Shown: positions 1 to 64,000 of the stretch, in pieces
How positions within the stretch are numbered: the first letter of the stretch is position 1
How the letters are laid out: every line of letters begins with the position of its first letter
Origin: Spirochaetota bacterium
GTDB lineage: Bacteria; Spirochaetota; UBA4802; JAGODF01
NCBI GenBank assembly: GCA_036846345.1
Contig: DAIUCD010000001.1
Span: forward strand, 330,363 to 394,362
DNA: 64,000 nt
Reading direction: 5' to 3'
Translations under genes and position numbers: made by a program
Notes under the pieces: model-generated
What the model was told of the DNA's origin: nothing
Databases searched by the model: none
Seen by the model: the letters and a program-made list of their open reading frames with translations, nothing else

Positions 1-2
1 TG

Positions 3-635
3 CTTAAAACGGAGAAAGGCGATGTGAATGCCTGCGCCCTCATCCTTGCTACGGGAGTCAGCCGTAAGAAGCCGGCCATTGAGAATATCGGCGATTTCGA
101 GGGTCGGGGGGTTTCCTACTGCGTGAGTTGCGACGGCTATTTTTTCAAGGGGAAAAAGGTTCTGGTCATTGGTGAGGCCAACTATGCCGCCAATCAAGCC
201 CTGGAACTGCTCTCTTATACCCCCCATGTGAAAATCTGCACCATGGGTAAGGCGGTCACAATGGGAAACGAGTTCCGGGTAAGCCTCAATCAGGCGGGGA
301 TTCCACTGATCGAAAAGAAGATACGCCTGCTGGCGGGCGAGAAGGGCCTCTCCCGGGTGGTTTTTGAGGAGGGGGATGAAATGGAAGCGGAGGGAATGTT
401 CATCGCCATGGGCGATGCTTCCTCGTCGGATTTCGCCTACTCCCTGGGCATATTCACCGAAGGTATTTTTCTCAAAGCCGATGAAGAGCAGAAAACCAAT
501 GTGCCGGGTATCTTCGCGGCGGGAGACTGTACAGGAGGATTTCTCCAGATCAGTGTGGCTGTAGGGGAGGGAGCCAAAGCGGCCCGCTCCTCTATTGAAT
601 ATGTGAAAAACATATGCCGTAAAAGCAAAGGTTAA
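3..635 (+). CDS. Thioredoxin-reductase-like NAD(P)/FAD oxidoreductase, 5'-truncated by the window edge
   Basis: Frame is open back to the window start (LKTEKGDVNACALILATG). Motifs: GRGVSYCVSCDG (CxxC), VLVIGEANYA dinucleotide-binding strand, TNVPGIFAAGDCTGG..QISVAVGEG C-terminal FAD motif. Confidence 0.85.
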   Translation, partial: LKTEKGDVNACALILATGVSRKKPAIENIGDFEGRGVSYCVSCDGYFFKGKKVLVIGEANYAANQALELLSYTPHVKICTMGKAVTMGNEFRVSLNQAGIPLIEKKIRLLAGEKGLSRVVFEEGDEMEAEGMFIAMGDASSSDFAYSLGIFTEGIFLKADEEQKTNVPGIFAAGDCTGGFLQISVAVGEGAKAARSSIEYVKNICRKSKG

Positions 636-644
636 GGTCCGGCA

Positions 645-2075
645 TTAAAGCTTTTCCAGATTGCTCAGAACCTTCAGCGCGTTTTCCGCTTCCCTGCTTC
701 CCGGCTTGATCTTGATGATCTTTTCCATGCACTCCCGGGCGGCCTTCTTGCTTCCGTCCTTCAAGTAGAGATAGCCAAGATTAAAAAGGGCGATGGTGTC
801 CCTGTCATTGAGTTTCACGGCACGGACCAGATTCTGCTTGGCTTTTCCCGTCTTCCCCGCCTGGAAGTAGAGCGTACCCAGATTGGAATAGACCTTATCG
901 TTCGCTATGAGCAGGGTTTTGGATTTTCGGACTTTTTCCAGAAGTTTTATCCCCTTGTCGTATTCCTTCAGTTGATAATGATAGAGGGCGGTATAGAAAT
1001 CCACATCGGCGCTTTTCAGCTTTTTTGTTGAGGCAATGATTTTCGAGGCACCGGTCATATCACCACTGTCTATACTCATCTCCAGATATTCACTGGCGAT
1101 GACGCATTTCATGTCCTTGTTCCTGGCCAGTTCCAGGGCTTTCGCGTACATCTTCAGCCCCAGGGCGGGCACTTTTTCCTCCTTAAAAAGCTTCCCGAAG
1201 GACCAGAAGACCTGAGGATTCTTTCCCGCCCGGGCTTCCAGATCACGTAAAAAGTCTTCGGGCTCACGGCTTGTCTTCTGGTACAGGGCAAAAAGAACCT
1301 TCTGGGCCTTCAGGGAGAGGGGGGACAGGGCTACCGCCTTCCAGCACAGCTCCCGGGCTTCATCGGGTCTGTCACCCAGAAGCTGGAGATTTTGACCCTT
1401 GTTGTAAAGGGCCTGATAACAACCGGGATCCTGGCTCAGAGCATAATCGTAGAGGAGGATCTCCATCTGCAGGCTTTCCTTATCACCTTCGGAAGGTCTC
1501 TTCTTTCCAAGAAGGAAGGCGATATGGGCTGCTGCATAGGCATTGGCAGGATCCTTTCCCAGGGCTTTTTTCAGGTAGTGCAGTGGGATGGACGGGTCTG
1601 CCTTTTCCCAGTACAAATATCCCAATGCTTTAAGGAATGCGGCCTGAGATTTCTCGGGATATTTTGAGATGAAAGCCTGGAGAAAGGCCAGTATCTGATA
1701 TTCCCTGGCCCCCAATGCCTCCCGGTCGAAAATAAGGGGATAAACGAAGAGAAGCTCCATCTTATTCCCCATTTCACAGCTGACAGTGCCGATGAAAAGA
1801 GCAATGGGGTCTTTTTTATAGCGTTTCAAATATTTAAAGGCGGCGTTAGCCGCTTTTTCATATTTCATCTGAGTGAAATATTTGATGAAATCCTTCTTTT
1901 CGTATTTTTTCAGGAGTTTGATTCCTTCAGCCCCGGCAGGCTGTTCATCGGATTTGGTGTCTGTTTTTTCTAGGATTCCCTTAATCGCCTCCGGGAGTGC
2001 TTTATTCTGCGCGGGAAGGGGGGGAAGAAACATAACGGGAAAAAAGAGCAGGATGACTATCATGGATCTTTTCAT
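645..2075 (-). CDS. Secreted/periplasmic tetratricopeptide-repeat protein
   Basis: N-terminal hydrophobic signal (MKRSMIVILLFFPVMFL). Several TPR-like units, e.g. ALYNKGQNLQLLG, VYSNLGTLYFQAG..A, ALFNLGYLYLKDG..A. Confidence 0.8.
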   Translation of the reverse strand: MKRSMIVILLFFPVMFLPPLPAQNKALPEAIKGILEKTDTKSDEQPAGAEGIKLLKKYEKKDFIKYFTQMKYEKAANAAFKYLKRYKKDPIALFIGTVSCEMGNKMELLFVYPLIFDREALGAREYQILAFLQAFISKYPEKSQAAFLKALGYLYWEKADPSIPLHYLKKALGKDPANAYAAAHIAFLLGKKRPSEGDKESLQMEILLYDYALSQDPGCYQALYNKGQNLQLLGDRPDEARELCWKAVALSPLSLKAQKVLFALYQKTSREPEDFLRDLEARAGKNPQVFWSFGKLFKEEKVPALGLKMYAKALELARNKDMKCVIASEYLEMSIDSGDMTGASKIIASTKKLKSADVDFYTALYHYQLKEYDKGIKLLEKVRKSKTLLIANDKVYSNLGTLYFQAGKTGKAKQNLVRAVKLNDRDTIALFNLGYLYLKDGSKKAARECMEKIIKIKPGSREAENALKVLSNLEKL

Positions 2076-2249
2076 GGGCTGGCTCCACTAAGACAATCGT
2101 TGATTTGATATGGCCGAAAGGCCTATTTCAGCACAATACGTGGGAAAAAGCAATGAAATATCCTCACCATAACGGTCTGTTGGAGAGGAGTTTACCTCGG
2201 ACTGAATATTCCTGTTGCTGACGAAAGGGAATTTTTGAAACCTTTTCTG

Positions 2250-2278
2250 TTGAGAGTCATATTGAGTAAAGAGATAAT
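2250..2278 (+). promoter_or_regulatory. Sigma70-like promoter TTGAGA-N17-GATAAT
   Basis: TTGAGA at 2250-2255, 17-nt spacer, GATAAT at 2273-2278, then GGGAG and an ATG at 2300. Confidence 0.5.
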
Positions 2279-2299
2279 GAAATCAGGGAGAATAAAGAC

Positions 2300-2497
2300 A
2301 TGAATCCTAGGGAAGAGGCGCAGAAAAGCATAAACCGTGATGGAGAAGATAAAAGAAGCCGGGCTTTGACCTCATCGAATGAGGAGATCATCTATCATGA
2401 TCTGAGACCGAGGCAGTCTTGTTCAGGGAGCGGCCGTATTGAAAGGAATTTCCAGTTTAAAGATCTTCGGAAGTTCCTATTTATTGATTACAGCTGA
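2300..2497 (+). CDS. Putative small protein (65 aa), unknown function
   Basis: Own promoter-like sequence and SD-like GGGAG upstream; fills an otherwise empty intergenic gap. No recognisable domain. Confidence 0.4.
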   Translation: MNPREEAQKSINRDGEDKRSRALTSSNEEIIYHDLRPRQSCSGSGRIERNFQFKDLRKFLFIDYS

Positions 2498-2581
2498 TAT
2501 TGTATAATCGGAGGGTAGTATTTGATGATCATGGAGGGCGGAAGCTTTTTTGCGAATGGAATGATCAAATCAGAAATAATG

Positions 2582-2610
2582 TTGACAAATAATAGGAAAA
2601 TATTTAATAA
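2582..2610 (+). promoter_or_regulatory. Possible sigma70 promoter of the ATP-grasp fusion gene
   Basis: Perfect TTGACA at 2582-2587 with an AT-rich -10-like TAATAA 17 nt downstream; SD GAGGTG precedes the ATG at 2696. Confidence 0.4.
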
Positions 2611-2695
2611 TGTGACATAATACGGAAAAAGACAGCCGATAATATTATTACCGGGAATCCCGGGATTTATCAAAGGCTGTTTTTGAGGTGTTCCT

Positions 2696-4954
2696 ATGAA
2701 AAAGACAATCATGATCATCGGCGGGGGGCTGCTACAGGTGCCGGTCATTCAGACGGCTCAGAGAATGGGATTACAAGTCATCGTGACGGATTACAATCCC
2801 AACGCTATAGGAATGAGATTTGCGGATATCCCTCTTGTCATGAGCACCCGGGATTTCGAGGGATCAGTACGGGTGGCTAAGGCACAGAATGAATTAACCC
2901 CCATCAGCGGGGTTCTGACGGTGGGAACCGACGCTTCTATGACGGTAGCGGCCGTTGCCAACGCTCTCAATCTGCCAGGTATCAAGTTTGAAGACGCCGA
3001 GGCAGCCACCAACAAGATTAAAATGAGGATGCGTTTCAAGGAACACGGCGTTCCCTGTCCCAACTTTCTGCCGGTGTGGTCTCTGGCAGATGCCAAGAAG
3101 GCCTGCATGATCCTGAACTTCCCCGTGGTTATCAAACCCTCGGACAATATGGGGGCCCGGGGGGTTATGCGGATAGATGACAAGACTCAATTGGGAGATG
3201 CCTTCAAATTTGCAAAAAGCGCTTCTCCCAGTGGGGAACTGATCATTGAAGAATACATGGAGGGCCCGGAGCTTTCCATTGATGCGGTTATCTATAACGG
3301 AGAAATCACCTTTACCGGGATTGCGGATCGAATCATCGAATACCCGCCTTATTTCGTGGAGACGGGACATACCATGCCCTCACAGATGAATGCCGAGCAG
3401 CAGGAATGGGCCTGCGAAGTGATGCGACGTGGGATCAGGGCCCTGGGCATCAATATTGGATACGCCAAGGGAGATATCAAGATTACCAAAAAGGGAGCGA
3501 TGATCGGAGAGCTGGCGGCTCGTCTCTCCGGCGGATTTATGTCCGCCTACACCTATCCCCTTTCCACAGGGGTGGATCTGATGCGTGCAGCCATTGAGAT
3601 ATCCCTGGGCCAGGAGCCCGCAAACCTGGAGCCGGTCATGAACCGTGTGGCCATAGAGCGGGCCATCATCACAAGGCCGGGAATTGTACGGAAGATTTGC
3701 GGTCTGGAGGATGCTCTTAAAATTCCGGGGATCATGGAGATATTTCTCAACGTGAAACCGGGGGACCGGATCGTGCCGCCTCGTTCCAATGTGGAAAAGG
3801 CGGGTCATATCATAGCCGTGGGTGATTCCTTGGAGATGGCGGAAAGGGTCGTTGAGATCTGTCGGAAAACCCTGAAGATAGAGATTTATGAAGAATCGGA
3901 AATCACTCTGGAGGCCATCAACCTGGCCGCCCGGGAGAAACTGAAAAGGATCTGCTATGTCTGCAAAAACTGTGACGGCAAGGATTGTCCCACCGGCGTG
4001 CCCGGCATGGGAGGTATAGGGACCGGGGCTTCCTTCAGGAGAAACGTAGAAGCTCTGAGGAATTACAAGATCAACACCCGGCTCATTCATGACGTGACTC
4101 TGCCAGACACAGCCACGAATTTTTTCGGTGTGGATCTGAACCTCCCGGTGATGGCGGCACCCATAACCGGAGCCGTGACCAATATGGGCGGTGCGGTGGA
4201 CGAGCTGGATTACAACAGGGCCGTTGTGGAGGGATGCCTGGATTCAGGCACTCTTGCCTTTGTGGGAGACGGGGCCACACCGGACAAGTACAAGATCGGT
4301 ATACAGGCGCTGGATGAGTTCCGGGGCATGGGTGTTCCCATCTTCAAGCCGCGGAGCGAGAATCAGGAAATCATCAAACGCATCCGGGCTGCGGAGAAGG
4401 CTCATGTCGTCGGTGTGGGAATGGACATCGATGCGGTGGTCTTCAAGACCATGGCCATGAAGAATCAGGCGGTTGGTCCCAAGAGTCTGGAAGACCTCAA
4501 ATATCTCATTTCCTCTACCGGGATACCCTTCATACTCAAAGGGGTGATGAATCCCAGGGATGCGGTCATGGCTGTGGAGGCCGGGGCGCACGGGATCGTC
4601 ATCTCCAACCACGGGGGGCGTGTCCTGGATGAGATGGCGGGTACCATGGACGTGCTGGAGGACATCATTCGGGAGGTCAAGGGGCATATACGGATCCTGG
4701 TGGACGGAGGTTTCCGCACCGGAGTGGATATTCTGAAGGCATTGGCCATGGGGGCGGATTTTGTGCTGATCGGAAGGCCCATCGCCATCGCTGCTGTTGG
4801 CATGGGGTCAAGGGGCGTCACTCATTACATAAACAATCTGAAGAAGGACCTACAGCAGGCCATGATCTTGACCGGCTGCAAGGATATTTCGGAAATATCG
4901 TCGGAAATAGTCAAGAAGATGAACAACGGAAAGACTCTCTATACGGTTTCATAA
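2696..4954 (+). CDS. Fusion: ATP-grasp carboxylate-amine ligase + FMN-dependent alpha-hydroxy-acid oxidising domain
   Basis: N-half: IIGGGLLQ, VVIKPSDNMGARGV, IIEEYMEGPELS, IGELAARLSG. C-half: CYVCKNCDGKDC, VMAAPITG, PFILKGVM, VISNHGGRVLD, VDGGFRTGVDILKALAMGADFVLIGRP. Confidence 0.85.
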   Translation: MKKTIMIIGGGLLQVPVIQTAQRMGLQVIVTDYNPNAIGMRFADIPLVMSTRDFEGSVRVAKAQNELTPISGVLTVGTDASMTVAAVANALNLPGIKFEDAEAATNKIKMRMRFKEHGVPCPNFLPVWSLADAKKACMILNFPVVIKPSDNMGARGVMRIDDKTQLGDAFKFAKSASPSGELIIEEYMEGPELSIDAVIYNGEITFTGIADRIIEYPPYFVETGHTMPSQMNAEQQEWACEVMRRGIRALGINIGYAKGDIKITKKGAMIGELAARLSGGFMSAYTYPLSTGVDLMRAAIEISLGQEPANLEPVMNRVAIERAIITRPGIVRKICGLEDALKIPGIMEIFLNVKPGDRIVPPRSNVEKAGHIIAVGDSLEMAERVVEICRKTLKIEIYEESEITLEAINLAAREKLKRICYVCKNCDGKDCPTGVPGMGGIGTGASFRRNVEALRNYKINTRLIHDVTLPDTATNFFGVDLNLPVMAAPITGAVTNMGGAVDELDYNRAVVEGCLDSGTLAFVGDGATPDKYKIGIQALDEFRGMGVPIFKPRSENQEIIKRIRAAEKAHVVGVGMDIDAVVFKTMAMKNQAVGPKSLEDLKYLISSTGIPFILKGVMNPRDAVMAVEAGAHGIVISNHGGRVLDEMAGTMDVLEDIIREVKGHIRILVDGGFRTGVDILKALAMGADFVLIGRPIAIAAVGMGSRGVTHYINNLKKDLQQAMILTGCKDISEISSEIVKKMNNGKTLYTVS

Positions 4955-5042
4955 CTGCTCCCTTTTTGCGTGAGTCTTCCTTTCCAGATGCCTCCTGCAT
5001 GATGAACGGAAAGGATGATTCAGAAGCAAAAGTAACTTGAGA

Positions 5043-5071
5043 GCGATGGGCATATGCCCATCGCCTTTTTC
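5043..5071 (+). terminator. Intrinsic terminator between convergent genes
   Basis: Perfect 22-bp palindrome GCGATGGGCATATGCCCATCGC (5043-5064) followed by CTTTTTCTT. Confidence 0.7.
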
Positions 5072-6436
5072 TTATGGGGTCACCCTTTCATAAACCCGGA
5101 TGGTTTTATCCAGAAAGTCCGAGGAAACCATGTACTTCCCGTCAGGGGAAACATCCAGACCTGTCGGCTGATTGCCCCCCTCCCAGTATTCCACAACCTC
5201 ATTCCGGGAGGTATCGATCACGTAGATCCGTCCCATGTCGAAACCCTTGATCAGGTAGCTTTTGGGATTGTTTTTTCCGCGGCAGGAAACATAGAGATAT
5301 TTCTCATCCGGGGATAGGGCGATGGTGTTGGGATGGCTGTAAACGGGAATGGTTTTTCCCTGGCGGTCGTTGTCCAGGTGATAGGTATCCACGGAGGAAC
5401 GGCCCATATCGGATACATAAATAATCCCCCCTTTCGCAGATGATACGATATGGCGCTTGGCCCCGGGTCGGCCCATGGTTTTTACAATCTTGTTGGAACC
5501 GAGAGAGATTTTCAGCACATGACCCTGCCGGTCTCCGTCGTTTTTTATGCCGTACTGTGCAACATAGAGATATTTCCCGTCAGGAGAAACCAGCATGCCA
5601 CGAGGGATCCCGTGAATGCTGATCCTGGAAAGCTCCTTCCGTGTTTTGATGTCGATAACCGAGAGGTTTTTACCCACCCAGTTGGAAAAGTAGACCCGGT
5701 CCCGGTGGTTATCGTAACAGAGTACCTTGCCCCAGCTCCCCGAGACCTTGATGGTGGTCAGATACTTCAGCGTGTCGAGGGCGAAGATGTGGATGGAGTT
5801 GGTATACATCTGACTGATCCAGAGTTCATTGTGCTTGCGGATGACCAGGGATTCTACAAATCCCTTTTTCTTTGCCCACTTGGCGGGAGGGCTGATCAGA
5901 CCTCTTTCCCCGGTTACTACGTTGATGATGTCCGCACCGTTGCCGGAGAGCAGGGGCATGACCACACGCTGATTATCGATAAAGGTGACGCTCTTGGGCT
6001 GTTCCCCAGTATAATAATAGTTCACATAGCGGTGGGTACTGCCGGCCTTATCCAGCATGAAGAGGGGTATCTCCTTTTTATAACGACTCTCTTCCCTGTC
6101 CAGAGATATGTTCCTTTTTAGTGTCTGAAAACCGGGATTTTCAACGATAAACTCAAAGCCGGATCCGTCCCTGTAGCGGGGAACCTGCAGGATCATGGTA
6201 GCCAGGGTCTTGTCCTTGGAGAGGATTTTGGGTGTCTGCTTTATCCCGTTGATGAGCAGTGTGGAGTTTTTATAGGGCTGCAGATTGATCTTCCATTTGA
6301 TGGTGGAAACAGGGGTTTGTTTTTCCTTGACAACGGGATTTACCTTGCCGTTACCCTCCCGGCAAAGGGATATAAGGGGAAGCAGAAAGAGTATCACCAG
6401 GATCAGGGATCTCTTCTTCGATGGTATTGTAATCAT
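5072..6436 (-). CDS. YncE/YVTN-type beta-propeller protein, probable lipoprotein
   Basis: Lipobox-like LISLC. Repeats such as PRGMLVSPDGKYLYVA, PNTIALSPDEKYLYVS, PTGLDVSPDGKYMV. Confidence 0.8.
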   Translation of the reverse strand: MITIPSKKRSLILVILFLLPLISLCREGNGKVNPVVKEKQTPVSTIKWKINLQPYKNSTLLINGIKQTPKILSKDKTLATMILQVPRYRDGSGFEFIVENPGFQTLKRNISLDREESRYKKEIPLFMLDKAGSTHRYVNYYYTGEQPKSVTFIDNQRVVMPLLSGNGADIINVVTGERGLISPPAKWAKKKGFVESLVIRKHNELWISQMYTNSIHIFALDTLKYLTTIKVSGSWGKVLCYDNHRDRVYFSNWVGKNLSVIDIKTRKELSRISIHGIPRGMLVSPDGKYLYVAQYGIKNDGDRQGHVLKISLGSNKIVKTMGRPGAKRHIVSSAKGGIIYVSDMGRSSVDTYHLDNDRQGKTIPVYSHPNTIALSPDEKYLYVSCRGKNNPKSYLIKGFDMGRIYVIDTSRNEVVEYWEGGNQPTGLDVSPDGKYMVSSDFLDKTIRVYERVTP

Positions 6437-6475
6437 GGTCTACTCCTGCGGGTATTTATTATTGCTCAATCGTTA

Positions 6476-7381
6476 TCATCCCCCATTAAGGGAGGCGATG
6501 TGCTGAACCTGAGCGGTCAGATTGGTGATGTAGGCATTGCGCTCCTGAAAAATGGTTCCCTTTTCATCGTATTCCTTTACGACTATATCCTCAATGGCTT
6601 TTGGGACGTCGCCATTGGTTTTATCGAGGTAGGTTTCAATGAGGCGCCTGTAGTTTTCCGTGGCTTCCAGGGAGCGTGGAAAATAGTCCAGGGCGTCCTC
6701 GCCGGTAAAGACCCAGCCGTGACCCATACCGATGATTTTCGCCTGCAGAGGAGCCAGCTTCTTCAGACTGTTGACATAGTCCTCATAGGAGGAGAGGAAA
6801 ACGACCTGAACGTCCTCCCCCTCATGGCCCTGGGGAACACCGATGGATTCGCCGGGGAAGAGTGCTTCAAGTTCCGGGATATAATAGGAGAGGGAGTCCC
6901 GTGTGTGACCCGGTGTTTCAAATACCCGGCAGGTTAGATTACCCAGTGAAAGGGTATCCCCCTCTTTCAGCTTGTAGGTAAAAGTGAGGGGTTCCAGCGA
7001 AACGTCCTCATTCCCGACGATGTCGCCGAAAAGGGCCCGTTGTATCTCGCTCAGGGCGTTCATGCGTTCCAGGACGCTCGCTTTTTTCAGCAAATCCTCA
7101 ATGCGCGGGCTGCCGCCGATCTTAAGATGCGGCATTTGCCTCTTTAAATAAGGGGCCGCACCTAGATGATCATAATGGGAATGGGTTATCAGCAGGACGT
7201 CCGGCCCGACTTCAGTACTCAGAATCGCCTTGAGAGTTTTTAGGTAAAGGGGGCCCAGCATATTAATTCCTGCGTCGATCATGACAGATCTTTCCGATCC
7301 CTGTATAATGTAGCCGGGATAGGCCATGTTGCCCGAGACACTGATAGCATCTCCAAATTGGCCTTCAGCGAACTTTTTCAT
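6476..7381 (-). CDS. MBL-fold metallo-hydrolase
   Basis: IDAG, THSHYDHLG (HxHxDH), TPGHT and GHG motifs. Confidence 0.9.
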   Translation of the reverse strand: MKKFAEGQFGDAISVSGNMAYPGYIIQGSERSVMIDAGINMLGPLYLKTLKAILSTEVGPDVLLITHSHYDHLGAAPYLKRQMPHLKIGGSPRIEDLLKKASVLERMNALSEIQRALFGDIVGNEDVSLEPLTFTYKLKEGDTLSLGNLTCRVFETPGHTRDSLSYYIPELEALFPGESIGVPQGHEGEDVQVVFLSSYEDYVNSLKKLAPLQAKIIGMGHGWVFTGEDALDYFPRSLEATENYRRLIETYLDKTNGDVPKAIEDIVVKEYDEKGTIFQERNAYITNLTAQVQHIASLNGG

Positions 7382-7476
7382 TATTCACCTGTATTCCACA
7401 ATCCTTTATTGGAAAAAAAGCATGTCTTTCGGACATGCTTTCAGCACGAAATTACGTTAGTGATTCTGCAGGAATA

Positions 7477-7710
7477 TCATTTCTTAAGAGGATGGCAACC
7501 GCTCCCCTTGCAGGAGGAGTTTTTGTTGATTTTCTTAATCCCGTATCCTTTTTCCTTTTTGATCTTAACAGAATCATGGCAGTAAGCACAGTTGATGTCG
7601 TTGCCTTTTTTCTTTAATCCGGTATGTTTGGACTGGATTGCAGGGGTGGCCATCAGGAGGCTTGTGATGAAAGCGGTGGCTATGAATATGGCGATCGTGG
7701 CTTTTTTCAT
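7477..7710 (-). CDS. Small secreted c-type cytochrome candidate (77 aa; CxxCH + CX4CH)
   Basis: Probable start ATG at 7710 with AAGGAG upstream; signal peptide MKKATIAIFIATAFITSLLMA; CAYCH and CKGSGCH. The 169-aa ORF call (to 7986) appears over-extended. Confidence 0.65.
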   Translation of the reverse strand: MKKATIAIFIATAFITSLLMATPAIQSKHTGLKKKGNDINCAYCHDSVKIKKEKGYGIKKINKNSSCKGSGCHPLKK

Positions 7711-7749
7711 GAGGGGGACTCCTTCAAACAATAGTAACTGATTTCCGAT

Positions 7750-7787
7750 ACTATGCCGTTGACAACGGCAAGAGTCAAGAAAATAAT
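7750..7787. promoter_or_regulatory. Overlapping divergent sigma70-like promoters
   Basis: Plus strand TTGACA(7759)-N17-AATAAT(7782); minus strand TTGACT(7778)-N17-CATAGT(7755-7750). Confidence 0.4.
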
Positions 7788-7878
7788 TGATTTTCCATCT
7801 CCCTTTTCCTCTATTTCTCTTGACTTGTGATCTGTAGCCTGTTCTACTCTTGGATTTCAAAGAAAAGTGGCGGAAAAT

Positions 7879-8970
7879 ATGCCGGGAATCATAACACACA
7901 ATATCATATTCCAGGAATCCCTGAAACATCTGAAAAAGAAGAAATCGAGGAATTACCTTTCCAGATCTCTGGAAACACTCTTCCACGATGATCTCTTCCG
8001 AAGGGCGGCCCTCTTTGGGACCATAGGACCCAATGTTTTCGATTATCAGCCCCTGCGGCGCAACAGCCGTTTTGGAAGCAGGATATCAATGCTGATCCAT
8101 GACGGCGGAAGCAGCAGAATGCTCGGCGCCATGCTGGACAAACTTATACAGATGACCGATCACAATACCGAGTGGGCGTCTACTCAGCGGGCCTATTTCT
8201 ACGGGTTTCTGTCCCATATGATAGGGGATGCCATCTTTCATCCTTACATCTTTTATTGGACGGGATTTCCGGATTCCAACAGAAGGCGTGATCTCTTTGC
8301 ATCACGGGAGCAGAATCTCCTGCTGGAGTACAATATTGATATGTTCTTCAGCCATTATTATTACAGCGACAAATATACTTTTAATCTTGAGGAGATGTTT
8401 CCCCTTGGGAAGAGAGGGTTTCTGCGCCGCATCAATCCCGCAGTTAAGGACCTCCTCTTCGACTCCCTGAGACTAGCATTTCCGGGAAAGGAGCGCAGAT
8501 ATCTGCTCTTAAAGGGGGGCAGTGAGGATACCTGCTTTTCCAAAAGTTTCGGCTACATCGACTTGAGCATCTATTTTATGCGATGGACCTATAGGTTGAA
8601 AAGAACCAGGAACGAACGCCTGATTAAATTTCTGAAATTTCTGAAGAATAGAAAAATTCTCTATTCCGATTTCATTGTCCGTTATCCCGATCACCGTAAA
8701 ATCAACAAGCATGTTCTCAATCTTCACCGGGAGCGGTGGTTCAACCCTGCAGGAGTATCGGGACTTCATTACGAATCTGTGGAGGATCTTCTAAAATCCT
8801 GCTGCGAGCGGATTACGGATATATGGGAGCTTGTGGAGGGTATCTTTGTTGGTAGTAAAAGGAATTATGAAAAAGCCGTTAAGGAGTTTTCCATCAACGC
8901 CCTTACGGGAAGCCCTGAAGCCGCCAGCAAGGATTTAAAGATTAAAAATCCGGTAATACTGCGATTTTAA
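7879..8970 (+). CDS. Zinc-dependent phospholipase C family (Zn_dep_PLPC-like) protein
   Basis: N-terminal MPGIITH, G..GP.VF, GFLSHMIGDAIFHPYI (HxxxD..H), E...D motif. Start set at ATG 7879. Confidence 0.75.
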   Translation: MPGIITHNIIFQESLKHLKKKKSRNYLSRSLETLFHDDLFRRAALFGTIGPNVFDYQPLRRNSRFGSRISMLIHDGGSSRMLGAMLDKLIQMTDHNTEWASTQRAYFYGFLSHMIGDAIFHPYIFYWTGFPDSNRRRDLFASREQNLLLEYNIDMFFSHYYYSDKYTFNLEEMFPLGKRGFLRRINPAVKDLLFDSLRLAFPGKERRYLLLKGGSEDTCFSKSFGYIDLSIYFMRWTYRLKRTRNERLIKFLKFLKNRKILYSDFIVRYPDHRKINKHVLNLHRERWFNPAGVSGLHYESVEDLLKSCCERITDIWELVEGIFVGSKRNYEKAVKEFSINALTGSPEAASKDLKIKNPVILRF

Positions 8971-8989
8971 TATGTTTCTGTACCGGATG

Positions 8990-10081
8990 TTACTTTAGAG
9001 TCTTTATAACCGAGTAAAAGTGGTTTTTTGCGAGCTTTTCCAGTTCCGGCGCTGTGAGGTGCTTGATCTCGGAAGGATTATCGATGTATTCGCTTTTCCC
9101 TGTCACAGAGGCAACATATTTGATGAAGTTAAGGGCTGCCAGTCTATGGGGGTTGATGGCGTTGTAGTCGAGGTAGCTGTACATCACGGAAAGGCCCAGG
9201 TAGGGATTGGAGTAGATGGTGCTGCTCAGTGCAATCTCCTCACCTGTGACCTGATCGAAGTAGTTGTAGTGGTTATTAAGAATCTTATGGGTGATTTCAT
9301 GGATTTCGAACATCTTCCAGATTTCCTGTTTGATGGAACGGGTTCCCGTGAAGGCCTTCTTTAAGCAGTACTGTATATCCTCGGAAACCTTGGCCCCCAC
9401 AAAGAACATAGTATCAACGTTTTTCCCCATGAGGACATTGCGGGCAATGATGTAATCGTTCTGTACCTCCTCCGGATTGATATAGATCATATCAAAATAA
9501 AAAGTGGAATTACTGGTGGAAAACTCGTCATAATAGATGAGGGGCTGAATGTTGTATATCTTCTCCCTTATGTGAAAAAGAGGGTGGGATACCTTGATGA
9601 GTTTTTTCTTCCCGTAAATACAATAATCCAGAATGATTTTCTCCGTGGTCATGCTCGTATCCCTTGAAAATCGGAGAATGATGTTTCTCCGGGCCAGTAT
9701 GTCTTCAATGGACTGGAGGGTTCGGCTATCGTACTTTTTGGGATTGAGATATATATCCCTCATCAGTTCTACCAGTTTCCTTAACGCCGGCTCGCGCACC
9801 GAGTGGATATAATTCTTGTACTCAAGTATGTGGAAGCCCTCTTTCTGCATCATTTTGAGGGTGATGCTGTCTTCCTGAATCAGGTTGAGAAAATGCGGGT
9901 TTTCATTGAAGAGGAGGACGATATAGGCGTAAAACTTCCCGTTGGTATTGCGTATATTGATCAGGCTTGACTGGAATTCAGGACTTACAGAGTGATCAGC
10001 GTTTACAATCCCAGAATCCCACCCCAGCAAGCTGATAATAAACATAAGGACGAATGCCGATAGTGAATACCCTTTTTTCAT
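8990..10081 (-). CDS. Exported hypothetical protein with HExxH...E motif (gluzincin-like metallopeptidase candidate)
   Basis: Signal/anchor MKKGYSLSAFVLMFIISLLGW; FEIHEITH followed 14 residues later by EEIAL. Confidence 0.6.
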   Translation of the reverse strand: MKKGYSLSAFVLMFIISLLGWDSGIVNADHSVSPEFQSSLINIRNTNGKFYAYIVLLFNENPHFLNLIQEDSITLKMMQKEGFHILEYKNYIHSVREPALRKLVELMRDIYLNPKKYDSRTLQSIEDILARRNIILRFSRDTSMTTEKIILDYCIYGKKKLIKVSHPLFHIREKIYNIQPLIYYDEFSTSNSTFYFDMIYINPEEVQNDYIIARNVLMGKNVDTMFFVGAKVSEDIQYCLKKAFTGTRSIKQEIWKMFEIHEITHKILNNHYNYFDQVTGEEIALSSTIYSNPYLGLSVMYSYLDYNAINPHRLAALNFIKYVASVTGKSEYIDNPSEIKHLTAPELEKLAKNHFYSVIKTLK

Positions 10082-10125
10082 TTATTTGATCCCGTTCCCT
10101 GCCAATATTCCTGACTGCAAATTGT

Positions 10126-10668
10126 CTATTTAATAATATAACCATGTTCTATAAAGCGTTTCCGAAAATTTTGGGCTTTTTTACGGATTATATGAAGCCG
10201 CTCTTTCGGCTCATAGCCGATAAAATCGGCAACGGCCATGCCGTTGTAGTACCAGACGAGGGCCGGTATGGATATTTTACCGGGTCTCCTCTCTCCGATT
10301 TCTTTGCGTGAAATTTGTTCAATTTCGGTGAATTTCCTTTTTTTTATCAGTTTATTAATATCGACTCTGTACCTTGACTTAATGGGTGCTCCCAGAACTT
10401 TTAGAAATTCCTTTACGGTGATATCACAATCCTCTGAATGACTGCGGGAATCGTAATAAAGGATGACAATTAAACCCCGGGATCCAGTAATCGTTTTTCG
10501 GTAATGCTCTGTTATATCATAGAAAATAAGCTTTGATTCGGCTCCAAAAGAGAGTCCCGGAATGCATAACGGAAGGACCGTCAGGAAGACAAGCCCGGCA
10601 AGGATACCGCCGGCAGAACGCATAATCCGATCGGGCAAGGGAACTTGTATTACGGTTTTATCGGGCAT
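10126..10668 (-). CDS. Exported thioredoxin-like-fold protein lacking CxxC
   Basis: Hydrophobic signal; beta-alpha pattern VILYYD...YRVDI...IPALVWYYNG..VADFIGY with a cis-Pro-like IPAL. Start uncertain. Confidence 0.5.
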   Translation of the reverse strand: MPDKTVIQVPLPDRIMRSAGGILAGLVFLTVLPLCIPGLSFGAESKLIFYDITEHYRKTITGSRGLIVILYYDSRSHSEDCDITVKEFLKVLGAPIKSRYRVDINKLIKKRKFTEIEQISRKEIGERRPGKISIPALVWYYNGMAVADFIGYEPKERLHIIRKKAQNFRKRFIEHGYIIK

Positions 10669-10732
10669 GCCTGTTGTTCGACAGTGTCGGAATCTGTCCT
10701 GTTACAGAGTATTGACAAATTAACTGGCTTTC

Positions 10733-10984
10733 TCAGGGGGTATTCTTGATTACATTGGAGAGAATGAACCAGAAGAACATAACGACGATAAAAAGACCCC
10801 AAAGCGCTACAAGGATCAGGGCCAGAGACTGATTCTTGCTTACCCAGGAAAAAATCTTGGAATTCTTGTGTTCCAGTATAAGTTTAAATACCTTGGTGGA
10901 AACCTTTTCTTCCTTCAAATAATATGGACTGCTTTTGGGTTCAACTTCTTTTTCTGTATTTTTTTCAACCGGCGTATCCTGCAT
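10733..10984 (-). CDS. Small single-pass membrane protein (83 aa)
   Basis: ATG at 10984 with AGGATAGGA upstream; C-terminal TM helix LALILVALWGLFIVVMFFWFIL. The upstream extension in the ORF track is AT-rich intergenic-like sequence. Confidence 0.55.
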   Translation of the reverse strand: MQDTPVEKNTEKEVEPKSSPYYLKEEKVSTKVFKLILEHKNSKIFSWVSKNQSLALILVALWGLFIVVMFFWFILSNVIKNTP

Positions 10985-11410
10985 GATTCCTATCCTTGAT
11001 ATTGCAGACCCCTGTGTGATGTATTGAAGGATGTCTGTCAGTGTTATACTACGAAAAAATATTTCTGCATATTGTAGTGATAAATTAAGAATTGTCAATA
11101 ATATATTAGGAAGTAAACAAAAAATACGGAATAACACCGTCTGTTTTCTCTGCCGGCCGGGGTAAACCTTGATGCATTTAACAATTGGGGAATAAAAATG
11201 GTTGATTAATATGTTCGAATGGTGATAATCCTTTAGTTGATATATATGATGCACGATTGTGCTATCCATCAACTGCCCGTATAGAACAGTTAAAATATTA
11301 TTAATTCGCCCTCTGCCGGGCTGTTGTTGGCAGTAACGGCCGGGTGGGTGAAGTATTCTTTCAGTTCTTCATAAGTTAAAATTTTTTACTCTTTGCTGGA
11401 GAGACCAAAA

Positions 11411-11830
11411 ATGAATAATGTCATCCGCTTTGGGGTTTCCATTGATGAAAAGTTGCTGAAAAAATTCGATGCCCTTACTGAGGAAAAGGGTTATGTCAAC
11501 AGATCAGAGGCTATCCGCGATTTGATCCGGGATATGCTTGTACGGGAGGAAACCGCGGATCCTGAAACGGAGGTGATTGGTACTCTTACGCTGATTTATA
11601 GCCATGATGTCCGTGAAATATCAGACCGTCTGAATGAAGTTCAGCACAGTTATTATCAGAATATTGTTTCAGCGGTACATGTGCATCTGGATGAACATAA
11701 TTGCCTCGAGGTACTGATCCTGCGGGGGATGGCCAGGGTTGTACAGACCATTGCCGACAATATGCTTTCCATAAAAAATGTACGCCATGGGAAGCTGACC
11801 ATTACCTCAACAGGAAAAAATCTCCCCTGA
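11411..11830 (+). CDS. nikR: Nickel-responsive transcriptional regulator NikR
   Basis: Ribbon-helix-helix RFGVSID...NRSEAIRDLIR; Ni-binding QH...HVHLDEHNCLEV; C-terminal VRHGKL. Confidence 0.95.
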   Translation: MNNVIRFGVSIDEKLLKKFDALTEEKGYVNRSEAIRDLIRDMLVREETADPETEVIGTLTLIYSHDVREISDRLNEVQHSYYQNIVSAVHVHLDEHNCLEVLILRGMARVVQTIADNMLSIKNVRHGKLTITSTGKNLP

Positions 11831-12001
11831 ATCATCTTCAAATTTTTTTTATTTGCTAAACTTTAAAGACACCCTCACCGACAATAGGAATGGGGGAAGA
11901 TAGGCTCTCCCGGGATACAGCGATTGTGAGTACGATTCTGTATCATGCGGTAGGCGTATGAATGGAAGTGTGAACGTCGTTTATAGATAATCAGGATCTA
12001 T

Positions 12002-12025
12002 ACGGAACATAAGGAGATGTTCCGT
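12002..12025 (+). promoter_or_regulatory. Perfect hairpin with AAGGAG hexaloop in the 5' leader of the LysM/M23 gene
   Basis: ACGGAACAT-AAGGAG-ATGTTCCGT, 12 nt upstream of ATG 12038. Confidence 0.5.
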
Positions 12026-12037
12026 TAACAAACAGGG

Positions 12038-12754
12038 ATGTTAAACAGGGCAATCAAATTCCTCATCGTTTTTTTATGTCTGGAACTGTGCGAAATCGCC
12101 ATCGGTCAGTGTTTTTATTCTGTATCCCATTCGGGACTCTGGGCTGCGGGTCGTTATAAACGGGTAAAAAGCCACAATCAGGGAGTTAAGAAGGGAGAAT
12201 ACCGGATGCACCGCGTGAGGCGAGGCGAAAACCTGCATAAAATTTCGGATAAATATCATGTTTCGATAGACGAACTCTGTCGTATCAACCGAATCAAGCG
12301 GGATGAAGGCCTTGATTATGGTATGCTGTTGAAAATACCCAACAACGGGACGTTAAAACACGGGGAGGAGGCCTTCAAAAGCGGCAGTAGGCCCTACTTC
12401 CAGTGGCCCCTTCGAAAGGTGATCCATATTAAGCGGGATGGAAGAGATGGGGTAAAATCCATAGGCATCATTATAACGGGAAGGGGAGGATCGGCAGTTT
12501 ATTCCTCTGCCTCCGGCAGAGTCAAGAAGATCGGATGGATGCGGGGTTTCGGCAAGTATGTCATACTGAAACATGAGGGACGATATATAACGGTATACGC
12601 CAATATGGACCGTGTATTTGTGAAAGAGGGAGATAGTGTGGAGAAGGGGCATATGATCGGACGTATTGACGAACAGGACAATCGCCTTCATTTCCAGATC
12701 AACTGTGCGGGGAAGACACGGGATCCTCTCAATCTGCTGCCTAAAAAGAGTTAA
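12038..12754 (+). CDS. LysM + degenerate M23 (NlpD-like) protein
   Basis: LysM HRVRRGENLHKISDKYHVSIDELCRIN; M23 fold SSASGRV..GW.RGFGKYVILKH..YITVYAN..V.EGD.V.KG..IG..LHFQI. Confidence 0.9.
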   Translation: MLNRAIKFLIVFLCLELCEIAIGQCFYSVSHSGLWAAGRYKRVKSHNQGVKKGEYRMHRVRRGENLHKISDKYHVSIDELCRINRIKRDEGLDYGMLLKIPNNGTLKHGEEAFKSGSRPYFQWPLRKVIHIKRDGRDGVKSIGIIITGRGGSAVYSSASGRVKKIGWMRGFGKYVILKHEGRYITVYANMDRVFVKEGDSVEKGHMIGRIDEQDNRLHFQINCAGKTRDPLNLLPKKS

Positions 12755-15700
12755 TCGGGGTTCATGGATGGGTTGTAAAACTGATAGGTGTTGCGTCCTT
12801 TGTCCTTGGCTCTGTAAAGGGCTATATCGGCATATTTAAGCAGCGTTTCCATGTCCCGGGAGTCTGTGGGGAAAATGGCAATCCCCATGCTGGGGCTGAT
12901 GCTCAGCTGATGCGTGGAAATGGATACCGGCAGCGAGAAGGAGTGGAAGATACGCTGTATGATCTTGTAGACATCATTGAAGCTCTTGATATCGGGCAGA
13001 ATGAAGGTAAACTCGTCGCCACCAATGCGGGCCACGGTATCGATGACACGAATGTTTCCTGCAAGCTTGCGCGAGACGACCTTTAAGAGCATATCACCGA
13101 TATCATGGCCGTACGTGTCATTTACTTCCTTGAAATAATCCAGATCCAGAATCATGACCGCCACCATCTGATAATGGCGGCTGGCCTGCGCCAGAGTCTG
13201 GGTCAGGCGGTCATAAAAGAGAAGTCTGTTGGGCAGATCGGTGAGAATATCGTGATGGGCCATGTGTTTAAGGGATTGCTCCAGCCTTTTACGCTCGGTT
13301 ATATCGTGAAATATTGTAGCGAAATAGCCCTCCTGTGGGCTGTAATTGGAAACGGTATACCATCTCTCCAGCGCCTGGGAGTACTGATCCGTAAATCCTT
13401 CCATCTCCTCATTGAGCGAACTTTTTCGATAGATATCCATCAGATTCAGAAGAATATCCTGGCGGGGCCATTCCCCTGACTCCTGATCGTCCGCGGAGAT
13501 GTGGATTCCATCATCCCGGGAAAGATGCACCCCGGCATAACGGGTGTAAATCTCCGAAAACCTGCGGTTGATGAGATCCTCTTTTGTTATTCCCGTTATT
13601 TTTTCAAATGCATTATTGGCCTCGAGGCAGATGAAATCAACGGGTCCTTTCTCCTCATCGTAGAGAATTTTATGATAGGCGAAGCCGTCCTCCATGTTCA
13701 GGAAGAGATAATGGTACTTAAGCTCGGTCATCTGCAGCGCGTCCTCGGCCTTTTTTCTCTCCATCAGCTCCTGCTGTACCGATGTATAGAGGCGGGCATT
13801 ATCCATAGCGATGGAGGCGAACTGAGCGAACTGGAGCAGGAGGGCTATTTCCTCCTCATCAAAGGTTTTCCCTGACTCTGTATGAGCCAGACCAATGACG
13901 CCCATCACCCCGGATTCAGACTTCAGGGGAATGGTTATCAGGGATGCTATAGTATCCAGGTCCGCGCCGGGTATGCGGTTTTCCAGAAGCGAGTAGTTGT
14001 CGGTCGTCATCATGTGCCCCGCCTGCCATACCTTTCCGGCCAGACCCTGATGGGGATAGATCCTGTCTCCGATCCTGGCCTCGAAGATGCCCTTCCCGGC
14101 CATGGTGGCCAGATAGGATTGGCTTTCGTCAACGATACAAATGTAACCGTTGGGCGTATCCAGCAGGGTGGTGGCATAGACGACGATGGAGTTAAGCAGA
14201 TCGGAAAGCTGAAGGCGGTTCATGAGTGCAAGGTTGGTTTCATGGAGGGCCGCGAGATATTTACTGTGCTTGCGCAGCTTCTCGTCCATGCGTATTCTCT
14301 CCTGGATCTCCTGCTGCAGACGTTCATTGGCCTGTGTCAGCTCCTGTGTACGTTCCCTGACCCGGCTTTCCAGTTCATCGTGCGCCTTCTTGAGCTGGTC
14401 TTCCACGACCTTGCGGTCTGTAATATCCCGGGCATTGGCGATGATACCCTTCACTGAAGGGTTGTCCAGCAGGTTCTGAAGGATCACCTGGAACATCCTG
14501 TAGGAGCCGTCCGCATGGCGGATACGCAGCTGGCGGGATCTTCCCGCATGGGGATGGTTCACGATGTCTGTGAATACGCTTCGGGCATTATCCAGATCCT
14601 GCTCGTTTATATACCGGCAGGGTTCTTGATGAAGAAGGGATTCTGCGCCATAGCCCAGGACGCTGGTGATCGAGGGGCTGATAAAGGTCAGAGCACCCTT
14701 GGCATCGATAATGGTGATGATGTCCGTTGAGTTGGCAATGAGAGCCTTGTAATGCTCCTCCACATCCCTCAATTCCTTTTCAGACCTTTCCCGGAGTTCG
14801 ATTTCCTTGAGCAGCTGTTTCATTTGACGAATGTCCCGGCCCAGAAAGACTATGCCGATAATTTCGTCGTTTCTATCTTTGATGGCGGACATGGACATGG
14901 AGACAGGGATGAGATTCCCTGTAGTGGCCGCCTGATAATGCAGTTCGCACTGCACCTCCTGTTGAGGGTCCTGTTTGATCATGGCAATAGTCTCTAAGAT
15001 GGATTCCTTTTCCATGAAAAGGCTCTCAACGGGCCTGCCGGTGATGTCCTTCTCGTCGAAACCCAGCATGGTGGCAAGCAGAGAGTTGATCAGCATGATC
15101 CGGTTCTGGAGATCAGTCAGGATCAGGGTGTCCCGTATCTGATTGATGATCTTATCAATGGCGATGGCCGGGGTCAGAGACATGAGTCTGTAACGCGTGA
15201 TGGCAACCCATATGCCCGAGATCCATATAATCATGAGTATGGGCTCCACGAGAACAATGGAGGTGATATTCAGCAGGGGAAAGACCATATTGACCAGCAT
15301 GATGAGCAGGATGGTGGCGATACCTGAAATTACAATAAGCCGGGACTGTTTCTGCTCCATAACTCTTCTTGAGGCACGTCCCCATGCGTAAGTGAAAAAG
15401 AAACCGAGAACTGCATAGCCGAGATAATAGGTGTTGAAAAGCCAGTACCAGGCGGAATCCATTGCGACGACTTCATACCAGCCGTAGTCTGTCGGCTGAA
15501 AGTCTCTGACGAAGAGTATTCCTGTTATGGCCTGGAAGGTAAAAATTATTGCAGGGAGGTAAATCAGGGGGAGTGCCCACCGATGCTTTAAAAAGCCCTT
15601 CCGTCCCGTCAGGGCAAGAAAAAAATGAAGGAGCGAGGCCGGAAGGAAACACCATCCGGGTGAAGAAATCTTGTACCATAACCAGCAAAGCGACTTGTCC

Positions 15701-15867
15701 GGCGAGGAGTAGAAAAAAGCATAGGCTAGTGACCAGTGGCTGAGGAGGAGGGTTGTTAAAAAGAATATTCTGTTCAACCCGCGCCGTGTGTCGAGTCTCA
15801 GAACATATATCCCGACGGCCAGATAGATCAGGACTGTACTGGCAGATAGTAGAGAAAATATGCTCAT
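12751..15867 (-). CDS. Membrane diguanylate cyclase: N-terminal 7TM sensor, PAS, PAS, GAF, PAS, GGDEF
   Basis: About 7 hydrophobic helices; PAS signatures; HDILTDLPNR, LDLDYFKEVNDTYGHDIGD; RVID I-site five residues before GGDEF; ADIALYRAK..GRN. Confidence 0.93.
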   Translation of the reverse strand: MSIFSLLSASTVLIYLAVGIYVLRLDTRRGLNRIFFLTTLLLSHWSLAYAFFYSSPDKSLCWLWYKISSPGWCFLPASLLHFFLALTGRKGFLKHRWALPLIYLPAIIFTFQAITGILFVRDFQPTDYGWYEVVAMDSAWYWLFNTYYLGYAVLGFFFTYAWGRASRRVMEQKQSRLIVISGIATILLIMLVNMVFPLLNITSIVLVEPILMIIWISGIWVAITRYRLMSLTPAIAIDKIINQIRDTLILTDLQNRIMLINSLLATMLGFDEKDITGRPVESLFMEKESILETIAMIKQDPQQEVQCELHYQAATTGNLIPVSMSMSAIKDRNDEIIGIVFLGRDIRQMKQLLKEIELRERSEKELRDVEEHYKALIANSTDIITIIDAKGALTFISPSITSVLGYGAESLLHQEPCRYINEQDLDNARSVFTDIVNHPHAGRSRQLRIRHADGSYRMFQVILQNLLDNPSVKGIIANARDITDRKVVEDQLKKAHDELESRVRERTQELTQANERLQQEIQERIRMDEKLRKHSKYLAALHETNLALMNRLQLSDLLNSIVVYATTLLDTPNGYICIVDESQSYLATMAGKGIFEARIGDRIYPHQGLAGKVWQAGHMMTTDNYSLLENRIPGADLDTIASLITIPLKSESGVMGVIGLAHTESGKTFDEEEIALLLQFAQFASIAMDNARLYTSVQQELMERKKAEDALQMTELKYHYLFLNMEDGFAYHKILYDEEKGPVDFICLEANNAFEKITGITKEDLINRRFSEIYTRYAGVHLSRDDGIHISADDQESGEWPRQDILLNLMDIYRKSSLNEEMEGFTDQYSQALERWYTVSNYSPQEGYFATIFHDITERKRLEQSLKHMAHHDILTDLPNRLLFYDRLTQTLAQASRHYQMVAVMILDLDYFKEVNDTYGHDIGDMLLKVVSRKLAGNIRVIDTVARIGGDEFTFILPDIKSFNDVYKIIQRIFHSFSLPVSISTHQLSISPSMGIAIFPTDSRDMETLLKYADIALYRAKDKGRNTYQFYNPSMNPD

Positions 15868-16150
15868 AGATCCTTCATGCCGTCCGTATCGTCATAGCTG
15901 TTCGAATTCGTCTCATGATTGCAATCGAAAGATGATTTACTATATGTATTTCCCCCGATATTGCGGGATAGACCCTGTAATAATGGATACAAGGGATCCT
16001 GCACAGATATTGTGATATCGAGTTCATCATCAATAAAGGAAATGTTTTAATCATATGTGTTAAAATAGGGATTGTCAACCATAATAAGAAAAGGAGCGAA
16101 ACAGCCGCAAAATGCGCTGGAGTATGGGGGTGAGTATGCGCAAAAAGTGC

Positions 16151-16180
16151 TTGAAATACAGGTGACCGGGAATATATTAA
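16151..16180 (+). promoter_or_regulatory. Sigma70-like promoter of the AsmA-like operon
   Basis: TTGAAA at 16151-16156 with TATATT/TATTAA 16-18 nt downstream. Confidence 0.4.
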
Positions 16181-16254
16181 TAGAAGAAATATTAGGAACA
16201 GTATTCTATCACTCTGTGTAATGTCTCCATATTAATTCATTTATAGGTTGCCAG

Positions 16255-19155
16255 ATGAAAACTAAGGACAGGGAAAGCATTATTGCCAGGTTATTTAAGC
16301 GTAAAGCCATATCCGATAATCCCGAATCTTCGGAAGCCAGCCGGGAAAACGATTTCACCGGGAAAAAAGGAGTATCCGGCCGAAGTCTTCCGCGGCGTAT
16401 GCTGTTAAAATCCCTGAAAATCCTTTTCGTCTGGATACCGATTGTCCTGGTTGTCCTCATCCTTACGGCCCTTCTGGCGGCCTGGCTTTATCTGACGCCG
16501 GGGCGTGTGGAAAGGCTCATCGTGGAAAATTTTAAGGAGATGTCTAACGGTGATATCTCCCTGAAAGTGGACTCATTCAGCCCCTACAGCGGTTTTGTTA
16601 TGAGGGACATCGTGATACGCAACGGAGAGGAATTCGGCAGGAGCGAGTTCGTAAAAATCGAGCGCCTTGTGCTGAAATACGGTCTCTTCCCTATTCTGAT
16701 CGGCAACATCCGATTCGAGGAAATCGGCATTTACAAACCCAGAATTTACCTGGAAGAAAAAAACGGGATTTGGAACGCCGCCCGACTGATGAAACCCTCT
16801 GAAAAAAAGCCGGAAAAGAAAAAAGAGGAGAAGAAGAAAGAGGAAGAGGAGGGGCCTCCCTCCAAGGAGATCAATCTTCCTGTTTCAGTGGAATTCCTTT
16901 TCAAATTCGTCTTGGATGATCTCAGGGTCTACGCGAAAGGGTCTCAGCTCAAGTCGGCTCTGGAGGGTCTCAGCTTCGGTGTGGATATATGGATTCCTCC
17001 CTTCAAGACCATCCCCAAATCCGTTGAGGCGGTGAAACTCCTGGAACGAATGAAGATAGAGCTAAACCCCAAAGAGGAGATGGACGTGACTTTCTATTCC
17101 AGGGACGCCGACGTATCCCCGCCCCTCATCCTGACCTGGAAACTGCTTTTCAGTAAAAGCGAAAAGGGCAAGCCTCAATTTGAGAGCCGTTTGAAAATGG
17201 GAACCTACAAAACGCCGGTGCGTTTTAAAAGAAGTCATCTGGCCCCATTGAGTTTCATGGTTTCTTATGATGTCTTCTACAATCCCATCAACGATTATCT
17301 CAAACTGAATCATCTGGGAGTCAAGTTCCGCAGCCGGAAATGGCTCTACATGACCGGGGAGGTAAAGAACGTTGCCACCAAACAGGACATCTCCCTTAAA
17401 ATGACAGAAAGCGATATCGCACTCAGCGACCTGTATCCCTACTTCGTTCAGGTGACGGGCAACCGCCGGATGAAATTTGGTGGCAATATCTCCCTTTATC
17501 CCCTGACGATTCAGGGCAATATTCGGGATATTGATATCAACGGCGAACTTAACATGAGGAAAATCCATTTCCGCAACCCCGGTATCGAGGCCTCTATTCC
17601 TTCCTTCAAGCTGGGCTATCAGGTCTTCAAGCGGGGAGACAATATGAAAATCCTCTCCAAACTCAATCTGCCTCACCTCTACTATGCCATGGAGCGCAAC
17701 AAGTCCGGGGACAACGGTTTGAACCTTTCCCTGGATGTTTCCGCCTTTGAAAATTTCCGAAAAGTGGATATCAACAGCATGTCTCTGAGGTTCTATAACC
17801 CGGCAGGGGGAGGAAACGCCCTTGATCTGGGTGTGCGGGGACAGGTTTATCTCAAACCGGAACTGAACGGGAATGTAAAAATTACACGTTTCCTTTTCCG
17901 CAAGCAGCCGCTCATCGGCATGCTTCCCAAGAGTTTCCGCAAGAAACTGGCGAATATACCCCTGAAAAAGCCGGTAAGTATGAGTCTGGATACCGGTTTT
18001 GCCCTGGGAAAAAAGGTCATCAAAGCTGATCTGGGAGTCCTGATAAAGGTCCCTGATTTTGACGTCAATGACGCCGCGATCAAGGTGAGCATTGTGCAGG
18101 ACAATGCAAAAAAGCGTCTGACCATCAACAAACTCTATCTGGGCAGCCGTCAAAAAAATCTGAGCGTGACCGCTGATGGATTTCTCGATATGAAGAAGCC
18201 GCCCTTCTCCAACTCCGATCTGCGGTTGTCTGTCCTCCTGGACATCCCCAAAATGAAAACCATTTACAGCGACTGGAAGATGGCGGGAAAAATCGAATTG
18301 AAGACCCGGGTGACCGGCGACCTAAAGGATGGAAAAGCCTCCGGCACCTTCCGGATCGACCGCTTTTTTGTAAGGAATGACAAGGATAAAACCTCGGTGG
18401 AGGATCTCAACATGAAATTCCCCTTCGAGTATTATTTTACCCCCCGGTACAAGGGGGAATCCCGCATCCTTCTGGACAAGAGCAGCATCATAGACAACGC
18501 CTTCTTCAAGGAGAAGGAAAACTTTACGATTAAAAGCATAAAGGCCAAGCATCCCGCCCGGGATATTTCCTTTGAATATCTTAAGGATTTTTCCGCGACG
18601 ATGTTCTTCCGGGACAACACCTTCGAAATCGTAAAACTCAAGGCCTATGTGCTCGACGGGGCCCTTTACGGACGCGATATACTCTTCAACCTGGCCGACA
18701 TGAAGAAGCAGAATTTTGAGTATAAACTCATCCTCGATGTGACCAATGTGGACATCGGGCGGCTGGATGATCCCGATGTGTCAAAAAAGACCCGGGACGC
18801 GGAGCTTTCCCTGAATGCCAATTTTGTGGGTAAAAACCTCGATTTCAGCAAGGAATTGAACATAAAGGGGTACATCAATATCTACAAGATCGGGGATAAA
18901 TTTGCCAACCGTCTGATGACAGGGCTCAGTACGGAGAAGGGTAAATCCAAGCTGGGGATGGCCCAGTTTGCCGTAGATAATTCCCAGACGGTGAGAAGCT
19001 TCAATTTCAACCTGGACAAGGGTCTGGTGTATGCAACGGTACTATTTGTGAAGAAGGGTGTCTTCGGTTATCTTGTTGGTGTCAAGGATGAGAAAGTGGA
19101 GTTCGAAAGAATGCCGATACAGGAGTATCTCAGAAAGGTTAGGGAGGTGCAGTAA
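16255..19155 (+). CDS. AsmA/YdbH-like inner-membrane-anchored bridge protein
   Basis: Single N-terminal TM helix, then AsmA-like pattern (IRFEEIGIYKPRIYL..NG.WN), long beta-rich body, LDGALYG and LDVTNVDIGRL near the C-terminus; adjacent to DUF1318. Confidence 0.65.
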   Translation: MKTKDRESIIARLFKRKAISDNPESSEASRENDFTGKKGVSGRSLPRRMLLKSLKILFVWIPIVLVVLILTALLAAWLYLTPGRVERLIVENFKEMSNGDISLKVDSFSPYSGFVMRDIVIRNGEEFGRSEFVKIERLVLKYGLFPILIGNIRFEEIGIYKPRIYLEEKNGIWNAARLMKPSEKKPEKKKEEKKKEEEEGPPSKEINLPVSVEFLFKFVLDDLRVYAKGSQLKSALEGLSFGVDIWIPPFKTIPKSVEAVKLLERMKIELNPKEEMDVTFYSRDADVSPPLILTWKLLFSKSEKGKPQFESRLKMGTYKTPVRFKRSHLAPLSFMVSYDVFYNPINDYLKLNHLGVKFRSRKWLYMTGEVKNVATKQDISLKMTESDIALSDLYPYFVQVTGNRRMKFGGNISLYPLTIQGNIRDIDINGELNMRKIHFRNPGIEASIPSFKLGYQVFKRGDNMKILSKLNLPHLYYAMERNKSGDNGLNLSLDVSAFENFRKVDINSMSLRFYNPAGGGNALDLGVRGQVYLKPELNGNVKITRFLFRKQPLIGMLPKSFRKKLANIPLKKPVSMSLDTGFALGKKVIKADLGVLIKVPDFDVNDAAIKVSIVQDNAKKRLTINKLYLGSRQKNLSVTADGFLDMKKPPFSNSDLRLSVLLDIPKMKTIYSDWKMAGKIELKTRVTGDLKDGKASGTFRIDRFFVRNDKDKTSVEDLNMKFPFEYYFTPRYKGESRILLDKSSIIDNAFFKEKENFTIKSIKAKHPARDISFEYLKDFSATMFFRDNTFEIVKLKAYVLDGALYGRDILFNLADMKKQNFEYKLILDVTNVDIGRLDDPDVSKKTRDAELSLNANFVGKNLDFSKELNIKGYINIYKIGDKFANRLMTGLSTEKGKSKLGMAQFAVDNSQTVRSFNFNLDKGLVYATVLFVKKGVFGYLVGVKDEKVEFERMPIQEYLRKVREVQ

Positions 19156-19156
19156 T

Positions 19157-19747
19157 ATGAAATCATTGAGGCCGGTGGTTCTGATGCTTTTATTGGCGGG
19201 TGCCTGTTCCGCTATAGGGTGTGCAACGAGCGGTATCCCCAGCTGCCTGGAAATATCTCCTCCCGAAATCAGCATGACCGGGGAGAAAACGGTCATCGAG
19301 CGTCAGATCGTGGGGGATTACCGGGAGCTTGAGAAGGATGCCTGGATCATCTCCTCTGTGAAAACCAATTCCGGAAAGGGCAAGGGGATCTATGAGAAGG
19401 ACAAGGTGCTCTTCAAGGCCATGAAGATACGGGATGATCTCCGTGACCGGATACGGGTTTATAAAAAAGAGGGAGTTGTCGGTGAGGGGAATGACGGCTA
19501 CCTCAAATATATTGGTACGCCCAGGTACAGCAAGGATAAAAAGCTGAAGGGGAAACTGGATGCCGTTGTCAAGCAGGAGAATGAGGCCCGTAAAATGATC
19601 TTTGTCAGAACCCTGACAAAATCGACTGGTAAGCCATCGGAAAAGGATATAGCCGCCTTTGGTGTGAAGTTCGCTGAGGAGCAGAGGGCTGTTGCCGAAA
19701 AAAATGACTGGATTCAGGATACTTCAGGTAAATGGGAAAGAAAATAA
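19157..19747 (+). CDS. DUF1318 (YdbL-like) lipoprotein
   Basis: Lipobox-like AIGC; KKEGVVGEGNDGYL, V..EN..R..I, F..EQR......WIQ..SGKW are DUF1318-type signatures. ATG at 19157. Confidence 0.8.
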   Translation: MKSLRPVVLMLLLAGACSAIGCATSGIPSCLEISPPEISMTGEKTVIERQIVGDYRELEKDAWIISSVKTNSGKGKGIYEKDKVLFKAMKIRDDLRDRIRVYKKEGVVGEGNDGYLKYIGTPRYSKDKKLKGKLDAVVKQENEARKMIFVRTLTKSTGKPSEKDIAAFGVKFAEEQRAVAEKNDWIQDTSGKWERK

Positions 19748-22700
19748 TGAAACCGAGAACCGTAAGAAGAGCCCTCTTTGCGATTTTACTGATATCTTCC
19801 GTTTTCCTTCCCTCCTGTGAGGACAAGAGCGCCAAAGAGGTGGAGTTCAATTACAGCAAGATATTGCGGAAGGAATACAAGTACAATGTAGGAAAGGTAG
19901 TGCCGGTTACGATCGAGCAGTCTACGGAAATCGACGGGACTGTAACGGCGGATGCCGAATATCTCTATTTTTCTTCGGATCGGGACAACGGCAACTTCGA
20001 CATCTACCTGCGTTCCCTTAAGGATATTACAACGGTTAGAATAACCAGACATCCTTCCAAAGACACGGCTCCGGCCATTTCGCCAAACGGTAAATATCTT
20101 GCCTTTGTTTCGCAAAGGGAAGATCCCGAGGGGGATATCTATGTTGTAAGGGTCAAACCCAAGAAGCTTATAGCGAGTGCTGCGAAATCCATTGCCGATC
20201 TCCCCTCCCTGGACGACAAAGCACGGAATCTGACGCAGTTCCAGGATCCTGCGACCAAGACCGTCCGCATCATCAAGGACAGCTCTCCCTGCTGGTCTCC
20301 TGACGGCGACTGGATCGCCTTTTCCTCGACCCGGGGAAATGGTTTGGAGAACATATGGGTGATGGACCGAAAGGGAAACGATAAAATCCAGATCACGAAA
20401 AAAGGGGGGATGTATCCCCGTTTCTCCGAGGATGGGAAATCCATCATCTACATATCCTACACGGATAAGGGCAGCAATGGGGATGTATATATTGTCGACT
20501 TTAAAACACGGAGGGAGCGTAGAATCACCAATACGAGCGCTATCGAACTGTATCCGTCCTTTATGAAAAACAGCCACGAAATCGTCTATACCCTTATCGA
20601 CCGGGACACCAATGCGGACGGTAAGATCGATCTCAAGGACAACTCCATCCTGTACTACAGAAATCTTAAAACAGGTTTGGAATATCCCCTGACGGTGTAC
20701 TCGAGCTCCTCCTTCGGAGCCAAATGGATCCCCGCCTTTAAGTCTGTGGACAAGGAGTATGATGGAACTCTTCTTTATTCAGATATGATGGGACAGAACA
20801 TCAATATCAATATCATCCCGGAGTACGGCATCATCCCGAAAAAGCGAAATGCCCTCCAGCAGTATATGCTGGCAGAAAAATATATCAAGGAACAGGATGA
20901 CATAGAGAAGTATGTTATGTGCCTGGAACGGGTATACAGTTTCTTCGGTACCCGGAAGGATACTCAGTCCATTATTTTTGTATCCAAGGCACTTATGGAG
21001 GCAGCCAGGCTGTACCATGAATACGGTTATAAAAAGGATGCGGAACGCCTTCATAGGCTTGTTAAATCCCTTTCGCCGGAAAAGAATGACTTTAGGAATA
21101 TCGCAGGCCGTTACCTAGATAAAATCCTTTCCGGAAGATCCGGCAGTGCGGTTCTTCTGGGGGCCATCGGTGATCTTGAGAAGGATACCAAGAGGAAAGA
21201 ATTTCTCCCCTACATGATGGAACAGCTTGGGGATGATTATCTTAACAGCAAAAAAACCGCTGAGGCTCTGAAATGGTACAGAACCGTTGCTGAGAGGCAC
21301 ACGAAATTCGACCGGATCAGGTATGTAGAATACAAAATAGGCGCTCTCTCCTTCCGCAGTGTTCGGGATGAGATTCCGCAGGCCTATCTGAACGTTCTTG
21401 GTTCTGAGTTTGTTTATCTTAAGAACGATACGCTTAAAAACATCATCGATGTCTTCAGCAAAGAGAAGGATCTCAAACTTCAGATAAGGGTTGCTGATAA
21501 ACACCTTAAAAGATTCAAGGACAACAAGTATCTTCCCGGTATTCTCGAATATATTCTCGGAAACGCCTACTATCGCAGCATTGATGTCAAAAATTCCCTG
21601 GAGCATCTTCAGAAATGCCTTAAGCTTGTGAATAAATCCGATCTCACTTTCTACAAGGCCAACAGGCTATTGGGTAAGATCGCAGAAAAGATGAACAGGC
21701 CTGAGGAGATGGAGAGATATTATTACGAGCTCAGTAGTAATTATCAGCTTTACTGGCAGCAGCCCGATTTTCCCCGGGTTCTTATCAAACTTATTTCCCA
21801 CTACGAGAAGCTGGGGGAAAATCTGCGGGGAGCCGGCAGGATTGGAGATGCCGTCAGCCTCTATCAGAAATATGTGGGTATTATCACTTACGTCCATCTG
21901 TTGAAAAAGTATGAGGATATCTATAATGAATACGGTTCCCGGGCACATGTTCTCTATGTCGACACCGCTGCGGAGGGTCGCGGGAACGCCTATAACCGCC
22001 TGAAAAAACTTGAGGATAAGTATATCAAGAGGCTTCCCATTGCCAGGCTGGATTTCGACAAGGCCCATCTCTACGGTCTCGCTTATATCTACTCGAAGAT
22101 GGGGCTGACCTATGACCGGGGGCAGTCCCTGGTGGGAAATCTGAGCGGAGGTCTCGTCGCAGGAGATCTGGAGAACATGCTGAAATGCTTTTATCAGTCC
22201 GTAGAGCAGATCGATTGGGCCCTTTTTATGGACGATACCTATGTGGATCCTTATCTGCTTAAGGGATGGGTCTTCCAGTATGTAGATCTCAAGCGTAAAG
22301 AGGACCAACAAGAAACGGGAGGGAAAAAGGAAGGCGTGATCGGGGATGTGTTCCCAAAATACCTCTGGGAGAGAAACATCGGGATTTATGAAAAAGCTCT
22401 GGGCATCAACGATGAAAAAAAGTATCCGGAAGTGGAGGGCAATCTTCATCTGAACATAGGTAACACCTATTATCTTCTTTCCAATTATCCCAGGGCATTG
22501 CGTCATTATGAGGATGTGCTCAAGTACAAGCTCCATTTCAATACGGAGATCGAGGAGGCGATATATCGCTTCCATCTGGGTTTCTGCTACTGGCAGAACG
22601 ACGAGATAGAAAAGGCCCGGGATGAGATGAACAGGACATTGGGAATCTATCAGCGTCTATCCGCCAAAGAGGGGGCTTCCAAGTATAAGCTGCAGATCTA

Positions 22701-25170
22701 CTATCTGTACCGATACTTCGCTCTTTTCAGTCGTATGGAGGAGAACTATAAAGACGCCATCGCCTGGTTTCAGAAGATTCTTCAATATGCTGACAGCAAC
22801 AAGATCAAGGTGGACCGGGCCCGCTATGTTCAGGAGATCGGATACTGCTATTATGAGATGGGAGATGCTGATAGAGCCCTGGAGTATCTGGACAAGGCGG
22901 AAAAGCTTCTTAAGGACTATAAGGACGACAAGAAGACCTATAAAATGGGTTTTAAAATTTTCGGAATCGGACCTATCCGGTTTTACGATCTGGGTTCCGA
23001 CACGGCGGTTATTGGGGATAATAAGATCTATACCGAGCTGGATACTTTCAATAAAAAGCTGCTCAACCTTGCTCTCCAGGAGGTAATCAATTTCGGCAGG
23101 GGTAACTACCAAAGGGCCATCGAGTTCCTTAAAAAGAAGCTGGAACTCCTGAAAGACCGCAATGACAAGGTAAACCAGGAGGCCCGGATTAGAACCCTGA
23201 ACAATATCGGCTACTGTTATTATATGATGCATGATTATCTTCAGGCAAGGGATTATTTTACACAGGCCTGGGATTATGCGGCAAGTCCGGACGTCAATGA
23301 TCTGGGCGGCATATTCAGCACCATCATGAATATCTCCGATCTCTATGCCTTTCTCATGGATTACAAGCCTATGCTTTTAGCGGAGCCGGAGAAGAGCGTG
23401 AATACCGTCATTCAGAGGATGGTGGCCTATAAGGACAGTTATGAGAAGAATCGTTTTGTTCAGGAAAGGATCAAGCTGGAAGCCGATGCAAAGGCGAAAA
23501 AGCGCACCATAGAGGAAAAGGAGCTGAATGCCCTCAGAAAACGGATTAAAGTAAACGCGCAGAGCATCTATTACAGCATAGACATCGCTGTCGGGATATT
23601 GAAGTGTTATCACGCCGAGCAGATTTATACCCAAAAATCCGGAGGTAAAGGGCTCGATCCCACAGAGTACCATGCCTATAACAAGCAGCTCTTTGATCTG
23701 TATTCCGATGCCAGGAAACGTTTTGAAAACGCCCTGGTAGAGGCGGACAAAAAGATATCCAAGCGTCTGATGGTGAAGCTCCTTTTAAATCTGGGGACAA
23801 CTCAGAAACGGATGGGCATGATTGACGACGCCTATACGAGCTACCTGAACGCGGAAACCATCGGAAAAAACATGGCCTACGAGGACCTGAACTGGGTGGT
23901 CTATCAAAAGCTGGGCAACATTCTCAGGGAGCATGGTCAGGGACTCGAGGGATCCGGATATACGTCCCTGGCAGAGGGGTATTATCTTAAGGCCGTCCGT
24001 CTTGTAAAGACCGAGCCCTATCTTTATATGGATAAGTTTCATCAGGTTTCCGCTCTTATGGATGAGTATGCGGATTTTCTTATACACAAGGGGGCTGTGA
24101 AACGGGCGCTGGAGCAGTTGGAGTTGAAAAGCGCAATCGGCCGAGTTCAGCTGGTCATGAAGGATTTCCCTGATTTTGCAAGAGCCGAGGACAGGAAGAA
24201 TTACAAGCAGTATCGGGATATAACCCGGAGTATCAGTATTTTGAAGAGAATTCTCTCCTCGAAGCTGGAAAAGGGGGAACCCTTGAACTCGGATAAGATT
24301 AAAAAGGTTCAGAAAGATCTGGCAGGATTGCAAAACCAGTTGAAGGGTGTTGTTTCCTCATCCGGTAAGAGCAACCCCTTGTTGAGGAGTTATATCGAGG
24401 TATCGGAAAAACCTCTCAGGGGGCCCAGGGGAAGTGTTGTATATCGTTTCATGGACCAGGGGAATGATGTCTACTGCTGGGAGATCAAGGGGAGTGACAT
24501 CACACTTAACAGGGTTCCCCTGAAAGAAAACCAAAAGGGCGGGGAACGTGATGAGGCCATCAGCAGTTACCTAAAGGGAAGAGCCGGCAGGCTTGGATTG
24601 AAGATATTTATTATTCTGGATGATATGACTGTCCGGATATTCGGCAATGCTCAGAAGATGAAAGGATTTCCTCCTTTCACCTTCGCCTCCTCACTGGACA
24701 GGACCGCTTATTATGCAAGGGTTACCAGTGGCGGCCTTGATAAAATTCTCTTCAATGGAAAGGGGCTAAAAAAAGAAGCGCAATCTTCGGTCTCCCTAAA
24801 GTCCCTCTCAGTGGATGAGCTGGATATCAACAAGGCTGACCCGGCTCGCTATGCAGGATTGATAGACAGCATGCCGGATGACAGGGGTATCAATAGCGGG
24901 TGGCTCTTTAAAAAGAAGACAGCTGCAAAGATCGTCATTAAGAAGAGGGAAAAGATGGATACGGAACAGATCTGTCTCATGGCTGAGGCCTCTCTCTATA
25001 CCGGGGTGCAAACGCTTATGCTGGTGGACAATACAGAGCCTGGGAACATCATAGCCTTGCTGGAGCGTTATAGAACCCGGTCCCCTGCCGGGGCAAAGGT
25101 GCCGCCGAGAGATCGTTTTCAGGGGTACATTGCCATTGGGGTCGGGGAAGGTGGAAACCCGGAGAAGTGA
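19747..25170 (+). CDS. About 1800-aa lipoprotein: TolB/PD40 beta-propeller + TPR array + degenerate CHAT-like C-terminus
   Basis: Lipobox FLPSC; PD40 repeats (PAISPNGKYLAFVS, PCWSPDGDWIAFSS, PRFSEDGKSI); DRDTNADGKIDLKD Ca-loop; many TPRs. TAATG overlap with the upstream gene. Confidence 0.8.
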   Translation: MKPRTVRRALFAILLISSVFLPSCEDKSAKEVEFNYSKILRKEYKYNVGKVVPVTIEQSTEIDGTVTADAEYLYFSSDRDNGNFDIYLRSLKDITTVRITRHPSKDTAPAISPNGKYLAFVSQREDPEGDIYVVRVKPKKLIASAAKSIADLPSLDDKARNLTQFQDPATKTVRIIKDSSPCWSPDGDWIAFSSTRGNGLENIWVMDRKGNDKIQITKKGGMYPRFSEDGKSIIYISYTDKGSNGDVYIVDFKTRRERRITNTSAIELYPSFMKNSHEIVYTLIDRDTNADGKIDLKDNSILYYRNLKTGLEYPLTVYSSSSFGAKWIPAFKSVDKEYDGTLLYSDMMGQNININIIPEYGIIPKKRNALQQYMLAEKYIKEQDDIEKYVMCLERVYSFFGTRKDTQSIIFVSKALMEAARLYHEYGYKKDAERLHRLVKSLSPEKNDFRNIAGRYLDKILSGRSGSAVLLGAIGDLEKDTKRKEFLPYMMEQLGDDYLNSKKTAEALKWYRTVAERHTKFDRIRYVEYKIGALSFRSVRDEIPQAYLNVLGSEFVYLKNDTLKNIIDVFSKEKDLKLQIRVADKHLKRFKDNKYLPGILEYILGNAYYRSIDVKNSLEHLQKCLKLVNKSDLTFYKANRLLGKIAEKMNRPEEMERYYYELSSNYQLYWQQPDFPRVLIKLISHYEKLGENLRGAGRIGDAVSLYQKYVGIITYVHLLKKYEDIYNEYGSRAHVLYVDTAAEGRGNAYNRLKKLEDKYIKRLPIARLDFDKAHLYGLAYIYSKMGLTYDRGQSLVGNLSGGLVAGDLENMLKCFYQSVEQIDWALFMDDTYVDPYLLKGWVFQYVDLKRKEDQQETGGKKEGVIGDVFPKYLWERNIGIYEKALGINDEKKYPEVEGNLHLNIGNTYYLLSNYPRALRHYEDVLKYKLHFNTEIEEAIYRFHLGFCYWQNDEIEKARDEMNRTLGIYQRLSAKEGASKYKLQIYYLYRYFALFSRMEENYKDAIAWFQKILQYADSNKIKVDRARYVQEIGYCYYEMGDADRALEYLDKAEKLLKDYKDDKKTYKMGFKIFGIGPIRFYDLGSDTAVIGDNKIYTELDTFNKKLLNLALQEVINFGRGNYQRAIEFLKKKLELLKDRNDKVNQEARIRTLNNIGYCYYMMHDYLQARDYFTQAWDYAASPDVNDLGGIFSTIMNISDLYAFLMDYKPMLLAEPEKSVNTVIQRMVAYKDSYEKNRFVQERIKLEADAKAKKRTIEEKELNALRKRIKVNAQSIYYSIDIAVGILKCYHAEQIYTQKSGGKGLDPTEYHAYNKQLFDLYSDARKRFENALVEADKKISKRLMVKLLLNLGTTQKRMGMIDDAYTSYLNAETIGKNMAYEDLNWVVYQKLGNILREHGQGLEGSGYTSLAEGYYLKAVRLVKTEPYLYMDKFHQVSALMDEYADFLIHKGAVKRALEQLELKSAIGRVQLVMKDFPDFARAEDRKNYKQYRDITRSISILKRILSSKLEKGEPLNSDKIKKVQKDLAGLQNQLKGVVSSSGKSNPLLRSYIEVSEKPLRGPRGSVVYRFMDQGNDVYCWEIKGSDITLNRVPLKENQKGGERDEAISSYLKGRAGRLGLKIFIILDDMTVRIFGNAQKMKGFPPFTFASSLDRTAYYARVTSGGLDKILFNGKGLKKEAQSSVSLKSLSVDELDINKADPARYAGLIDSMPDDRGINSGWLFKKKTAAKIVIKKREKMDTEQICLMAEASLYTGVQTLMLVDNTEPGNIIALLERYRTRSPAGAKVPPRDRFQGYIAIGVGEGGNPEK

Positions 25171-25193
25171 TCATGGTGTTTAAGAGATAGAAT

Positions 25194-26390
25194 ATGGCCC
25201 AAGAGGAAAAAATATTAGTCATCGACGATGATGAGATGGTTAACGATGTTCTCACCTTCATTCTTGAGGAGGAGTTTTCAGTCAAGAGTTATCTTAATGC
25301 CGAAGACGCTCTAAACAAGGAGGAGATAAGCAAGATCGATGTAATCATCACGGACGTCAATCTTCCCGGGATGGACGGCATAGAGTTTTTGAAAAAAGTT
25401 CATTCCGTCGATGCCAACATACCTGTAATCGTAGTAACGGGGTTCAACGATATAGATGTCGCTATCTCGGCGCTGAAAAACGGCGCTTTCGATTTTATCC
25501 TGAAGCCTTTTAAAAACGATCAGATTACCCTTTCTGTAAACAAGGCCATGGAACGGCGCCGCCTTCTCCATGAAAAAAATCGCCTTATGGAGGAACTTCA
25601 GAAGAAGAATACGGAACTGGAGATCCTCAACAAGAAGATACAGGCAAGGAACCTTGAGATAGAAAACGAACTCGACATCGCAAGCAACCTGCAGAAATGC
25701 ATTTTCCCTGTGGTGTTTCCGGAAATCCAGAAGTTTCAATTTGCCTTAAAGTTTCATCCCGTGGAAAAAATCAGCGGCGATTTTTTCGATTTCATCATCT
25801 CCGATCAGAACCATTTCGCTTTTGTCTTTGGAGATGTTTCGGGGCATGGGGTTCCGGCTGCTCTTTATTCCGCCATGGTGAAAACAGCGATCAGCACGGT
25901 CATGAAAAACACGAAATCACCTTCTCAGACCATATCGGAGATGAACAAATTCCTTATCCAGTCCCAGCGAAAAATGAGTTACAATTATGCGACGGTCTTT
26001 TACGGAGCCTTCGATCTCGAGAGGAATAAGCTCATTTACTGCAATGCAGGGATTCCCTCGCCCATCATCATCAGAGATGGCGGCGATGTGGATTTGCTGG
26101 AACCTAATGGTCCCTTTGTTGGTATATTCGACACCTCTGTCTATGAGGAAGTGGAAGTAGACATTAAACCGGGGGATAAGATCATTTTCTATACCGATGG
26201 GAGCTATGAGTGCACCAACAGTGAGGAGGAGCTCCTGGGACAAAAGAATTTCCTGGAATTCCTTTGGAGGATCAAAGCCAAGGGGATGCATGCTATAGTT
26301 ACGGATCTCTTTTCCGAGGTGGAGCTGTTTTGCGCCAATGAGCGTTATGTGGATGATATTACCATACTTGGCATGTATTATAATTCGTAG
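25194..26390 (+). CDS. Response regulator + SpoIIE/RsbU-type PP2C phosphatase
   Basis: Canonical receiver (VIDDD, ITDVNLPGMDG, FILKPF); PP2C motifs SGDFFD, GDVSGHGVPAAL, FYTDG, DDITIL. Confidence 0.93.
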   Translation: MAQEEKILVIDDDEMVNDVLTFILEEEFSVKSYLNAEDALNKEEISKIDVIITDVNLPGMDGIEFLKKVHSVDANIPVIVVTGFNDIDVAISALKNGAFDFILKPFKNDQITLSVNKAMERRRLLHEKNRLMEELQKKNTELEILNKKIQARNLEIENELDIASNLQKCIFPVVFPEIQKFQFALKFHPVEKISGDFFDFIISDQNHFAFVFGDVSGHGVPAALYSAMVKTAISTVMKNTKSPSQTISEMNKFLIQSQRKMSYNYATVFYGAFDLERNKLIYCNAGIPSPIIIRDGGDVDLLEPNGPFVGIFDTSVYEEVEVDIKPGDKIIFYTDGSYECTNSEEELLGQKNFLEFLWRIKAKGMHAIVTDLFSEVELFCANERYVDDITILGMYYNS

Positions 26391-26434
26391 TCCCGTTGAC
26401 GATCTGTAAAAGAGAGGTGGTGATCTTGCACAGG

Positions 26435-26893
26435 ATGAGAGTTTTTCTGGTACAGCATGGGGAGGCACTGGAGGAAGCCGTTAATCCTGAAAGACCTCTT
26501 TCGGAAAAGGGACTGATGCAGATGAAAAAATGCGGGGAGTTCCTGAAAAAACTGCCAACCTACCCGGCTTTGATTCTGCACAGTGATAAAAAACGTTCCC
26601 TTGAATCAGCGGAGATCATCTCCTTTGCCCTGGGCGGCATAAAAACCGAGACCCGTCCCTACATCGCTCCCAATGATGACATTGACAAGATGCTCAAGGA
26701 GATTGAAAAGCAGAATGAATCGGTTCTGATAGCCGGGCATATGCCTTTTTTAAGGAAACTCCTGGATGCACTGATAAAAAGGAAGGGGACTGAACCTGTT
26801 ATTGAGTTTTGCAACGGATCGCCTTTGATCCTTGTTCGCAGTGATAGGGGATATGTTATTGAGACATACATCAAAAATGAATTTATAAAATAA
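26435..26893 (+). CDS. sixA: Phosphohistidine phosphatase SixA
   Basis: MRVFLVQHGEA..ERPLS.KG, HSDKKRS..SA, LIAGHMP. Start could be TTG at 26426. Confidence 0.8.
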   Translation: MRVFLVQHGEALEEAVNPERPLSEKGLMQMKKCGEFLKKLPTYPALILHSDKKRSLESAEIISFALGGIKTETRPYIAPNDDIDKMLKEIEKQNESVLIAGHMPFLRKLLDALIKRKGTEPVIEFCNGSPLILVRSDRGYVIETYIKNEFIK

Positions 26894-26926
26894 AAAAAAC
26901 TGATCCTGGAAGATCAGCTTTTTTTT
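26893..26926. terminator. Bidirectional intrinsic terminator
   Basis: A-tract, CTGATC-CTGGAA-GATCAG, T-tract between convergent sixA and thiolase. Confidence 0.65.
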
Positions 26927-26945
26927 TCACTTTCACATCTGATGC

Positions 26946-28121
26946 TTATCTCTCCAAGATAAGAGCAGAACCTTGGCCGCCGCCTATGCAGAGTGTAGCG
27001 AGGCCTTTCTTGGCATCCCGCTTGATCATCTCATACATTAGTGTAGTGAGAATACGGCCTCCGGAGGCCCCGATCGGGTGCCCGATGGCAATGGCGCCAC
27101 CGTTAACGTTGACCTTCGACGTATCCCAGCCCATTTCGCGGTTCACGGCCACAGCCTGCGAGGCAAAGGCTTCGTTGGCCTCAATCAGATCCAGATCCTT
27201 GACGTTCCATCCTGCGAGTTTGAGTGCTTTTTGGCTGGAGGGGATGGGGCCGGTTCCCATGATGGCCGGATCGACACCGGCGGAAGCGTAGGAAACAATG
27301 CGTGCCATGGGCTTAATGCCCAGCTTGCCTGCTTTTTCCGCAGACATTACTACAATAGCGGCGGCTCCGTCATTGATGCCGGAAGCGTTACCCGCTGTTA
27401 CGACGCCGTCAGGCTTGAAGGCTGGTTTAAGTTTGGCGAGGGCGTCGAGGGTAGTCCCGAAACGAGGGAATTCATCAGTGTCAAAGAGTTCTACGCCCTT
27501 CCTGGTCTTGATTTCGACTGGAACAATTTCATCCTTGAAACGGCCTGATTTGATGGCCTGTTCCGCCTTTTGCTGACTTCCCAGGGCGAATTCATCAAGC
27601 TCCTGCCGGGTTAGCTTCCATTTCTCGGCAACATTTTCTGCCGTTATGCCCATATGGTATTGGTTGAAGGCATCCCAGAGGCCGTCCTTTATCATAATGT
27701 CTATGATCTTGCCATCCCCCATGCGGTATCCCCAGCGGGAATTGAGCAAACCATAGGGGGCTGCGCTCATGTTTTCGATTCCCCCAGCGATGATTATCTC
27801 AGCGTCACCGGCCTTGATGAGCTGGGCGGCAAGGGATACGGATCGGAGGCCGGAGGCGCAAACCTTGTTGATGGTCATGGCAGGCACTTCCTTGGGTATG
27901 CCGGAGTAAATGAGAACCTGACGGGCGACATTCTGGCCCTGGGCTGCCTGTAAAACATTTCCGAGTATGACTTCATCAACCATGCCAGGCTCAATCCCGG
28001 CTCGCTTTATGGCTTCTTTGACAACGGTTACTCCCATCTGTACTGCGGGGACGTCTTTTAATGCGCCCCCGAAACTTCCTACAGGCGTTCTTACGATCGA
28101 AGCTATTACAACGTCCTTCAT
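26946..28121 (-). CDS. Acetyl-CoA C-acetyltransferase (thiolase)
   Basis: [31 protein letters not shown]. Confidence 0.97.
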
Positions 28122-28275
28122 AATACCTCGCTTTTCAATAAAAATTGGATTGAAATCAAAACCCTGTTAACACGCATCTGCCTGATTGCCGCAGGGAGGA
28201 GAAGAGCGTATTTAAGGGAGAAAAACCATTAACATCACCTCATATAGTAAAAACATCGATTACTATGAGAATATG

Positions 28276-29406
28276 TCAAATATAAATTGGGTTCAAACCT
28301 ATGGAAAAGAGATAACCAAGAAGATTAGAACTTTTCCTGTTGAGCATGATTTCTCCGGAAGCAAGGGATCTTTCCACCTGGCTGACAAAGCTTTCCCCAA
28401 GGTGGTCTATCAGATTCATGATACGGTCGAATATCTCGACCGGGAGACTGTCAATAAACTCAATGAAGATTCGGACCAGTTCAGGATAATAAATGGAAAG
28501 GGTTTCCTTCAGGGTGTCGCAATGAATCCTCGTAATAATATTGGAGATGGAATGGTATATAGATCCGAGAAGAATGAGGTTTTCGATGGTATGCATGGAA
28601 AGACTGTGAAGAACTTCAATGATCCATTTGTAATTCATCACATCGATCTTGTAAATCAAATGGAGTTCGATATAGAGTATATGGAAGAGAAGAATATTGA
28701 GGTTTACCTGATCCGGAGTTATCTCAGGCAGATGACCGCTATTAAAGGAGCATGTGTGAGATATGAAATCCTGATAATAGGGGTCGCCCTCCATACCCAG
28801 TTGTGACCAGTTGCTGAATTTTCCGTCAAAGTTTTTCAGACCGATAATGGCCAGCGTCTTCAACTCCGCATCATGCTCATTTTTGGCGATCTCATAGAAA
28901 AAAGGGAGCAAATCATCATCCTTAAAACAGACGAGGGCCTTGAGGAGGGAAGACCTGATGTTAGGCTGCTCAAAGAACTCCGACATCAGCATGGGGATCA
29001 TTTCCTTCATGTGATAATGCTTTATGATCAGGATGTCTTCAAAATTGGGAATTCGCTCCTTGAGATTCTTCTTATACTCGTCCAGATCATGGAACACATA
29101 CAGATAAGATTCCAACCGCTGGGTAAGGTCGTCTATGATGTATTCTTCAATTTTCTCGTCCTGGACATTCTGTACTTCCTCCATTTCGAAGAGGATCTGA
29201 TCCAGGAGTTCGATAAAACCGATTGAGAGGTTATCGGGATTGGAGAGAAGATAGGGATTGAGAAAATCTCCGAAAGAATCGGAAACCCTGTCGGAGATGG
29301 ATCGGAGAATCTCTTTCCTGTTTTCATGGACATGAAAGAGATTATAACACTCCTGCGCCACTTCAGATAAATGCTGAGGTGTAATCTTCAATTCCCTGAT
29401 TTTCAT
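28276..29406 (-). CDS. Hypothetical alpha-helical protein with a HEAT-like segment
   Basis: Long ORF with protein-like composition; IRSSLLKALV...EIAKNEHDAELKTLAIIGL resembles a HEAT repeat. Confidence 0.65.
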   Translation of the reverse strand: MKIRELKITPQHLSEVAQECYNLFHVHENRKEILRSISDRVSDSFGDFLNPYLLSNPDNLSIGFIELLDQILFEMEEVQNVQDEKIEEYIIDDLTQRLESYLYVFHDLDEYKKNLKERIPNFEDILIIKHYHMKEMIPMLMSEFFEQPNIRSSLLKALVCFKDDDLLPFFYEIAKNEHDAELKTLAIIGLKNFDGKFSNWSQLGMEGDPYYQDFISHTCSFNSGHLPEITPDQVNLNILLFHILYIELHLIYKIDVMNYKWIIEVLHSLSMHTIENLILLGSIYHSISNIITRIHCDTLKETLSIYYPELVRIFIEFIDSLPVEIFDRIMNLIDHLGESFVSQVERSLASGEIMLNRKSSNLLGYLFSIGLNPIYI

Positions 29407-29605
29407 GTTTATTGCGGATAATCGGTGATGTCAGATTCTTTTTCCGGCCGATGGGACAATCAGGATGCAGGATCGTATTTCTGTCGAGAATTTTTTTATC
29501 ATTATTGATGATACGACCGTAAGATAGGAGAGCAGGGAAGGGCTCGTTCGTTATGTGGATTATTGTTCTTGACAACTCTGTCAAGATCATACAGTTTTCC
29601 CTCCC

Positions 29606-30496
29606 ATGGAAATTGGGCCCATCATAGACATTAATAAATGCACACTTTGCCGGAAGTGTGTGGATTTATGCCCAAAGGCAGTTCTGTCTGTCGATGGCTC
29701 CATGCTCAGCATAGGTGAGGGATGTATTCTTTGCACCCATTGTTATGATGTCTGCAAATTTAATGCGATAGGATTTGACGAGAGCCTTCGCCCATTACAG
29801 TTCCACAGTTTTTCTTATAAGGAAAAGGTTATGGGGGCCGACAGTATCTCGTCAAAGGATCTGGTGAATTTTATACGTTCCCGCAGGAGCATAAGAAGAT
29901 TTAAAGACAAATCTCTATCGGATGAGGTGCTGAGAGATCTTGTTGAATTTGCAGTATCGGCGCCATCAGGGAGTAACTGCCAGATATGGGAATTCCTGGT
30001 ATTGAACGGCAGGGACAAGGTGTATGGCCTGGCTCAGGATATTGAAAGATTTTTTGTAAAACTGAACAGGCTGGCGGCTAATCCCTGGATTCGATTTATA
30101 TCTCCTTTATTTGCCGGCAGAACCTTGATCAGGTATTATAAGAATCATTATGAATCGGTCAAGATGGGTTTGGAGGAGGCCCGAAAAGGGCATGATCTAC
30201 TGTTTCATGGGGCCCCTGCGCTCATTGTCATACACAGTTCTACAGAGGGCAGCCTCCCGAGGGATGATGCCCAGTATGCGGCCTACAATATTACGTTACT
30301 GGCGCATAGTCTGGGTTTGGGCAGCTGCTTTATCGGATATGCCTCAGAAACACTCAACCGGGCCAGGGATATACGTATAAAACTCGGCATTCCCGTTAAC
30401 AATCGGGTTCATGCTGTGCTGGTTCTGGGTTATCCGGATGTACAGTTCCATCGTCTTTCCTTACGGAAACAGTATTCGGTTGCCTTCTATCAATAA
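29606..30496 (+). CDS. Nitroreductase with N-terminal 2x[4Fe-4S] ferredoxin domain
   Basis: CTLCRKCVDLCP, CILCTHCYDVC; RSRRSIRRF, APSGSNCQ.WEF, AHSLGLGSCFIG. Confidence 0.92.
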   Translation: MEIGPIIDINKCTLCRKCVDLCPKAVLSVDGSMLSIGEGCILCTHCYDVCKFNAIGFDESLRPLQFHSFSYKEKVMGADSISSKDLVNFIRSRRSIRRFKDKSLSDEVLRDLVEFAVSAPSGSNCQIWEFLVLNGRDKVYGLAQDIERFFVKLNRLAANPWIRFISPLFAGRTLIRYYKNHYESVKMGLEEARKGHDLLFHGAPALIVIHSSTEGSLPRDDAQYAAYNITLLAHSLGLGSCFIGYASETLNRARDIRIKLGIPVNNRVHAVLVLGYPDVQFHRLSLRKQYSVAFYQ

Positions 30497-30654
30497 ACGG
30501 CACAAATATTGTAGGAGTGTAGTCTTGAGTGGTTGAGGTAAAAAATCGGAATAAATACGTTGTTTAGAACCTTGCTTTTCCCAGAATAATGGAGAAAAGG
30601 TTTTTGCAAGCTGTCATTGTTATATAAAATAAAATAAGGAACGGGATTGAAAAG

Positions 30655-30801
30655 ATGATTTATGCAATTCTAATAGCAATAGCCTCGTTGATAGCGCTTT
30701 ATCTGATGATTGATCTCCATCGGAGACGATCAAAAAAAGAAGAGATAGCCAAGGCAGATTGGCAGGATATCTGGCATGATCGTCTTAAAAGGGGAAAATA
30801 A
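30655..30801 (+). CDS. Small membrane protein (48 aa), below the ORF-track cut-off
   Basis: MIYAILIAIASLIALYLMIDLHRRRSKKEEIAKADWQDIWHDRLKRGK: TM helix followed by a basic patch; TG-extended AT-rich -10-like element upstream. Confidence 0.55.
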   Translation: MIYAILIAIASLIALYLMIDLHRRRSKKEEIAKADWQDIWHDRLKRGK

Positions 30802-31423
30802 GCATAAATACGGCTAAAATTCCCTGGATCAGAACATTGATGACGATAGATCGGTATTTATAGTAGAAAAAGCCTAGATACAGGCTAATAATGAGATATT
30901 CCGCCACGAGCCAGTAATTCCCCAGGAAGATAAAGAACATTGTCTGTATCAGCGATGCCAGTATATAGCCGCTTTTTTCCCCAATCATAATGGACAGGTT
31001 GAACTGGAAAAAGCCTCGGAAGAGAATTTCGGTAATGGGAAGTATAATGAGCAGATAAACGACAACGAATTCTGGTCCATGTACCCGGTGATTGGAACTG
31101 TAAAGTATATAGATCAACGGATACTTGAGCAGGAATTTGTTCACAAGATACAGGGTAAGCGAAAAGAAAAGGGGTGTAAGGAATATTTTAATCACATCCA
31201 GCCGGAAGATATCTTCTGTGATGATTCGCTTACTGGAAAGCAGATTCTTGTCGAACAAGAGAGAAAAAAGAATGGTCGCGAGCAGAGATATGGCATAAAT
31301 ATAGAGATAGGTAAACCCTGTGAACTTCAATAGCAAATGATGTGCCAGATAGAGTACGGGAATCACCAGAAGCATTCTGGCAGGTGGTTTATTAAAAGCA
31401 TAAAGATTGTCGGCTTTTCTCAT
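30785..31423 (-). CDS. CPBP/Abi (type II CAAX) family membrane protein, degenerate motifs
   Basis: Multi-TM; PITEILFRGFFQ, GFFYYKYRSIVINVLIQG. Confidence 0.7.
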   Translation of the reverse strand: MRKADNLYAFNKPPARMLLVIPVLYLAHHLLLKFTGFTYLYIYAISLLATILFSLLFDKNLLSSKRIITEDIFRLDVIKIFLTPLFFSLTLYLVNKFLLKYPLIYILYSSNHRVHGPEFVVVYLLIILPITEILFRGFFQFNLSIMIGEKSGYILASLIQTMFFIFLGNYWLVAEYLIISLYLGFFYYKYRSIVINVLIQGILAVFMLIFPF

Positions 31424-31511
31424 GAGAGTATTTGTTCGTTGTTCAGGGGATATGTCAAGAAATTAATACGCGTCGGATAAAAGGATATCTGACGAGATAG
31501 GGGATGGGGTT

Positions 31512-32324
31512 ATGAAAAATCTGAATAGAAAAAATGTGGTCATCACCGGTGCTGCCTCCGGGATAGGAAAGACACTGGCCTATGCCTTCGCCAAGGAGAG
31601 AGCCAATCTTGCTCTGATCGATATCGACAGAAAAAAACTGGAGGATGTGGAAAGGGATCTTGATCAGCGCCGTGTCAAGGTCTATGGTTATCGCTGTGAC
31701 ATTTCCAATCCCAATGACATGGTAAAAACCTATAAGATGATTTTAAACCAGTTCGATTCGGTCGATGTACTGATCAATAATGCCGGGATTGTTGTAGGGA
31801 AAGAATTTATTACGAGCGGATATGAAGAAATAAAAAGAGTGTTGGATATCAATCTGCTGGGTTCAATCTGGATGACTCGGCTTGTTCTTCCTGGGATGCT
31901 GGAGAAAAACAGCGGTACTGTCGTGAATATCGCATCGGCTGCGGGTATGGTGGGTATTCCCAGACTTTCGGATTACTGCGCCAGCAAGTTTGGCCTTGTG
32001 GGATTTACGGATTCGCTGCGTCTCGAACTGAAAAAAATGGGGTGCAGGGGAGTTCATGTCACCTGTGTATGCCCTTCCTTTATCAATACCGGGATGTTCC
32101 AGGGATTCAGAAAACCCCTTTTCAGCAGGGTCCTCTCTCCCGAAGAGGTTGCAGGGGCCGTTCTCAAGGCTGTAAAAAAAGAGAAGCCCTATGTCAGGCT
32201 TCCCTTTGTTGTTAAACTCATTCCTTTTTTAAAGCTCTTACCCACTTCTCTGGAGGATAAACTCTCCTATTCGCTGGGTCTTTCCCGCTCCATGGACCAT
32301 TTCCATGGAGGGGATTCCAGATAA
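31512..32324 (+). CDS. Short-chain dehydrogenase/reductase
   Basis: TGAASGIG, LINNAG, NIASAAG, YCASK. Confidence 0.95.
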   Translation: MKNLNRKNVVITGAASGIGKTLAYAFAKERANLALIDIDRKKLEDVERDLDQRRVKVYGYRCDISNPNDMVKTYKMILNQFDSVDVLINNAGIVVGKEFITSGYEEIKRVLDINLLGSIWMTRLVLPGMLEKNSGTVVNIASAAGMVGIPRLSDYCASKFGLVGFTDSLRLELKKMGCRGVHVTCVCPSFINTGMFQGFRKPLFSRVLSPEEVAGAVLKAVKKEKPYVRLPFVVKLIPFLKLLPTSLEDKLSYSLGLSRSMDHFHGGDSR

Positions 32325-32326
32325 TT

Positions 32327-32676
32327 TGGAGACGGCGGGAGTCGAACCCGCGTCCTACAACACACCCCTATGGCCTCTACATGCTTATCTCATTCCTTTG
32401 GTTTTAAGCCCCTCGACCGGGAATGAGAACCGTTCTCAGGGCCTGGTTCCCTTTGGTTTCGCTCATGTTCCGGGAACAGGAACCTTGGCTATCCTCTGTA
32501 TTTTACGCCTTCAGGCACCCCAGAGGAGCAAGCCTCCTGAAGACGCCAGCCGCTTTTAAGCAGCTAGTGCAAATTCGTTGTTTGCGTTTAATTTAGTTCC
32601 GCCATTTTTTACGAGATGACGGCGCTCGACATGCCACCATAGACGCATCATTGCAGTCGAAACCTGGATCGTCCCC
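32327..32676 (-). ncRNA. ssrA: tmRNA (SsrA), tag peptide ANNEFALAA
   Basis: 5' GGGGACG pairs with 3' CGTCTCC-A with a G3.U wobble; T-arm GCGGG-TTCGACT-CCCGC; tag reading frame GCA AAC AAC GAA TTT GCA CTA GCT GCT TAA at 32585-32556; terminal CCA not encoded. Confidence 0.97.
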
Positions 32677-32696
32677 AGATGTCGTTTGCAGAAAAT

Positions 32697-32725
32697 AATA
32701 TAGATAATATTTTTGATAGCGTCAA
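32697..32725 (-). promoter_or_regulatory. Sigma70 promoter of ssrA
   Basis: TTGACG-N17-TATATT about 20 nt upstream of the mature 5' end. Confidence 0.6.
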
Positions 32726-32895
32726 GCAATATGACTCTTTTTTTAAGGAGGTGGGGATGTTTTTCTAATTAATAATTTGCGGATGTCTAAAAGCCGAAAA
32801 AATGCTTGTTTTTTTACTACCACCAATTCAAATGGACTCAAATTGGCCTTTGCTGCGCTGATATATAAACAATACAGGTGATTTGTTAAGATATT

Positions 32896-33489
32896 ATGGC
32901 TAAGATCAAGCTGGCTCTTATCAGTGTATCGGACAAAACGGGAGTGATGGAATTCGCCAAAGAACTGGCGGCCCAGGGGGTAAAGATTCTGTCCACCGGT
33001 GGAACGGCAAAGATGCTGCGTGATGCCGGGCTAACCATCAAGGATGTATCGGAACATACTGGATTCCCTGAAATGATGGACGGCAGGGTAAAGACACTCC
33101 ATCCCAAGGTTCATGGAGGCCTTCTTGGTCTGCGCAGCAATCCCGAACATGTCAAAGTCATGAAAGAGCATAATATAGAGGAGATTGACATGGTTCTGGT
33201 CAATCTCTACCCCTTCAAGAAAACCATATCACAACCGGGCTGTACACTGGAAGACGCCATAGAAAACATAGATATCGGCGGGCCAGCCATGCTTCGTTCT
33301 GCTGCGAAGAATTTTGAGAGCGTTACGGTCATCATTGATCCTGCGGATTACAAGACTGTCATCGACGAGATGAAGAGTCATGGTGGAGTGGTGTCACGGG
33401 AAACCAATTTCAGGCTTGCCGTGAAGGTTTATGAAACCACCTCGGAATATGACAGAATGATTGCTGGTTATTTAAAAGAAAGGTGTTAA
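32896..33489 (+). CDS. purH: IMP cyclohydrolase (stand-alone N-terminal MGS-like domain of PurH)
   Basis: [55 protein letters not shown]; stops after 197 aa with no transformylase domain. Confidence 0.9.
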
Positions 33490-33611
33490 GCCGTTCATTC
33501 CTTTTGAGACAATATTGGGTATGCCAGATGTAGTATCAGGCAATACTGCTTTTAACGAAGGAGTTTGCCGGTACCCGATAAAGAATAATAAAAATTTTTC
33601 GGAGGTAATAG

Positions 33612-35591
33612 ATGGCAGAAGTTACTCTTAAGGAAATCTATCCGGTTCCAGAGAAATTCAGACAGAAGGCTTATATTAAAAGCCGCGAAGAGTACGAGAA
33701 GATGTGGAAGGAATCCCTTGCTGATTCCGATGCTTTCTGGGCAAAAAAAGCCGAGGAGTATGTGACCTGGTTCAAGAAATGGGACAAGGTTCAGGATTGC
33801 AAGTATGGGAATTCTTCCAGCGATCTGCGGATCAAATGGTTCCCCGGCGGAAAGCTGAACGTATCTTACAACTGTCTTGACAGACATCTGGAGAAGAAAG
33901 GCGACCAGGTAGCTCTTATCTGGGAAGGCAATGAGCCCACAGAAGACAAAACCTTCACCTACAAACAGCTTCATGCAGAAGTTTGTAAGTTCGCCAATGT
34001 TTTAAAAACGAACGGCGTTAAGAAGGGCGATCGCGTAACTTTCTATCTGCCCATGATTCCCGAGCTTGCCATTGGTATCCTGGCCTGTACGAGAATCGGA
34101 GCGGTTCACTCCGTTGTTTTCGGCGGTTTTTCTGCCGAAGCTCTGCGGGACCGTGTTAACGACTGCGACAGCCGCGTTATCGTATCCTGCGACGGTACCT
34201 TTCGTGGCGCCAAGGCCGTTCCCCAGAAGGACAATTCCGATAAGGCCATTACGGAATGTCCCAATGTCAAACTCCACATCGTTGTCAAACGCGTGGGTGA
34301 CAAGATTCAGTGCAAATGGAATGACAAAATCGACAAATGGTGGCATGAGGAGATGGCTAAAGCCAGCGCCACCTGCGAACCCGAGCAGATGGATGCCACT
34401 GATCCTCTCTTCATCCTCTATACCTCCGGTTCTACCGGAAAACCCAAAGGGGCTATGCACGCCACCGGTGGATATCTCACTTATGTAGCTATGACTCACA
34501 AAATGATCTTCGACTATCATGATGGTGATGTGTACTGGTGTACAGCCGACATCGGATGGGTAACCGGCCACTCCTATATCGTTTACGGACCTCTGGCCAA
34601 CGGCGCCACCTCCCTCATGTTCGAAGGTGTTCCCAGCTATCCGGATTTCGGTCGGTTCTGGGCGGTTGTGGAGAAATGGAAGGTTAATATTTTCTATACT
34701 GCTCCTACCGCTATCCGCGCCATTGCCAAAGAAGGCGATTCCTGGGTTGACAAGCACAACATCAAATCCATCCAGCTCCTCGGTTCTGTTGGCGAGCCTT
34801 TGAACCCCGAAGCATGGAATTGGTACTACAACAAAATCGGCCGCGGCGAGTGCCCGATCGTTGACACATGGTGGCAGACAGAAACCGGCGGTATTCTCAT
34901 CACCCCGCTGCCCGGTGCTATCGACATCAAACCCGCTATGGCGACCGTACCCTTCTTCGGCGTAGAGCCCAGTATCGTTGACGATGCCGGCAAACCCCTT
35001 GAGGGCGTATGTGAAGGAAACCTCTGCATCAACCGGTCCTGGCCCGGACAGATGGTCGGCGTTTATGGAGATCCTCAGAGGATGTTCGACACCTATTTCA
35101 CGCAGTTCCCCGGCAAGTACTTCACCGGTGACGGATGCCGCAGAGACAAAGACGGATACTATCAGATTACCGGCCGCGTTGACGACGTTATCAACGTATC
35201 CGGACATAGAATGGGAACCGCTGAGGTAGAGTCCGCTCTCGTATCTCATCCCAAGGTTGCTGAGTCCGCCGTTGTCGGTTATCCTCATGACATCAAAGGT
35301 CAGTCCATCTACGCTTTCGTAACGCTGAATACCGGCGTGGAGAAAAGCGACGATCTGAAGAAGGAACTTGTCGCTCATGTAAGAAAGGAGATTGGACCCA
35401 TCGCTACTCCTGAAATCATACAGTGGGCGGATGCACTTCCCAAGACCAGATCCGGCAAGATCATGAGACGTATCCTCAAGAGGATCGCAGCTGGTGATTT
35501 CGACAGAAAGAACTTCGGCGACACCTCTACTCTGGCTGATCCTTCCGTTGTTGACATTCTTGTTGACGGCGCTAAGGCGGTACAGAAGTAA
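33612..35591 (+). CDS. acs: Acetyl-CoA synthetase (AMP-forming)
   Basis: [61 protein letters not shown]; SD GGAGGT. Confidence 0.98.
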
Positions 35592-35616
35592 GACAAACAC
35601 TCTAATTTTGAAAAAC

Positions 35617-35650
35617 AAGGGCGGTATCTCAGGATACCGCCCTTTTTATT
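35617..35650 (+). terminator. Intrinsic terminator of acs
   Basis: AAGGGCGGTATC-TCAG-GATACCGCCCTT followed by TTTATTTT. Confidence 0.85.
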
Positions 35651-35769
35651 TTTCCTTCGGAAACTTCTTGGGATATTGGTTTATCTGTGGTGTAGAATAT
35701 TGGAAAAATGTGATTGAATAATTATCTCTGGAGTTATAATCACCATGGAAGGAAGAGGGAATCACTGGC

Positions 35770-37731
35770 ATGGAACCGATGATTGAGATATTTGGAAAAG
35801 AGGGGCATCTGCAGCGCCTTCATGATAGATTTGAGTTTCGCAATGAGCAGCTGTTGATGGCGGAGTTCCTGTATGAAAGGTTCTGGGAGGGAGAATGCGG
35901 GATGGTCGAGGCGGGTACCGGGATCGGGAAAACCCTGGCCTATCTGATACCTGCCCTGATCTATTGCCTGAAGAACAATAAAAGGATAGCCATCAGTACC
36001 GAAACGAAAGCCCTGCAAAAACAGATCCTGGACAAGGACATGCCTACGGCTGCAAAAATCATCGGTAAATATCATGATGGGGCATTCAAGTATTCCCTCT
36101 GTCTGGGCAGTTCCAACTATCCCTGTTTGAGAAGGTTTGAGCTTACTGCAAAGTCGGGAAAGCTGGATGCTTCCCATCTTGACTATCTGCAGAAATTACA
36201 GGAGAAATTTGCGAAACGTGATGTCTTTTCACGCTTTGACGTACGAATACCGGATAGAGTCTGGAGTGAAATCGCAAGGGAACCGGATGCCTGCCGGGGA
36301 TATAACTGTCCCCATCAGAGGGATTGCGTATTCCAGCGGGTGAGGAAATCCTGGGCTGACTCCCAGGTGCTGATAATGAATCATTATCTTTTTTTCTCCA
36401 ATATCGCATCGGGAAAGACCTATCTGCCGGATTTTGATCTGGTTATTTTCGATGAGGCCCATTCTGCGGAGGAGATCGCCTCGGATCAGCTCGGGTTTGA
36501 TGTGAGTTATAACGGGCTCCTGGATAATATACACCGCTTCCATCGTCGTGGTGGACGGCGTAAGGATCTCGTGGATCATGTTCTTTCCGGGAAAATGAAA
36601 ACCGAGGCGGTTAAGGTCCTCGGACGGGCTGAAAAGGAGGCTGGTCTCTTCTTTGAAGAGTTGAGGAATCGGCTGACTGGGGACAGGATGTTTATACGTC
36701 TACGAGAAGTCCTCCCCGGAGGGATTCCCTTAATCGAAACTTTAAAGGAGTTTTTCCAGATTCTCGAAAGTATTGATCAGGGTTCTATCGATGATCATCT
36801 CACCTTTGAGCTGGATATTGCCCGGGGAAAACTCTTTGATTCTCTACAGAACTTAACATATTACGTTTATCAATCGGATGAAAATTTTGTATATTGGTTG
36901 GAAAAGAATGAGACAGAACTGCTAGGCGATCTGCATCTTCGGGGTCAGCCGGTTGAGGTTTCAGAAATAATGCGAAGAGAGGTGAACGGCTATTATGATA
37001 CGGCCGCTTATATCTCCGCTACCCTGGCGGTAAATGAGGATTTCAGTTTTACCTCCGGTAAGCTGGGTCTGGAAGGATATAAAAGCCTCTATCTCACATC
37101 TCCTTTTAATTATGAGACACAGACGATTCTCTATATACCGGAAGGCGGACTGGAGCCGGATCGGGAGGGATATGTGGACCATTTGGCCTCATGGTCGGCT
37201 GAAATCGTAACACTGCTTGAGGGTAACTGTCTTCTTCTTTTTACCTCCTACAAAATGATGCGTGAACTGCGGGGCAGACTGGAAGGTCTTATCGAAAACC
37301 GTCTTCACATCCAGGGTGATTGTCCGGTACCAGAGCTCATGGACAGATACATCAGAGAGGAAGGGTCCATCCTGCTGGGGACCCATTCCTTCTGGCAGGG
37401 TATCGATCTCCCCGGAGATCTGCTTCGGGGAGTCATCATCACCCGGCTTCCCTTCAGCGTCCCCGATCGACCCGTAATTCAGGCAAAGACGGAAAGGCTT
37501 ACTGAGCGGGGCCTGAATCCGTTCAGCGCCCTTCACCTTCCGGAGGCAATCATCCGTTTCAAGCAGGGTTTCGGGCGGTTGATACGAAGCCGTGAGGACC
37601 GGGGAGTGGTTGCCGTTCTCGATACGCGAATCCTGAACAAGGGTTACGGCAGGATGTTTTTAAATTCCCTTCCCCGATGCCCCATCGCAAGACGTCCAGA
37701 TGATCTTAGGGCATTCCTGGAAAGAGATTAA
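35770..37731 (+). CDS. DinG/YoaA-family ATP-dependent DNA helicase (Fe-S)
   Basis: EAGTGIGKTLAYL, Cys cluster ligands, IFDEAH, SATL, LFTSY, FWQGIDLPG, KQGFGRLIR..DRG. Confidence 0.95.
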   Translation: MEPMIEIFGKEGHLQRLHDRFEFRNEQLLMAEFLYERFWEGECGMVEAGTGIGKTLAYLIPALIYCLKNNKRIAISTETKALQKQILDKDMPTAAKIIGKYHDGAFKYSLCLGSSNYPCLRRFELTAKSGKLDASHLDYLQKLQEKFAKRDVFSRFDVRIPDRVWSEIAREPDACRGYNCPHQRDCVFQRVRKSWADSQVLIMNHYLFFSNIASGKTYLPDFDLVIFDEAHSAEEIASDQLGFDVSYNGLLDNIHRFHRRGGRRKDLVDHVLSGKMKTEAVKVLGRAEKEAGLFFEELRNRLTGDRMFIRLREVLPGGIPLIETLKEFFQILESIDQGSIDDHLTFELDIARGKLFDSLQNLTYYVYQSDENFVYWLEKNETELLGDLHLRGQPVEVSEIMRREVNGYYDTAAYISATLAVNEDFSFTSGKLGLEGYKSLYLTSPFNYETQTILYIPEGGLEPDREGYVDHLASWSAEIVTLLEGNCLLLFTSYKMMRELRGRLEGLIENRLHIQGDCPVPELMDRYIREEGSILLGTHSFWQGIDLPGDLLRGVIITRLPFSVPDRPVIQAKTERLTERGLNPFSALHLPEAIIRFKQGFGRLIRSREDRGVVAVLDTRILNKGYGRMFLNSLPRCPIARRPDDLRAFLERD

Positions 37732-37812
37732 TCTTTCTGGCATTGATGAACCGTTGAGATAATCCTTCACGGGGAGGGATGAGTAGATATTTATCAATAT
37801 AAGTATGATAAG

Positions 37813-40542
37813 GTGATTATGAGGACGATGAAGGATTTGATCTTTATCCCCGGAGGGGATGCACAGCCGACGGTTTCCCAGCTGGGTGGTAAGGCGGGTA
37901 ATCTCGCCATACTGACGGCAAAGGGAATGCCGGTTCCCTCCTGGATGGCTCTCACAACGGCCTATTTCGAAGAGTTTATGGGGGAATCTCTCCCTTCCAT
38001 GGATCGATTGCTGGGGAGACCGATGAAGCAGGGAGATCTGGCCGGGCTGTCTAAAAAACTTATCAATATGATTGAGGGGAGACGTTTTTCCAAAAAGTTG
38101 AAGGAATTGATGGAATCCTCTCTCCGGGACCTCTTCGGCTCAATGGAACAACGATACTTTTCCATACGATCCTCAGCGGTTGACGAGGATTCCCGAAGTC
38201 ATTCCTTTGCCGGCCAGATGGAGAGTTTTCTCTATGTTCCCTTTGACAGGGGATTCTACGAGATCGTTCGAAAGTGTTTCATTTCGGCCTATGCAGAGCG
38301 TGTTCTTTCCTACCGGTTTCATGCACGTCTTCCCCTCAAGGGGGTCAGGCCCGCCGTTATTGTTCAGGAGATGATTTTTGGGGATGTCTCCGGTGTTCTG
38401 TTTACCGGGAATCCCCTGAATAACAATACCGACGAGATCCTCATCAATGCCACTTATGGTATTGGGGAGGGAATTGTGTCTGGTGAGCTGGATACCGACC
38501 TCTGGGTGGTTAATGAGAAAAATGAGATCGTTTCAAAGAAGATTGCAGAAAAGCTCGAAATGATAATCTTCGATGAGGTAAACAGACGGGGAACAAAAAA
38601 GGTATCCGTAGAAACGGCGAGGATTGTTGCTGAATGTATGTCCGAAGAAACCGTAAAACTGCTGGCTGCCCGGGGCAGGGAGATAGAACGGATTTTCGGG
38701 TTCATTCCGCAGGATATCGAATGGTGTTTCCGGGAAGGTGAGCTCTTCATACTCCAATCGAGGCCGGTGACCATCCTCAGCCATGTAAACAAGTCCGAAT
38801 ACCGGACGATCTTTGACAATTCCAATATCATCGAAAGCTTTTCCGGTGTAACGAGTCCCCTTACCTTTTCCTTTGCCAGTACGGTTTACGATACCGTTTA
38901 CCGGCAGTTCTTCAACATAATGGGGACTCCTCAGAAGCAAATTGACAGCATGGCAGAGGTGTTCCGCAACATGCTGGCGTATATCAACGGGAGAGTCTAT
39001 TACAATCTCAACAGCTGGTATACCTGTCTTCAGCTGCTGCCCGGTTACAATTTCAACCGCAAATTCATGGAAAACATGATGGGGGTCAAGAGTTCTGCGA
39101 ATATTGAGATGGAGGAAAAGCTATCGGCTGCAAGAAGGTTTTTTGTGGAACTTCCCAAACTGCTGGGAGGGGTGGCGAGAATCCTGTTCAGTTTTCTTCT
39201 CCTGAAGAAGAAGCGGACCAAGTTTATTGAAAACTTCAACAGGGTGACCGTTCCTTATCTGGATGAAAAATTTGAGAATTACAACAATCGGGAACTGCTC
39301 AATCTCTATCAGCACTTTGTGGAGAATATTCTCAAGGACTGGAAGGCTCCCATCATAAATGACTTTTACACCATGATCTTCTATGGTCTTTTAAGCGGCA
39401 TGATCAAAAAAATCAATCTTCCCGACAATGCGAATCTGCAGAACAATCTTCTCAGCGGTGAGGGTGATATGGAGAGCACGAAACCCACCCGGGATATCAT
39501 CACCATGGCCAACTGGATCAGAGAACAGAAGGCGCTTATCGATCTATTTGCCCGGGAAAGAGAGGATAGGCTTGAGAAGCTGATTCTTCATGGGGAGGAT
39601 GAGGCCTTGGGCGATGTCCGGGGACTCATAAAAGAATACCTGTCCCGATGGGGTTTCCGCTGCATGAATGAGTTGAAACTCGAGGAATCCTCGCTCAAGG
39701 AGAATCCCCGCTTTCTTTTTACCACCCTTAAAAACTATCTCAGGAAGGAAGCGATTGATCTAGGGATGATGGAAAGGAGGGAGAGAGAAATACGGGCTGA
39801 AGCGGAAAAAATCCTGTACCGGCATGTTAAAGGATTCAGAGGTCTCCTGATGAGAATGATTCTGAGAAATGCCAGGAGCGCCATTAAAAACCGGGAGGAG
39901 CTGCGATTCATGCGGACCAAAATTTTCGGCATCATTCGCAATATGTTCAACGCCATGGGTCGAAATTTCTGCCGGGACGGATTGATAAGGGATGCCTCGG
40001 ATGTTTTCTATATGCATGTCCATGAGCTCTTTGAGTTTGTGGAGGGCCGTTCTCTCAATACGGGGATCATCAGGGACATCGTCAAGCTTCGCAGGCGGGA
40101 ATGCGAGGCGCATAAGACTCTCGAAACCCCCGAGCGGATGTATTTCTTTGGGGATATATACCGAAATAATTACGTGGAGATATTGACTGATGAAATGACT
40201 GAGAACGGAGAGGAAACCGAATCAAATAATACCTTCAGGGGAGTTCCCTGCAGCCCCGGTGAGGTGGAAGGTCTGGTCAAGATCGTGTTGATGCCGGAGG
40301 ATGCTGATCTGAACGGAGAAATTCTTGTGACCAAGCGTACGGATCCTGGATGGGTTCCCCTTTTCCCATCAGTCAGCGGTATCGTCATTGAGAGGGGGAG
40401 CGTCCTGTCGCACTCAGCCGTTGTAGCCAGGGAGATGGGGATCCCTACGGTTGTGGGTCTTCGGGGCATTACCGAAAAATTGAAAAATAATGACAAAATA
40501 CGGATCAACGGTACAACGGGTCTGGTGGAAAAAATCGTATAA
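37813..40542 (+). CDS. PEP/pyruvate-binding dikinase-like protein with rifampin-phosphotransferase domain order
   Basis: LGGKAGNL, IRSSAVDEDS..SFAGQMES, VQEMI, GIGEGIVSG, PQDIEW..LQSRPVT; central WGFRCMNEL; C-terminal swivel GSVLSHSAVVAREMGIP. Confidence 0.9.
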   Translation: MIMRTMKDLIFIPGGDAQPTVSQLGGKAGNLAILTAKGMPVPSWMALTTAYFEEFMGESLPSMDRLLGRPMKQGDLAGLSKKLINMIEGRRFSKKLKELMESSLRDLFGSMEQRYFSIRSSAVDEDSRSHSFAGQMESFLYVPFDRGFYEIVRKCFISAYAERVLSYRFHARLPLKGVRPAVIVQEMIFGDVSGVLFTGNPLNNNTDEILINATYGIGEGIVSGELDTDLWVVNEKNEIVSKKIAEKLEMIIFDEVNRRGTKKVSVETARIVAECMSEETVKLLAARGREIERIFGFIPQDIEWCFREGELFILQSRPVTILSHVNKSEYRTIFDNSNIIESFSGVTSPLTFSFASTVYDTVYRQFFNIMGTPQKQIDSMAEVFRNMLAYINGRVYYNLNSWYTCLQLLPGYNFNRKFMENMMGVKSSANIEMEEKLSAARRFFVELPKLLGGVARILFSFLLLKKKRTKFIENFNRVTVPYLDEKFENYNNRELLNLYQHFVENILKDWKAPIINDFYTMIFYGLLSGMIKKINLPDNANLQNNLLSGEGDMESTKPTRDIITMANWIREQKALIDLFAREREDRLEKLILHGEDEALGDVRGLIKEYLSRWGFRCMNELKLEESSLKENPRFLFTTLKNYLRKEAIDLGMMERREREIRAEAEKILYRHVKGFRGLLMRMILRNARSAIKNREELRFMRTKIFGIIRNMFNAMGRNFCRDGLIRDASDVFYMHVHELFEFVEGRSLNTGIIRDIVKLRRRECEAHKTLETPERMYFFGDIYRNNYVEILTDEMTENGEETESNNTFRGVPCSPGEVEGLVKIVLMPEDADLNGEILVTKRTDPGWVPLFPSVSGIVIERGSVLSHSAVVAREMGIPTVVGLRGITEKLKNNDKIRINGTTGLVEKIV

Positions 40543-40760
40543 GAGAGAATTATTTATGTGGAAATATAATATTTGGTGTGTTAACATTATTTAAGACGGT
40601 TCAAAGGGGATTTCATCATCCAGCATATCCGAAGGCTTGCATGTCCTATCCCTCGTTTTGTGCGGGAGAAGAGACAAGTGTTCAAAATATATAATAAAAA
40701 TGAGGGATTTAAAGAGGTATCCAGGTTGAAAGAGCTGATAAAGACAAACCAAGAGGTCTT

Positions 40761-42047
40761 ATGCAGAATCATGATGATTTGTCCATCGACCTGGAGAGAT
40801 ATGAAGAGCTTTCCCCGTCTTTTATAAAAAAACTCAGCGGAGAGAAGGTTCTCTCTGTGGATATTCTGAATCAGAGCGGTCAGGTACTCTTCAAATCCGG
40901 TCAGCCCATATCGAGCGATGAACTGGAGGAAAGGATTACAGAAGGCTCCCGGTTTTATATACCCCGCCCCACCACACGCGAAGGGACTTACGAGCATGAG
41001 ATCATCCCCAAACAGAAACTTCAGGAACTGGCGGAGGATACGGCACGGCTCTACTCCGATGTTCGGAAAAAGGGGGTCATGTCGCATGATCAGTACATCA
41101 ATTCCCATCGTCAGCTTGCGGATATTCTGAAGGGATTTAAGAAGGAGGATCGTTTCGGGGGAATATTAGGTCTTCTCAAGGAGATACAGGATTTCGATTA
41201 TTACACTTATGTCCACTCGGTCAATGTCAGCATGCTCGCCATGACCTACGAATATAAGGTATCCTATAAGATGGAGAGCATCCGCAACATGGCCATGGCG
41301 GGATATCTTCATGACATTGGCAAACTTCGGATACCCTCGGAGGTTTTAGACAAGCCGGGACCTCTCACGCGAAAGGAACACACCATGATGCTGGAGCATA
41401 CGAGGGAGGGGTATCGGATACTGGATGCGGTGGATAAAAGTGCCGGTGTCAAGCTCGTGAACGACAGTATCAAGCACGGTGCCCTCTTTCATCACAGAAA
41501 GTATCGTATTTCAGGATATCCCAACCGCAAGAGCCGGGACAAACGAAGCGAGCAGTTTTACTCCCAGCTCCCTGTAGATGTCCGCATGCTGGGACTTTTT
41601 GATATATATGATGCCGTAACCACCGCGACACCCTATCGCAAGGCATGCGCACCGGATGAGGCGCTTCGGTATATACTCAATATCTCGAACTATTATTTTC
41701 ATATCAGCGATATCAACCTTTTCCTTAAAACCATGGCCCTTTCCCTGAACAGGGGGCAGCATTTCATAAGGGAGGGGGATTTTGTCGTTTTGGAGGCGGA
41801 AAACACCTTCCTCGATGGTCAGAGCAAGGTCAGTTACGAATTCGCGAGGGTAGAGGAAAATTTCCGGGGCAAACCGGTAAATCCGAGGGTCGCCATCTTT
41901 TTCAATATGAGCAAGAATAAAAAGGTCCATCCCATCACCGTGGATCTGCGATATGATCATCACAGAAGCATTGTGCGAATCATCAACGATGAGCGGATGA
42001 AGAAGCTTGTACGATCGCTTTATATCTCCCAACAGGGTAACGGGTAA
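40761..42047 (+). CDS. HD-GYP domain protein (cyclic-dinucleotide phosphodiesterase candidate)
   Basis: YTYVHSVNV, LHDIGK, HTREG, HHRK...GYP, DIYDA.T..PYRK. Confidence 0.88.
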   Translation: MQNHDDLSIDLERYEELSPSFIKKLSGEKVLSVDILNQSGQVLFKSGQPISSDELEERITEGSRFYIPRPTTREGTYEHEIIPKQKLQELAEDTARLYSDVRKKGVMSHDQYINSHRQLADILKGFKKEDRFGGILGLLKEIQDFDYYTYVHSVNVSMLAMTYEYKVSYKMESIRNMAMAGYLHDIGKLRIPSEVLDKPGPLTRKEHTMMLEHTREGYRILDAVDKSAGVKLVNDSIKHGALFHHRKYRISGYPNRKSRDKRSEQFYSQLPVDVRMLGLFDIYDAVTTATPYRKACAPDEALRYILNISNYYFHISDINLFLKTMALSLNRGQHFIREGDFVVLEAENTFLDGQSKVSYEFARVEENFRGKPVNPRVAIFFNMSKNKKVHPITVDLRYDHHRSIVRIINDERMKKLVRSLYISQQGNG

Positions 42048-42415
42048 TGATACTTTTTATTAACGAGGATTCATCCAGAACGGAAAGCATTCAGCATATC
42101 CTGGCACCACTGGGGCAGGAGGTGCTTCAGGCGGAGGACATCAACCATATACCCTTGGACGAAGGCTCTCCTTCCATTGATCTCGTCCTGATCAGTATAG
42201 ATGCGCAGAACATCGATCCCCTGTTTGTTATAGAAAAGATTCGTAACAGGGAAATGTTCTCCCGAACTCCCATTCTTGTGGTTACCGCTCTCAGCAGTCC
42301 CCTCTATTTTATCGATACCTTCGAAAAGGGCGCGTCGGATTATTTCGTCCTCGGCGTGGACGATACGGCCCTTCTTGGAAAAGCCCTTAAGCTGCTTGAC
42401 AAGAGGGATCACTGA
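42047..42415 (+). CDS. Atypical single-domain receiver protein
   Basis: Receiver fold (DLVLISI, TPILVVTA, GASDYF), but phospho-Asp position is Ser and the conserved Lys-Pro is absent. TAATG overlap with the HD-GYP gene. Confidence 0.7.
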   Translation: MILFINEDSSRTESIQHILAPLGQEVLQAEDINHIPLDEGSPSIDLVLISIDAQNIDPLFVIEKIRNREMFSRTPILVVTALSSPLYFIDTFEKGASDYFVLGVDDTALLGKALKLLDKRDH

Positions 42416-42514
42416 TAAGGAAATAGTGCCCGTAGATACCTCTTCTCACGGAAAACGGATTTTACGAACCCGGAAATGGCCGGGGAAATATCACGTTAAT
42501 ACGGATTAACCTGC

Positions 42515-43954
42515 ATGGGCGGCACTTTTATCATAGGTCTTGTCTTTCTGGGGTACATGGTGATTCTCGTCATCATCGGACTCATGGCTTCAGCAAAGAC
42601 CAACACAGAAGAAGACTTTTTTCTGGGGGGGCGCAGGATAGGTACCTGGGTGACTGCGGTCTCCTCGACGGCAAGCTCGGAAAGCGGATGGGTGATCTTG
42701 GGAATCATCGGCCTGGTATATAAGGAGGGCCTTTCTTCGATATGGTTCATGCCCGGTTGTTTATTGGGGTACTGGTTCAACTGGAGATTCATCGCTCCGA
42801 AGCTGAGGGTCTATTCAAAAAACACTGCGGCCATAACCCTGCCGGATCTTTTCGAGGAGGAGCTGGGGGACAGCGGGCATTCGGTAAGAATGGTGTCCGT
42901 TTTTATCATCTTCGCTTCCATGATGGGATACGTAGCGGCCCAGTTTACAGCGGCGGCTAAGGCCTTTCATTCCACTTTCTCCCTTGACTATAATGTTAGC
43001 ATTCTCATCGGAGCGACCTTGGTGATACTCTACACCTTGATGGGCGGTTACAGGGCGGTTTCCTGGACGGATCTGTTTCAGGGGCTTCTGATGGTTTTTG
43101 CACTTGTCATTCTGCCGGTCGTTGCGGTCAATCATGTCGGCGGGATAGGAGCCCTCTGGAATAAACTGGCCCCCAGGGGTGAATTCCTCTCCCTCGTCAA
43201 GGGGAACGCGTTCTGGGGTTCCGTAGGGGCAGTGCTGGGCCTTTTGGGGATTGGTTTTGGGTATCCAGGCCAACCCCACGTTCTGCAGCGTTTCATGGCG
43301 GCGGAAGACGACAGGGTCATTCAGCGGGGCAAGTATATAGCCCTCAGCTGGGGAGCCCTGGTCTATACCGGATCCATCATACTGGGACTGGCGGGGCGTG
43401 TCCTTATTCCGGAAATTGCCGATCCGGAGCATGTCTTTCCCGAGCTCTCCAAAAAGCTGCTCCATCCCGCCCTGTCCGGGCTGATGCTCTCGGCGGTCAT
43501 GGCCTCCATCATGTCCACGGCGGATTCTCAGCTGCTTGTGGCGGCCTCCTCGGTGGTAAGGGATGTGTATGAAAAGATGATAGGCCGCAGGGTCGGGGAA
43601 AAGAAACTGGTCCTGTTGAGCCGCCTGGCGGTTCTTGTCCTCGGTTTGCTTTCCATTATTGTGGCCATCACTGATATCAGGGCTGTTTTCTGGTTCGTTC
43701 TCTTCGCATGGGCCGGACTGGGAGCCGGGTTTGGACCGCTGGTCATTCTGATCCTTCGGGATTACAGATTCCAGCCCCGGCAGGCCATAACAGGGATGCT
43801 ACTGGGATTCTCTCTCACGATTATCTGGAAGGTATCCGGGATGTCTGCCTATCTCTATGAGCTGGTCCCATCCTTCCTATGCTCTCTTTTGTATCTCCGG
43901 GTTGTCGGGAAAAAAACCGTGCAGCAGGATCGCGGGCAGGTAATTTTAGATTGA
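42515..43954 (+). CDS. putP: Sodium/proline (SSS family) symporter
   Basis: FFLGGRRIG, SSESGW, YTLMGGYRAVSWTD, LGIGFGYPGQPHVLQRFMA, MSTADSQLL, AWAGLGAGFGP. Substrate not certain. Confidence 0.85.
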   Translation: MGGTFIIGLVFLGYMVILVIIGLMASAKTNTEEDFFLGGRRIGTWVTAVSSTASSESGWVILGIIGLVYKEGLSSIWFMPGCLLGYWFNWRFIAPKLRVYSKNTAAITLPDLFEEELGDSGHSVRMVSVFIIFASMMGYVAAQFTAAAKAFHSTFSLDYNVSILIGATLVILYTLMGGYRAVSWTDLFQGLLMVFALVILPVVAVNHVGGIGALWNKLAPRGEFLSLVKGNAFWGSVGAVLGLLGIGFGYPGQPHVLQRFMAAEDDRVIQRGKYIALSWGALVYTGSIILGLAGRVLIPEIADPEHVFPELSKKLLHPALSGLMLSAVMASIMSTADSQLLVAASSVVRDVYEKMIGRRVGEKKLVLLSRLAVLVLGLLSIIVAITDIRAVFWFVLFAWAGLGAGFGPLVILILRDYRFQPRQAITGMLLGFSLTIIWKVSGMSAYLYELVPSFLCSLLYLRVVGKKTVQQDRGQVILD

Positions 43955-44030
43955 CATAATCACCTTCTGGCAGTAGCACATTTCGGTTCGGAGAGATAAA
44001 CAATGAACCGATTTAAGTCGCTCATGATTC

Positions 44031-44762
44031 ATGGGTGATCCCTGTATGAGAACCAGACTTCGCCTGAATATCCTGCCTCAGCCTGACGATGTTACCTGCG
44101 GGCCTACCTGTCTGCATGCTGTATACCGTTATTATGGGGACAATATATCTCTCGATAAGGTGATATCTGAAGTGCGGGGTGTTGAAGGGGGGGGGACTCT
44201 GGCGGTTTTTCTTGGATGCCATGCCCTCTCCAGGGGATATCGCGCGAAAATTTACACCTACAACCTGCAGGTCTTTGATCCCTCCTGGTTTAGGGATTCC
44301 TCGATCGATATCGTCGAGAGGTTGAAAAGTCAGATGCAGCATAAACGTGTAAAAAAACTTCATGAGGCCTCGGAGGCCTACAGTGAATTTCTTTCACGGG
44401 GAGGCAAAATACAGTTTGAGGACCTCACGCCGGGACTGATCAGGCGTTACCTGAAGAAGTCAGTTCCTGTACTGACAGGACTCAGTGCCACCTACCTTTA
44501 CAGGACGGCCCGTGAGTACGGGGCGGCCTGTGATTATGACGATGTGCGGGGCGATCCTTCGGGGCATTTCGTTGTTCTCTGCGGATATGATCAGACGGAA
44601 AGGGAGGTGCTTGTGGCCGACCCCATGCTGCCCAATCCTGTGTCGAAAAGCCATCAGTATCTCGTCAGCATCAATCGCCTGATCTGCTCAATACTGCTAG
44701 GGATTCTCACCTATGATGCCAACCTGCTGATCATCGAGGAGAACCCGAAGGGGACAAAATAA
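44031..44762 (+). CDS. Papain-like C39-family peptidase
   Basis: QPDDVTCGPTCL (Q-x4-C type), GHFVVLCGYD, VADP: Cys-His-Asp triad. No signal peptide. Confidence 0.85.
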   Translation: MGDPCMRTRLRLNILPQPDDVTCGPTCLHAVYRYYGDNISLDKVISEVRGVEGGGTLAVFLGCHALSRGYRAKIYTYNLQVFDPSWFRDSSIDIVERLKSQMQHKRVKKLHEASEAYSEFLSRGGKIQFEDLTPGLIRRYLKKSVPVLTGLSATYLYRTAREYGAACDYDDVRGDPSGHFVVLCGYDQTEREVLVADPMLPNPVSKSHQYLVSINRLICSILLGILTYDANLLIIEENPKGTK

Positions 44763-44763
44763 A

Positions 44764-46230
44764 ATGCGAACCCTCTTCATCGTCAACAATCCGAAAAACT
44801 GGGACTTGGACGTTCCCGGTATCGAGGTTATCTCCGCCAAGGCTTATCTGACCAGGAGTGAATTCAGCGACCTTCGGGCGGTTAAGGTTTTCAACCTGTG
44901 CAAATCCTACCGCTATCAGAGCAACGGCTATTACGTCTCTCTCCTTGCGGCGGCGCGCGGTCACAAGCCCATACCCAGCGTCATGACCATCCAGGATATG
45001 AAATCCCAGACGATGATACGCTTTGTCTCCGAGGACCTGGATGATCTGATACAAAAGAGCCTGGCTCCCCTGCAGTCGGGGAATTTTACCCTGAGCATCT
45101 ATTTCGGGCAAAACCTGGCCAAGCGTTATCAAAACTTGAGCCAGCATCTCTTCAAACTCTTTCCGGCGCCCTGTCTGAGGGCCATCTTCGTCTTTAACAA
45201 AAAATGGCAGCTCCAGAATATCGAACCCATCGCCGCTGATGATATACCCAAAGATCACTATTATTTTGTGGAAGAGGCGGCCAAGGAGTATTTCATGGGG
45301 AAGGTTACATCTGTTCCCCGCAAGTCCAATGCGCGTTATGATATGGCGATCCTATACAACCGGAACGATTTGACACCCCCCTCTGACGAGAAGTCCCTGC
45401 AGAAGTTCATGCGGGCGGCGGAGTCCGTTGGTTTCGACGTGGAGGTAATCGACAAGGATGATTACGGACGGATCGCCGAATTCGACGCCCTTTTCATTCG
45501 GGAAACGACCAGCGTAAATCATCACACCTACCGGTTTGCCCGCAGGGCAACGGCGGAGGGGCTTGTGGTCATCGATGATCCCGAATCGATACTGAAATGC
45601 ACAAACAAGGTCTATCTGGCGGAGATGCTGGACCGTTACAAGATCCCGGCTCCCAAAACCGTGATATTGCATAGGGACAATAAGGAGGAGGCCATCCGGG
45701 AGCTGGGGTTCCCCATCGTTCTTAAACAGCCCGACAGCTCCTTTTCTTTGGGGGTTGTTAAGGTGGATGACGAAGCGCAGTTTACCACCGAGGTGGACCG
45801 GCTTCTGGAAAAATCTGAGCTCATCATCGCCCAGGAATTCGTTCCCACTCCTTATGACTGGCGTGTGGGGATCATTGATCATCAGCCTCTCTATGTCTGC
45901 AAGTATTATATGGCCCGCAAACACTGGCAGATCGTGAAGAAGGAGGACGGAACGGGCAAGCTCCTTTACGGCAAGACGGATTCCTTCCCTGTGGAACAGG
46001 CTCCGGAAAAGGTGGTCCGTATAGCACAGAAGGCCGCCAATCTGATCGGTGATGGGTTGTACGGGGTGGACATCAAGGAGCTGGATGGGAAATTTTATGT
46101 AATCGAGATCAACGACAACCCCAGCATCGATCACTCCGTAGAGGATATGATCCTGAAGGATGAACTGTACCGGCGCATCATGCGGGTCTTCCTGAAGCGT
46201 ATAGAGCGGCGTAAAGAGGGACTTGTTTGA
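44764..46230 (+). CDS. RimK-family ATP-grasp ligase with N-terminal RLAN domain
   Basis: RLAN-type NLCKSYRYQSNGYYVSLLA.ARGH; ATP-grasp CTNKVYL, VLKQPDSSFSLGV, QEFVPT.YDWR, YGVDIKE..VIEINDNPSID. Confidence 0.9.
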   Translation: MRTLFIVNNPKNWDLDVPGIEVISAKAYLTRSEFSDLRAVKVFNLCKSYRYQSNGYYVSLLAAARGHKPIPSVMTIQDMKSQTMIRFVSEDLDDLIQKSLAPLQSGNFTLSIYFGQNLAKRYQNLSQHLFKLFPAPCLRAIFVFNKKWQLQNIEPIAADDIPKDHYYFVEEAAKEYFMGKVTSVPRKSNARYDMAILYNRNDLTPPSDEKSLQKFMRAAESVGFDVEVIDKDDYGRIAEFDALFIRETTSVNHHTYRFARRATAEGLVVIDDPESILKCTNKVYLAEMLDRYKIPAPKTVILHRDNKEEAIRELGFPIVLKQPDSSFSLGVVKVDDEAQFTTEVDRLLEKSELIIAQEFVPTPYDWRVGIIDHQPLYVCKYYMARKHWQIVKKEDGTGKLLYGKTDSFPVEQAPEKVVRIAQKAANLIGDGLYGVDIKELDGKFYVIEINDNPSIDHSVEDMILKDELYRRIMRVFLKRIERRKEGLV

Positions 46231-47480
46231 TGAGAGAACCTGAGAAACCCCTGCACCTCTTTGAGGGGTACGGGGTTGAGCTGGAATACATGATCGTTCA
46301 TGCTGACACCCTCAGGGTGATGCCTGTTGCCGATGAGGTACTTAAAGCTGAGGCTGGAATCATCACTAACGATGTGGAACGGGGGAGCATGGCCTGGTCC
46401 AATGAGCTGGTGCTGCATGTAATGGAGCTGAAGACCAACGGCCCCGCAGAGAATCTAAAATCCCTCCCGGAAAATTTTCTTGGAGAAATCCGATACATCA
46501 ACGGTCTGCTCAAAGCCTTTGACGGCATGCTGCTTCCGGGGGGGATGCATCCCCTGATGGACCCGCTCCAGGAAACACGTCTGTGGCCCCATGCAAATAG
46601 TGAGATCTATGAGAGTTATGACCGAATCTTCGGCTGTCGGGGTCATGGCTGGGCCAACCTGCAAAGTGTCCATCTAAACCTCCCCTTCTGCGGGGATGAG
46701 GAATTCGGAAAACTACATGCCGCCCTCCGAGTTATCCTCCCCATCCTGCCAGGACTGGCGGCCAGCACGCCGCTCATGGAGGGCCGTAAAGCCGGTTTCA
46801 TGGACACGCGGCTGGAGGTCTACCGGCTCAATCAGAAAAAAATCCCGGTGATAACAGGAGAGGTGATCCCTGAGGCGGTCTATACCAGGCGGGATTATGA
46901 GCGCTCGGTTTTAGAACCCATTGCCAGCGGCATTCAACCCTTTGATACTGAGGGAATCCTTGAAGCGGAATGGCTCAATTCTCGTGGGGCCATAGCACGT
47001 TTTGACCGGAACACCATCGAAATCCGGCTGATGGATATTCAGGAATGTCCTCTGGCAGACCTGGCGGTCATTACTGCGGTAGTGGCAGCGGCCAGGGCCC
47101 TGGTTTCAGGGCGATGGGTGGATATCCACTTACTTCAGCAGCAGTCCACTCGGGACTTGAAGCAGATTCTCCTCCAGGTCCTTAAGGAGGGGGAGGAGGC
47201 CCTCATTAAGGATAGGAACTATCTGAGGATGTTCGGACTTGAGGGCGAAAGAAGTCTCTCATGCAGGGACCTATGGGAACATCTGATCGGGGCACTCTTG
47301 ACGGATACAAGCGAAACGGACAGGGGTATCCTCAATGCCCTGAAGACTATTCTCCGTGAGGGCACGCTGGCGCGTAGAATTCTGCGTTCACTGGGGGATT
47401 CCTTCGGGACTCGGGATATCCATAGAGTTTATCGGCAGATGGGAGATTGCCTTAATCGGGGGGAGATGTTCGTTGGCTAA
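46230..47480 (+). CDS. Glutamate-cysteine ligase family 2 (GCS2/YbdK-like) carboxylate-amine ligase
   Basis: YGVELEYMIV, NELVLHVMELKT, GGMHP, SVHLNL, IEIRLMD. TGATG overlap with the upstream gene. Confidence 0.88.
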   Translation: MREPEKPLHLFEGYGVELEYMIVHADTLRVMPVADEVLKAEAGIITNDVERGSMAWSNELVLHVMELKTNGPAENLKSLPENFLGEIRYINGLLKAFDGMLLPGGMHPLMDPLQETRLWPHANSEIYESYDRIFGCRGHGWANLQSVHLNLPFCGDEEFGKLHAALRVILPILPGLAASTPLMEGRKAGFMDTRLEVYRLNQKKIPVITGEVIPEAVYTRRDYERSVLEPIASGIQPFDTEGILEAEWLNSRGAIARFDRNTIEIRLMDIQECPLADLAVITAVVAAARALVSGRWVDIHLLQQQSTRDLKQILLQVLKEGEEALIKDRNYLRMFGLEGERSLSCRDLWEHLIGALLTDTSETDRGILNALKTILREGTLARRILRSLGDSFGTRDIHRVYRQMGDCLNRGEMFVG

Positions 47481-48174
47481 GAAGGCTGGGCTGCTGATCA
47501 CCTGCGAACATGCTACAAACCATCTGCCTGGGGAATACTGTTTCCTCTTCCCGGACCTCTCTGTTCTGTCCACTCACAAGGGGTATGATCCGGGGGCCTT
47601 ATCAGCGGCGGAAGCTTTTGCCCGGTCACTGAGGGTACCGCTGATCTCTTCAGAGGTGACCCGCCTCCTTCTGGATCTCAACCGATCCCTGCACAACCGC
47701 ACACTCTTCAGTGTTTATTCCCGAGGGCTGACCAGGGAAAAACGGTCGGCACTTCTAGATCGGTATTATCATCCCTACAGAGCGAGGGTACTGGAAGAGA
47801 TGAACAAGATCCAGAATGAGGGACGGCCTGTCCTGCATCTTTCCGTTCACAGCTTTACTCCGGTTCTGGGCGGGGAGGTGAGAACGGCTGATCTGGGGCT
47901 TCTCTACGATCCCGCCAGGGAGTCTGAGAAGATCCTATGTCTCCGGTGGCAGTCTGAACTGAAAATACTTAACCCCCTTCTTCGAATACGAAGGAACTAC
48001 CCCTACAGGGGCCGGTCTGACGGCCTGACTGCATATTTCAGGAAAAGCTTTCATCAAAAAGAATACCAGGGGGTTGAGCTGGAGATCAACCAGTCACTTC
48101 TGGGAGACCAAAATCATTTTCCGGAGGAGATAAAGGGAATACTCATCCGCACACTGGAAAATCTTTTAAAATAA
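47473..48174 (+). CDS. N-formylglutamate amidohydrolase-like protein
   Basis: TTG start with GGGGAG SD; ITCEHA, GYDPGA, TRLLLDLNR, YYHPY, SVHSFTP, ELEINQ. Confidence 0.88.
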   Translation: MAKKAGLLITCEHATNHLPGEYCFLFPDLSVLSTHKGYDPGALSAAEAFARSLRVPLISSEVTRLLLDLNRSLHNRTLFSVYSRGLTREKRSALLDRYYHPYRARVLEEMNKIQNEGRPVLHLSVHSFTPVLGGEVRTADLGLLYDPARESEKILCLRWQSELKILNPLLRIRRNYPYRGRSDGLTAYFRKSFHQKEYQGVELEINQSLLGDQNHFPEEIKGILIRTLENLLK

Positions 48175-48204
48175 TCAAACGGAAATGGCAATCGATATTT
48201 TTTC

Positions 48205-48251
48205 TTGACAAAAGGGGACCCCCGGCAGATGATACCAGTTAACGTAAACTG
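48205..48251 (+). promoter_or_regulatory. Promoter TTGACA-N17-GATGAT plus palindromic operator CAGTTAACGTAAACTG
   Basis: -35 at 48205-48210; -10 at 48228-48233; near-perfect palindrome at 48236-48251 over the expected start site. Confidence 0.6.
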
Positions 48252-48343
48252 TAATCAAATATTTTTATATGTATATTTATTGCTGAGGCCAAACCGGAAG
48301 ACTCGACGGTCGCAGTCTCGGCAGAGAACAAGGAGGATAGAAA

Positions 48344-49981
48344 ATGAGCGAATTCAGAGAGATTACGATTGGTGGCCTGTTGAGGGAAACGGCCGCTAAA
48401 ATACCGGCCCATGAGGCCCTTGTATGCCCTGAATTTGATGTGAGAATGAACTACCAGGAATTTCTGGGTCATTGCGTAAAAGTGGCCAAGGGCTTTATGG
48501 CCCTGGGAATCAACAAAGGAGACCACGTCTCGGTATGGACAACCAATTTGCCGGAATGGGTGTACATGCAGTTCGGCCTCAGCATGATCGGCGCGGTGCT
48601 GGTTACGGTCAATACCAATTATAAATCCCACGAGCTGGAGTATATTCTGAAACAGTCGGACTCCACGACGCTGGTTCATATGCATGAGCACCGGGACACA
48701 AATTTCTACAATACGGTGTGTGAAGTCATCCCCGAGTTGAAGAATTCCAGGCCCGGTGATCTGAAAACGACAAAACTTCCCAGTCTGAAAAATGTGGTCT
48801 ACATAGGCAAGAGCAAGGATACTCCCGGCATGTTTGCCTTCGCGGATGTCGTGGCACTGGGTGATAAAATCTCAGACGGGGACCTGGCAGCGAGGGAAAA
48901 ATCCCTGAGTGTTCATGATCCAATCAACATGCAGTATACTTCGGGAACGACAGGATTTCCCAAGGGGGTCATGCTGACGCATTACAACATCGTCAATAAC
49001 GCCAGGATGGTGGGTGATGTCATGGGGATGACGGACAAGGATAAGCTCCTCATACAGGTGCCACTCTTCCACTGCTTCGGCTGCGTTATGAGTACGCTCA
49101 ACTCCGTGTATCATGGTTCCACCATGATCGTTCTGGAGGCTTTCGATCCTTTGAAGGCGCTTCAGGCTATCGACAAGGAAAAATGCACAGCCATCAATGG
49201 TGTGCCGACCATGTTCATCGCCATGCTGAATCATCCCGATTTCAGCAAATACGATACCAAATCCCTTCGGACCGGTATCATGGCCGGGGCCCCCTGTCCT
49301 GTGGAGGTCATGAACGAAGTGAGGGAAAAGATGCACTGTTCCGAGGTGGTCATCGCCTTCGGGCAGACGGAATGCTCACCCGTTATGACCATGACGCGGC
49401 GGGATGATCCGGTGGAATTGCGCGTTTCCACCGTGGGGAGGCTGCTCCCGGACATCGAAGGAAAGATTGTGGACCCGGATACCAACGAGGATGTGCCCGT
49501 TAACGTTCAGGGGGAGATCGTTACCCGGAGTTCCTGCGTGATGAAGGGGTATTACAAGATGCCGGAGGAAACCGCCAAGGCCATCGACAAGGATGGCTGG
49601 CTCCATACGGGCGACCTGGGGACTGTGGATGAAAACGGTTATTTCAAGGTGACCGGCCGGATCAAGGACATGATCATCCGCGGCGGGGAGAATATCTACC
49701 CCAGGGAGATCGAGGAATTCCTTCACAAAAATCCCAAGATCAATGACGTTCACGTCGTGGGCATCCCCGATAAGAAGTACGGGGAGCAGGTTCTTGCCGC
49801 CATTCAGCTTAAGGAAGGGGAAAAGTCCAGCGCTGAGGAGATGGTGGAATACTGTACGGGAAAAATCGCCCGGCATAAGATACCCCGCTACTGGGAGTTT
49901 GTGGCCGCCTATCCCATGACAGCCAGCGGAAAGGTACAGAAGTTCAAGCTCCGGGAGATGTTCGCTTCTAAGTATCAGTAA
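48344..49981 (+). CDS. AMP-binding acyl-CoA synthetase
   Basis: QYTSGTTGFPKG, PLFHCFG, FGQTE, GWLHTGDLG, GRIKDMIIRGGENIYP, TASGKVQKF. Confidence 0.95.
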   Translation: MSEFREITIGGLLRETAAKIPAHEALVCPEFDVRMNYQEFLGHCVKVAKGFMALGINKGDHVSVWTTNLPEWVYMQFGLSMIGAVLVTVNTNYKSHELEYILKQSDSTTLVHMHEHRDTNFYNTVCEVIPELKNSRPGDLKTTKLPSLKNVVYIGKSKDTPGMFAFADVVALGDKISDGDLAAREKSLSVHDPINMQYTSGTTGFPKGVMLTHYNIVNNARMVGDVMGMTDKDKLLIQVPLFHCFGCVMSTLNSVYHGSTMIVLEAFDPLKALQAIDKEKCTAINGVPTMFIAMLNHPDFSKYDTKSLRTGIMAGAPCPVEVMNEVREKMHCSEVVIAFGQTECSPVMTMTRRDDPVELRVSTVGRLLPDIEGKIVDPDTNEDVPVNVQGEIVTRSSCVMKGYYKMPEETAKAIDKDGWLHTGDLGTVDENGYFKVTGRIKDMIIRGGENIYPREIEEFLHKNPKINDVHVVGIPDKKYGEQVLAAIQLKEGEKSSAEEMVEYCTGKIARHKIPRYWEFVAAYPMTASGKVQKFKLREMFASKYQ

Positions 49982-50018
49982 TGGACAAGCAGCAATGATC
50001 GAACGTCAGGTACGATAG

Positions 50019-50423
50019 ATGGGCAAGAGCCGGGAATACGAGGAGGATCAGTTCATCTCCATCGGTGAGGTGGCAAAGACCGTCGAGATGAGCCTGCGGA
50101 CCATCCGTTATTATGAGGAGATTGGACTGCTCAACTCCGTCAAGCGTATTGAGGGTGGAAAGCGCGTCTATACCATGGAGGATGTGCGCCGATTGAAACT
50201 CATCAAGCGCCTCAAGATATTAGGACTTTCCCTTTCGGACATGGAGGAACTGGAGGATATCTGGTCCATACAGAAGTCCAACGATATCGTTCTGAATCGC
50301 CTTCTGGAGATACTGGACCGGCATCTGAAAAAGCTGGACGAAAGAATACGGGACCTGGAGATACTTCGAAACGAGATAACCGAGTATAAGAGCCGGATCA
50401 GGAAAAAGCTGAAATCCGTGTAA
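50019..50423 (+). CDS. MerR-family regulator (LiuR-like)
   Basis: SIGEVA......LRTIRYYEEIGLL, GKRVYT..D..RLKLIKRLK.LGLSL. Confidence 0.92.
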   Translation: MGKSREYEEDQFISIGEVAKTVEMSLRTIRYYEEIGLLNSVKRIEGGKRVYTMEDVRRLKLIKRLKILGLSLSDMEELEDIWSIQKSNDIVLNRLLEILDRHLKKLDERIRDLEILRNEITEYKSRIRKKLKSV

Positions 50424-50437
50424 TACTGCCATCGCTT

Positions 50438-50470
50438 GAAAAGCCCCTTAGAGAAGGGGCTTCCTTTTTC
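50438..50470. terminator. Terminator between convergent MerR and amidase genes
   Basis: AAGCCCCTT-AGAG-AAGGGGCTT followed by CCTTTTTC. Confidence 0.7.
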
Positions 50471-51848
50471 AGGGTCTGTAGTTCTTGAGAGAGGGATCAT
50501 AGATAGGAGCTATCTCCTTTCCGAGATGGTTGACCGGGAAACGGTATCCTCTCAGTCGGGAAGGCACCTTTTTGGCATAGGAGCTCTCGGGGTAGAAATG
50601 ATAGATCCGGGACAGATAGTAGTCGGAAGCGGCCTTGTCATTGAGTGTTCTGTATCCCCGGGAAAGAAACCAGTGTATCATCGGGGCCCGAGGGTCGGTG
50701 CGTCCCAGGGACAGGGCGGATTGGAGCAGCAGCAGACCCTGGCGTACGGTCTTTTTCTTTTTAATGAGTTTCTGTCCTCTCAGGATCATCCCGGCGTAAT
50801 CACCGGTCCGAATGTCCCGTGTAAAGACAGAGTAATAATAGGGACTGCTCTGATGACGGGCATTGACGACCCTGAAGCGAAGGGTATGAACGCCGGGAGG
50901 GAGTGTGGGGCCGTAATCGACCTGATAGAGGCCTGGGGAGAGTTTTCGGCAGGGAAACGGTATTTCGTCCAGGGAGGCCTCGATGGTTAGGAAATTATAG
51001 GATTCCGGCTCCATTCCGGTGTGAATGCGGAGGGCCAGGAGGGGTGATTCTTCAGCAAGGTGGTTTTTCTGGAAGCTCTCCCTTTTTATGGGTGAGGATA
51101 TCAGCACCTTGCCTGCCGGGACACCTCTTCGGAAATACTCTGCGATGGCCAGAAAGTAAGCCTCCGCCTCTCTCTGGTTATACTGCAGATCCTTAAGATG
51201 CAGTGTGTGCCGCTCGTCGGAAAAGAAACCGCCCTCCCCGATAAGGCCGGGACAAAGATTGCGAGTCTCCCTGAGAAGCTGTGTGCCTGTTTCCGTAAAT
51301 ACGGCCAGGTCCGATGTGACGTGCCCCCGCTCGTCCATGATTCTGTGAAATTCACCAAGAAGTAAAGAGGCCAAATCATAGCTTGCGGGATTGACCTCCC
51401 TGCTGCCCCAGATGAGGACCATGGGGTAATTTACCCTCTCGACTCTGCGGGCCGATCCGTTATGGTGAATGCTGATCAACAGATCAGGTTTAAAAAGCTG
51501 GGCTAGTTTGACCCGATCAGCCAGGGGCACATTTACGTCCTTGACCCGGGTGCACATCACCTTGACGCCGGCCCGGGTGAGCATGTCTGACAGATAGAGG
51601 GCTACACGCAGGTTGACCTCCTCCTCGCAGAGGCTTTCAGGACCGGTCCGGAAGCTATCCTCCCTGCAGCTTCCGCCATGACCCGCGTCCAGGAGAACTT
51701 TCTTTCCCTTGAGGAAAGGGGATCTCTCCAGAGAAACATCACCGGTATATTTATAACTGTTCTTTCTGCAGTTCAGGGACACCGTTAGTATGAGAAGCGA
51801 TAGACATACAAAGGCTTTACAGGGCATACCTTCCCTCCGCTCAGGCAA
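50469..51848 (-). CDS. N-acetylmuramoyl-L-alanine amidase (Amidase_3), probable lipoprotein
   Basis: Lipobox-like SLNC; LDAGHGG, EEEVNL, LADRV..A, ISIHHN, GEGGF. Confidence 0.9.
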   Translation of the reverse strand: MPERREGMPCKAFVCLSLLILTVSLNCRKNSYKYTGDVSLERSPFLKGKKVLLDAGHGGSCREDSFRTGPESLCEEEVNLRVALYLSDMLTRAGVKVMCTRVKDVNVPLADRVKLAQLFKPDLLISIHHNGSARRVERVNYPMVLIWGSREVNPASYDLASLLLGEFHRIMDERGHVTSDLAVFTETGTQLLRETRNLCPGLIGEGGFFSDERHTLHLKDLQYNQREAEAYFLAIAEYFRRGVPAGKVLISSPIKRESFQKNHLAEESPLLALRIHTGMEPESYNFLTIEASLDEIPFPCRKLSPGLYQVDYGPTLPPGVHTLRFRVVNARHQSSPYYYSVFTRDIRTGDYAGMILRGQKLIKKKKTVRQGLLLLQSALSLGRTDPRAPMIHWFLSRGYRTLNDKAASDYYLSRIYHFYPESSYAKKVPSRLRGYRFPVNHLGKEIAPIYDPSLKNYRP

Positions 51849-52593
51849 TTTTCATGGGACCGTCAGCGCGCCCCTCGATGAACTGCCGTATCAGAGCGTT
51901 GTCGGTTTGGCGCAGTTCGTTAGGAGTCCCGCTGAAAATGATCTGGCCATCAAAGAGCATGGCAATTCGGTCAGCGATACGGTAGGCGGATGGCATATCA
52001 TGGGTCACGACGACGGAGGTCATCTGGAAGCTCTCGCGCATCTTTTGAATGAGCCGGTCAATGGCGCCGGCGGTGATGGGGTCCACACCGGTGGTCGGTT
52101 CGTCGTAGAGCATGATACGGGGCTGGACGGCGATGGCCCGGGCCAGCCCGATCCGTTTCTGCATGCCCCCTGAGAGTTCCGAGGGGCGTTTGGATTCAAC
52201 CCCACGGAGGCCAACATGGGCCAGCATGCGGGGAACGGTTTCTTCAATCTCCTCTTCCGTATAGGATTTACGGCGCATGCCGAAGGCGACATTGTCATAG
52301 ATGTTCATGGAGTCGAAAAGGGCCGCTCCCTGAAAGAGATACCCGTACTGGGAGCGGAGGCGGGCCTTTTCGTCGGAGCTGGCGGCGGTAAAGCTGGTCC
52401 CGTCCACATATATTTCACCGGAATCCGGGCTCAGGAGTCCTATCAGATGCTTGAGGATGACGGATTTACCGGTGCCGCTCTTGCCGATCACACAGAGGAT
52501 CTCCCCTTCGAACACAGAAAGATCTACACCGCGGAGTACATGCTTGGCTCCGAAGGATTTTCTTAGGGACTCAATCCGGATCTTTTCGTTCAT
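51841..52593 (-). CDS. mlaF: ABC ATPase, MlaF/Mkl family
   Basis: GKSGTGKS, LFQGAALFDSM, LSGGMQKRIGLARA, LYDEPTTGVDP, VVTHD. Confidence 0.85.
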   Translation of the reverse strand: MNEKIRIESLRKSFGAKHVLRGVDLSVFEGEILCVIGKSGTGKSVILKHLIGLLSPDSGEIYVDGTSFTAASSDEKARLRSQYGYLFQGAALFDSMNIYDNVAFGMRRKSYTEEEIEETVPRMLAHVGLRGVESKRPSELSGGMQKRIGLARAIAVQPRIMLYDEPTTGVDPITAGAIDRLIQKMRESFQMTSVVVTHDMPSAYRIADRIAMLFDGQIIFSGTPNELRQTDNALIRQFIEGRADGPMKIA

Positions 52594-52795
52594 GCCATCA
52601 CCTGATAATACTGGGGATGGTGAGGGGAAAAAGGGTAATGCGCAATGATTTTTTTACTGGTAAACTGTTTTTTTAGTTGAGGGGCATATGCCTAACGGGC
52701 AATAATCGGCAGATGTATTCTCTTCCCGATTAATCCGGAACTCCACCTGATTTGATTCGGAGAGGATGAGCTGAAATGCTCAATTGGAGGTTTTT

Positions 52796-53668
52796 ATGAA
52801 GTTAAGCAATGAGGCGCGGGTGGGTTTGATGGTGACGGTCAGTTTTACCGTGTTCATCGTACTGGTGGGTCTGCTGGCAAAGTTCAATATCTCCCGCTCC
52901 GGTTATCAGCTCAGAGTTTATTTTGGTTTCCTCAACGACCTGCGTAAAGGGGCGCCGGTCAAGATCGCCGGAGGTATCCGGATAGGCCAGGTCGTGGATA
53001 TCAAGCAGAGCGGCGAGAAAACCGAGGTGACTGTCTGGATTGAGAATAAGTACAAGCTGATCAAATCCACGAAGTTTGCCATCTTCACGACAGGGTTGAT
53101 TGGCGAGAAATACATCAACGTATTCGTCCCGCCCTCCATGGATGTGGAGCAGTTTTTTGAGGAGGGAGACAAGGTTTACGGTATTGATCCCCCCAGCTTC
53201 GACCAGATGATGCTCACCTTCCAGGGTTTCCTGGACAAGGAGGGGAGCCAGATCCTGGCAGAGATCTTTCAGAACTCCAACAAGTTCGTGAAAAACCTCA
53301 ACAAGATCACCGAGGAAAACAGGTACGATATCAGCCGGTCCGTTCAGACCATTAAGAACATGATGCTCAACACGGCGCTGCAGTCAAAGCTGCTTCTGAA
53401 TCAGCTGAATCTCTTCTCTAAGAACATGGCCGACCTTTCGGAGAAAAACAAGCAGGATATCACCATCACCCTGAGGAATCTCTCGGAGATCAGCAACAGC
53501 CTCAATAAAATTACCTACAGGATTGAGAACGGCAAAGGCAGTCTCGGAAAGCTTCTGACCGACGAGGAGATCTACAACAATATCAAGGACGCCTCGGTCT
53601 TTGCCAAGGACCTCTTCTATTCCCTTAAACAGGATCCTTCCAAGCTTCTCTTCCGTCAGAAGCAGTAG
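52796..53668 (+). CDS. mlaD: MCE/MlaD-family protein
   Basis: EARVGLMV TM anchor; F..LNDL.KGAPVKIAGGIRIGQV; T.GLIGEKYINV; GKGSLGKLL.DEEIY. Confidence 0.85.
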   Translation: MKLSNEARVGLMVTVSFTVFIVLVGLLAKFNISRSGYQLRVYFGFLNDLRKGAPVKIAGGIRIGQVVDIKQSGEKTEVTVWIENKYKLIKSTKFAIFTTGLIGEKYINVFVPPSMDVEQFFEEGDKVYGIDPPSFDQMMLTFQGFLDKEGSQILAEIFQNSNKFVKNLNKITEENRYDISRSVQTIKNMMLNTALQSKLLLNQLNLFSKNMADLSEKNKQDITITLRNLSEISNSLNKITYRIENGKGSLGKLLTDEEIYNNIKDASVFAKDLFYSLKQDPSKLLFRQKQ

Positions 53669-53682
53669 CGGGGCGGCGATCA

Positions 53683-55017
53683 GTGGCTAAGAAGGGGAAT
53701 ACCTTTCTCTGTGTTTCCTGCAACGAGGAATTTACCCGGTGGCTGGGACGATGCACGGCGTGCGGGGAATGGAACACGCTAGTGGAGGTGGAGAATCCCT
53801 CTGAAAAGAGGAAGGTCGGTCCTTTACCGGATGCCCGTCCCCTTTCCGTTGTAACTGCTGAGGTTCTTTCGAGAATACCCACCGGACTGGAGGAATTTGA
53901 TCTCGTCTGTGGGGGGGGAATGGTTCCGGGTTCCGTCCTTCTCATCGGAGGAGAACCGGGGGTTGGAAAATCCACCCTGGCGCTGCAGATTGCCAACTCC
54001 TTCCGGATGCTCTACTTTTCCGGAGAGGAATCCCCGCTGCAGATTCGCTACAGGGCTGACCGCCTGAAGGTGGATACTACCAAAATCAAGGTATCTCCCG
54101 GGACCATGGTGGAAGAAATACTGGCCCTGATTGACCGGGAGAAGCCGCAATGCATAATCATCGACAGCATTCAGACACTCTATTCCAGTGAAGTGGCGGG
54201 TAGTGCCGGGTCTGTGGGGCAGATCAGGGAATCCGCCACACGCCTGGTGGAGATGGCCAAGCGCAGCTCCATTCCCGTTATACTGATCGGCCATATCACC
54301 AAGGAGGGGAGCATTGCGGGACCCAAGATCCTGGAGCATCTCGTGGATACGGTTCTCTATTTCGAAGGGGACTTTTCACGGGATTACAGGATTTTGCGGG
54401 CCTTTAAAAACCGGTTCGGATCGGTCAATGAGATCGGTCTATTCCGTATGACCGACCGGGGTCTGGAAACCGTGAAGGATAAAAACAGCGTTTTCCTCCA
54501 TTCCTGTGGCAAGTCCGCTCCGGGAAGCGCTGTATCTGCGGCCCTGGAGGGGAGCAGAACGATCCTGTTCGAAGTGCAGTCCCTGGTGACCTTTTCGAGT
54601 TTTTCCAATCCCCGCCGCATGGCGGATGGATTGGATTTTAATCGCCTGATCCTGATCCTGGCTGTGCTGGAAAAGCATGCCCTGCTGAAGTTCAGCGGTT
54701 TCGACGTATTCATCAACGTGGCGGGCGGGTTTCAGATCAATGAAACGGCTGCCGATCTTGCCGTTGCCATGGCCGCTGTCTCGAGTCTTAAGGATCGGAC
54801 GATTTCCCCCGATACCGGCCTTCTGGGGGAGATATCCCTGTCCGGTGAGATCCGGCCGGTTTCCCAGTGCACCAAACGTGTTCTTGAGCTGGGTCGGGGG
54901 GGGTTCAAGACGGTCCTGCTCCCGCGGCATAATCTTGCGGAAGCAGAGCAGTGCGAGAGTTCTCTGGAGTTCGTAGGAGTTGAGACGGTATCCCAGGCTA
55001 TGGATTATCTGTTTTAG
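53683..55017 (+). CDS. radA: DNA repair protein RadA/Sms
   Basis: C4 zinc finger CVSC..WLGRCTACGEWNT; GGEPGVGKST; IDSIQT; GHITKEG; GPKILEH; KNRFG. Confidence 0.97.
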   Translation: MAKKGNTFLCVSCNEEFTRWLGRCTACGEWNTLVEVENPSEKRKVGPLPDARPLSVVTAEVLSRIPTGLEEFDLVCGGGMVPGSVLLIGGEPGVGKSTLALQIANSFRMLYFSGEESPLQIRYRADRLKVDTTKIKVSPGTMVEEILALIDREKPQCIIIDSIQTLYSSEVAGSAGSVGQIRESATRLVEMAKRSSIPVILIGHITKEGSIAGPKILEHLVDTVLYFEGDFSRDYRILRAFKNRFGSVNEIGLFRMTDRGLETVKDKNSVFLHSCGKSAPGSAVSAALEGSRTILFEVQSLVTFSSFSNPRRMADGLDFNRLILILAVLEKHALLKFSGFDVFINVAGGFQINETAADLAVAMAAVSSLKDRTISPDTGLLGEISLSGEIRPVSQCTKRVLELGRGGFKTVLLPRHNLAEAEQCESSLEFVGVETVSQAMDYLF

Positions 55018-55630
55018 TCTCCATGCCTTTAAACAGCATGTCCAGCGTGATGGTGAGGACTCCTCTGACTGCCATCTGATCAGAGAAGCGCTTCCCGATC
55101 TTCTGTATGATGATGAGGAAGAGATGGTCGGCATCGGTCAGGAGTTTGAGCTGCCGCACCTGTCTTAAGGGGTTTCGGCATTTTCGCGGATTTTCCAGGG
55201 AGTGATATGTGCGGCAGGCCAGGGGACGGGCCTGGTATATCAGGCAAGACCCCTTTTCCAGGAACGGGCAAGGGGTCTTTTTTGCAAACCAGAGGGAGTA
55301 CTCCTCGGGATTCTTTGCGCAGTCCTGGGAAAAAATGAACTTCTGAATTTTCTCCGAGTGGGCGGAAATGCGGGATTTTAATTCAGCTGCCCTCTTGGAA
55401 AGGTTCTGCTCAATGAATTCGATTATACCCACTGCCTCGATCCGGGAGCAGAGAACAATGCGGCAGCAGCAGGCATCGCACCCCTTATGACAGCTTATCT
55501 TCTTTTCAGCTTCCTCGAGAATGCCCGAAAGCGGTTGATAGACGCAATAATCCAGAAGGGCATAGGCCGACTGGAAGCGGCTGAAAGCCTCATCAATCCT
55601 TTGTTCGAAGACTGTATTGAGGTCGTCCAT
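54998..55630 (-). CDS. YkgJ/UPF0153 cysteine-cluster (CxxxCxxCC) protein
   Basis: SCHKGCDACC, CPFL...CLIYQARPLACR. Confidence 0.88.
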   Translation of the reverse strand: MDDLNTVFEQRIDEAFSRFQSAYALLDYCVYQPLSGILEEAEKKISCHKGCDACCCRIVLCSRIEAVGIIEFIEQNLSKRAAELKSRISAHSEKIQKFIFSQDCAKNPEEYSLWFAKKTPCPFLEKGSCLIYQARPLACRTYHSLENPRKCRNPLRQVRQLKLLTDADHLFLIIIQKIGKRFSDQMAVRGVLTITLDMLFKGMETKTDNP

Positions 55631-55632
55631 AA

Positions 55633-56232
55633 TTAAATGGGAAGCATCTGGATGATATTGGACTGCAGTTCCTTTAAGACTCCCTCAATCCTGTGATCCT
55701 TTCTCTCTAGTATGACGGAGAAGAGGGATATCCCCTCGTGCAGGGCTATGAATGCAGTGGCCATCCTTCCGGAGGTAGTGGCGTCCAGTCCATTCCTTTT
55801 CAGAATGAGAGAGAGGGTCTTCTCCCATTCCTCATAGGTGCGGTTCAGCTTTTTTTTCACCTTTTTGTTATAGGTGGCGATATGCCAGATTTCAATGAAG
55901 ACCTTGGACAGATCATGGTTGAAGGTGATCTGGGTGTTGATGTGGTTCAGCATGCTCAGAACCATCTTTTTCCCCTTAAGGCCCTTCTTCTCTGCGGAAA
56001 GGATAAAGTCGGCGAAGATGATCACATATTTATCCAGGATATAATCCATGAAATGGAGGAGTATATCCTCCTTGCTTTTAAAGTAATAGTGCAAAACGCC
56101 GTGATTGACTCCGGCCTTGACAGCTATGTCCTTGATGGATGTTTCGTGAAAGGGTTTCTTCAGGAGGCATTTATAAAGGGCTTCCAATATCTGCTGTCTC
56201 CTTTCGGCTTGTACGGTCTTTCTTGGCATCAA
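55633..56232 (-). CDS. TetR/AcrR-family regulator
   Basis: RRQQILEA....FHETSIKDIA.KAGVNHGVLHYYFKSKEDIL. Confidence 0.92.
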   Translation of the reverse strand: MMPRKTVQAERRQQILEALYKCLLKKPFHETSIKDIAVKAGVNHGVLHYYFKSKEDILLHFMDYILDKYVIIFADFILSAEKKGLKGKKMVLSMLNHINTQITFNHDLSKVFIEIWHIATYNKKVKKKLNRTYEEWEKTLSLILKRNGLDATTSGRMATAFIALHEGISLFSVILERKDHRIEGVLKELQSNIIQMLPI

Positions 56233-56469
56233 TAGACTCCCCGCGATGGTTTAAAAGATGGAGATTTGTATTTATCGGACACATTAACAGGGAATGTCAA
56301 GAGTATTCTTGTCCAACAGGGAAGATGCCAATAAATAATGTCGTTTATCTGTCATTTTCCTTTAGAGTTGCAGGGACTGGTAAAATTACAAAAGGGGTCT
56401 GGAAATAAATCTTGAAAAAATGGGATAGTGGCAGTCTTATGAGCCGGAAATGAAACCATGATCTGTTGA

Positions 56470-57342
<873 letters not shown>

Positions 57343-57369
57343 GACGAAAAAATCCCGATCGTGCCGAAA

Positions 57370-58359
57370 TCAATCTCCGCTCTTCTGCTCCTTCGTCCAT
57401 ATACTTTTAAAGAAGAAGGAGGAGAGGTTGAAATAGGCCGCCAGCGGGAAGGAGATAATGAAGGAGAACACGGCCAGATAGGACACGGTAATGAGATACC
57501 GCAGCAGGCTTACGAAGTCAAAGAGCGAACTGTAAGCCTTAAGATTAGCTGCCGCTTCGGGCCGAGGGGTTATCCTGTTGATCAGATCGGTAAAATAGGA
57601 TTCCGATATCAGGGCCCTGGCGATATCGGGGTAGGCGGCGCTTATCTTCCACTGAAGAGCCTTGGTAATGCCGATGGCATGTTTCAGCAGATAGAAAATG
57701 ATCAGCAGGCTCAATATGAGTACGGAAAGCGAAAATATCAGGTAGATGATGACGTTGAGCCATTTCTCCTGAATGACAACTTTCAGTTCGGTCAGGAGAT
57801 CCTTGGCGGTTTCCGCCTCCCCCACGAGAGGAGGGACAACGGCAAAGATACAGATCGCCAGAAGGATACAGAACAGGTTGACCAGGAAGAAGGGTATGGT
57901 CAGTATACCCATCAGCGCGGGACCTGCATAGGGGATGTAGGAGAGGGCGGATATTCCCACTTCGATGAAAACCACGAGAATAAGAAAGACTATGGTTGCC
58001 AGGGAGAAACCGAGAATGTAATGGAATCTCTTGGCGGTCATCTTTATGGAAGTCCTCGTCACCTTCAGGGACCCTTCCGGGTATTTGGTGATACGATAAA
58101 CCCCTGAGTAGGCCATCAGGAGTGCTGTAAAGAGCAGGAAGGAGCCGATGTTCTGAATAAAGTAATAGAAGAAACTCTGCTGGGGTACCGCCATGGTGAG
58201 GAGGCTGAAGAGAATGAAGACAAACAGCCCTATCCCCACGTAAAGCCAGGTCAGCTTAAAGCTCTTTTTGAAGTTTTCAATTTTAAAGCTTTTCCCTATT
58301 TCGAAGGTCACATCCTGCATCTGCATTACCCCTGATCTTATTTTAGGACGATCAATCAT
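57370..58359 (-). CDS. Hypothetical multi-pass membrane protein
   Basis: About 6-7 hydrophobic helices; start uncertain (MQMQDV at the second/third Met). Confidence 0.7.
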   Translation of the reverse strand: MIDRPKIRSGVMQMQDVTFEIGKSFKIENFKKSFKLTWLYVGIGLFVFILFSLLTMAVPQQSFFYYFIQNIGSFLLFTALLMAYSGVYRITKYPEGSLKVTRTSIKMTAKRFHYILGFSLATIVFLILVVFIEVGISALSYIPYAGPALMGILTIPFFLVNLFCILLAICIFAVVPPLVGEAETAKDLLTELKVVIQEKWLNVIIYLIFSLSVLILSLLIIFYLLKHAIGITKALQWKISAAYPDIARALISESYFTDLINRITPRPEAAANLKAYSSLFDFVSLLRYLITVSYLAVFSFIISFPLAAYFNLSSFFFKSIWTKEQKSGD

Positions 58360-58502
58360 ACCTGTTTCGGTAATAAAATCAAGAAAATATCTGGTCAGAA
58401 AGGGGATTAATTTGAGATACTGGGTTCAGCCTTCATCTAGAAACAGGCGCGATTATGATTAAAGCCGGTGCGAGATGAAGTCCATAAAGGCATAAAGGGG
58501 GG

Positions 58503-59303
58503 ATGGTAATGTTTGTTGATTCGCATGCACATTTTGATCTCTGTCTGGAAAAGAAGGGATGCCGGGAAGAGGATCTTCTGAATGGCCTGGATGTTGCGGG
58601 GATTGCCGGAGCCGTGCAGGTTTCCATCGATGTCGAGGGCTTTGAGGGTTCCCGGGATTTTGCCCGGAGACACAGGGACAGGGGGATTCGATTCACCCTC
58701 GGGATACATCCCTCCTCCCGTGCTACTGCCATCGAACTGGGGAAGATGGATGATTATGTCGAGGAGGTCATGAAGTCGCCGGAGGCCGATCTGCTCTTCG
58801 GCATCGGCGAGTGCGGGCTCGATTATTACCGTATGCATCAGCCGAGGGAGATGCAGAGGGAATCCTTTCATTTTCAGATTGAACTCGCAAAACGATGGGA
58901 TCTCCCCCTCATCGTACATTCCCGGGATGCCTTGGAGGAGACTCTTCAGATACTGAAAGAGGCCGGGATCAGAAAGGGGATCATGCACTGCTTCTCAGGA
59001 GACGGCGCTGCAGCGGCGAGGGTTCTTGATCTGGGTTTCTATCTCTCCTTTGCTGGTAATGTGACCTATAAGAATGCTGTAGAACTGCACGATTCCGCCG
59101 CCTATACACCGGCGGACAGGATGCTGATCGAGACGGACGCTCCTTTCCTGACTCCGGTGCCTCTGAGGGGGAAACCCAACCGGCCGGAGTATGTGACCCA
59201 TACCTACCAATATATTGCCGATCTTAAAAAGATGACACTCGATCAGCTCAGGGATACGGTCTGGAGAAGTTATCAGACGCTGGCGGGATTAAATAAACGT
59301 TGA
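58503..59303 (+). CDS. tatD: TatD-family metal-dependent hydrolase
   Basis: DSHAHF, GIHP, IGECGLDYY, VHSRDA, MHCFSG, IETDAPFL.P.P.RGK.N.P. Confidence 0.95.
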   Translation: MVMFVDSHAHFDLCLEKKGCREEDLLNGLDVAGIAGAVQVSIDVEGFEGSRDFARRHRDRGIRFTLGIHPSSRATAIELGKMDDYVEEVMKSPEADLLFGIGECGLDYYRMHQPREMQRESFHFQIELAKRWDLPLIVHSRDALEETLQILKEAGIRKGIMHCFSGDGAAAARVLDLGFYLSFAGNVTYKNAVELHDSAAYTPADRMLIETDAPFLTPVPLRGKPNRPEYVTHTYQYIADLKKMTLDQLRDTVWRSYQTLAGLNKR

Positions 59304-59375
59304 CTTTACCCCCGGGATGCATCGAAATGTGATTGATACGTGCGATCTCACAGAGGTACCGGTAGCAGGTAGACG

Positions 59376-61061
59376 ATGGACTCTAAAAGATATTATTCGG
59401 ATTTTTTGGTCATTGGCAGCGGTATCGCCGGGCTTACATTTGCCATCAAGGCCTCCCGGATGGGGACGGTCTATATCGTTACCAAAAAAAAGGATTCCGA
59501 TTCCAACACCAACTATGCCCAGGGCGGCATAGCCTCGGTTATTGCCGAAGGGGACAGGGCGGAATTCCACATCAGCGACACCCTCAAGGCGGGTGCAGGA
59601 CTCTGCCGTGAAAAGGCCGTGGATCTGCTCGTGCGGGATGGTCCCGAGAGAATACGGGAACTCATGGACTGGGGCACGCGGTTTTCCACCAGAACCGACC
59701 AGGAGGGGCGGGAAATCCTGGATCTGGGCCGTGAGGGCGGGCATTCCCAGAACCGAATCGTCCACGCCAGGGATCTGACCGGCGCGGAGGTGGAGAGGGC
59801 CCTGCTGAACAAGATCGCTTCCCTAGAGAATATAAGGATTTTTGAGGATCATACTGCCGTGGATCTCCTCACGGAGCATCAACTGCGATTCACCCACCCT
59901 AACAAGATATCGAAGAATCAGAAAACCACCTGCTACGGGGCTTATATTCTGGAGAATGCCACTGGCGTCGTGCATCTCTTCAACGCAAAGATCACCATGC
60001 TGGCCTCCGGCGGAGTGGGGCATGTCTATCTCCATACCACCAACCCTGACATCGCCACAGGGGACGGGATTGCCATGGCCAGCCGGGCGGGGGCGCTGAT
60101 TGCCGACATGGAGTTCATTCAGTTCCATCCCACGGCGCTTTATACGGAAAAACAGGAGGGTCGGTCCTTCCTCATCAGCGAGGCGGTGCGGGGCGAGGGC
60201 GCCATTCTGCTCAACAGCAGGGGGGAACATTTCATGGAGGGGGTACATCCCATGAAGGACCTGGCTCCGCGGGACATCGTGGCGCGGGCCATAGACCGGG
60301 AGCTCAAGAGGCTGGGGGACAAATGCGTGTTCCTGGACATAAGCTTCAAGGGGAGGGATTTCCTGGAAAGGCGGTTTCCCCATATTTATGCCCATTGCCT
60401 GGAGGAGGGTATCGATATCTCCCGGGAGCCCATTCCCGTCGTGCCCGCCGCCCATTATCTCTGCGGCGGGATAGTATCCGATCTCCACGGCAGAACGTCC
60501 ATAGGAAATCTCTACGTTTCCGGTGAGGCGGCCTGCACGGGGGTTCACGGGGCCAACAGGCTGGCGAGCAATTCCCTCCTGGAGGGGATCGTCTTTTCCC
60601 ACAGGGCCTATCTGCACGTGGAGACCTATCTCCGGGAGAAGGGGAAGGAGATCATTATCCATGAGTTCCCCGGCTGGAACAAGGAGGGAACCTTCGACTT
60701 GGAGGAGTGGATCCTGATCCAGCACAACAAGGAGGACGTCAAGCGCCTCATGTGGGATTACGTGGGGATCGTCAGAACCAATCTGCGGCTGCAGAGGGCC
60801 TTCAGGAGAATTAACCTGCTGAGTGAGGAGATACAGGATTACTACAAGCGGAGCACGGTTTCCTCACAGCTCATCGAGTTGAGGAACATCGCCACTATAG
60901 CCCAGCTGATCATCAAGAGCGCCATATCGAGGAAGGAGAGCCGCGGGCTCCATTTCAACACGGATTACCCCGAGCTGGTTGAAAGTATGAATCGAAGCAC
61001 CGTCATAAACCCGGATGGCGGGGCCGTTATGAGCTCCCTGGAGGATGTGGCCCTTTTCTGA
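59376..61061 (+). CDS. nadB: L-aspartate oxidase
   Basis: IGSGIAGL, TNYAQGGIA, REGGHS..RIVH, EFIQFHPT, LISEAVRGEG, PAAHYLCGG, TGVHGANRLASNSLLEG, ESRGLH. Confidence 0.97.
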   Translation: MDSKRYYSDFLVIGSGIAGLTFAIKASRMGTVYIVTKKKDSDSNTNYAQGGIASVIAEGDRAEFHISDTLKAGAGLCREKAVDLLVRDGPERIRELMDWGTRFSTRTDQEGREILDLGREGGHSQNRIVHARDLTGAEVERALLNKIASLENIRIFEDHTAVDLLTEHQLRFTHPNKISKNQKTTCYGAYILENATGVVHLFNAKITMLASGGVGHVYLHTTNPDIATGDGIAMASRAGALIADMEFIQFHPTALYTEKQEGRSFLISEAVRGEGAILLNSRGEHFMEGVHPMKDLAPRDIVARAIDRELKRLGDKCVFLDISFKGRDFLERRFPHIYAHCLEEGIDISREPIPVVPAAHYLCGGIVSDLHGRTSIGNLYVSGEAACTGVHGANRLASNSLLEGIVFSHRAYLHVETYLREKGKEIIIHEFPGWNKEGTFDLEEWILIQHNKEDVKRLMWDYVGIVRTNLRLQRAFRRINLLSEEIQDYYKRSTVSSQLIELRNIATIAQLIIKSAISRKESRGLHFNTDYPELVESMNRSTVINPDGGAVMSSLEDVALF

Positions 61062-61418
61062 TTACCTGCTCTTGATGGTGGTGAGGGCTTCCTGGTTGGT
61101 GTTGAAGATATCCACAAAATCGGAGATTCCCACGATGTCCATTACCTTCTGAAAGTGATTGGTGAGTCCCACGAAGGTTACTTTTCCCCCGATATCACCC
61201 AGATCCTGAATGATGTTGATGAGCGTTGCGATTCCCGCCGAGTTGATGTACTTCGTCTTTTCGAAATTGATGATGATGCTGGCCGGGGAATGCTTGCTCT
61301 TCAGGTCATAGTACATCTTCATCACATCGCTGTCGGCTTCCGATGTCATGTCGCCTTCTATAATGAGAACGGGGATGTTTTCAATGATATCCGATGATAC
61401 ACTATAAGTATTATCCAT
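61062..61418 (-). CDS. STAS-domain anti-sigma-factor antagonist
   Basis: IINFEKTKYINSAGIATL with the conserved phosphorylatable Ser. Confidence 0.9.
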   Translation of the reverse strand: MDNTYSVSSDIIENIPVLIIEGDMTSEADSDVMKMYYDLKSKHSPASIIINFEKTKYINSAGIATLINIIQDLGDIGGKVTFVGLTNHFQKVMDIVGISDFVDIFNTNQEALTTIKSR

Positions 61419-61560
61419 CTCTATCTCCTCTGTATGGCTGATTGTGCTACGGCCTCAGGCACAGCAGATAACCCGCCAGTATCACTTTCTATCTATTTGT
61501 TCAAATCCTGATGTGCAGAATAATATATAAACAGATGGTCTGTCAAGCATTTATATGGGA

Positions 61561-62553
61561 TTATTCCAGTTCATGAATGGATGAGAGAAAGGCCTCGACA
61601 CATCGGCTGTCGAACTGGGAGCCGGAGTGTGTTTTTAGCTCCCGTACGGCATCGGCCTTGGAGAGGGCTTTTCGGTAGGGGCGGTCCGTGCGCATGGCGT
61701 CATAGGAATCGGCGATGGTGATGATGCGGGAAAGGAGGGGGATATCTTCCTCGGAAACCATGTAGTACCCTTTCCCGTCGAATCGCTCGTGATGGTACAG
61801 CACTATCTCTGCGATATCCTTTAGGTATTCGATGGAACAGAGAATCTTCACGGCCCTTACGGGATGAGACATCATGATCAGCCGCTCTTCTTCGCTCAGG
61901 TGGGCCGGTTTCTCTATGATGTAGCTGGGGATGCTCAGCTTGCCGATGTCATGGATGATGGCGGCCTGGCTCAGCAGCCTCAGCTTTTCATCGGACAGGC
62001 CCAGACGCTCGCCGATGATGAGGGAATACTTGGCCACCCGGTTGGAATGGCCCGCGGTGTAGGTGTCCTTTTCTTCCAGCGCGTTGACCAGGACGGTTAT
62101 GATCTCAAAGATCCGCTTCTGCAACTCCTCCTGCGTCTTTTCTATGCTGTTCATGATGCGGTCGGTGTTGAGAAGATAATGGCGGATGCGGGTGGCCACC
62201 GCATCGAAGTAAGCCTTGTTGTCGATGTTCACGGGATACTGGAGGTTGCCCTTTTCGAATTCCAGTATGGTGCGGTAGAACTCCCTGGCGTATTTGCGGT
62301 ATTTCTTGAAGATAAAATTGCTGTAATGGAAGGCCGTCAGACCGCAGAGAAAGGACGTGAGAAAGAGGGAAGGCAGAAAAAACGCCAGGGTGATGTGCCT
62401 CCCGCGGAAGACCAGAAAATCTAGAATCCATACGAGTGCAAGGGTCAGGGCGGAAAGGGACGCGCCAGCGAGGAAAATCCTGAGGAAATCCCTGCGATGA
62501 TAGGGGAAATATTTGACGGTCAGTTTGGGTCTTTTCAAGACTGGTTTTTTCAT
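61561..62553 (-). CDS. Membrane-anchored HD-GYP protein
   Basis: Two N-terminal TM helices; KDTYTAGHSNRV, IHDIGKL, HHERFDGKGY, ADSYDAM..DRPYRK. Confidence 0.9.
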   Translation of the reverse strand: MKKPVLKRPKLTVKYFPYHRRDFLRIFLAGASLSALTLALVWILDFLVFRGRHITLAFFLPSLFLTSFLCGLTAFHYSNFIFKKYRKYAREFYRTILEFEKGNLQYPVNIDNKAYFDAVATRIRHYLLNTDRIMNSIEKTQEELQKRIFEIITVLVNALEEKDTYTAGHSNRVAKYSLIIGERLGLSDEKLRLLSQAAIIHDIGKLSIPSYIIEKPAHLSEEERLIMMSHPVRAVKILCSIEYLKDIAEIVLYHHERFDGKGYYMVSEEDIPLLSRIITIADSYDAMRTDRPYRKALSKADAVRELKTHSGSQFDSRCVEAFLSSIHELE

Positions 62554-62737
62554 GACACGGGTCTACTAGATTTCCATAGGGATAATACAAGGAGCTTAAT
62601 GGCCCTTGATTGAGATAATTTTTTAATTGACGTATCCTGCCTCTGAATAAAACTCAACGGGATTGATTTTGGGCCGTTTTACCGCATTAAGGGACGCGTC
62701 TCTAACAGAAAGTACACATTTATATCAGAGGTCTTAT

Positions 62738-63712
62738 ATGTCAAGAATACTATCGGGTATACAGCCTTCCGGTACCTTACATATCGGCAATTACTTTGCG
62801 ATGATGAAGCGAATGATTGAATTCCAGCAGGAGCACGAGCTTTTCTGTTTCATCGTCAATTATCACGCCATGACCTCCCTCCAGGACGGCCGGGAGATGA
62901 GGGAAAACACGCTGTCAGCGGTGCTGGACTTTCTGGCCCTGGGACTCGATCCCGAAAAATGCTATTTCTGGATACAGTCCGATGTCCCCGAGGTCACGGA
63001 ACTCACCTGGATACTGAGCTGTCATACGTCGATGGGCCTCCTGGAGCGCAGCCACAGCTACAAGGACAAGGTGGCCAGGGGGATCACACCGAGCTGCGGT
63101 CTCTTTACCTATCCCGTGCTGATGGCGGCGGACATCCTCCTCTATCAGGCTCAGATCATCCCCGTGGGGAAGGACCAGAAACAGCATGTGGAGATCACCC
63201 GGGACATCGCGGAGAGATTCAATACCGTCTTCGGGGAGACTTTCGTGGTCCCCGAACCGCAAATCGCCGAGGATATCGCCCTGATCCCCGGGATCGACGG
63301 GCAGAAGATGTCCAAGAGCTACGGCAACACCATAAACATCTTCGAGGACGAGAAATCCCTTAAAAAGAAGGTGATGAAGATCGTGACCGATTCCACTCCC
63401 GTTGAAGAGCCCAAGAATCCCGATACCTGCAATCTCTTTGCCCTGTATAAACTCTTTGCCGATGCCGGGGCTCTCGAAAATCTCCGGGATCGCTATCTGG
63501 CCGGGGGGACGGGGTACGGGGACGTCAAGAAGGAGCTGCTGGGGCTCATCTGGGACTATTTCCGCCTCTTCCGCGACCGCCGCGAGGAGCTCTCCCGGGA
63601 CAGGGGAGAGATCTTCAACATCATGCGTAAAGGCGCCGAGAAGACTCGCAGGGTGGCCGCCGCGACTCTGGATGATGTCCGAAAGAAGGTGGGCCTGAGC
63701 TATACGCTGTAA
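62738..63712 (+). CDS. trpS: Tryptophan-tRNA ligase
   Basis: SGIQPSG.LHIGNY (HIGH), YPVLMAADIL, PVGKDQ.QH, KMSKS. ATG at 62738. Confidence 0.97.
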   Translation: MSRILSGIQPSGTLHIGNYFAMMKRMIEFQQEHELFCFIVNYHAMTSLQDGREMRENTLSAVLDFLALGLDPEKCYFWIQSDVPEVTELTWILSCHTSMGLLERSHSYKDKVARGITPSCGLFTYPVLMAADILLYQAQIIPVGKDQKQHVEITRDIAERFNTVFGETFVVPEPQIAEDIALIPGIDGQKMSKSYGNTINIFEDEKSLKKKVMKIVTDSTPVEEPKNPDTCNLFALYKLFADAGALENLRDRYLAGGTGYGDVKKELLGLIWDYFRLFRDRREELSRDRGEIFNIMRKGAEKTRRVAAATLDDVRKKVGLSYTL

Positions 63713-63753
63713 TTCCCCGGGGTCTGATGTCCCGGCAAAGCGGGACCTGATCG

Positions 63754-64000
63754 TCAGGTGATTCGAATGAGCGGCCGGGAGGATGCCCTGATCCGCCCTA
63801 TCCGCGCGGCCTGCTGTATGCCGGCCGCGTGCAGTTCCTCCAGCAGGCGGTCCGCCTCCGTTTCAGCCAGGGCAATGAGCAGGCCACCGGAGGTCTGCGG
63901 ATCGAAGAGCAGGTCCCGGATCTCCTGGTTTATCCCCGCGTTTTCTTCATAGAGAGACCCCACGTAATCCCGGTTGCGGTACATGCCGGCGGGTATAAGG
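63754..64000 (-). CDS. selD: Selenide, water dikinase SelD, C-terminal fragment (runs off the window)
   Basis: LIPAGMYRN...LLFDPQTSGGLLI...A..IG; DPQTSGGLL is the SelD C-terminal signature. Confidence 0.85.
   Translation of the reverse strand, partial: LIPAGMYRNRDYVGSLYEENAGINQEIRDLLFDPQTSGGLLIALAETEADRLLEELHAAGIQQAARIGRIRASSRPLIRIT

Follow-up and report, generated by a model that had tools for sequence, protein, structure and literature searches.

FMN-dependent L-2-hydroxy-acid oxidases and dehydrogenases, among them glycolate oxidase, HAO1, L-lactate oxidase, the mandelate oxidase Hmo, flavocytochrome b2, LldD and MftD, share a TIM barrel with FMN-phosphate motifs. FMN TIM barrels with a nearby cluster are found in dihydropyrimidine dehydrogenase, class 1B dihydroorotate dehydrogenase and the FMN domain of glutamate synthase. 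The L-amino acid ligases BL00235 (3vot), RizA (4wd3) and BacD/YwfE (3vmm) combine a three-lobed fold with an LAL_C2 region and ATP/Mg motifs, and proceed through an acyl-phosphate intermediate that is attacked by an amine. PseH, an acetyl-CoA-dependent GNAT, N-acylates UDP-4-amino-4,6-dideoxy-beta-L-AltNAc. Nonulosonic-acid glycans can carry unusual N-acyl groups, including glyceroyl, hydroxybutyryl and methoxy-trihydroxy-hexanoyl. The flagellins of Treponema denticola bear a pseudaminic-type nonulosonate with a 2-methoxy-4,5,6-trihydroxy-hexanoyl acyl group, and flagellin glycosylation is described as essential to filament assembly and motility in this organism (PMC13439194); this acyl group is an O-methylated 2-hydroxy acid. 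For Tannerella Pse5Am7Gra, the enzymes responsible for its substituents, including N-glyceroyl addition, are stated to be unknown (PMC5378307), and nonulosonic acid production by Leptospira is reported (PMC3438082).

Here we analysed a window of 64,000 nucleotides, the whole stretch of DNA under study, in which positions 2696-4954 of the plus strand form a single uninterrupted ORF of 752 aa with an ATG start. The first-pass annotation had read this ORF as a fusion of two complete domains, an ATP-grasp ligase and an FMN-dependent 2-hydroxy-acid dehydrogenase, and this was borne out by the ORF call and by Pfam hits above gathering scores, with orthologues and an AlphaFold2 (AF2) model in agreement. 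The full-length model has a mean pLDDT of 93.6 and a pTM of 0.77, and displays a three-lobed ATP-grasp fold followed by eight beta/alpha units in the C-terminal half. Foldseek also returned long alignments to pyruvate carboxylase, which at an rmsd of 22-24 Å reflect the mere co-occurrence of an ATP-grasp domain and a TIM barrel, and were rejected.

Candidate expression signals flank the gene. A GAGG Shine-Dalgarno sequence lies at 2685-2688 (+), 7 nt 5' of the ATG, preceded at 2582-2611 (+) by a sigma-70-like promoter (TTGACA-18 nt-AATAAT) that matches 11/12 consensus positions and is a consensus match only. Downstream, an intrinsic-terminator-like element spans 5043-5074 (+), where a GC-rich hairpin (5043-5064) of 9 pairs, 7 of them GC (GCGATGGGC-ATAT-GCCCATCGC), is followed by the T-run CTTTTTCTTA; it is likewise a consensus match only, and sits between convergent genes, the downstream gene (5072-6436) being on the minus strand. 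Both of these signals had been noted, as had a monocistronic layout, and matching sites are indeed present; both flanking genes are on the opposite strand, the upstream neighbour being divergent, and the fused gene is almost always monocistronic.

The N-terminal 400 residues (2696-3895, +) are predicted to form an ATP-grasp ligase that joins carboxylates to amines, has its catalytic residues intact and falls in the L-amino-acid-ligase clade. Pfam matched ATP-grasp_4 (4e-16), ATP-grasp_3 and LAL_C2 (1e-18, aa 325-397), all above gathering scores, and a sequence search of the PDB matched 3vot (2e-30), to which Foldseek aligned the modelled domain with an E-value of 9e-35 and a target-normalised TM-score of 0.87. 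The ATP/Mg motifs align with those of 3vot and are invariant in 72 orthologues: K147 in VIKP, the NMGARGV loop, the E185/E186 hinge, D260 and E272-x3-R276-x2-G279-G280.

The fusion is real, conserved and vertically inherited. All of the best 120 matches were fused proteins (120/120) of 736-771 aa, and at least 80 species-level genomes, nearly all of them from Spirochaetota and some of them complete chromosomes, carry a fused orthologue, with fused clusters extending down to ~37% identity. Two of the carriers are cultured, Leptospira ainlahdjerensis and L. ainazelensis; outside the Spirochaetota the fusion was seen in single proteins from a Hydrogenedentota and a Nitrospinota MAG. The fusion recurs in independent assemblies and cultured isolates, and the expectation of a mainly spirochaete distribution in the first-pass annotation was supported. 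Two variants were noted: a 927-aa protein (P0123) with a long low-complexity spacer, placed upstream of the N-terminal helix of the FMN_dh domain, and a fused gene broken into two ORFs, probably by a frameshift, at locus L070. An assembly or annotation artefact, or the loss of activity from one of the domains, might be argued from the split gene in the L070 MAG and from the many database entries that are incomplete and end at contig ends. An assembly artefact or gene mis-call is ruled out by the 80 fusion-bearing genomes, complete chromosomes and isolates among them, and with the catalytic motifs of both domains invariant in 72 orthologues and a high-confidence AF2 model over the full length, the chance that either explanation holds is negligible.

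The claim that no characterised enzyme has this architecture was also upheld: no NCBIfam model scored the window protein above its cut-off, no PDB entry has the fused architecture, and literature searches covering the fused architecture, Fe-S alpha-hydroxy-acid enzymes, ATP-grasp proteins of nonulosonate pathways and the spacing of the Cys returned no characterised member. The fused protein is an uncharacterised enzyme conserved mainly in Spirochaetota. Clustering of ORFs over the 80 loci revealed no operon partners, only lineage-specific housekeeping neighbours, mostly on the opposite strand (GlpX-like, GAF-SpoIIE, HI0933-like flavoprotein, LexA, DnaJ-domain protein and mnmA), and gave no hint of function.

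The C-terminal 350 residues belong to a distinct subfamily of FMN-dependent 2-hydroxy-acid dehydrogenases that begins with four Cys, hereafter Cys4-FMN_dh. Pfam identified a complete FMN_dh TIM barrel (2e-68, above gathering score; domain aa 405-745), of which the FMN-binding (beta/alpha)8 barrel proper spans aa 432-745 (3989-4930, +); the model contains all eight strands, and Foldseek aligned it to mandelate oxidase with a target TM-score of ~0.78. Conserved barrel residues comprise D577/D579, K615, S637-N-H639-G-G-R642, D670-G-G-x-R674 and G693-R694-P, the last two being FMN-phosphate motifs that are invariant across both the 72 fused orthologues and a 26-sequence subfamily alignment, in which Asp525, Lys551 and Asn496 are also invariant. 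Profile alignment with HAO1 and L-lactate oxidase (LOX) places K615, H639, R642 and D579 at Lys230, His254, Arg257 and Asp157 of glycolate oxidase, the His254 and Arg257 equivalents falling in the SNHGGR motif (4604-4621, +), which is invariant in the alignments. As judged from these residues, the barrel is expected to retain FMN binding and the His/Arg/Lys/Asp catalytic set. In the same profile alignment, the N-terminal half of which is of modest confidence, Met438 stands in place of Tyr24 and Pro548 in place of Tyr129; no Arg aligns with Arg164, and loop 4 is ~30 residues shorter.

The first-pass annotation had named this domain an alpha-hydroxy-acid oxidase, which proved too specific, with three substrate ligands missing and model scores far under cut-off: with the NCBIfam L-lactate oxidase, LldD and MftD equivalogs the whole protein scored 149, 129.5, 119.5 and 108.9 bits, where the cut-offs are 376, 550, 645.5 and 470.85. 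Given the missing ligands, these low scores and the anaerobic hosts of most named stand-alone homologues among the matches listed, the barrel is less likely to be an O2-using oxidase than a dehydrogenase or reductase with a metal cluster as its electron relay.

The putative site of this cluster is the four-Cys motif CYVCKNCDGKDC (aa 420-431; 3953-3988, +), a predicted Fe-S or Zn site with the arrangement C420-x2-C423-x2-C426-x-G-x2-C431, for which the coordinates originally given were exact. It is preceded by a helix (aa 405-419; 3908-3952, +; helical over 405-416 in the model) that is homologous to the N-termini of stand-alone proteins and marks the true start of the FMN_dh-subfamily domain, and is followed by PGMGG (aa 436-440). 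The motif is invariant in 72/72 fused orthologues and in 26/26 aligned fused and stand-alone proteins, and is present in every homologue that contains the region. It had been described as a four-Cys linker; this did not survive comparison with the stand-alone homologues of ~340 aa, all of which start with the same helix and CxxCxxCxGxxC-x-G-x-x-PGMGG. The fusion therefore did not create the four Cys as a linker; they are the invariant N-terminal signature (CxxCxxCxGxxC..PGMGG) of a large FMN_dh subfamily.

By the HAO1 alignment, of modest confidence in this N-terminal half, the four Cys lie 7-18 residues before the position equivalent to Tyr24, and a cluster bound by them could be close to the flavin. 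They might also hold a structural Zn that keeps the N-terminal loop in place above the active site, in which case the domain would be an ordinary flavoenzyme linked to O2 or quinone. A 12-residue stretch holding four Cys suits a compact Zn site too, the spacing of the Cys differs from the CxxCxxCxxxCP pattern of ferredoxins, and a literature search for the spacing, written four ways, found no paper. In addition, aerobic Leptospira retain all four Cys, which a structural Zn fits as well as an Fe-S cluster does. This is set against three observations: the motif directly precedes the residues found in place of the active-site Tyr24 segment, most of the named stand-alone members among the matches listed are strict anaerobes, in which O2 is unusable as an acceptor, and one member (P0242) has a twin-arginine signal peptide. 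Such peptides are typical of exported redox proteins loaded with their cofactor. We regard structural Zn as a possibility to be taken seriously, if a doubtful one.

More than 5,000 proteins belong to the Cys4-FMN_dh subfamily, which also occurs free-standing in strict anaerobes. Stand-alone proteins of anaerobes, such as those of Carboxydothermus hydrogenoformans (P0299) and Desulforudis (P0385), are 49-54% identical along the full C-terminal domain, including the helix, the four Cys and loop 4; stand-alone relatives are annotated in databases as lactate oxidase or "alpha-hydroxy-acid oxidizing protein", and likewise score under the L-lactate oxidase, LldD and MftD cut-offs. In Carboxydothermus the gene belongs to a sigma-54-regulated operon of catabolic appearance, alongside genes for a DHDPS-family aldolase, a CitMHS transporter and an FAH-family hydrolase, while the Desulforudis gene is isolated; this inconsistency led us to drop the genomic context of stand-alone members as a functional clue. 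The Carboxydothermus operon does imply that the flavin domain may act on some common metabolite with no connection to glycans. In one alternative, the domain would serve energy or carbon metabolism as an anaerobic dehydrogenase of L-lactate or another 2-hydroxy acid, with the ATP-grasp domain accessory or unrelated (in regulation or activation of the product acid) and no channelled ligation; the source annotation agrees with this, and cross-phylum identity of 49-54% with a conserved loop 4 suggests a common small substrate. We nevertheless consider it quite improbable: the ATP-grasp catalytic motifs are invariant, the fusion is kept down to 37% identity, which argues for functional coupling, and the 80 loci show neither an electron-transfer partner nor a lactate permease conserved beside the fused gene.

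Clues to the substrate of the ligase came from its own stand-alone relatives. ATP-grasp proteins of 46-55% identity lie directly 3' of pseF- and pseG-like genes, the slot that the acetyltransferase PseH takes up in pseudaminic-acid-type clusters, and those at 50-55% occur in two unrelated layouts with the order CTP_transf_3 (PseF-like), PseG-like, ATP-grasp, NeuB/PseI, in which no acetyltransferase gene is present. A spirochaete cluster comprises spiro-SPASM, CTP_transf_3, a PseG-like/methyltransferase fusion, ATP-grasp (46% identity), an amidase and FlaA. One lineage accounts for three of these PseH-slot contexts, which brings the number of independent contexts to only about three. A rough neighbour-joining tree of ligase domains groups the window protein closer to the ligases of the PseH slot than to distant fused forms, with interleaved branching. 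An association of this ATP-grasp type with surface-glycan loci, stated in the first-pass annotation, is supported by the stand-alone relatives in pseudaminic-acid-type clusters. Counting against a glycan function, the fused gene itself never lies beside nonulosonate or glycan genes, either across the 80 loci or in Leptospira, a Spirochaetaceae MAG and Exilispira, annotation of the whole 64-kb window revealed no nonulosonate, flagellar or glycan genes, and a verified stand-alone orthologue of 59% identity (P0435) has no nonulosonate or glycan context.

The coupling of ligation to redox chemistry that had originally been suggested appears plausible. We propose, tentatively and as something rather short of probable, that the fused protein is bifunctional. 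Its flavin domain would interconvert the L-2-hydroxy and 2-oxo forms of a small acid (candidates being lactate with pyruvate, glycerate with hydroxypyruvate, and a 3-deoxy-aldonate with the matching 2-keto acid), with electrons passing between FMN and the metal cluster bound by the four Cys, probably Fe-S, and not to O2. The ATP-grasp domain would convert the carboxylate to an acyl phosphate and couple it to an amine, giving an N-(2-hydroxyacyl) or N-(2-oxoacyl) compound. The acceptor is the least certain step; since stand-alone relatives of the ligase fill the PseH slot between pseG and pseI, the most likely amine would be a precursor of the amino-sugar or nonulosonic-acid type, destined for a glycan of the cell surface or flagellum. 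The O-methylated 2-hydroxy-acid group on Treponema flagellins, the N-glyceroyl step of Tannerella that still lacks an enzyme and nonulosonic acid production by Leptospira speak in favour of this reading.

The same two activities could serve small-molecule or pseudo-dipeptide synthesis with no glycan link, the ligase coupling an amino, 2-oxo or 2-hydroxy acid to an amino acid and the flavin domain oxidising or reducing the alpha position, to yield products such as an osmolyte, a signal or an amino acid bearing an N-pyruvoyl or N-lactoyl group. The nearest solved structures, BL00235, RizA and BacD, form dipeptides, and both the separation of the fused gene from glycan genes and the context of P0435 fit such a product. 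We judge it somewhat unlikely, as the window ligase is 17-25% identical to characterised L-amino-acid ligases versus 46-55% to PseH-slot ligases, and across the 80 loci the neighbourhood of the fused gene holds no conserved genes for a transporter, a precursor or tailoring enzymes.

A bolder version of our proposal, which we hold to be unlikely, is that the fused enzyme supplies the missing acylation step of a spirochaete nonulosonic-acid glycan, an Fe-S/FMN domain feeding a ligase that replaces PseH, and that the Cys4-FMN_dh subfamily comprises unrecognised oxygen-independent iron-sulfur 2-hydroxy-acid dehydrogenases. The Fe-S/FMN domain would then reduce a 2-oxo acid to the L-2-hydroxy acid, or oxidise the acyl group after attachment, and the pathway would yield pseudaminic-type sugars with N-(2-hydroxyacyl) or N-(2-oxoacyl) groups, similar to those on Treponema flagellins. 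The PseH-slot ATP-grasp family and its 2-hydroxy-acid dehydrogenase fusion in Leptospira-like spirochaetes offer a concrete candidate for nonulosonate N-acylation chemistry. The Cys4-FMN_dh subfamily is large, concentrated in anaerobes and annotated "oxidase-like" though it lacks three canonical substrate ligands; were it a family of Fe-S flavoenzymes, an oxygen-independent branch would be added to a textbook oxidase family, whereas an ordinary lactate dehydrogenase with an appended ligase would have modest annotation value only.

Compared with known systems, the window ligase shares the fold, LAL_C2 region and motifs of the L-amino acid ligases, and presumably their chemistry, but is only 17-25% identical to them (Foldseek) and is fused to a flavin barrel, and its nearest relatives lie in nonulosonate clusters as opposed to dipeptide-antibiotic clusters. 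Stand-alone orthologues of the ligase occupy the position of pseH and would likewise N-acylate an amine; being ATP-grasp proteins and not acetyl-CoA-dependent GNATs, they resemble PseH by analogy of gene position. The barrel has the fold, FMN-phosphate motifs and Lys230, His254, Arg257 and Asp157 equivalents of the FMN-dependent L-2-hydroxy-acid oxidases and dehydrogenases, from which it differs in lacking equivalents of Tyr24, Tyr129 and Arg164 and in its added N-terminal four Cys. Its closest relatives, the stand-alone Cys4-FMN_dh proteins, are themselves uncharacterised, and differ in being unfused, ~340 aa long and found in varied genomic contexts. Finally, although its barrel family and Cys spacing differ from those of dihydropyrimidine dehydrogenase, class 1B dihydroorotate dehydrogenase and glutamate synthase, the window protein would resemble these iron-sulfur flavoenzymes in having an FMN barrel that trades electrons with a Cys-ligated cluster, here a predicted one, and not with O2.

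The fused gene occupies positions 2696-4954 of the forward strand as one ATG-initiated reading frame of 752 codons, with GAGG 7 nt 5' of the start codon. Both flanking genes lie on the opposite strand, and the monocistronic layout proposed in the first-pass annotation is therefore reasonable; the promoter-like TTGACA-18-AATAAT (2582-2611) and the terminator-like GC-rich hairpin with T-run (5043-5064) are consensus matches only. Above Pfam gathering thresholds, residues 1-400 matched ATP-grasp_4, ATP-grasp_3 and LAL_C2 (the L-amino-acid-ligase C-terminal subdomain), and the C-terminal half matched FMN_dh (2e-68).

That homologues might always be two genes, or one domain inactive, had been raised as grounds for doubting the fusion. 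All of the best 120 database matches are fused (736-771 aa, 72-81% identity to the window protein) and the motifs of both domains are kept; most of these matches derive from Spirochaetota MAGs, and their only names are 'alpha-hydroxy-acid oxidizing protein' or 'ATP-grasp domain-containing protein'. When genomes were scanned, one per species, the fused gene was placed at 80 loci, among them complete chromosomes and two cultured Leptospira, L. ainlahdjerensis and L. ainazelensis (51% identity), which excludes an assembly artefact. After clustering a library at 50% identity, we traced fused proteins (720-800 aa) down to ~37% identity, with named members in Spirochaetaceae, Spirochaetia, Exilispira and one Hydrogenedentota MAG; partial fused proteins are also present in Nitrospinota. 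At a single locus of the 80 (L070, CAYLTM010000124.1) the gene is found split into two neighbouring ORFs on one strand, with 65 nt between them, probably through a frameshift, the simplest explanation, or as a pseudogene. The fused architecture is already in public databases, unnamed, with parts from two well-known superfamilies. The fused protein matched no NCBIfam model above cut-off, no solved structure with an ATP-grasp + FMN_dh architecture was found, and a literature search found no paper on the fusion or on the Cys4-FMN_dh subfamily.

We modelled the protein with AF2 from an 82-sequence alignment (mean pLDDT 93.6, pTM 0.77) and compared the model with solved structures using Foldseek. 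The L-amino-acid ligase BL00235 (3vot) overlays the N-terminal half with a target TM-score of 0.87, and 4dim, RizA and BacD also match it structurally. The ligase motifs that align with 3vot, namely K147 in VIKP (the nucleotide lysine), the NMGARGV loop, the E185/E186 hinge, D260 and E272-x3-R276-x2-GG, are invariant in 72 full-length orthologues. The C-terminal half is modelled as eight beta/alpha units and overlays mandelate oxidase (target TM-score ~0.78); it keeps the motifs for FMN phosphate, D670-G-G-x-R674 and G693-R694-P, as well as equivalents of the catalytic residues (glycolate-oxidase numbering) Lys230 (K615), His254 (H639), Arg257 (R642) and Asp157 (D579). Judged by sequence and modelled fold, both domains look catalytically competent. 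The protein is conserved and predicted to be bifunctional, joining an intact carboxylate-amine ligase to an FMN site that is likewise intact and retains the His/Arg/Lys/Asp catalytic set. This general description, a bifunctional ligase and 2-hydroxy-acid dehydrogenase, is very probably correct.

The substrate side of the flavin site is distinctive. Alignment of a subfamily profile to human HAO1, of modest confidence for the Tyr24/Tyr129/loop-4 part, placed Met438 (the Met of PGMGG) at the Tyr24 position and Pro548 (in GVPIFKPR) at the Tyr129 position, two independent alignments concurring on the latter, and gave a loop 4 shorter by ~30 residues and lacking an Arg164 equivalent. All 26 sequences of the subfamily alignment share Asp525 (GDG), Lys551 (KP) and Asn496. 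Scores against curated models for LldD, lactate oxidase and MftD, at 109-149 bits, fall below the cut-offs of 376-645. Because of these missing ligands and low scores, the domain is assigned by sequence to the PF01070 superfamily only, outside every characterised member family, and the earlier label 'oxidase' is unproven.

The Cys peptide CYVCKNCDGKDC lies at residues 420-431, and its location at nt 3953-3988 in the first-pass annotation was exact; its description there as a linker does not hold, as stand-alone homologues of the C-terminal domain (335-345 aa, 41-54% identity) carry the same motif. Every one of these opens with the same short helix, then CxxCxxCxGxxC-x-G-x-x-PGMGG, and the four Cys are invariant in 26/26 aligned proteins and 72/72 fused orthologues. 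Apparent exceptions in a regular-expression screen all carry the four Cys on checking. In P0123, a fused orthologue of 927 aa, a Ser/Lys/Glu-rich low-complexity spacer of ~180 residues follows the ATP-grasp domain and precedes the helix and Cys4 motif, so the domain boundary lies before both.

The stand-alone family comprises 5,725 proteins at E ≤ 1e-20, and its named members among the matches listed, which include Carboxydothermus, Desulfosporosinus, Desulforudis, Ammonifex, Thermodesulfovibrio and Tepidanaerobacter, are mostly strict anaerobes. We find an electron-relay Fe-S cluster the more attractive interpretation of the motif, both from this distribution and because the motif lies shortly ahead of the segment standing in for the active-site Tyr24 stretch. 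Both points weigh against a structural Zn site, a serious rival that we consider somewhat doubtful, although the Cys spacing differs from the classical ferredoxin motif, the motif is kept in aerobic Leptospira, and a literature search on this spacing in four notations found no paper. The region is coil in the AF2 model, with pLDDT of 85, 56 and 78 in successive ten-residue blocks, as expected of a cofactor-dependent loop. One stand-alone member, P0242 (407 aa), has an N-terminal twin-arginine signal, SRREFLASAAVVGAGAVA, which implies a putative periplasmic form exported folded and cofactor-loaded. The fused protein also offers a way into a large branch of the alpha-hydroxy-acid oxidase family that is probably oxygen-independent.

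Clustering of ORFs from the 80 loci and the window showed that the fused gene usually has a divergent upstream and a convergent downstream neighbour, the recurrent ones being lineage-specific housekeeping genes (GlpX-like, GAF-SpoIIE, HI0933-like flavoprotein, LexA, DnaJ-domain protein). It is also isolated in Leptospira (mnmA upstream, a 359-aa ORF of no identified family downstream), a Spirochaetaceae MAG and Exilispira. Outside this gene, the 64-kb window looks like any stretch of chromosome and contains neither glycan nor flagellar genes, and this context therefore gives no direct functional clue. Elsewhere in the window, three consecutive forward-strand genes (44031-47480) encode a C39-like peptidase (243 aa), a RimK-type ATP-grasp protein with an RLAN N-terminal domain (488 aa), unrelated to the fused ATP-grasp, and a GCS2 glutamate-cysteine-ligase-family protein (417 aa); the trio looks like an amidoligase-type peptide-modification operon. 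The forward strand also encodes a protein of 1,812 aa containing PD40 beta-propeller and TPR repeats (19732-25170), a 296-aa nitroreductase-family protein with an N-terminal 4Fe-4S ferredoxin-type domain (29606-30496), and a 197-aa ORF (32896-33489) with an MGS-like domain and only the first ~60 residues of an AICARFT/IMPCHase domain, either truncated or an IMP-cyclohydrolase-only PurH-like gene. A 1,038-aa 7TM-PAS-GAF-GGDEF diguanylate cyclase lies on the reverse strand (12751-15867).

In Carboxydothermus hydrogenoformans (CP000141.1; locus L081, 8001-12331) a stand-alone Cys4-FMN_dh gene follows a sigma-54 activator and precedes genes for a DHDPS-family aldolase, a CitMHS transporter and an FAH-family hydrolase; this operon, under sigma-54 control, looks catabolic, possibly for anaerobic hydroxy-acid or deoxy-sugar-acid catabolism. 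The Desulforudis gene is isolated. That the fused enzyme itself serves metabolism as a lactate or 2-hydroxy-acid dehydrogenase, its ligase being accessory, strikes us as distinctly improbable.

Stand-alone ATP-grasp proteins have 404-419 aa and 50-63% identity to the N-terminal domain. Some are encoded directly after a PseF-like CTP_transf_3 cytidylyltransferase and a PseG-like gene (TIGR03590, 1e-27 to 1e-33, below cut-off) in two different layouts, one seen once (L085) and one recurring in three related contigs (L086, L087/L088, L092), where the ligase also directly precedes a NeuB/PseI-type synthase. No acetyltransferase is present in these layouts, and the ligase stands in the place that the N-acetyltransferase PseH takes in canonical pseudaminic-acid operons (pseB/C/H/G/I/F pathway). 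In a rough neighbour-joining tree of ligase domains, fused and stand-alone forms interleave, and the window protein is nearer the PseH-slot ligases than distant fused forms. Counting against a glycan link, P0435, a verified stand-alone orthologue at 59% identity, lacks a pseF/pseG-type context. A glycan-independent pseudo-dipeptide or small-molecule synthetase is unlikely in our view.

We tentatively favour a mechanism in which the flavin domain would convert an L-2-hydroxy acid to a 2-oxo acid or the reverse, with electrons travelling via a Cys4-bound cluster rather than to O2, while the ligase would form an acyl phosphate and amidate an amine. Covalent fusion may then link attachment of the 2-hydroxy/2-oxo-acyl group to its supply or tailoring. 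As acceptor, the strongest candidate would be an intermediate on the way to a spirochaete glycan, either an amino sugar or a nonulosonate, proposed by analogy with the PseH-slot relatives rather than from the window gene's own context.

A third, monophyletic ligase group (510-560 aa, 39-49% identity) has a C-terminal extension of ~150 aa of no annotated family, with conserved DWHG and FWxAxLRGGxQGG motifs in P0151, P0152, P0153, P0155 and P0160. These C-extended ligases occur at L093 (9001-10656) and L094/L095, and the spirochaete contig order is spiro-SPASM (TIGR04321), an unannotated gene, CTP_transf_3, a PseG-like/methyltransferase fusion, ATP-grasp, amidase and FlaA. The Treponema denticola flagellin sugar is pseudaminic-type, its N-acyl group, 2-methoxy-4,5,6-trihydroxy-hexanoyl, being an O-methylated 2-hydroxy acid (PMC13439194). 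A cluster of this kind, with its ligase and methyltransferase, could account for this group. For the glyceroyl group of Tannerella Pse5Am7Gra, the literature describes the responsible enzymes as unknown (PMC5378307). The fused enzyme, whose specific function we infer, is a concrete candidate for unexplained N-acyl chemistry on bacterial sialic-acid-like sugars.

Follow-up and report, generated by a model that had tools for sequence, protein, structure and literature searches.

In the window (i.e., the whole stretch of 64,000 nucleotides of Spirochaetota DNA that was analysed), three consecutive genes encode an AsmA-like protein, a lipoprotein with a YdbL (DUF1318) domain and a giant PD40-TPR protein, a gene set which seems to be a hitherto undescribed form of the outer-membrane lipid bridge built in E. 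coli from YdbH, YnbE and YdbL. It is reasonably likely that the locus is a spirochaete version of this YdbH-type intermembrane bridge, with the N-terminal extension of the second protein acting as the cap. The route by which phospholipids travel to the outer membrane has yet to be settled, and YdbH-YnbE-YdbL belongs to the small number of systems for which an outer-membrane partner has been defined. The absence of YnbE from 401 sampled Spirochaetota genomes, together with a YdbL that is always lipid-anchored behind a conserved motif, amounts to a natural experiment on two points: what is the minimal outer-membrane cap that an AsmA-like bridge needs, and what is the YdbL fold for?

Operon layout and synteny

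Gene 1 (16255-19155, + strand; 966 aa) ends with the stop codon TAA at 19153-19155 and is parted by a single spacer base, 19156, from gene 2 (19157-19747, + strand; 196 aa), which extends from the ATG at 19157-19159 to the TAA at 19745-19747. Gene 3 (19747-25170, + strand; 1807 aa) starts with the ATG at 19747-19749 and shares bases with the stop codon of gene 2, giving a TAATG overlap at 19747. These coordinates agree with the three genes, the 1-nt gap and the TAATG overlap described in a previous sequence-only reading of this DNA. An alternative in-frame start of gene 3 is found upstream, at the ATG in 19732, and would give a product of 1812 aa.

A candidate sigma-70-like promoter (TTGAAA-16-TATATT, 16151..16178, + strand), which is a consensus match only (10/12 positions), lies ~77 nt 5' of gene 1, inside the 387-nt spacer that parts this gene from a divergent GGDEF gene. 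On the other side, a receiver-PP2C (SpoIIE-type) phosphatase gene (25194..26390, + strand; Pfam Response_reg and SpoIIE) begins 23 nt past the end of gene 3, and it is followed by a SixA-like histidine phosphatase gene (26396..26893, + strand; Pfam His_Phos_1), the final one ahead of a bidirectional hairpin/terminator-like element (26892..26925). This element, which marks the end of the five-gene unit, consists of CTGATCCTGGAAGATCAG followed by T9 on the + strand and of a 15-pair stem on the - strand. Judging from these signals and spacings, genes 1-3 and the receiver-PP2C and SixA-like genes probably form one predicted transcript.

The conservation of the arrangement was assessed in 60 related loci from named genome assemblies, in 17 representative regions of other lineages (the L numbers below denote individual loci) and, for individual families, in the 401 genomes of the phylum survey. 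Genes 1, 2 and 3 follow one another in this order in 60/60 related loci where the contig reaches far enough, so the arrangement is not due to chance, and the stop and start codons of gene 2 and the giant gene usually overlap or abut across loci. Leptospira-type genomes share the order as well, and gene 1 of one of them (L101) scores 1446 bits against the NCBIfam family LIC_11026_fam. The synteny across Spirochaetota, which the earlier reading had named as a check, is thus borne out, with the giant gene following gene 2 in all 60 loci with sufficient contig. As for the phosphatase genes, a receiver-PP2C orthologue is located 3' of the giant gene in ~13/60 related loci and in L113, L114, L115 and L117, and SixA-like homologues are encoded ~2-3 kb or less from the module in L113, L114 and L117.

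An AsmA-like protein without a YdbH-family signal

The product of gene 1 passes the cut-off of LIC_11026_fam (NF047499; 346.5 bits vs 325), and a DUF748 match at residues 63-194 (E 2.7e-6, 26 bits) stays under the gathering score of 50. Among 39 homologues, DUF748 (PF05359) is detected in 28 and AsmA (PF05170) in 24, with a best E of 7.5e-14. The AF2 model (mean pLDDT 83.3) consists of a membrane helix at residues 45-79, covering the hydrophobic stretch ILFVWIPIVLVVLILTALLAAWLYL, and then ~45 long consecutive beta strands; the remainder being beta, the helix is predicted to be the single, N-terminal anchor. When this model was compared with the PDB using Foldseek, the top match, and the only one at E<=1e-3, was 9cap_A (LPD-3/BLTP1; E 1.2e-4). 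The TM-scores between the two reach only 0.10-0.13, which is very low but in line with the length and flexibility of such rods, and they share no sequence similarity; nor did the gene 1 profile find any match when searched by sequence in the PDB. On the basis of its modelled fold, gene 1 is predicted to be an AsmA-like, inner-membrane-anchored protein of the repeating-beta-groove type. The AsmA-like character assigned to it in the sequence-only reading is therefore supported, and the groove expected there made probable, by the family matches, the AF2 model and the similarity to LPD-3/BLTP1. The YdbH likeness also claimed there is not detectable, since PF11739 (YdbH) is found in 0/39 homologues at E<=1 and the alignment of the family profile with E. 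coli YdbH by hhalign reaches a Prob of 0.4%, and orthology with YdbH is rejected on the same grounds.

Family membership suggests that gene 1 may transport lipids. Could the module serve protein traffic instead, in a TamB-like role in the assembly or secretion of outer-membrane proteins or surface lipoproteins, the substrate being handled by the giant protein? TamB, which acts together with TamA to assemble proteins, is itself AsmA-like, a weak local match to TamB is seen in gene 1 (NF047952, E 0.0023), and no match to Pfam TamB is found elsewhere in this genome. Moreover, the TPR and PD40 domains present in the giant are typical binders of peptides or proteins. TamB and TamL are discussed in PMC12045153. 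Against this possibility, the Pfam scan of the operon genes reveals no Omp85/TamA-like gene, the best fold match of gene 1 is a lipid-transfer bridge, and DUF1318/YdbL has so far been linked specifically to the YdbH-YnbE lipid bridge (PMC11126948). We regard a role in protein traffic as very improbable.

In the bridge that we favour, gene 1 would be held in the inner membrane by its N-terminal helix, while the beta-groove rod would reach into the periplasm. Its most conserved region is the C-terminal 216 residues, which would be the part contacted by the lipoprotein encoded by gene 2.

A lipid-anchored YdbL protein and its conserved extension

The gene 2 protein is composed, in this order, of a signal peptide with a lipobox (AIGC, with Cys22, and/or IPSC, with Cys30), a conserved N-terminal extension, a variable linker and a YdbL (DUF1318) domain. 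The latter (residues 79-196; 19391..19744, + strand) is modelled by AF2 with pLDDT >92, and DUF1318 (PF07027) is matched at residues 100-196 (40.6 bits vs a cut-off of 27). Foldseek retrieves 28oj, the crystal structure of E. coli YdbL (E 4.6e-4, prob 1.00, TM 0.78), with an rmsd of 2.6 A over 97 columns, so that, as modelled, gene 2 carries a true YdbL fold. In addition, its R145 is invariant and equivalent to R61 of YdbL, a YnbE-contact residue (bioRxiv 10.64898/2026.03.16.712125). Unlike the soluble, periplasmic YdbL type of ~90 mature residues, the gene 2 product carries a lipobox Cys and, ahead of the domain, an extension of 50 residues, which brings it to ~170 mature residues. DUF1318 occurs in 100/401 Spirochaetota genomes, each with a single copy, and every copy has the long form (frames of 178-318 aa).

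The lipid-proximal conserved extension (residues 22-73; 19220..19375, + strand) follows the pattern C..PSC.EI.PP.I.[LM]TGEKTVIERQIVGDYRELEKDAW..SSVKT, and the peptide SPPEISMTGEKTVIERQIVGDY corresponds to residues 34-55. Residues ~30-70 are the best-conserved part of the protein, with a commonest-residue fraction of 0.82 over residues 31-70 vs 0.62 over the DUF1318 domain. The AF2 monomer shows pLDDT <50 at residues 23-78, within which residues 47-69 form a low-confidence helix that is undocked from the YdbL domain and contains the acidic segment DYRELEKDAW. When a profile built on the extension was run against 1.84 billion representatives, it recovered 132 cluster representatives, nearly all of them of 180-250 aa and with the same architecture. 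The DUF1318 protein with a lipidated N-terminal extension that had been read from the sequence is hence corroborated by the lipobox, the conservation of the extension and the YdbL fold (TM 0.78).

The SSV[KR]T junction was also considered as a cleavage site of the neighbouring CHAT protease, for which no support was obtained: L107, L111, L113 and L115, although they possess the giant gene, show Q, E or M at the position of the basic residue, the motif is kept in genomes lacking that gene, and it is present in the window too, where the giant has no CHAT end.

The absence of a separate ynbE, already claimed from the sequence, holds for this genome and for 401/401 sampled Spirochaetota genomes. 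PF13617 (YnbE) has no match at the locus or across the whole 4.8-Mb genome, even at E<=10, and no lipoprotein-like small ORF is present in the 387-nt upstream spacer or between the genes; in the phylum survey, PF13617 was detected in 0/401 genomes. The same reading had proposed the extension as a fused YnbE equivalent, which can stand as a functional analogy, no homology being detected. PF13617 was found in 0/40 gene 2 members at E<=10, and hhalign comparison of the extension with the enterobacterial YnbE profile gave a Prob of 0.1%, or <=0.3% when both sides were broadened (a 237-sequence extension profile, and a YnbE set widened with sequences from Photobacterium, Proteus, Pseudomonas and Azospirillum). 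Neither was any canonical YnbE found among the matches of the extension profile from the 1.84 billion representatives. A likeness perceived by eye (INLN..IEHEI vs INLTG..IERQI) had no statistical support in these alignments (<=0.3%). Homology between the extension and YnbE is consequently not supported by the Pfam scan of the 40 members or by either hhalign run, and the term "YnbE equivalent" can be used in a functional sense only: the extension may be a functional analogue of YnbE. On its own, YnbE is likewise predicted to be disordered, and it takes on strand form only in contact with YdbH (PMC11126948). The extension has a low pLDDT as a monomer, as is the case with YnbE, and the lipobox together with this low pLDDT fits a segment resembling YnbE, a small outer-membrane lipoprotein that augments the C-terminal beta-sheet of its AsmA-like partner.

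Since both the extension and the C-terminus of gene 1 are highly conserved and the extension is not confidently folded alone, we infer that the former docks on the latter, probably through beta-strand augmentation plus the acidic helix. Docking would occur at the outer-membrane side, the putative location of the gene 2 protein, and the extension would do the job of the separate E. coli YnbE while remaining tethered to its own YdbL domain.

Alternatively, gene 2 could encode merely a membrane-tethered chaperone of the YdbL type, whose extension occupies the pocket of the protein's own YdbL domain in cis, or contacts some other client, instead of forming an outer-membrane cap; gene 1, the giant or an unlinked protein would then be what touches the outer membrane. 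The C-terminal helix of YnbE fills a basic pocket of YdbL (bioRxiv 10.64898/2026.03.16.712125), and DYRELEKDAW is acidic like that helix, which is compatible with binding in cis, as are the lack of YnbE homology in the extension and the helix, rather than strand, that AF2 gives at residues 47-69. Besides, gene 2 and the giant persist in L107 without an adjacent gene 1. However, the extension is more conserved (0.82) than the domain that it would have to regulate, and, beginning 4 residues from the conserved Cys (C-x4-PP), it would lie at the surface of the membrane. Furthermore, genes 1 and 2 are what is retained as a pair where the giant is missing, and the 401 sampled genomes offer no other YnbE-like candidate in the phylum. 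We hold the tethered chaperone to be an unlikely explanation, and the cap remains the reading that we follow below.

The giant lipoprotein as a probable accessory partner

Gene 3 has a lipobox, LPSC, with Cys24, and its product is a probable lipoprotein. It contains four PD40 repeats (97.7 bits) and several TPR families, arranged as a PD40 beta-propeller at residues ~70-350 and, after it, an extended TPR/helical solenoid, with a C-terminal part that has no assigned fold. The TolB-type identity given to it in the sequence-only reading was not sustained, as TIGR02800, which spans an N-terminal TolA-binding domain as well, reaches 89.5 bits vs a cut-off of 343 and the match is confined to the PD40 blades. 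Gene 3 is instead a short form within a family of 2400-2700-aa proteins: its sequence runs collinear with that of the 2698-aa L117 protein over the first ~1800 residues of the latter (42% identity), and its own C-terminal 368 residues align solely to the middle of the long forms. These end in a match to CHAT (PF12770; in L008, 32.9 bits vs a cut-off of 24), within a C-terminal module of ~800 residues that is missing from the window giant and its 8 closest relatives. PF12770 has no match in the window giant, whether in the whole protein or in its last 507 residues scanned by themselves. Its C-terminal 368 residues may be a degenerate copy of the CHAT module, for which the profile signals are weak and inconsistent (Prob 45% and 19%) and neither the PDB nor Pfam gives support. 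Even in the long forms, whose CHAT consensus keeps the conserved His, "PS" is found at the position expected for the catalytic Cys, so that protease activity of the module appears doubtful from its sequence.

The giant gene is missing beside the gene 1/gene 2 pair in 5/17 representative regions (L104, L106, L108, L109 and L110), and in L106 its place is occupied by an NHL beta-propeller protein of 775 aa. Since genes 1 and 2 are maintained without gene 3 in several lineages, the latter is not a core subunit and would be a lineage-variable accessory partner. Its earlier description as an extra partner of the bridge is thereby retained in part: the synteny with the pair (60/60 loci and Leptospira) agrees with it, and the losses restrict it to an accessory role. 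Most likely, gene 3 would provide a periplasmic scaffold or regulator of the bridge.

Is the giant a physical partner at all? It might instead act on its own in the envelope, as a scaffold or sensor that has no more than a promoter in common with the bridge, for instance within a signalling unit with the receiver-PP2C and SixA-like genes. Such independence would account for the five regions without it, for a length (1362, about 1800 or 2400-2700 aa) and C-terminus that vary, and for the receiver-PP2C gene that comes next in ~13/60 loci and four further lineages. Nevertheless, the giant lies directly 3' of gene 2 in 60/60 loci (contig permitting) and in Leptospira, usually with overlapping or abutting codons, the gene 2 - giant pair is kept in L107 without an adjacent gene 1, and in L106 it is another beta-propeller protein that substitutes for it. 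These observations make an independent giant rather unlikely.

A more elaborate version of the favoured bridge would combine three elements: a self-chaperoned cap, in which the YdbL domain of gene 2 holds the aggregation-prone, lipid-proximal strand/helix motif in cis until it is docked on the C-terminus of the LIC_11026 rod at the outer membrane; the giant PD40-TPR protein as a dedicated assembly or gating scaffold in the periplasm; and control by the co-transcribed receiver-PP2C and SixA-like proteins. Taken jointly, these elements make a speculative proposal with a low probability of being right in full. If true, it would represent a regulated three-part bridge machine, extending from uncultured spirochaetes to Leptospira and arisen independently of YnbE. 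More generally, the repeated occurrence of a giant PD40-TPR(-CHAT) protein beside the pair suggests that assembly or control may have an added layer, missing in E. coli.

Comparison with known systems

The module is present in Leptospira, alongside the uncharacterised LIC_11026 family, which makes the saprophyte L. biflexa a genetic system for it. LIC_11026_fam is a hypothetical equivalog from Leptospira, for which no described function or literature was found; gene 1 passes its cut-off as a distant member (346 bits vs 1446 for the Leptospira-type orthologue, ~26% identity).

Among other bridge-like proteins, the eukaryotic lipid-transfer protein LPD-3/BLTP1 (PDB 9cap), TamB and YhdP have an N-terminal membrane anchor, as gene 1 does, and a long repeating-beta-groove rod, as is predicted for gene 1, but gene 1 differs in having no TamA-type partner and no DUF490. 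The giant periplasmic proteins of the TPR-CHAT or PD40-TPR-CHAT type encoded beside AsmA-like genes in relatives are matched by the window giant over their first ~1800 residues, without the CHAT end.

The closest comparison is that with the ydbH-ynbE-ydbL operon of E. coli (PMC11126948; bioRxiv 10.64898/2026.03.16.712125). Both loci encode an inner-membrane-anchored AsmA-like protein of comparable length (966 aa here vs 879 aa for YdbH), with a beta-groove that is a predicted one in gene 1, followed in the operon by a gene with the DUF1318/YdbL fold; in each, a lipidated partner bears a short conserved stretch that is not folded on its own, and docking is likely to take place at the conserved C-terminus of the bridge protein. 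Unlike YdbH, however, gene 1 belongs to the LIC_11026 family and shows no PF11739 signal; a separate YnbE was not found in the 401 sampled Spirochaetota genomes, and the spirochaete YdbL domain is lipid-anchored behind a 50-residue extension, with a giant PD40-TPR lipoprotein and two phosphatase genes attached to the spirochaete version.

The operon and its neighbourhood across Spirochaetota

The envelope operon comprises gene 1 (16255-19155, + strand, 966 aa), gene 2 (19157-19747, +, 196 aa), which starts one base past the TAA of gene 1, and gene 3, the giant (19747-25170, +, 1807 aa), whose ATG shares a TAATG overlap with the TAA of gene 2. The 1-nt gap and the overlap described in the sequence-only reading are confirmed by the ORF listing and by direct reading of the sequence, and the peptide quoted there corresponds to gene 2 residues 34-55. 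A promoter-like site lies upstream of gene 1 (16151-16178), while the earliest convincing terminator-like hairpin on the + strand (26892-26925) is found past two more closely spaced genes, encoding a receiver-PP2C phosphatase (25194-26390) and a SixA-like histidine phosphatase (26396-26893), so that the predicted transcription unit looks like one of five genes. The receiver-PP2C gene comes next after the giant in about 13 of 60 related loci. Upstream, a divergent gene (12751-15867, -) encodes a 1038-aa 7TM-PAS-GAF-GGDEF diguanylate cyclase, and GGDEF-domain genes also occur near the module in two other spirochaete loci (L116 and L108); a tmRNA gene (32327-32676, -; tag peptide ANNEFALAA, ARAGORN) is present further downstream.

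The nearest relatives are uncultured Spirochaetota MAGs. The giant proved to be syntenic with the pair formed by genes 1 and 2: the three-gene order is kept in 60/60 loci from named assemblies, wherever the contig extends far enough. Of 17 regions sampled from the phylum's other families, 14 have genes 1 and 2 side by side and 12 have the giant after gene 2. In the Leptospira-type locus L101, for instance, gene 1, a full-length match to LIC_11026_fam at 1446 bits, precedes the genes for a 200-aa DUF1318-like lipoprotein and a 2612-aa PD40-TPR protein. L107:1-5594 carries gene 2 and the giant together, with nothing homologous to gene 1 ahead of them, and the ORFs that follow are all on the + strand. 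In the five regions that lack the giant, the place after gene 2 is taken by a methyltransferase-like gene (L104), an NHL-repeat beta-propeller protein of 775 aa that weakly matches Por_Secre_tail (L106, 7801-10128, -), a convergent class-I aminoacyl-tRNA synthetase gene (L108, where gene 1 is not adjacent either), a Ser/Thr kinase-STAND protein (L109) or ComEC (L110); in the L106 lineage, a different propeller protein thus occupies the giant's position. The giant is, in consequence, an accessory partner and not a universal one.

An AsmA-like rod outside the YdbH family

Gene 1 had been proposed to encode an AsmA/YdbH-like bridge, of which the AsmA-like half stands and the YdbH half does not. 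The protein passes the curated cut-off of the NCBIfam LIC_11026_fam (346.5 bits against 325) and its N-terminus matches DUF748 below threshold; among 39 homologues (36-64% identity), 28 match DUF748, 24 match AsmA and none matches YdbH, and the family profile gives no alignment with E. coli YdbH (Prob 0.4%). The AlphaFold2 model, with the homologue alignment as input (mean pLDDT 83.3), consists of a membrane helix (residues 45-79) and some 45 long beta strands, and in the PDB only LPD-3/BLTP1 (9cap_A, E 1.2e-4), a bridge-like lipid-transfer protein, matches it at E<=1e-3, followed by ApoB100 and LptD. On these family and fold matches, gene 1 is filed as an inner-membrane-anchored, AsmA-like rod of the LIC_11026 family, with a putative repeating beta groove. 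Conservation peaks in its last ~216 residues (0.68-0.78, versus 0.46-0.60 mid-protein). The protein has no cysteines, and a Lys/Glu-rich low-complexity insert (PSEKKPEKKKEEKKKEEEEGPPSKE; residues 181-203, window 16795-16863; pLDDT <50) breaks the rod.

Elsewhere in the same genome (about 94% complete), AsmA-family matches at C9:49865-50527, C6:177755-179476 and C44:17659-18069 of G000 (L121-L124) mark at least three more AsmA-like ORFs, in frames of 497, 733 and 775 aa; the genome has no Pfam TamB/DUF490 match. In the literature only work on E. coli was found, with nothing on LIC_11026 or on AsmA-like proteins in Leptospira.

The giant lipoprotein

The giant is a conserved accessory lipoprotein (lipobox LPSC, PLAC in relatives) whose four PD40 repeats fall roughly within residues 70-350; many TPR matches lie between about 490 and 1180, and domain scans recognise nothing past ~1180. 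Its propeller had been called TolB, a name that must be reduced to the PD40 repeats (89.5 bits against a TolB cut-off of 343). Relatives of 2400-2700 aa are collinear with it over their first ~1800 residues (42% identity for that of L117) and carry another ~800, at the end of which Pfam detects CHAT (in the long form L008, residues 2543-2606, 32.9 bits against a cut-off of 24); this module is missing in the window's giant and its eight closest relatives. CHAT proteases use a catalytic Cys. The long-form consensus (alignment A6, C-terminal 430 residues of 14 giants) shows an invariant His (G..HL) and a conserved LY.PS at the position of that Cys, and, judging from this alignment, the long forms may end in pseudo-proteases or in Ser-using enzymes. 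The last 368 residues of the window's giant may be a degenerate duplicate of the module, for which profile comparisons gave weak and discordant signals (Prob 45% and 19%). Cleavage of gene 2 at SSV[KR] by the giant's protease found no support: several giant-bearing genomes have Q, E or M in place of the basic residue, and genomes without the giant, or with a giant that lacks the CHAT end, keep the motif.

Gene 2 and the YnbE question

The claim of a DUF1318 lipoprotein holds. Gene 2 has a signal peptide with a lipobox Cys (AIGC, Cys22) and, in residues 100-196, an above-threshold Pfam DUF1318 match, and residues 79-196 (AF2 pLDDT >92) match E. coli YdbL, whose crystal structure has recently been released (28oj; prob 1.00, TM 0.78, rmsd 2.6 A, 24% identity). 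The arginine matching YdbL R61, one of the residues that shift when the C-terminal helix of YnbE binds (bioRxiv 10.64898/2026.03.16.712125), is invariant. On DUF1318, the literature offered nothing beyond one incidental mention.

Ahead of this domain, a second Cys (PSC/IPSC, Cys30, conserved in >=90% of members) precedes the motif EI.PP.I.[LM]TGEKTVIERQIVGDYRELEKDAW..SSVKT and a variable linker. No other part of the protein is as well conserved as this motif, where the commonest-residue fraction is 0.82 (domain 0.62, linker 0.43). A Cys lies exactly four residues ahead of the PP in all sub-families, which would place the motif on the membrane surface, and in Leptospira-type proteins it is the only Cys. 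For this reason, of the two candidate lipidation sites (window 19220-19258, residues 22-34), Cys30 may be the acylated one instead of Cys22, or else may have another role. A stand-alone 59-aa lipoprotein, P0490 (...GGCIIIVKPPKFNIVGKRTIIERQMIGAYRDIKND...; L118:1041-1220), matches the extension profile (E 1.9e-4) and may represent the extension in free form; its type occurs in three metagenome samples (L118, L119, L120), with no DUF1318 domain, an LpxK-like gene (VVAIGNITVGGNGKTP) directly downstream and a receiver-HATPase_c_2 gene upstream.

Is the extension a fused YnbE, as had been suggested? Homology is not demonstrable, since the YnbE family PF13617 matches 0/40 gene 2 members even at E<=10, hhalign against the enterobacterial YnbE profile aligned only IERQI with IEHEI (Prob 0.1%), and broadening both profiles (237 extension segments; Photobacterium, Proteus, Pseudomonas and Azospirillum sequences from chromid/plasmid records added to the YnbE set) gave a Prob of 0.3%. 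Among 1.84 billion cluster representatives, the extension profile found 132 proteins, nearly all of 180-250 aa with the extension-plus-DUF1318 layout, and no canonical YnbE. The remaining case is a functional one, from distribution. The expected lack of a separate ynbE was borne out: none of 401 evenly sampled Spirochaetota genomes has PF13617, and the window's genes have no small lipoprotein-like ORF next to them. DUF1318 is present in 100 of the 401 (46/153 genera), in all 100 as a single-copy, long-form open frame of 178-318 aa. A YnbE-equivalent role for the extension is slightly short of an even bet.

Taken together, the rod would carry lipids, as its family membership and fold match suggest, and the lipid-proximal motif of gene 2 would dock at the outer membrane on the rod's conserved C-terminus, replacing YnbE while still tethered to its own chaperone domain, with the giant scaffolding or regulating assembly. 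We regard this picture as somewhat probable; whether the giant touches the bridge directly is evenly balanced. In the E. coli YdbH-YnbE-YdbL bridge, YnbE is predicted to be disordered alone and to form a strand only once stacked on the YdbH C-terminus (PMC11126948). Like YnbE as reported there, the extension combines strong conservation with no confident monomer fold (pLDDT <50 in the motif), and it resembles YnbE in general layout too: in both, a lipid Cys is followed after a few residues by a proline, then by an alternating pattern of beta type and an acidic helix.

Follow-up and report, generated by a model that had tools for sequence, protein, structure and literature searches.

Four genes on the plus strand fill positions 44031–48174 of the window (the whole 64-kb stretch of DNA that was analysed) and encode a C39-like peptidase, an RLAN + RimK-type ligase, a GCS2 ligase and an FGase-family amidohydrolase. 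The locus raises the question of what two amide ligases and two hydrolases might build and take apart together. Its features are the following:

44031..44762, + strand: g1, C39-like (papain-fold) cysteine peptidase, predicted to be cytoplasmic, 243 aa
44764..46230, + strand: g2, RLAN + RimK-type ATP-grasp amide ligase, 488 aa
44836..45276, + strand: RLAN domain of g2 (Pfam RLAN), residues 25–171, the family hallmark
45343..46137, + strand: pre-ATP-grasp plus ATP-grasp catalytic module of g2, residues 194–458, TIGR00768 rimK_fam match
46230..47480, + strand: g3, divergent GCS2-family carboxylate-amine ligase, 416 aa from ATG
47473..48174, + strand: g4, FGase-family (N-acyl-glutamate-type) metal amidohydrolase, 233 aa, TTG start

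The four genes and their protein families

Read from the sequence, the g1/g2 junction is TAA-A-ATG, a gap of 1 nt; in the g2/g3 junction, TGATG, A46230 is common to the g2 stop codon and the g3 ATG (1-nt overlap); and g4 starts at TTG 47473, not at an ATG, so that it overlaps g3, whose stop codon TAA occupies 47478–47480, by 8 nt. A Shine-Dalgarno-like GGGGAG lies at 47460–47465, ahead of this TTG. ORF coordinates and junction sequences thus bear out the co-oriented genes, the 1-nt gap and both overlaps described in an earlier sequence-only reading of this DNA, and identical metagenome contigs, whose genes were called independently, carry the same 243-, 488-, 416- and 233-aa products. The true start of g1 may be ATG 44046 (Met6), since homologue alignments open near residue 6 and GGGTGA stands 8 nt upstream. 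A PutP-like symporter gene lies 77 nt upstream of the cluster in the window.

The g1 protein matches Pfam Peptidase_C39_2 (2e-11) and Peptidase_C39 (1e-6), both above the curated cut-offs, and its orthologue profile matches the C39 domains of ComA/PCAT1 at 1e-5. The C39 catalytic set is present as Q17, C23, H179 and D197, each at least 97% conserved among 71 orthologues; because the catalytic Cys is residue 23, a signal peptide would not fit ahead of it. The 243-aa protein stands alone, with no ABC-transporter fusion. In the surveyed loci, the context of C39 bacteriocin processing was not found, that is, neither conserved fusion or adjacency to an ABC exporter nor a linked small ORF with a double-glycine leader.

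The g2 protein belongs to the RLAN-RimK family, with PF14401 and PF08443 both above their gathering scores: RLAN covers residues 25–171 (2e-49, 167.4 bits, cut-off 25) and RimK ATP-grasp residues 281–458 (6.5e-10, 39.4 bits, cut-off 21). It has at least 8000 homologues, with 54–68% identity across phyla, and no database protein of a different organism exceeds 68% identity to it. The catalytic and ligand set K321, Q357-E358, D365/R367, D436 and E448/N450 is present in the window; in the orthologue alignment K321, D365/R367, D436, E448 and N450 are invariant, and E358 is nearly so. The AF2 model of g2 (pLDDT 79.6) matches ArgX, LysX, RimK and Ddl over about 300 columns, and residues 258–460 align with T. 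thermophilus LysX/RimK (3vpd).

Sequence matches of g2 in the PDB start only near residue 236, and the PDB sequence search gave no match over the RLAN domain. An AF2 model of residues 1–186 reached a pLDDT of 87.3, and its top 50 Foldseek matches in the PDB are all ATP-grasp proteins, at 5–11% identity, among them ArgX (5e-4) and LysX (TMq 0.57–0.59). One new observation is that the fold predicted for RLAN looks like that of an ATP-grasp module, truncated and degenerate; hhalign gave no sequence-level support for this kinship.

Pfam GCS2 (7e-23, 81.8 bits, cut-off 21) places g3 in that superfamily; its profile matches only plant glutamate-cysteine ligase (GCL, 4e-3) and YbdK (0.018), and the acidic/His/Arg set E17, E19, E59, H63, E66, H107, H148, R252, R266 and E272 is conserved among 66 orthologues. 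The g4 protein belongs to the FGase family (1e-22, 81.7 bits, cut-off 28.9), with Atu2144 (2odf, 5e-21) as its closest solved relative and E12-H13, H35, D39, H122, H126, E202 and E204 conserved. The catalytic motifs that the sequence-only reading took to be intact are indeed there in the window, with at least 97% conservation across 41–71 orthologues.

Conservation of the neighbourhood and relation to known enzymes

The neighbourhood was surveyed in 80 species from about 13 bacterial phyla, with 78, 69 and 57 loci as denominators for the successive gene pairs. A g1-type peptidase immediately precedes the RLAN ligase in 72/78 loci, a GCS2 gene immediately follows it in 64/69, and an FGase gene after GCS2 in 41/57, i.e., in 72% of the loci with room for it. 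The median distances between aligned segments in other species are 27, 26 and 14.5 nt, and the window cluster has the same order and strand with almost no intergenic space. The median cross-phylum identity of the cluster enzymes is 45–58%, with 58% for g1 and g2. The RLAN ligase occurs in at least 595 species and in thousands of metagenome proteins; carriers of the cluster include Planctomycetota, Desulfobacterota, Nitrospirota, Bacteroidota, Spirochaetota (among them Leptospira relatives), Legionella, Thiobacillus, Myxococcota, Verrucomicrobiota and Acidobacteriota.

Beyond the cluster genes, no ORF of 90 aa or longer was shared by more than 10 of the 80 loci, so there is no conserved flanking gene, and across more than 70 loci no small ORF (20–89 aa) is conserved within 1.2 kb on either side; therefore, no carrier, precursor or target protein is linked to the cluster. 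Given these adjacencies and nothing else conserved nearby, the conserved core is three genes (C39, RLAN-RimK, GCS2), with FGase as a frequent but not universal fourth. The sequence-only reading had staked its proposal beforehand on co-occurrence of the four families, and they do co-occur. Its self-contained four-gene system stands as one conserved unit with order and packing kept, but not as to the number of genes in the core, and the lack of a precursor-peptide ORF that it noted holds for the surveyed loci. Its term "undescribed" was too strong, because the RLAN family stems from earlier comparative genomics: RLAN is a curated Pfam family, and hundreds of genomes carry the cluster, its genes annotated generically (e.g., "RimK family protein", "glutamate-cysteine ligase family protein").

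In 2009 Iyer, Abhiman, Burroughs and Aravind reportedly described the RLAN/RimK-like ATP-grasp family and its gene-neighbourhood context by comparative genomics. The g2 protein has the same architecture as this family (PF14401), with no material difference, and the cluster is typical of the C39/RLAN-RimK/GCS2/FGase neighbourhood measured here; judged by sequence, it is a new orthologue of a known family of predicted function, not a new discovery. Our literature search found no experimental or biochemical study of the RLAN family or the cluster, in agreement with the earlier reading.

Several ordinary identities were tried against curated models. For g2, the RimK S6--L-glutamate ligase model NF007764 gave 19.5 bits against a cut-off of 331 and the subfamily model TIGR00768 80.6 against 143.4, glutathione synthase (GshB) 22–44 against 272–408, and LysX 81 against 276. 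The cyanophycin synthetase model CphA was missed as well, with 19.7 bits against 850. For g3, glutamate-cysteine ligase (GshA) models gave 15.8–33.2 bits against 249–427, and the YbdK models TIGR02050 and NF010039 gave 39.1 against 176.4 and 42.3 against 371. The HutG N-formylglutamate deformylase model TIGR02017 gave 17.2 bits for g4 against 278.75. There are no hut genes in the flanks of the cluster in the window or the surveyed loci, and rpsF is absent from the 64-kb window.

Since none of the four proteins reaches the curated RimK, GshA/GshB, YbdK or HutG cut-offs, the cluster ligases are not the ordinary enzymes of these names. Ordinary ligases had been named in the sequence-only reading as an outcome that would speak against it; the margins are wide, and the hydrolase is likewise not HutG. 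It is therefore extremely improbable that housekeeping enzymes of glutathione synthesis, S6 glutamylation and histidine-pathway N-formylglutamate hydrolysis are adjacent here by accident: the generic family names could hint at such roles, but every curated equivalog and subfamily model is missed widely, and chance adjacency does not explain an order that, for the peptidase and GCS2 pairs, holds in over 90% of loci throughout the phyla.

Characterised systems share parts of this set. The cluster contains the three superfamilies of glutathione/phytochelatin logic, namely a GCS-type ligase, an ATP-grasp enzyme of the RimK/GshB clade and a papain-fold Cys enzyme; however, it meets no GshA, GshB or YbdK model, and the C39 fold of g1 is a different family from phytochelatin synthase. 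With regard to EgtA/EgtC ergothioneine synthesis, EgtC-type GATase_4 hydrolases sometimes join the cluster, but EgtB and EgtD genes do not. The likeness to all these pathways is one of logic. Cyanophycin synthetase/cyanophycinase likewise works without a template and pairs two ATP-dependent amide ligase activities that differ in mechanism with dedicated hydrolases, whereas in the cluster the second ligase is GCS2 and not Mur-ligase-like, the enzymes are separate polypeptides, and a polymer product is purely hypothetical. Proteins of the LysX/ArgX-LysW carrier system are the best structural matches of the g2 ATP-grasp module (TMt 0.76–0.83), but no locus has a LysW-like small ORF, and lysine/arginine pathway genes are not nearby. 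RimK/RimB of Pseudomonas (S6 poly-alpha-glutamylation plus a protease) shares with the cluster a RimK-type module, all of whose Mg/ATP residues are in g2, and the joint encoding of a ligase and an opposing peptidase (PMC10092738). In contrast to RimK, g2 carries an extra 190-aa RLAN module and falls far below the RimK cut-offs; the cluster peptidase is of the C39 cysteine type and RimB is a retropepsin; and the cluster has a second ligase, GCS2.

Candidate functions

The reading that we consider most likely, with about an even chance of being right, is a cytoplasmic module that, independently of ribosomes, assembles amino acids into a gamma/alpha-glutamyl-type peptide, free and not bound to protein, and also turns it over. 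The GCS2 ligase would activate a carboxylate (by analogy the Glu gamma-carboxylate) as an acyl-phosphate and join it to the amine of a second amino acid, yielding an N-blocked starter of glutathione-like topology. RLAN-RimK would then activate the C-terminal alpha-carboxylate and add L-Glu or a similar residue, once or repeatedly, while the RLAN module, which is probably a degenerate copy of ATP-grasp, would serve for docking or regulation. The FGase-family enzyme, built for N-acyl-L-glutamate hydrolysis, would reverse this second step, and the C39-like peptidase would hydrolyse or transfer the other amide. Since its linkage is as strong as that of the ligases, the peptidase is probably required for maturation or transpeptidation (cf. 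phytochelatin synthase, BtrH), not for recycling alone. We infer these steps from family chemistry, and likewise the glutamate-rich product, its role as polymer, osmolyte or tag, and the action of the hydrolases on the ligase products.

Conserved order, packing and active sites with no linked carrier, precursor or target count for a free peptide, as does the fact that some characterised RimK-type relatives ligate Glu to small molecules (MptN and CofF were among the models matched in the curated-model search, below cut-off). RIMKLA/B are RimK-type ligases of this kind, and glutathionylspermidine synthetase/amidase is one precedent for a ligase paired with an opposing hydrolase. RimK/RimB is another, with both partners encoded together (PMC10092738). 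Against a free peptide count the sequences themselves, which reveal no substrate specificity, and the matches to characterised equivalogs, all far below cut-off; the median cross-phylum identity of 58% for g1 and g2 is unusually high for enzymes that act on small molecules and sits better with a conserved macromolecular partner, and C39 peptidases normally cleave peptides or proteins.

The main rival, possible but rather unlikely, is reversible protein tagging, in which GCS2, of the same ligase superfamily as PafA/Dop, would open a branch, isopeptide- or gamma-linked, on a protein whose gene lies elsewhere (e.g., ribosomal protein S6 or another conserved protein), RLAN-RimK would extend it with alpha-linked poly-Glu, the FGase-like enzyme would trim C-terminal Glu, and the C39-like peptidase would remove the tag; such a system would parallel, in bacteria, TTLL/CCP tubulin glutamylation or RimK/RimB. 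The very high cross-phylum conservation of g1 and g2 fits a conserved macromolecular substrate, C39 relatives cleave polypeptides, and the nearest solved ATP-grasp relatives modify proteins (ArgX and LysX act on LysW, RimK on S6), RimK being known to work with the opposing protease RimB (PMC10092738). However, none of the 80 loci has a linked gene for a target or carrier, the RimK equivalog and LysX models are missed as described above, a conserved acidic C-terminus that could be a self-substrate is absent from all four proteins, and the occasional transporter and Ntn-hydrolase neighbours fit metabolites better. A further, unlikely proposal has two writers and two erasers acting on alpha-polyglutamate chains that are branched or gamma-initiated and that either sit on a conserved cellular protein or form a free glutamate polymer like cyanophycin. 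In this scheme a chain would be begun by GCS2 and lengthened by RLAN-RimK, whose RLAN part would dock it as a pseudo-ATP-grasp domain; the FGase-like enzyme would trim the chain, and its root would be taken off by the C39-like peptidase. If true, eukaryotic TTLL/CCP polyglutamylation would have a pan-bacterial counterpart that is so far uncharacterised.

We consider it very unlikely that amino acids are added to the C-terminus of a ribosomal peptide encoded elsewhere (LysW-type or pearlin-type logic) from which C39 releases the product. C39 peptidases typically cut leaders or scaffolds, and a carrier peptide is the substrate of the LysX and ArgX relatives; but RiPP and carrier systems nearly always retain the peptide gene in the cluster, and the small-ORF survey revealed no precursor or carrier gene of the RiPP/graspetide or LysW type, nor is the C39 domain fused to or next to an ABC transporter. 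If the product of the cluster were identified, the gain would be either a small peptide (of the thiol, osmolyte or storage type) that is both new and widespread or a bacterial protein modification that is new, and the RLAN domain would acquire a function; since the cluster is small and self-contained, it is an easy target for heterologous expression and mass spectrometry.

Occasional neighbours and viral relatives

MFS transporters adjoin the cluster in 3 of the 80 loci and GATase_4 Ntn hydrolases in 4, of which 2 have no FGase; GATase_4 is the family of EgtC, the gamma-glutamyl amidohydrolase that partners GCS2-like EgtA. A GNAT-RLAN-RimK fusion variant sits beside a CitMHS/DcuC carboxylate transporter. 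These neighbours, together with the PutP-like symporter, point to small molecules; the transporters are rare (at most 4/80 loci) and could be there by chance. The GNAT fusion does not discriminate between the readings, because RimI/J/L-type GNATs acetylate ribosomal proteins. Homology of this variant to Ngg of S. meliloti and P. aeruginosa (the NAGGN dipeptide synthase, GNAT plus ligase) found no support: a tblastn search of P0331 against the plasmid collection, which is presumed to include S. meliloti pSymB (the replicon with ngg), returned 30 records, none from Sinorhizobium.

The PADLOC anti-phage defence models gave no meaningful match to the cluster, and viral relatives numbered only 4 among 2.9 million viral contigs.

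Organization and active sites of the cluster

Four genes on the same strand make up the cluster:

44031-48174 (+): g1-g4, four ORFs of 243, 488, 416 and 233 aa (ORF calls)

Pfam assigns g1 to Peptidase_C39_2/C39 (a C39-like cysteine peptidase), g2 to RLAN plus the RimK ATP-grasp domain, g3 to the GCS2 carboxylate-amine ligases and g4 to the FGase amidohydrolases, all above the curated cut-offs. The TAA stop of g1 is separated from the ATG of g2 by a single base, A46230 is common to the TGA of g2 and the ATG of g3, and g4 starts with a TTG at 47473, preceded by a GGGGAG site, so that its first 8 nt overlap the end of g3, stop codon included. The 1-nt gap, TGATG overlap and 8-nt overlap described in the sequence-only reading were thus found as described, and independent gene calls on identical metagenome contigs gave the same four products. 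The true start of g1 may be Met6 (ATG 44046), since alignments of orthologues begin there. No terminator-like site above background lies within the cluster, and no riboswitch or other RNA element was detected by Rfam between 42000 and 50500 (E up to 1).

The catalytic residues are present in all four proteins and at least 97% conserved: Q17/C23/H179/D197 in g1, the ATP-grasp Lys, Asp-x-Arg, Asp and Glu-x-Asn in g2, the Glu/His/Arg set in g3, and Glu-His, His, Asp, His, His, Glu and Glu in g4, in accordance with the intact motifs noted before. None of the four proteins reached the cut-off of any NCBIfam equivalog or subfamily model. For g2, the scores were 19.5 bits against 331 for RimK, 80.6 against 143 for rimK_fam and 81 against 276 for LysX, and GshB models gave 22-44 bits (cut-offs 272-408). 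GshA-type models gave 16-33 (249-427) and YbdK 39 (176) for g3, and HutG 17 (279) for g4. The ligases are therefore not ordinary enzymes of S6 glutamylation or glutathione synthesis, an outcome that the sequence-only reading had named as a refutation.

Among solved structures, g1 matched the C39 domains of ComA/PCAT1 as a profile only (1e-5), g2 matched LysX and RimK over its ATP-grasp part only, g3 gave marginal matches to plant GCL and YbdK, and g4 matched Atu2144, an uncharacterised structural-genomics protein. A role as a defence system was rejected, as PADLOC gave no match and the family is close to absent from viral contigs.

Conservation and variation across genomes

In a one-genome-per-species scan for the RLAN ligase, at least 595 species had a relative, and 80 loci were kept. 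They come from Desulfobacterota, Gamma-, Beta- and Alphaproteobacteria and Myxococcota; from Planctomycetota, Nitrospirota, Nitrospinota, Bacteroidota, Balneolaceae and Fibrobacterota; and from Verrucomicrobiota, Acidobacteriota, Spirochaetota and Sumerlaeota. Databases contain at least 8000 homologues of the ligase, the best at 60-68% identity.

According to tblastn with the window proteins, g1 lies immediately upstream of g2 in 72 of the 78 loci with room for it, g3 immediately downstream of g2 in 64/69, and g4 after g3 in 41/57. Aligned segments are separated by a median of 27 nt (g1-g2), 26 nt (g2-g3) and 14.5 nt (g3-g4), leaving practically no intergenic space; the median identity of relatives to the window g1, g2, g3 and g4 is 58, 58, 49 and 45%. 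The g1 family is about as large as that of g2, and its members are stand-alone proteins of about 240 aa. When all flanking ORFs of at least 90 aa were clustered, no other family, antisense shadow ORFs aside, was seen at over 10 loci. From these adjacency counts and the absence of other conserved neighbours, the core is C39 / RLAN-RimK / GCS2, to which FGase is often added as a fourth gene. The predicted co-occurrence of the four families is thus real and the unit is conserved, but as three genes plus one rather than as a fixed set of four.

The genes on either side of the cluster were considered as members and rejected, being kept in 0-1 of the 80 loci:

42515-43954 (+): PutP-like Na+/solute symporter, 427 bits, below the equivalog cut-off of 515.5
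48205-48233 (+): best promoter-like match of the region, TTGACA-17-GATGAT, between g4 and the acyl-CoA ligase gene 48344-49981

The symporter gene shares its strand with g1 and stops 77 nt short of it; the interval contains no terminator-like site, and the gene may be co-transcribed with g1-g4 in this genome, to which the link is confined (0/80 other loci). The promoter-like site additionally sets the acyl-CoA ligase gene apart and suggests that it is a transcription unit of its own.

At loci without FGase the downstream genes are heterogeneous, and no recurrent substitute was found except GATase_4, a class-II amidotransferase-like Ntn hydrolase (4 loci). Accessory and variant genes in other genomes, in the coordinates of each locus (L), are as follows:

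L007 3757-4545, L025 1262-2119, L026 10433-11491, L036 5205-6095: stand-alone GATase_4 adjoining the cluster
L069 445-1173, L031 6342-7004 and 8510-9907: ORFs flanking g2 with no Pfam match, in a few species (Gallionella, a Verrucomicrobiota MAG)
L087 3517-5457, L088 3349-5289: GNAT-RLAN-RimK fusion of 646 aa, adjoining a CitMHS/DcuC carboxylate transporter and a second GNAT gene
L084 5908-7497, L086 5001-6410: RLAN-RimK paralogues of 44-47% identity without the other three genes (P. aeruginosa, Azospirillum)

GATase_4 adjoins the cluster in four species, in two of which FGase is absent, and may partially replace FGase in function. MFS transporters adjoin the cluster in three loci. The ORFs beside g2 in L069 and L031 may be alternative partners or spurious; for those upstream of g2, hhalign found no relation to C39, so that a divergent C39 was rejected.

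A minority of RLAN-RimK proteins carry an additional N-terminal GNAT domain, and the neighbourhood of the fusion at L087 and L088 contains neither C39 nor GCS2. The idea that this fusion is Ngg, from the pathway of the osmolyte NAGGN, was dropped, as the plasmid collection gave no match in Sinorhizobium, which we take to be a genus where Ngg is expected. Legionella adelaidensis has g2-g3-g4. In P. aeruginosa and Azospirillum, paralogues (40-48% identity) occur without the rest of the cluster; the one in P. aeruginosa sits beside genes for an SDR oxidoreductase and a class I/II aminotransferase, with a Glu/Asp ABC transporter and ggt nearby. The Francisella 'rimK' FTT0178c (490 aa), deletion of which caused no attenuation in mice (PMC2675058), has an acetyltransferase as neighbour and not C39 or GCS2 (PMC2682660), and was rejected on this gene-neighbourhood ground as a characterised member of the cluster.

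The RLAN domain

The full-length AlphaFold2 model of g2 (pLDDT 79.6) aligns with ArgX, LysX, RimK and Ddl across some 300 columns, leaving the N-terminal 190 residues unexplained. Residues 1-186 modelled alone gave a confident structure (pLDDT 87.3), and its top 50 Foldseek matches in the PDB all have the ATP-grasp fold, including ArgX, LysX, synapsin, ITPK1, RimK, PsnB, Ddl and Asp1 kinase, with E-values from 5e-4, query-normalised TM-scores of 0.5-0.59 and identities of 5-11%. A duplication of the protein's own ATP-grasp part detectable in sequence was rejected: hhalign aligned just a short stretch (61-76 with 285-300) at a non-significant probability of 0.2%. Taken with the Foldseek matches, this indicates that the resemblance is structural only. 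Tentatively, the model points to RLAN as a truncated, catalytically degenerate ATP-grasp-like module. RLAN proteins make up a compact family, falling into 777 clusters (50% identity) among 1.84 billion representatives, and the domain is N-terminal to RimK almost without exception.

Relation to known systems and possible function

The cluster fits squarely within the RLAN/RimK-like family, reportedly defined by comparative genomics by Iyer et al. 2009; it is of a known, uncharacterised kind and no new category. No experimental study of this neighbourhood came up in full-text literature searches. Its logic is like that of the RimK/RimB, glutathione/phytochelatin, EgtA/EgtC and cyanophycin systems, but membership tests placed it outside each of them. 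The sequence-only interpretation is supported in part: the conserved unit, the non-ordinary ligases and the absence of a linked substrate gene stand, while the term 'undescribed' does not, since the family was already known. What this analysis adds is modest: counts for the three-plus-one conservation, the pattern of accessory genes and the prediction of an ATP-grasp-like fold for RLAN.

The gene set and its conservation are established, as are the intact active sites; the four proteins lie outside the ordinary families, and no substrate gene is linked to them. Beyond this, a mechanism can be proposed from what the families do chemically. In GCS2 enzymes a carboxylate, typically the gamma-carboxylate of Glu, is activated as an acyl-phosphate for amide formation; a RimK-type ATP-grasp enzyme attaches L-Glu to a C-terminal carboxylate, which can belong to a protein, a cofactor or a small acid; and FGase enzymes hydrolyse N-acyl-L-glutamates. 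The FGase step would be the formal reverse of the RimK-type step, and the papain-fold cysteine enzyme would hydrolyse or transfer the remaining amide.

We give about even credence to a free gamma/alpha-glutamyl-type peptide as the product, and favour it because a carrier or target is never linked to the cluster and because the sporadic neighbours are transporters and members of the gamma-glutamyl amidohydrolase family typified by EgtC. The main rival, in which a protein with its gene elsewhere would be reversibly tagged, appears distinctly less probable; it draws on the unusually high conservation, on nearest structural relatives that are protein-modifying enzymes, and on the peptide-cleaving ancestry of C39. 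Biosynthesis on a scaffold peptide is unlikely: a linked precursor or carrier was rejected, as no small ORF is conserved adjoining the cluster, which agrees with the earlier remark that no precursor-peptide ORF is visible nearby. Least probable is that these are ordinary housekeeping genes merely adjacent to each other, a reading that the adjacency counts and the NCBIfam scores contradict.

Several other genes of the window were recorded. Two are of cyclic-di-GMP-signalling type, and the second of these, the HD_5 gene, overlaps a receiver-domain ORF by 1 nt, at its stop and the start of the latter:

12751-15867 (-): 7TM-PAS-GAF-GGDEF protein
40761-42047 (+): HD_5 (HD-GYP-like) protein
42047-42415 (+): weak receiver-domain ORF, 29 bits, just below the cut-off of 30.2
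19732-25170 (+): 1812-aa protein with a PD40 beta-propeller and numerous TPR repeats
32327-32676 (-): tmRNA gene, tag peptide ANNEFALAA
37813-40542 (+): 909-aa protein with PPDK_N and PEP-utilizers swivel domains, without the PEP/pyruvate-binding TIM-barrel domain

The architecture of the 909-aa protein presumably resembles that of rifampicin-phosphotransferase or PEP-synthase-like enzymes.
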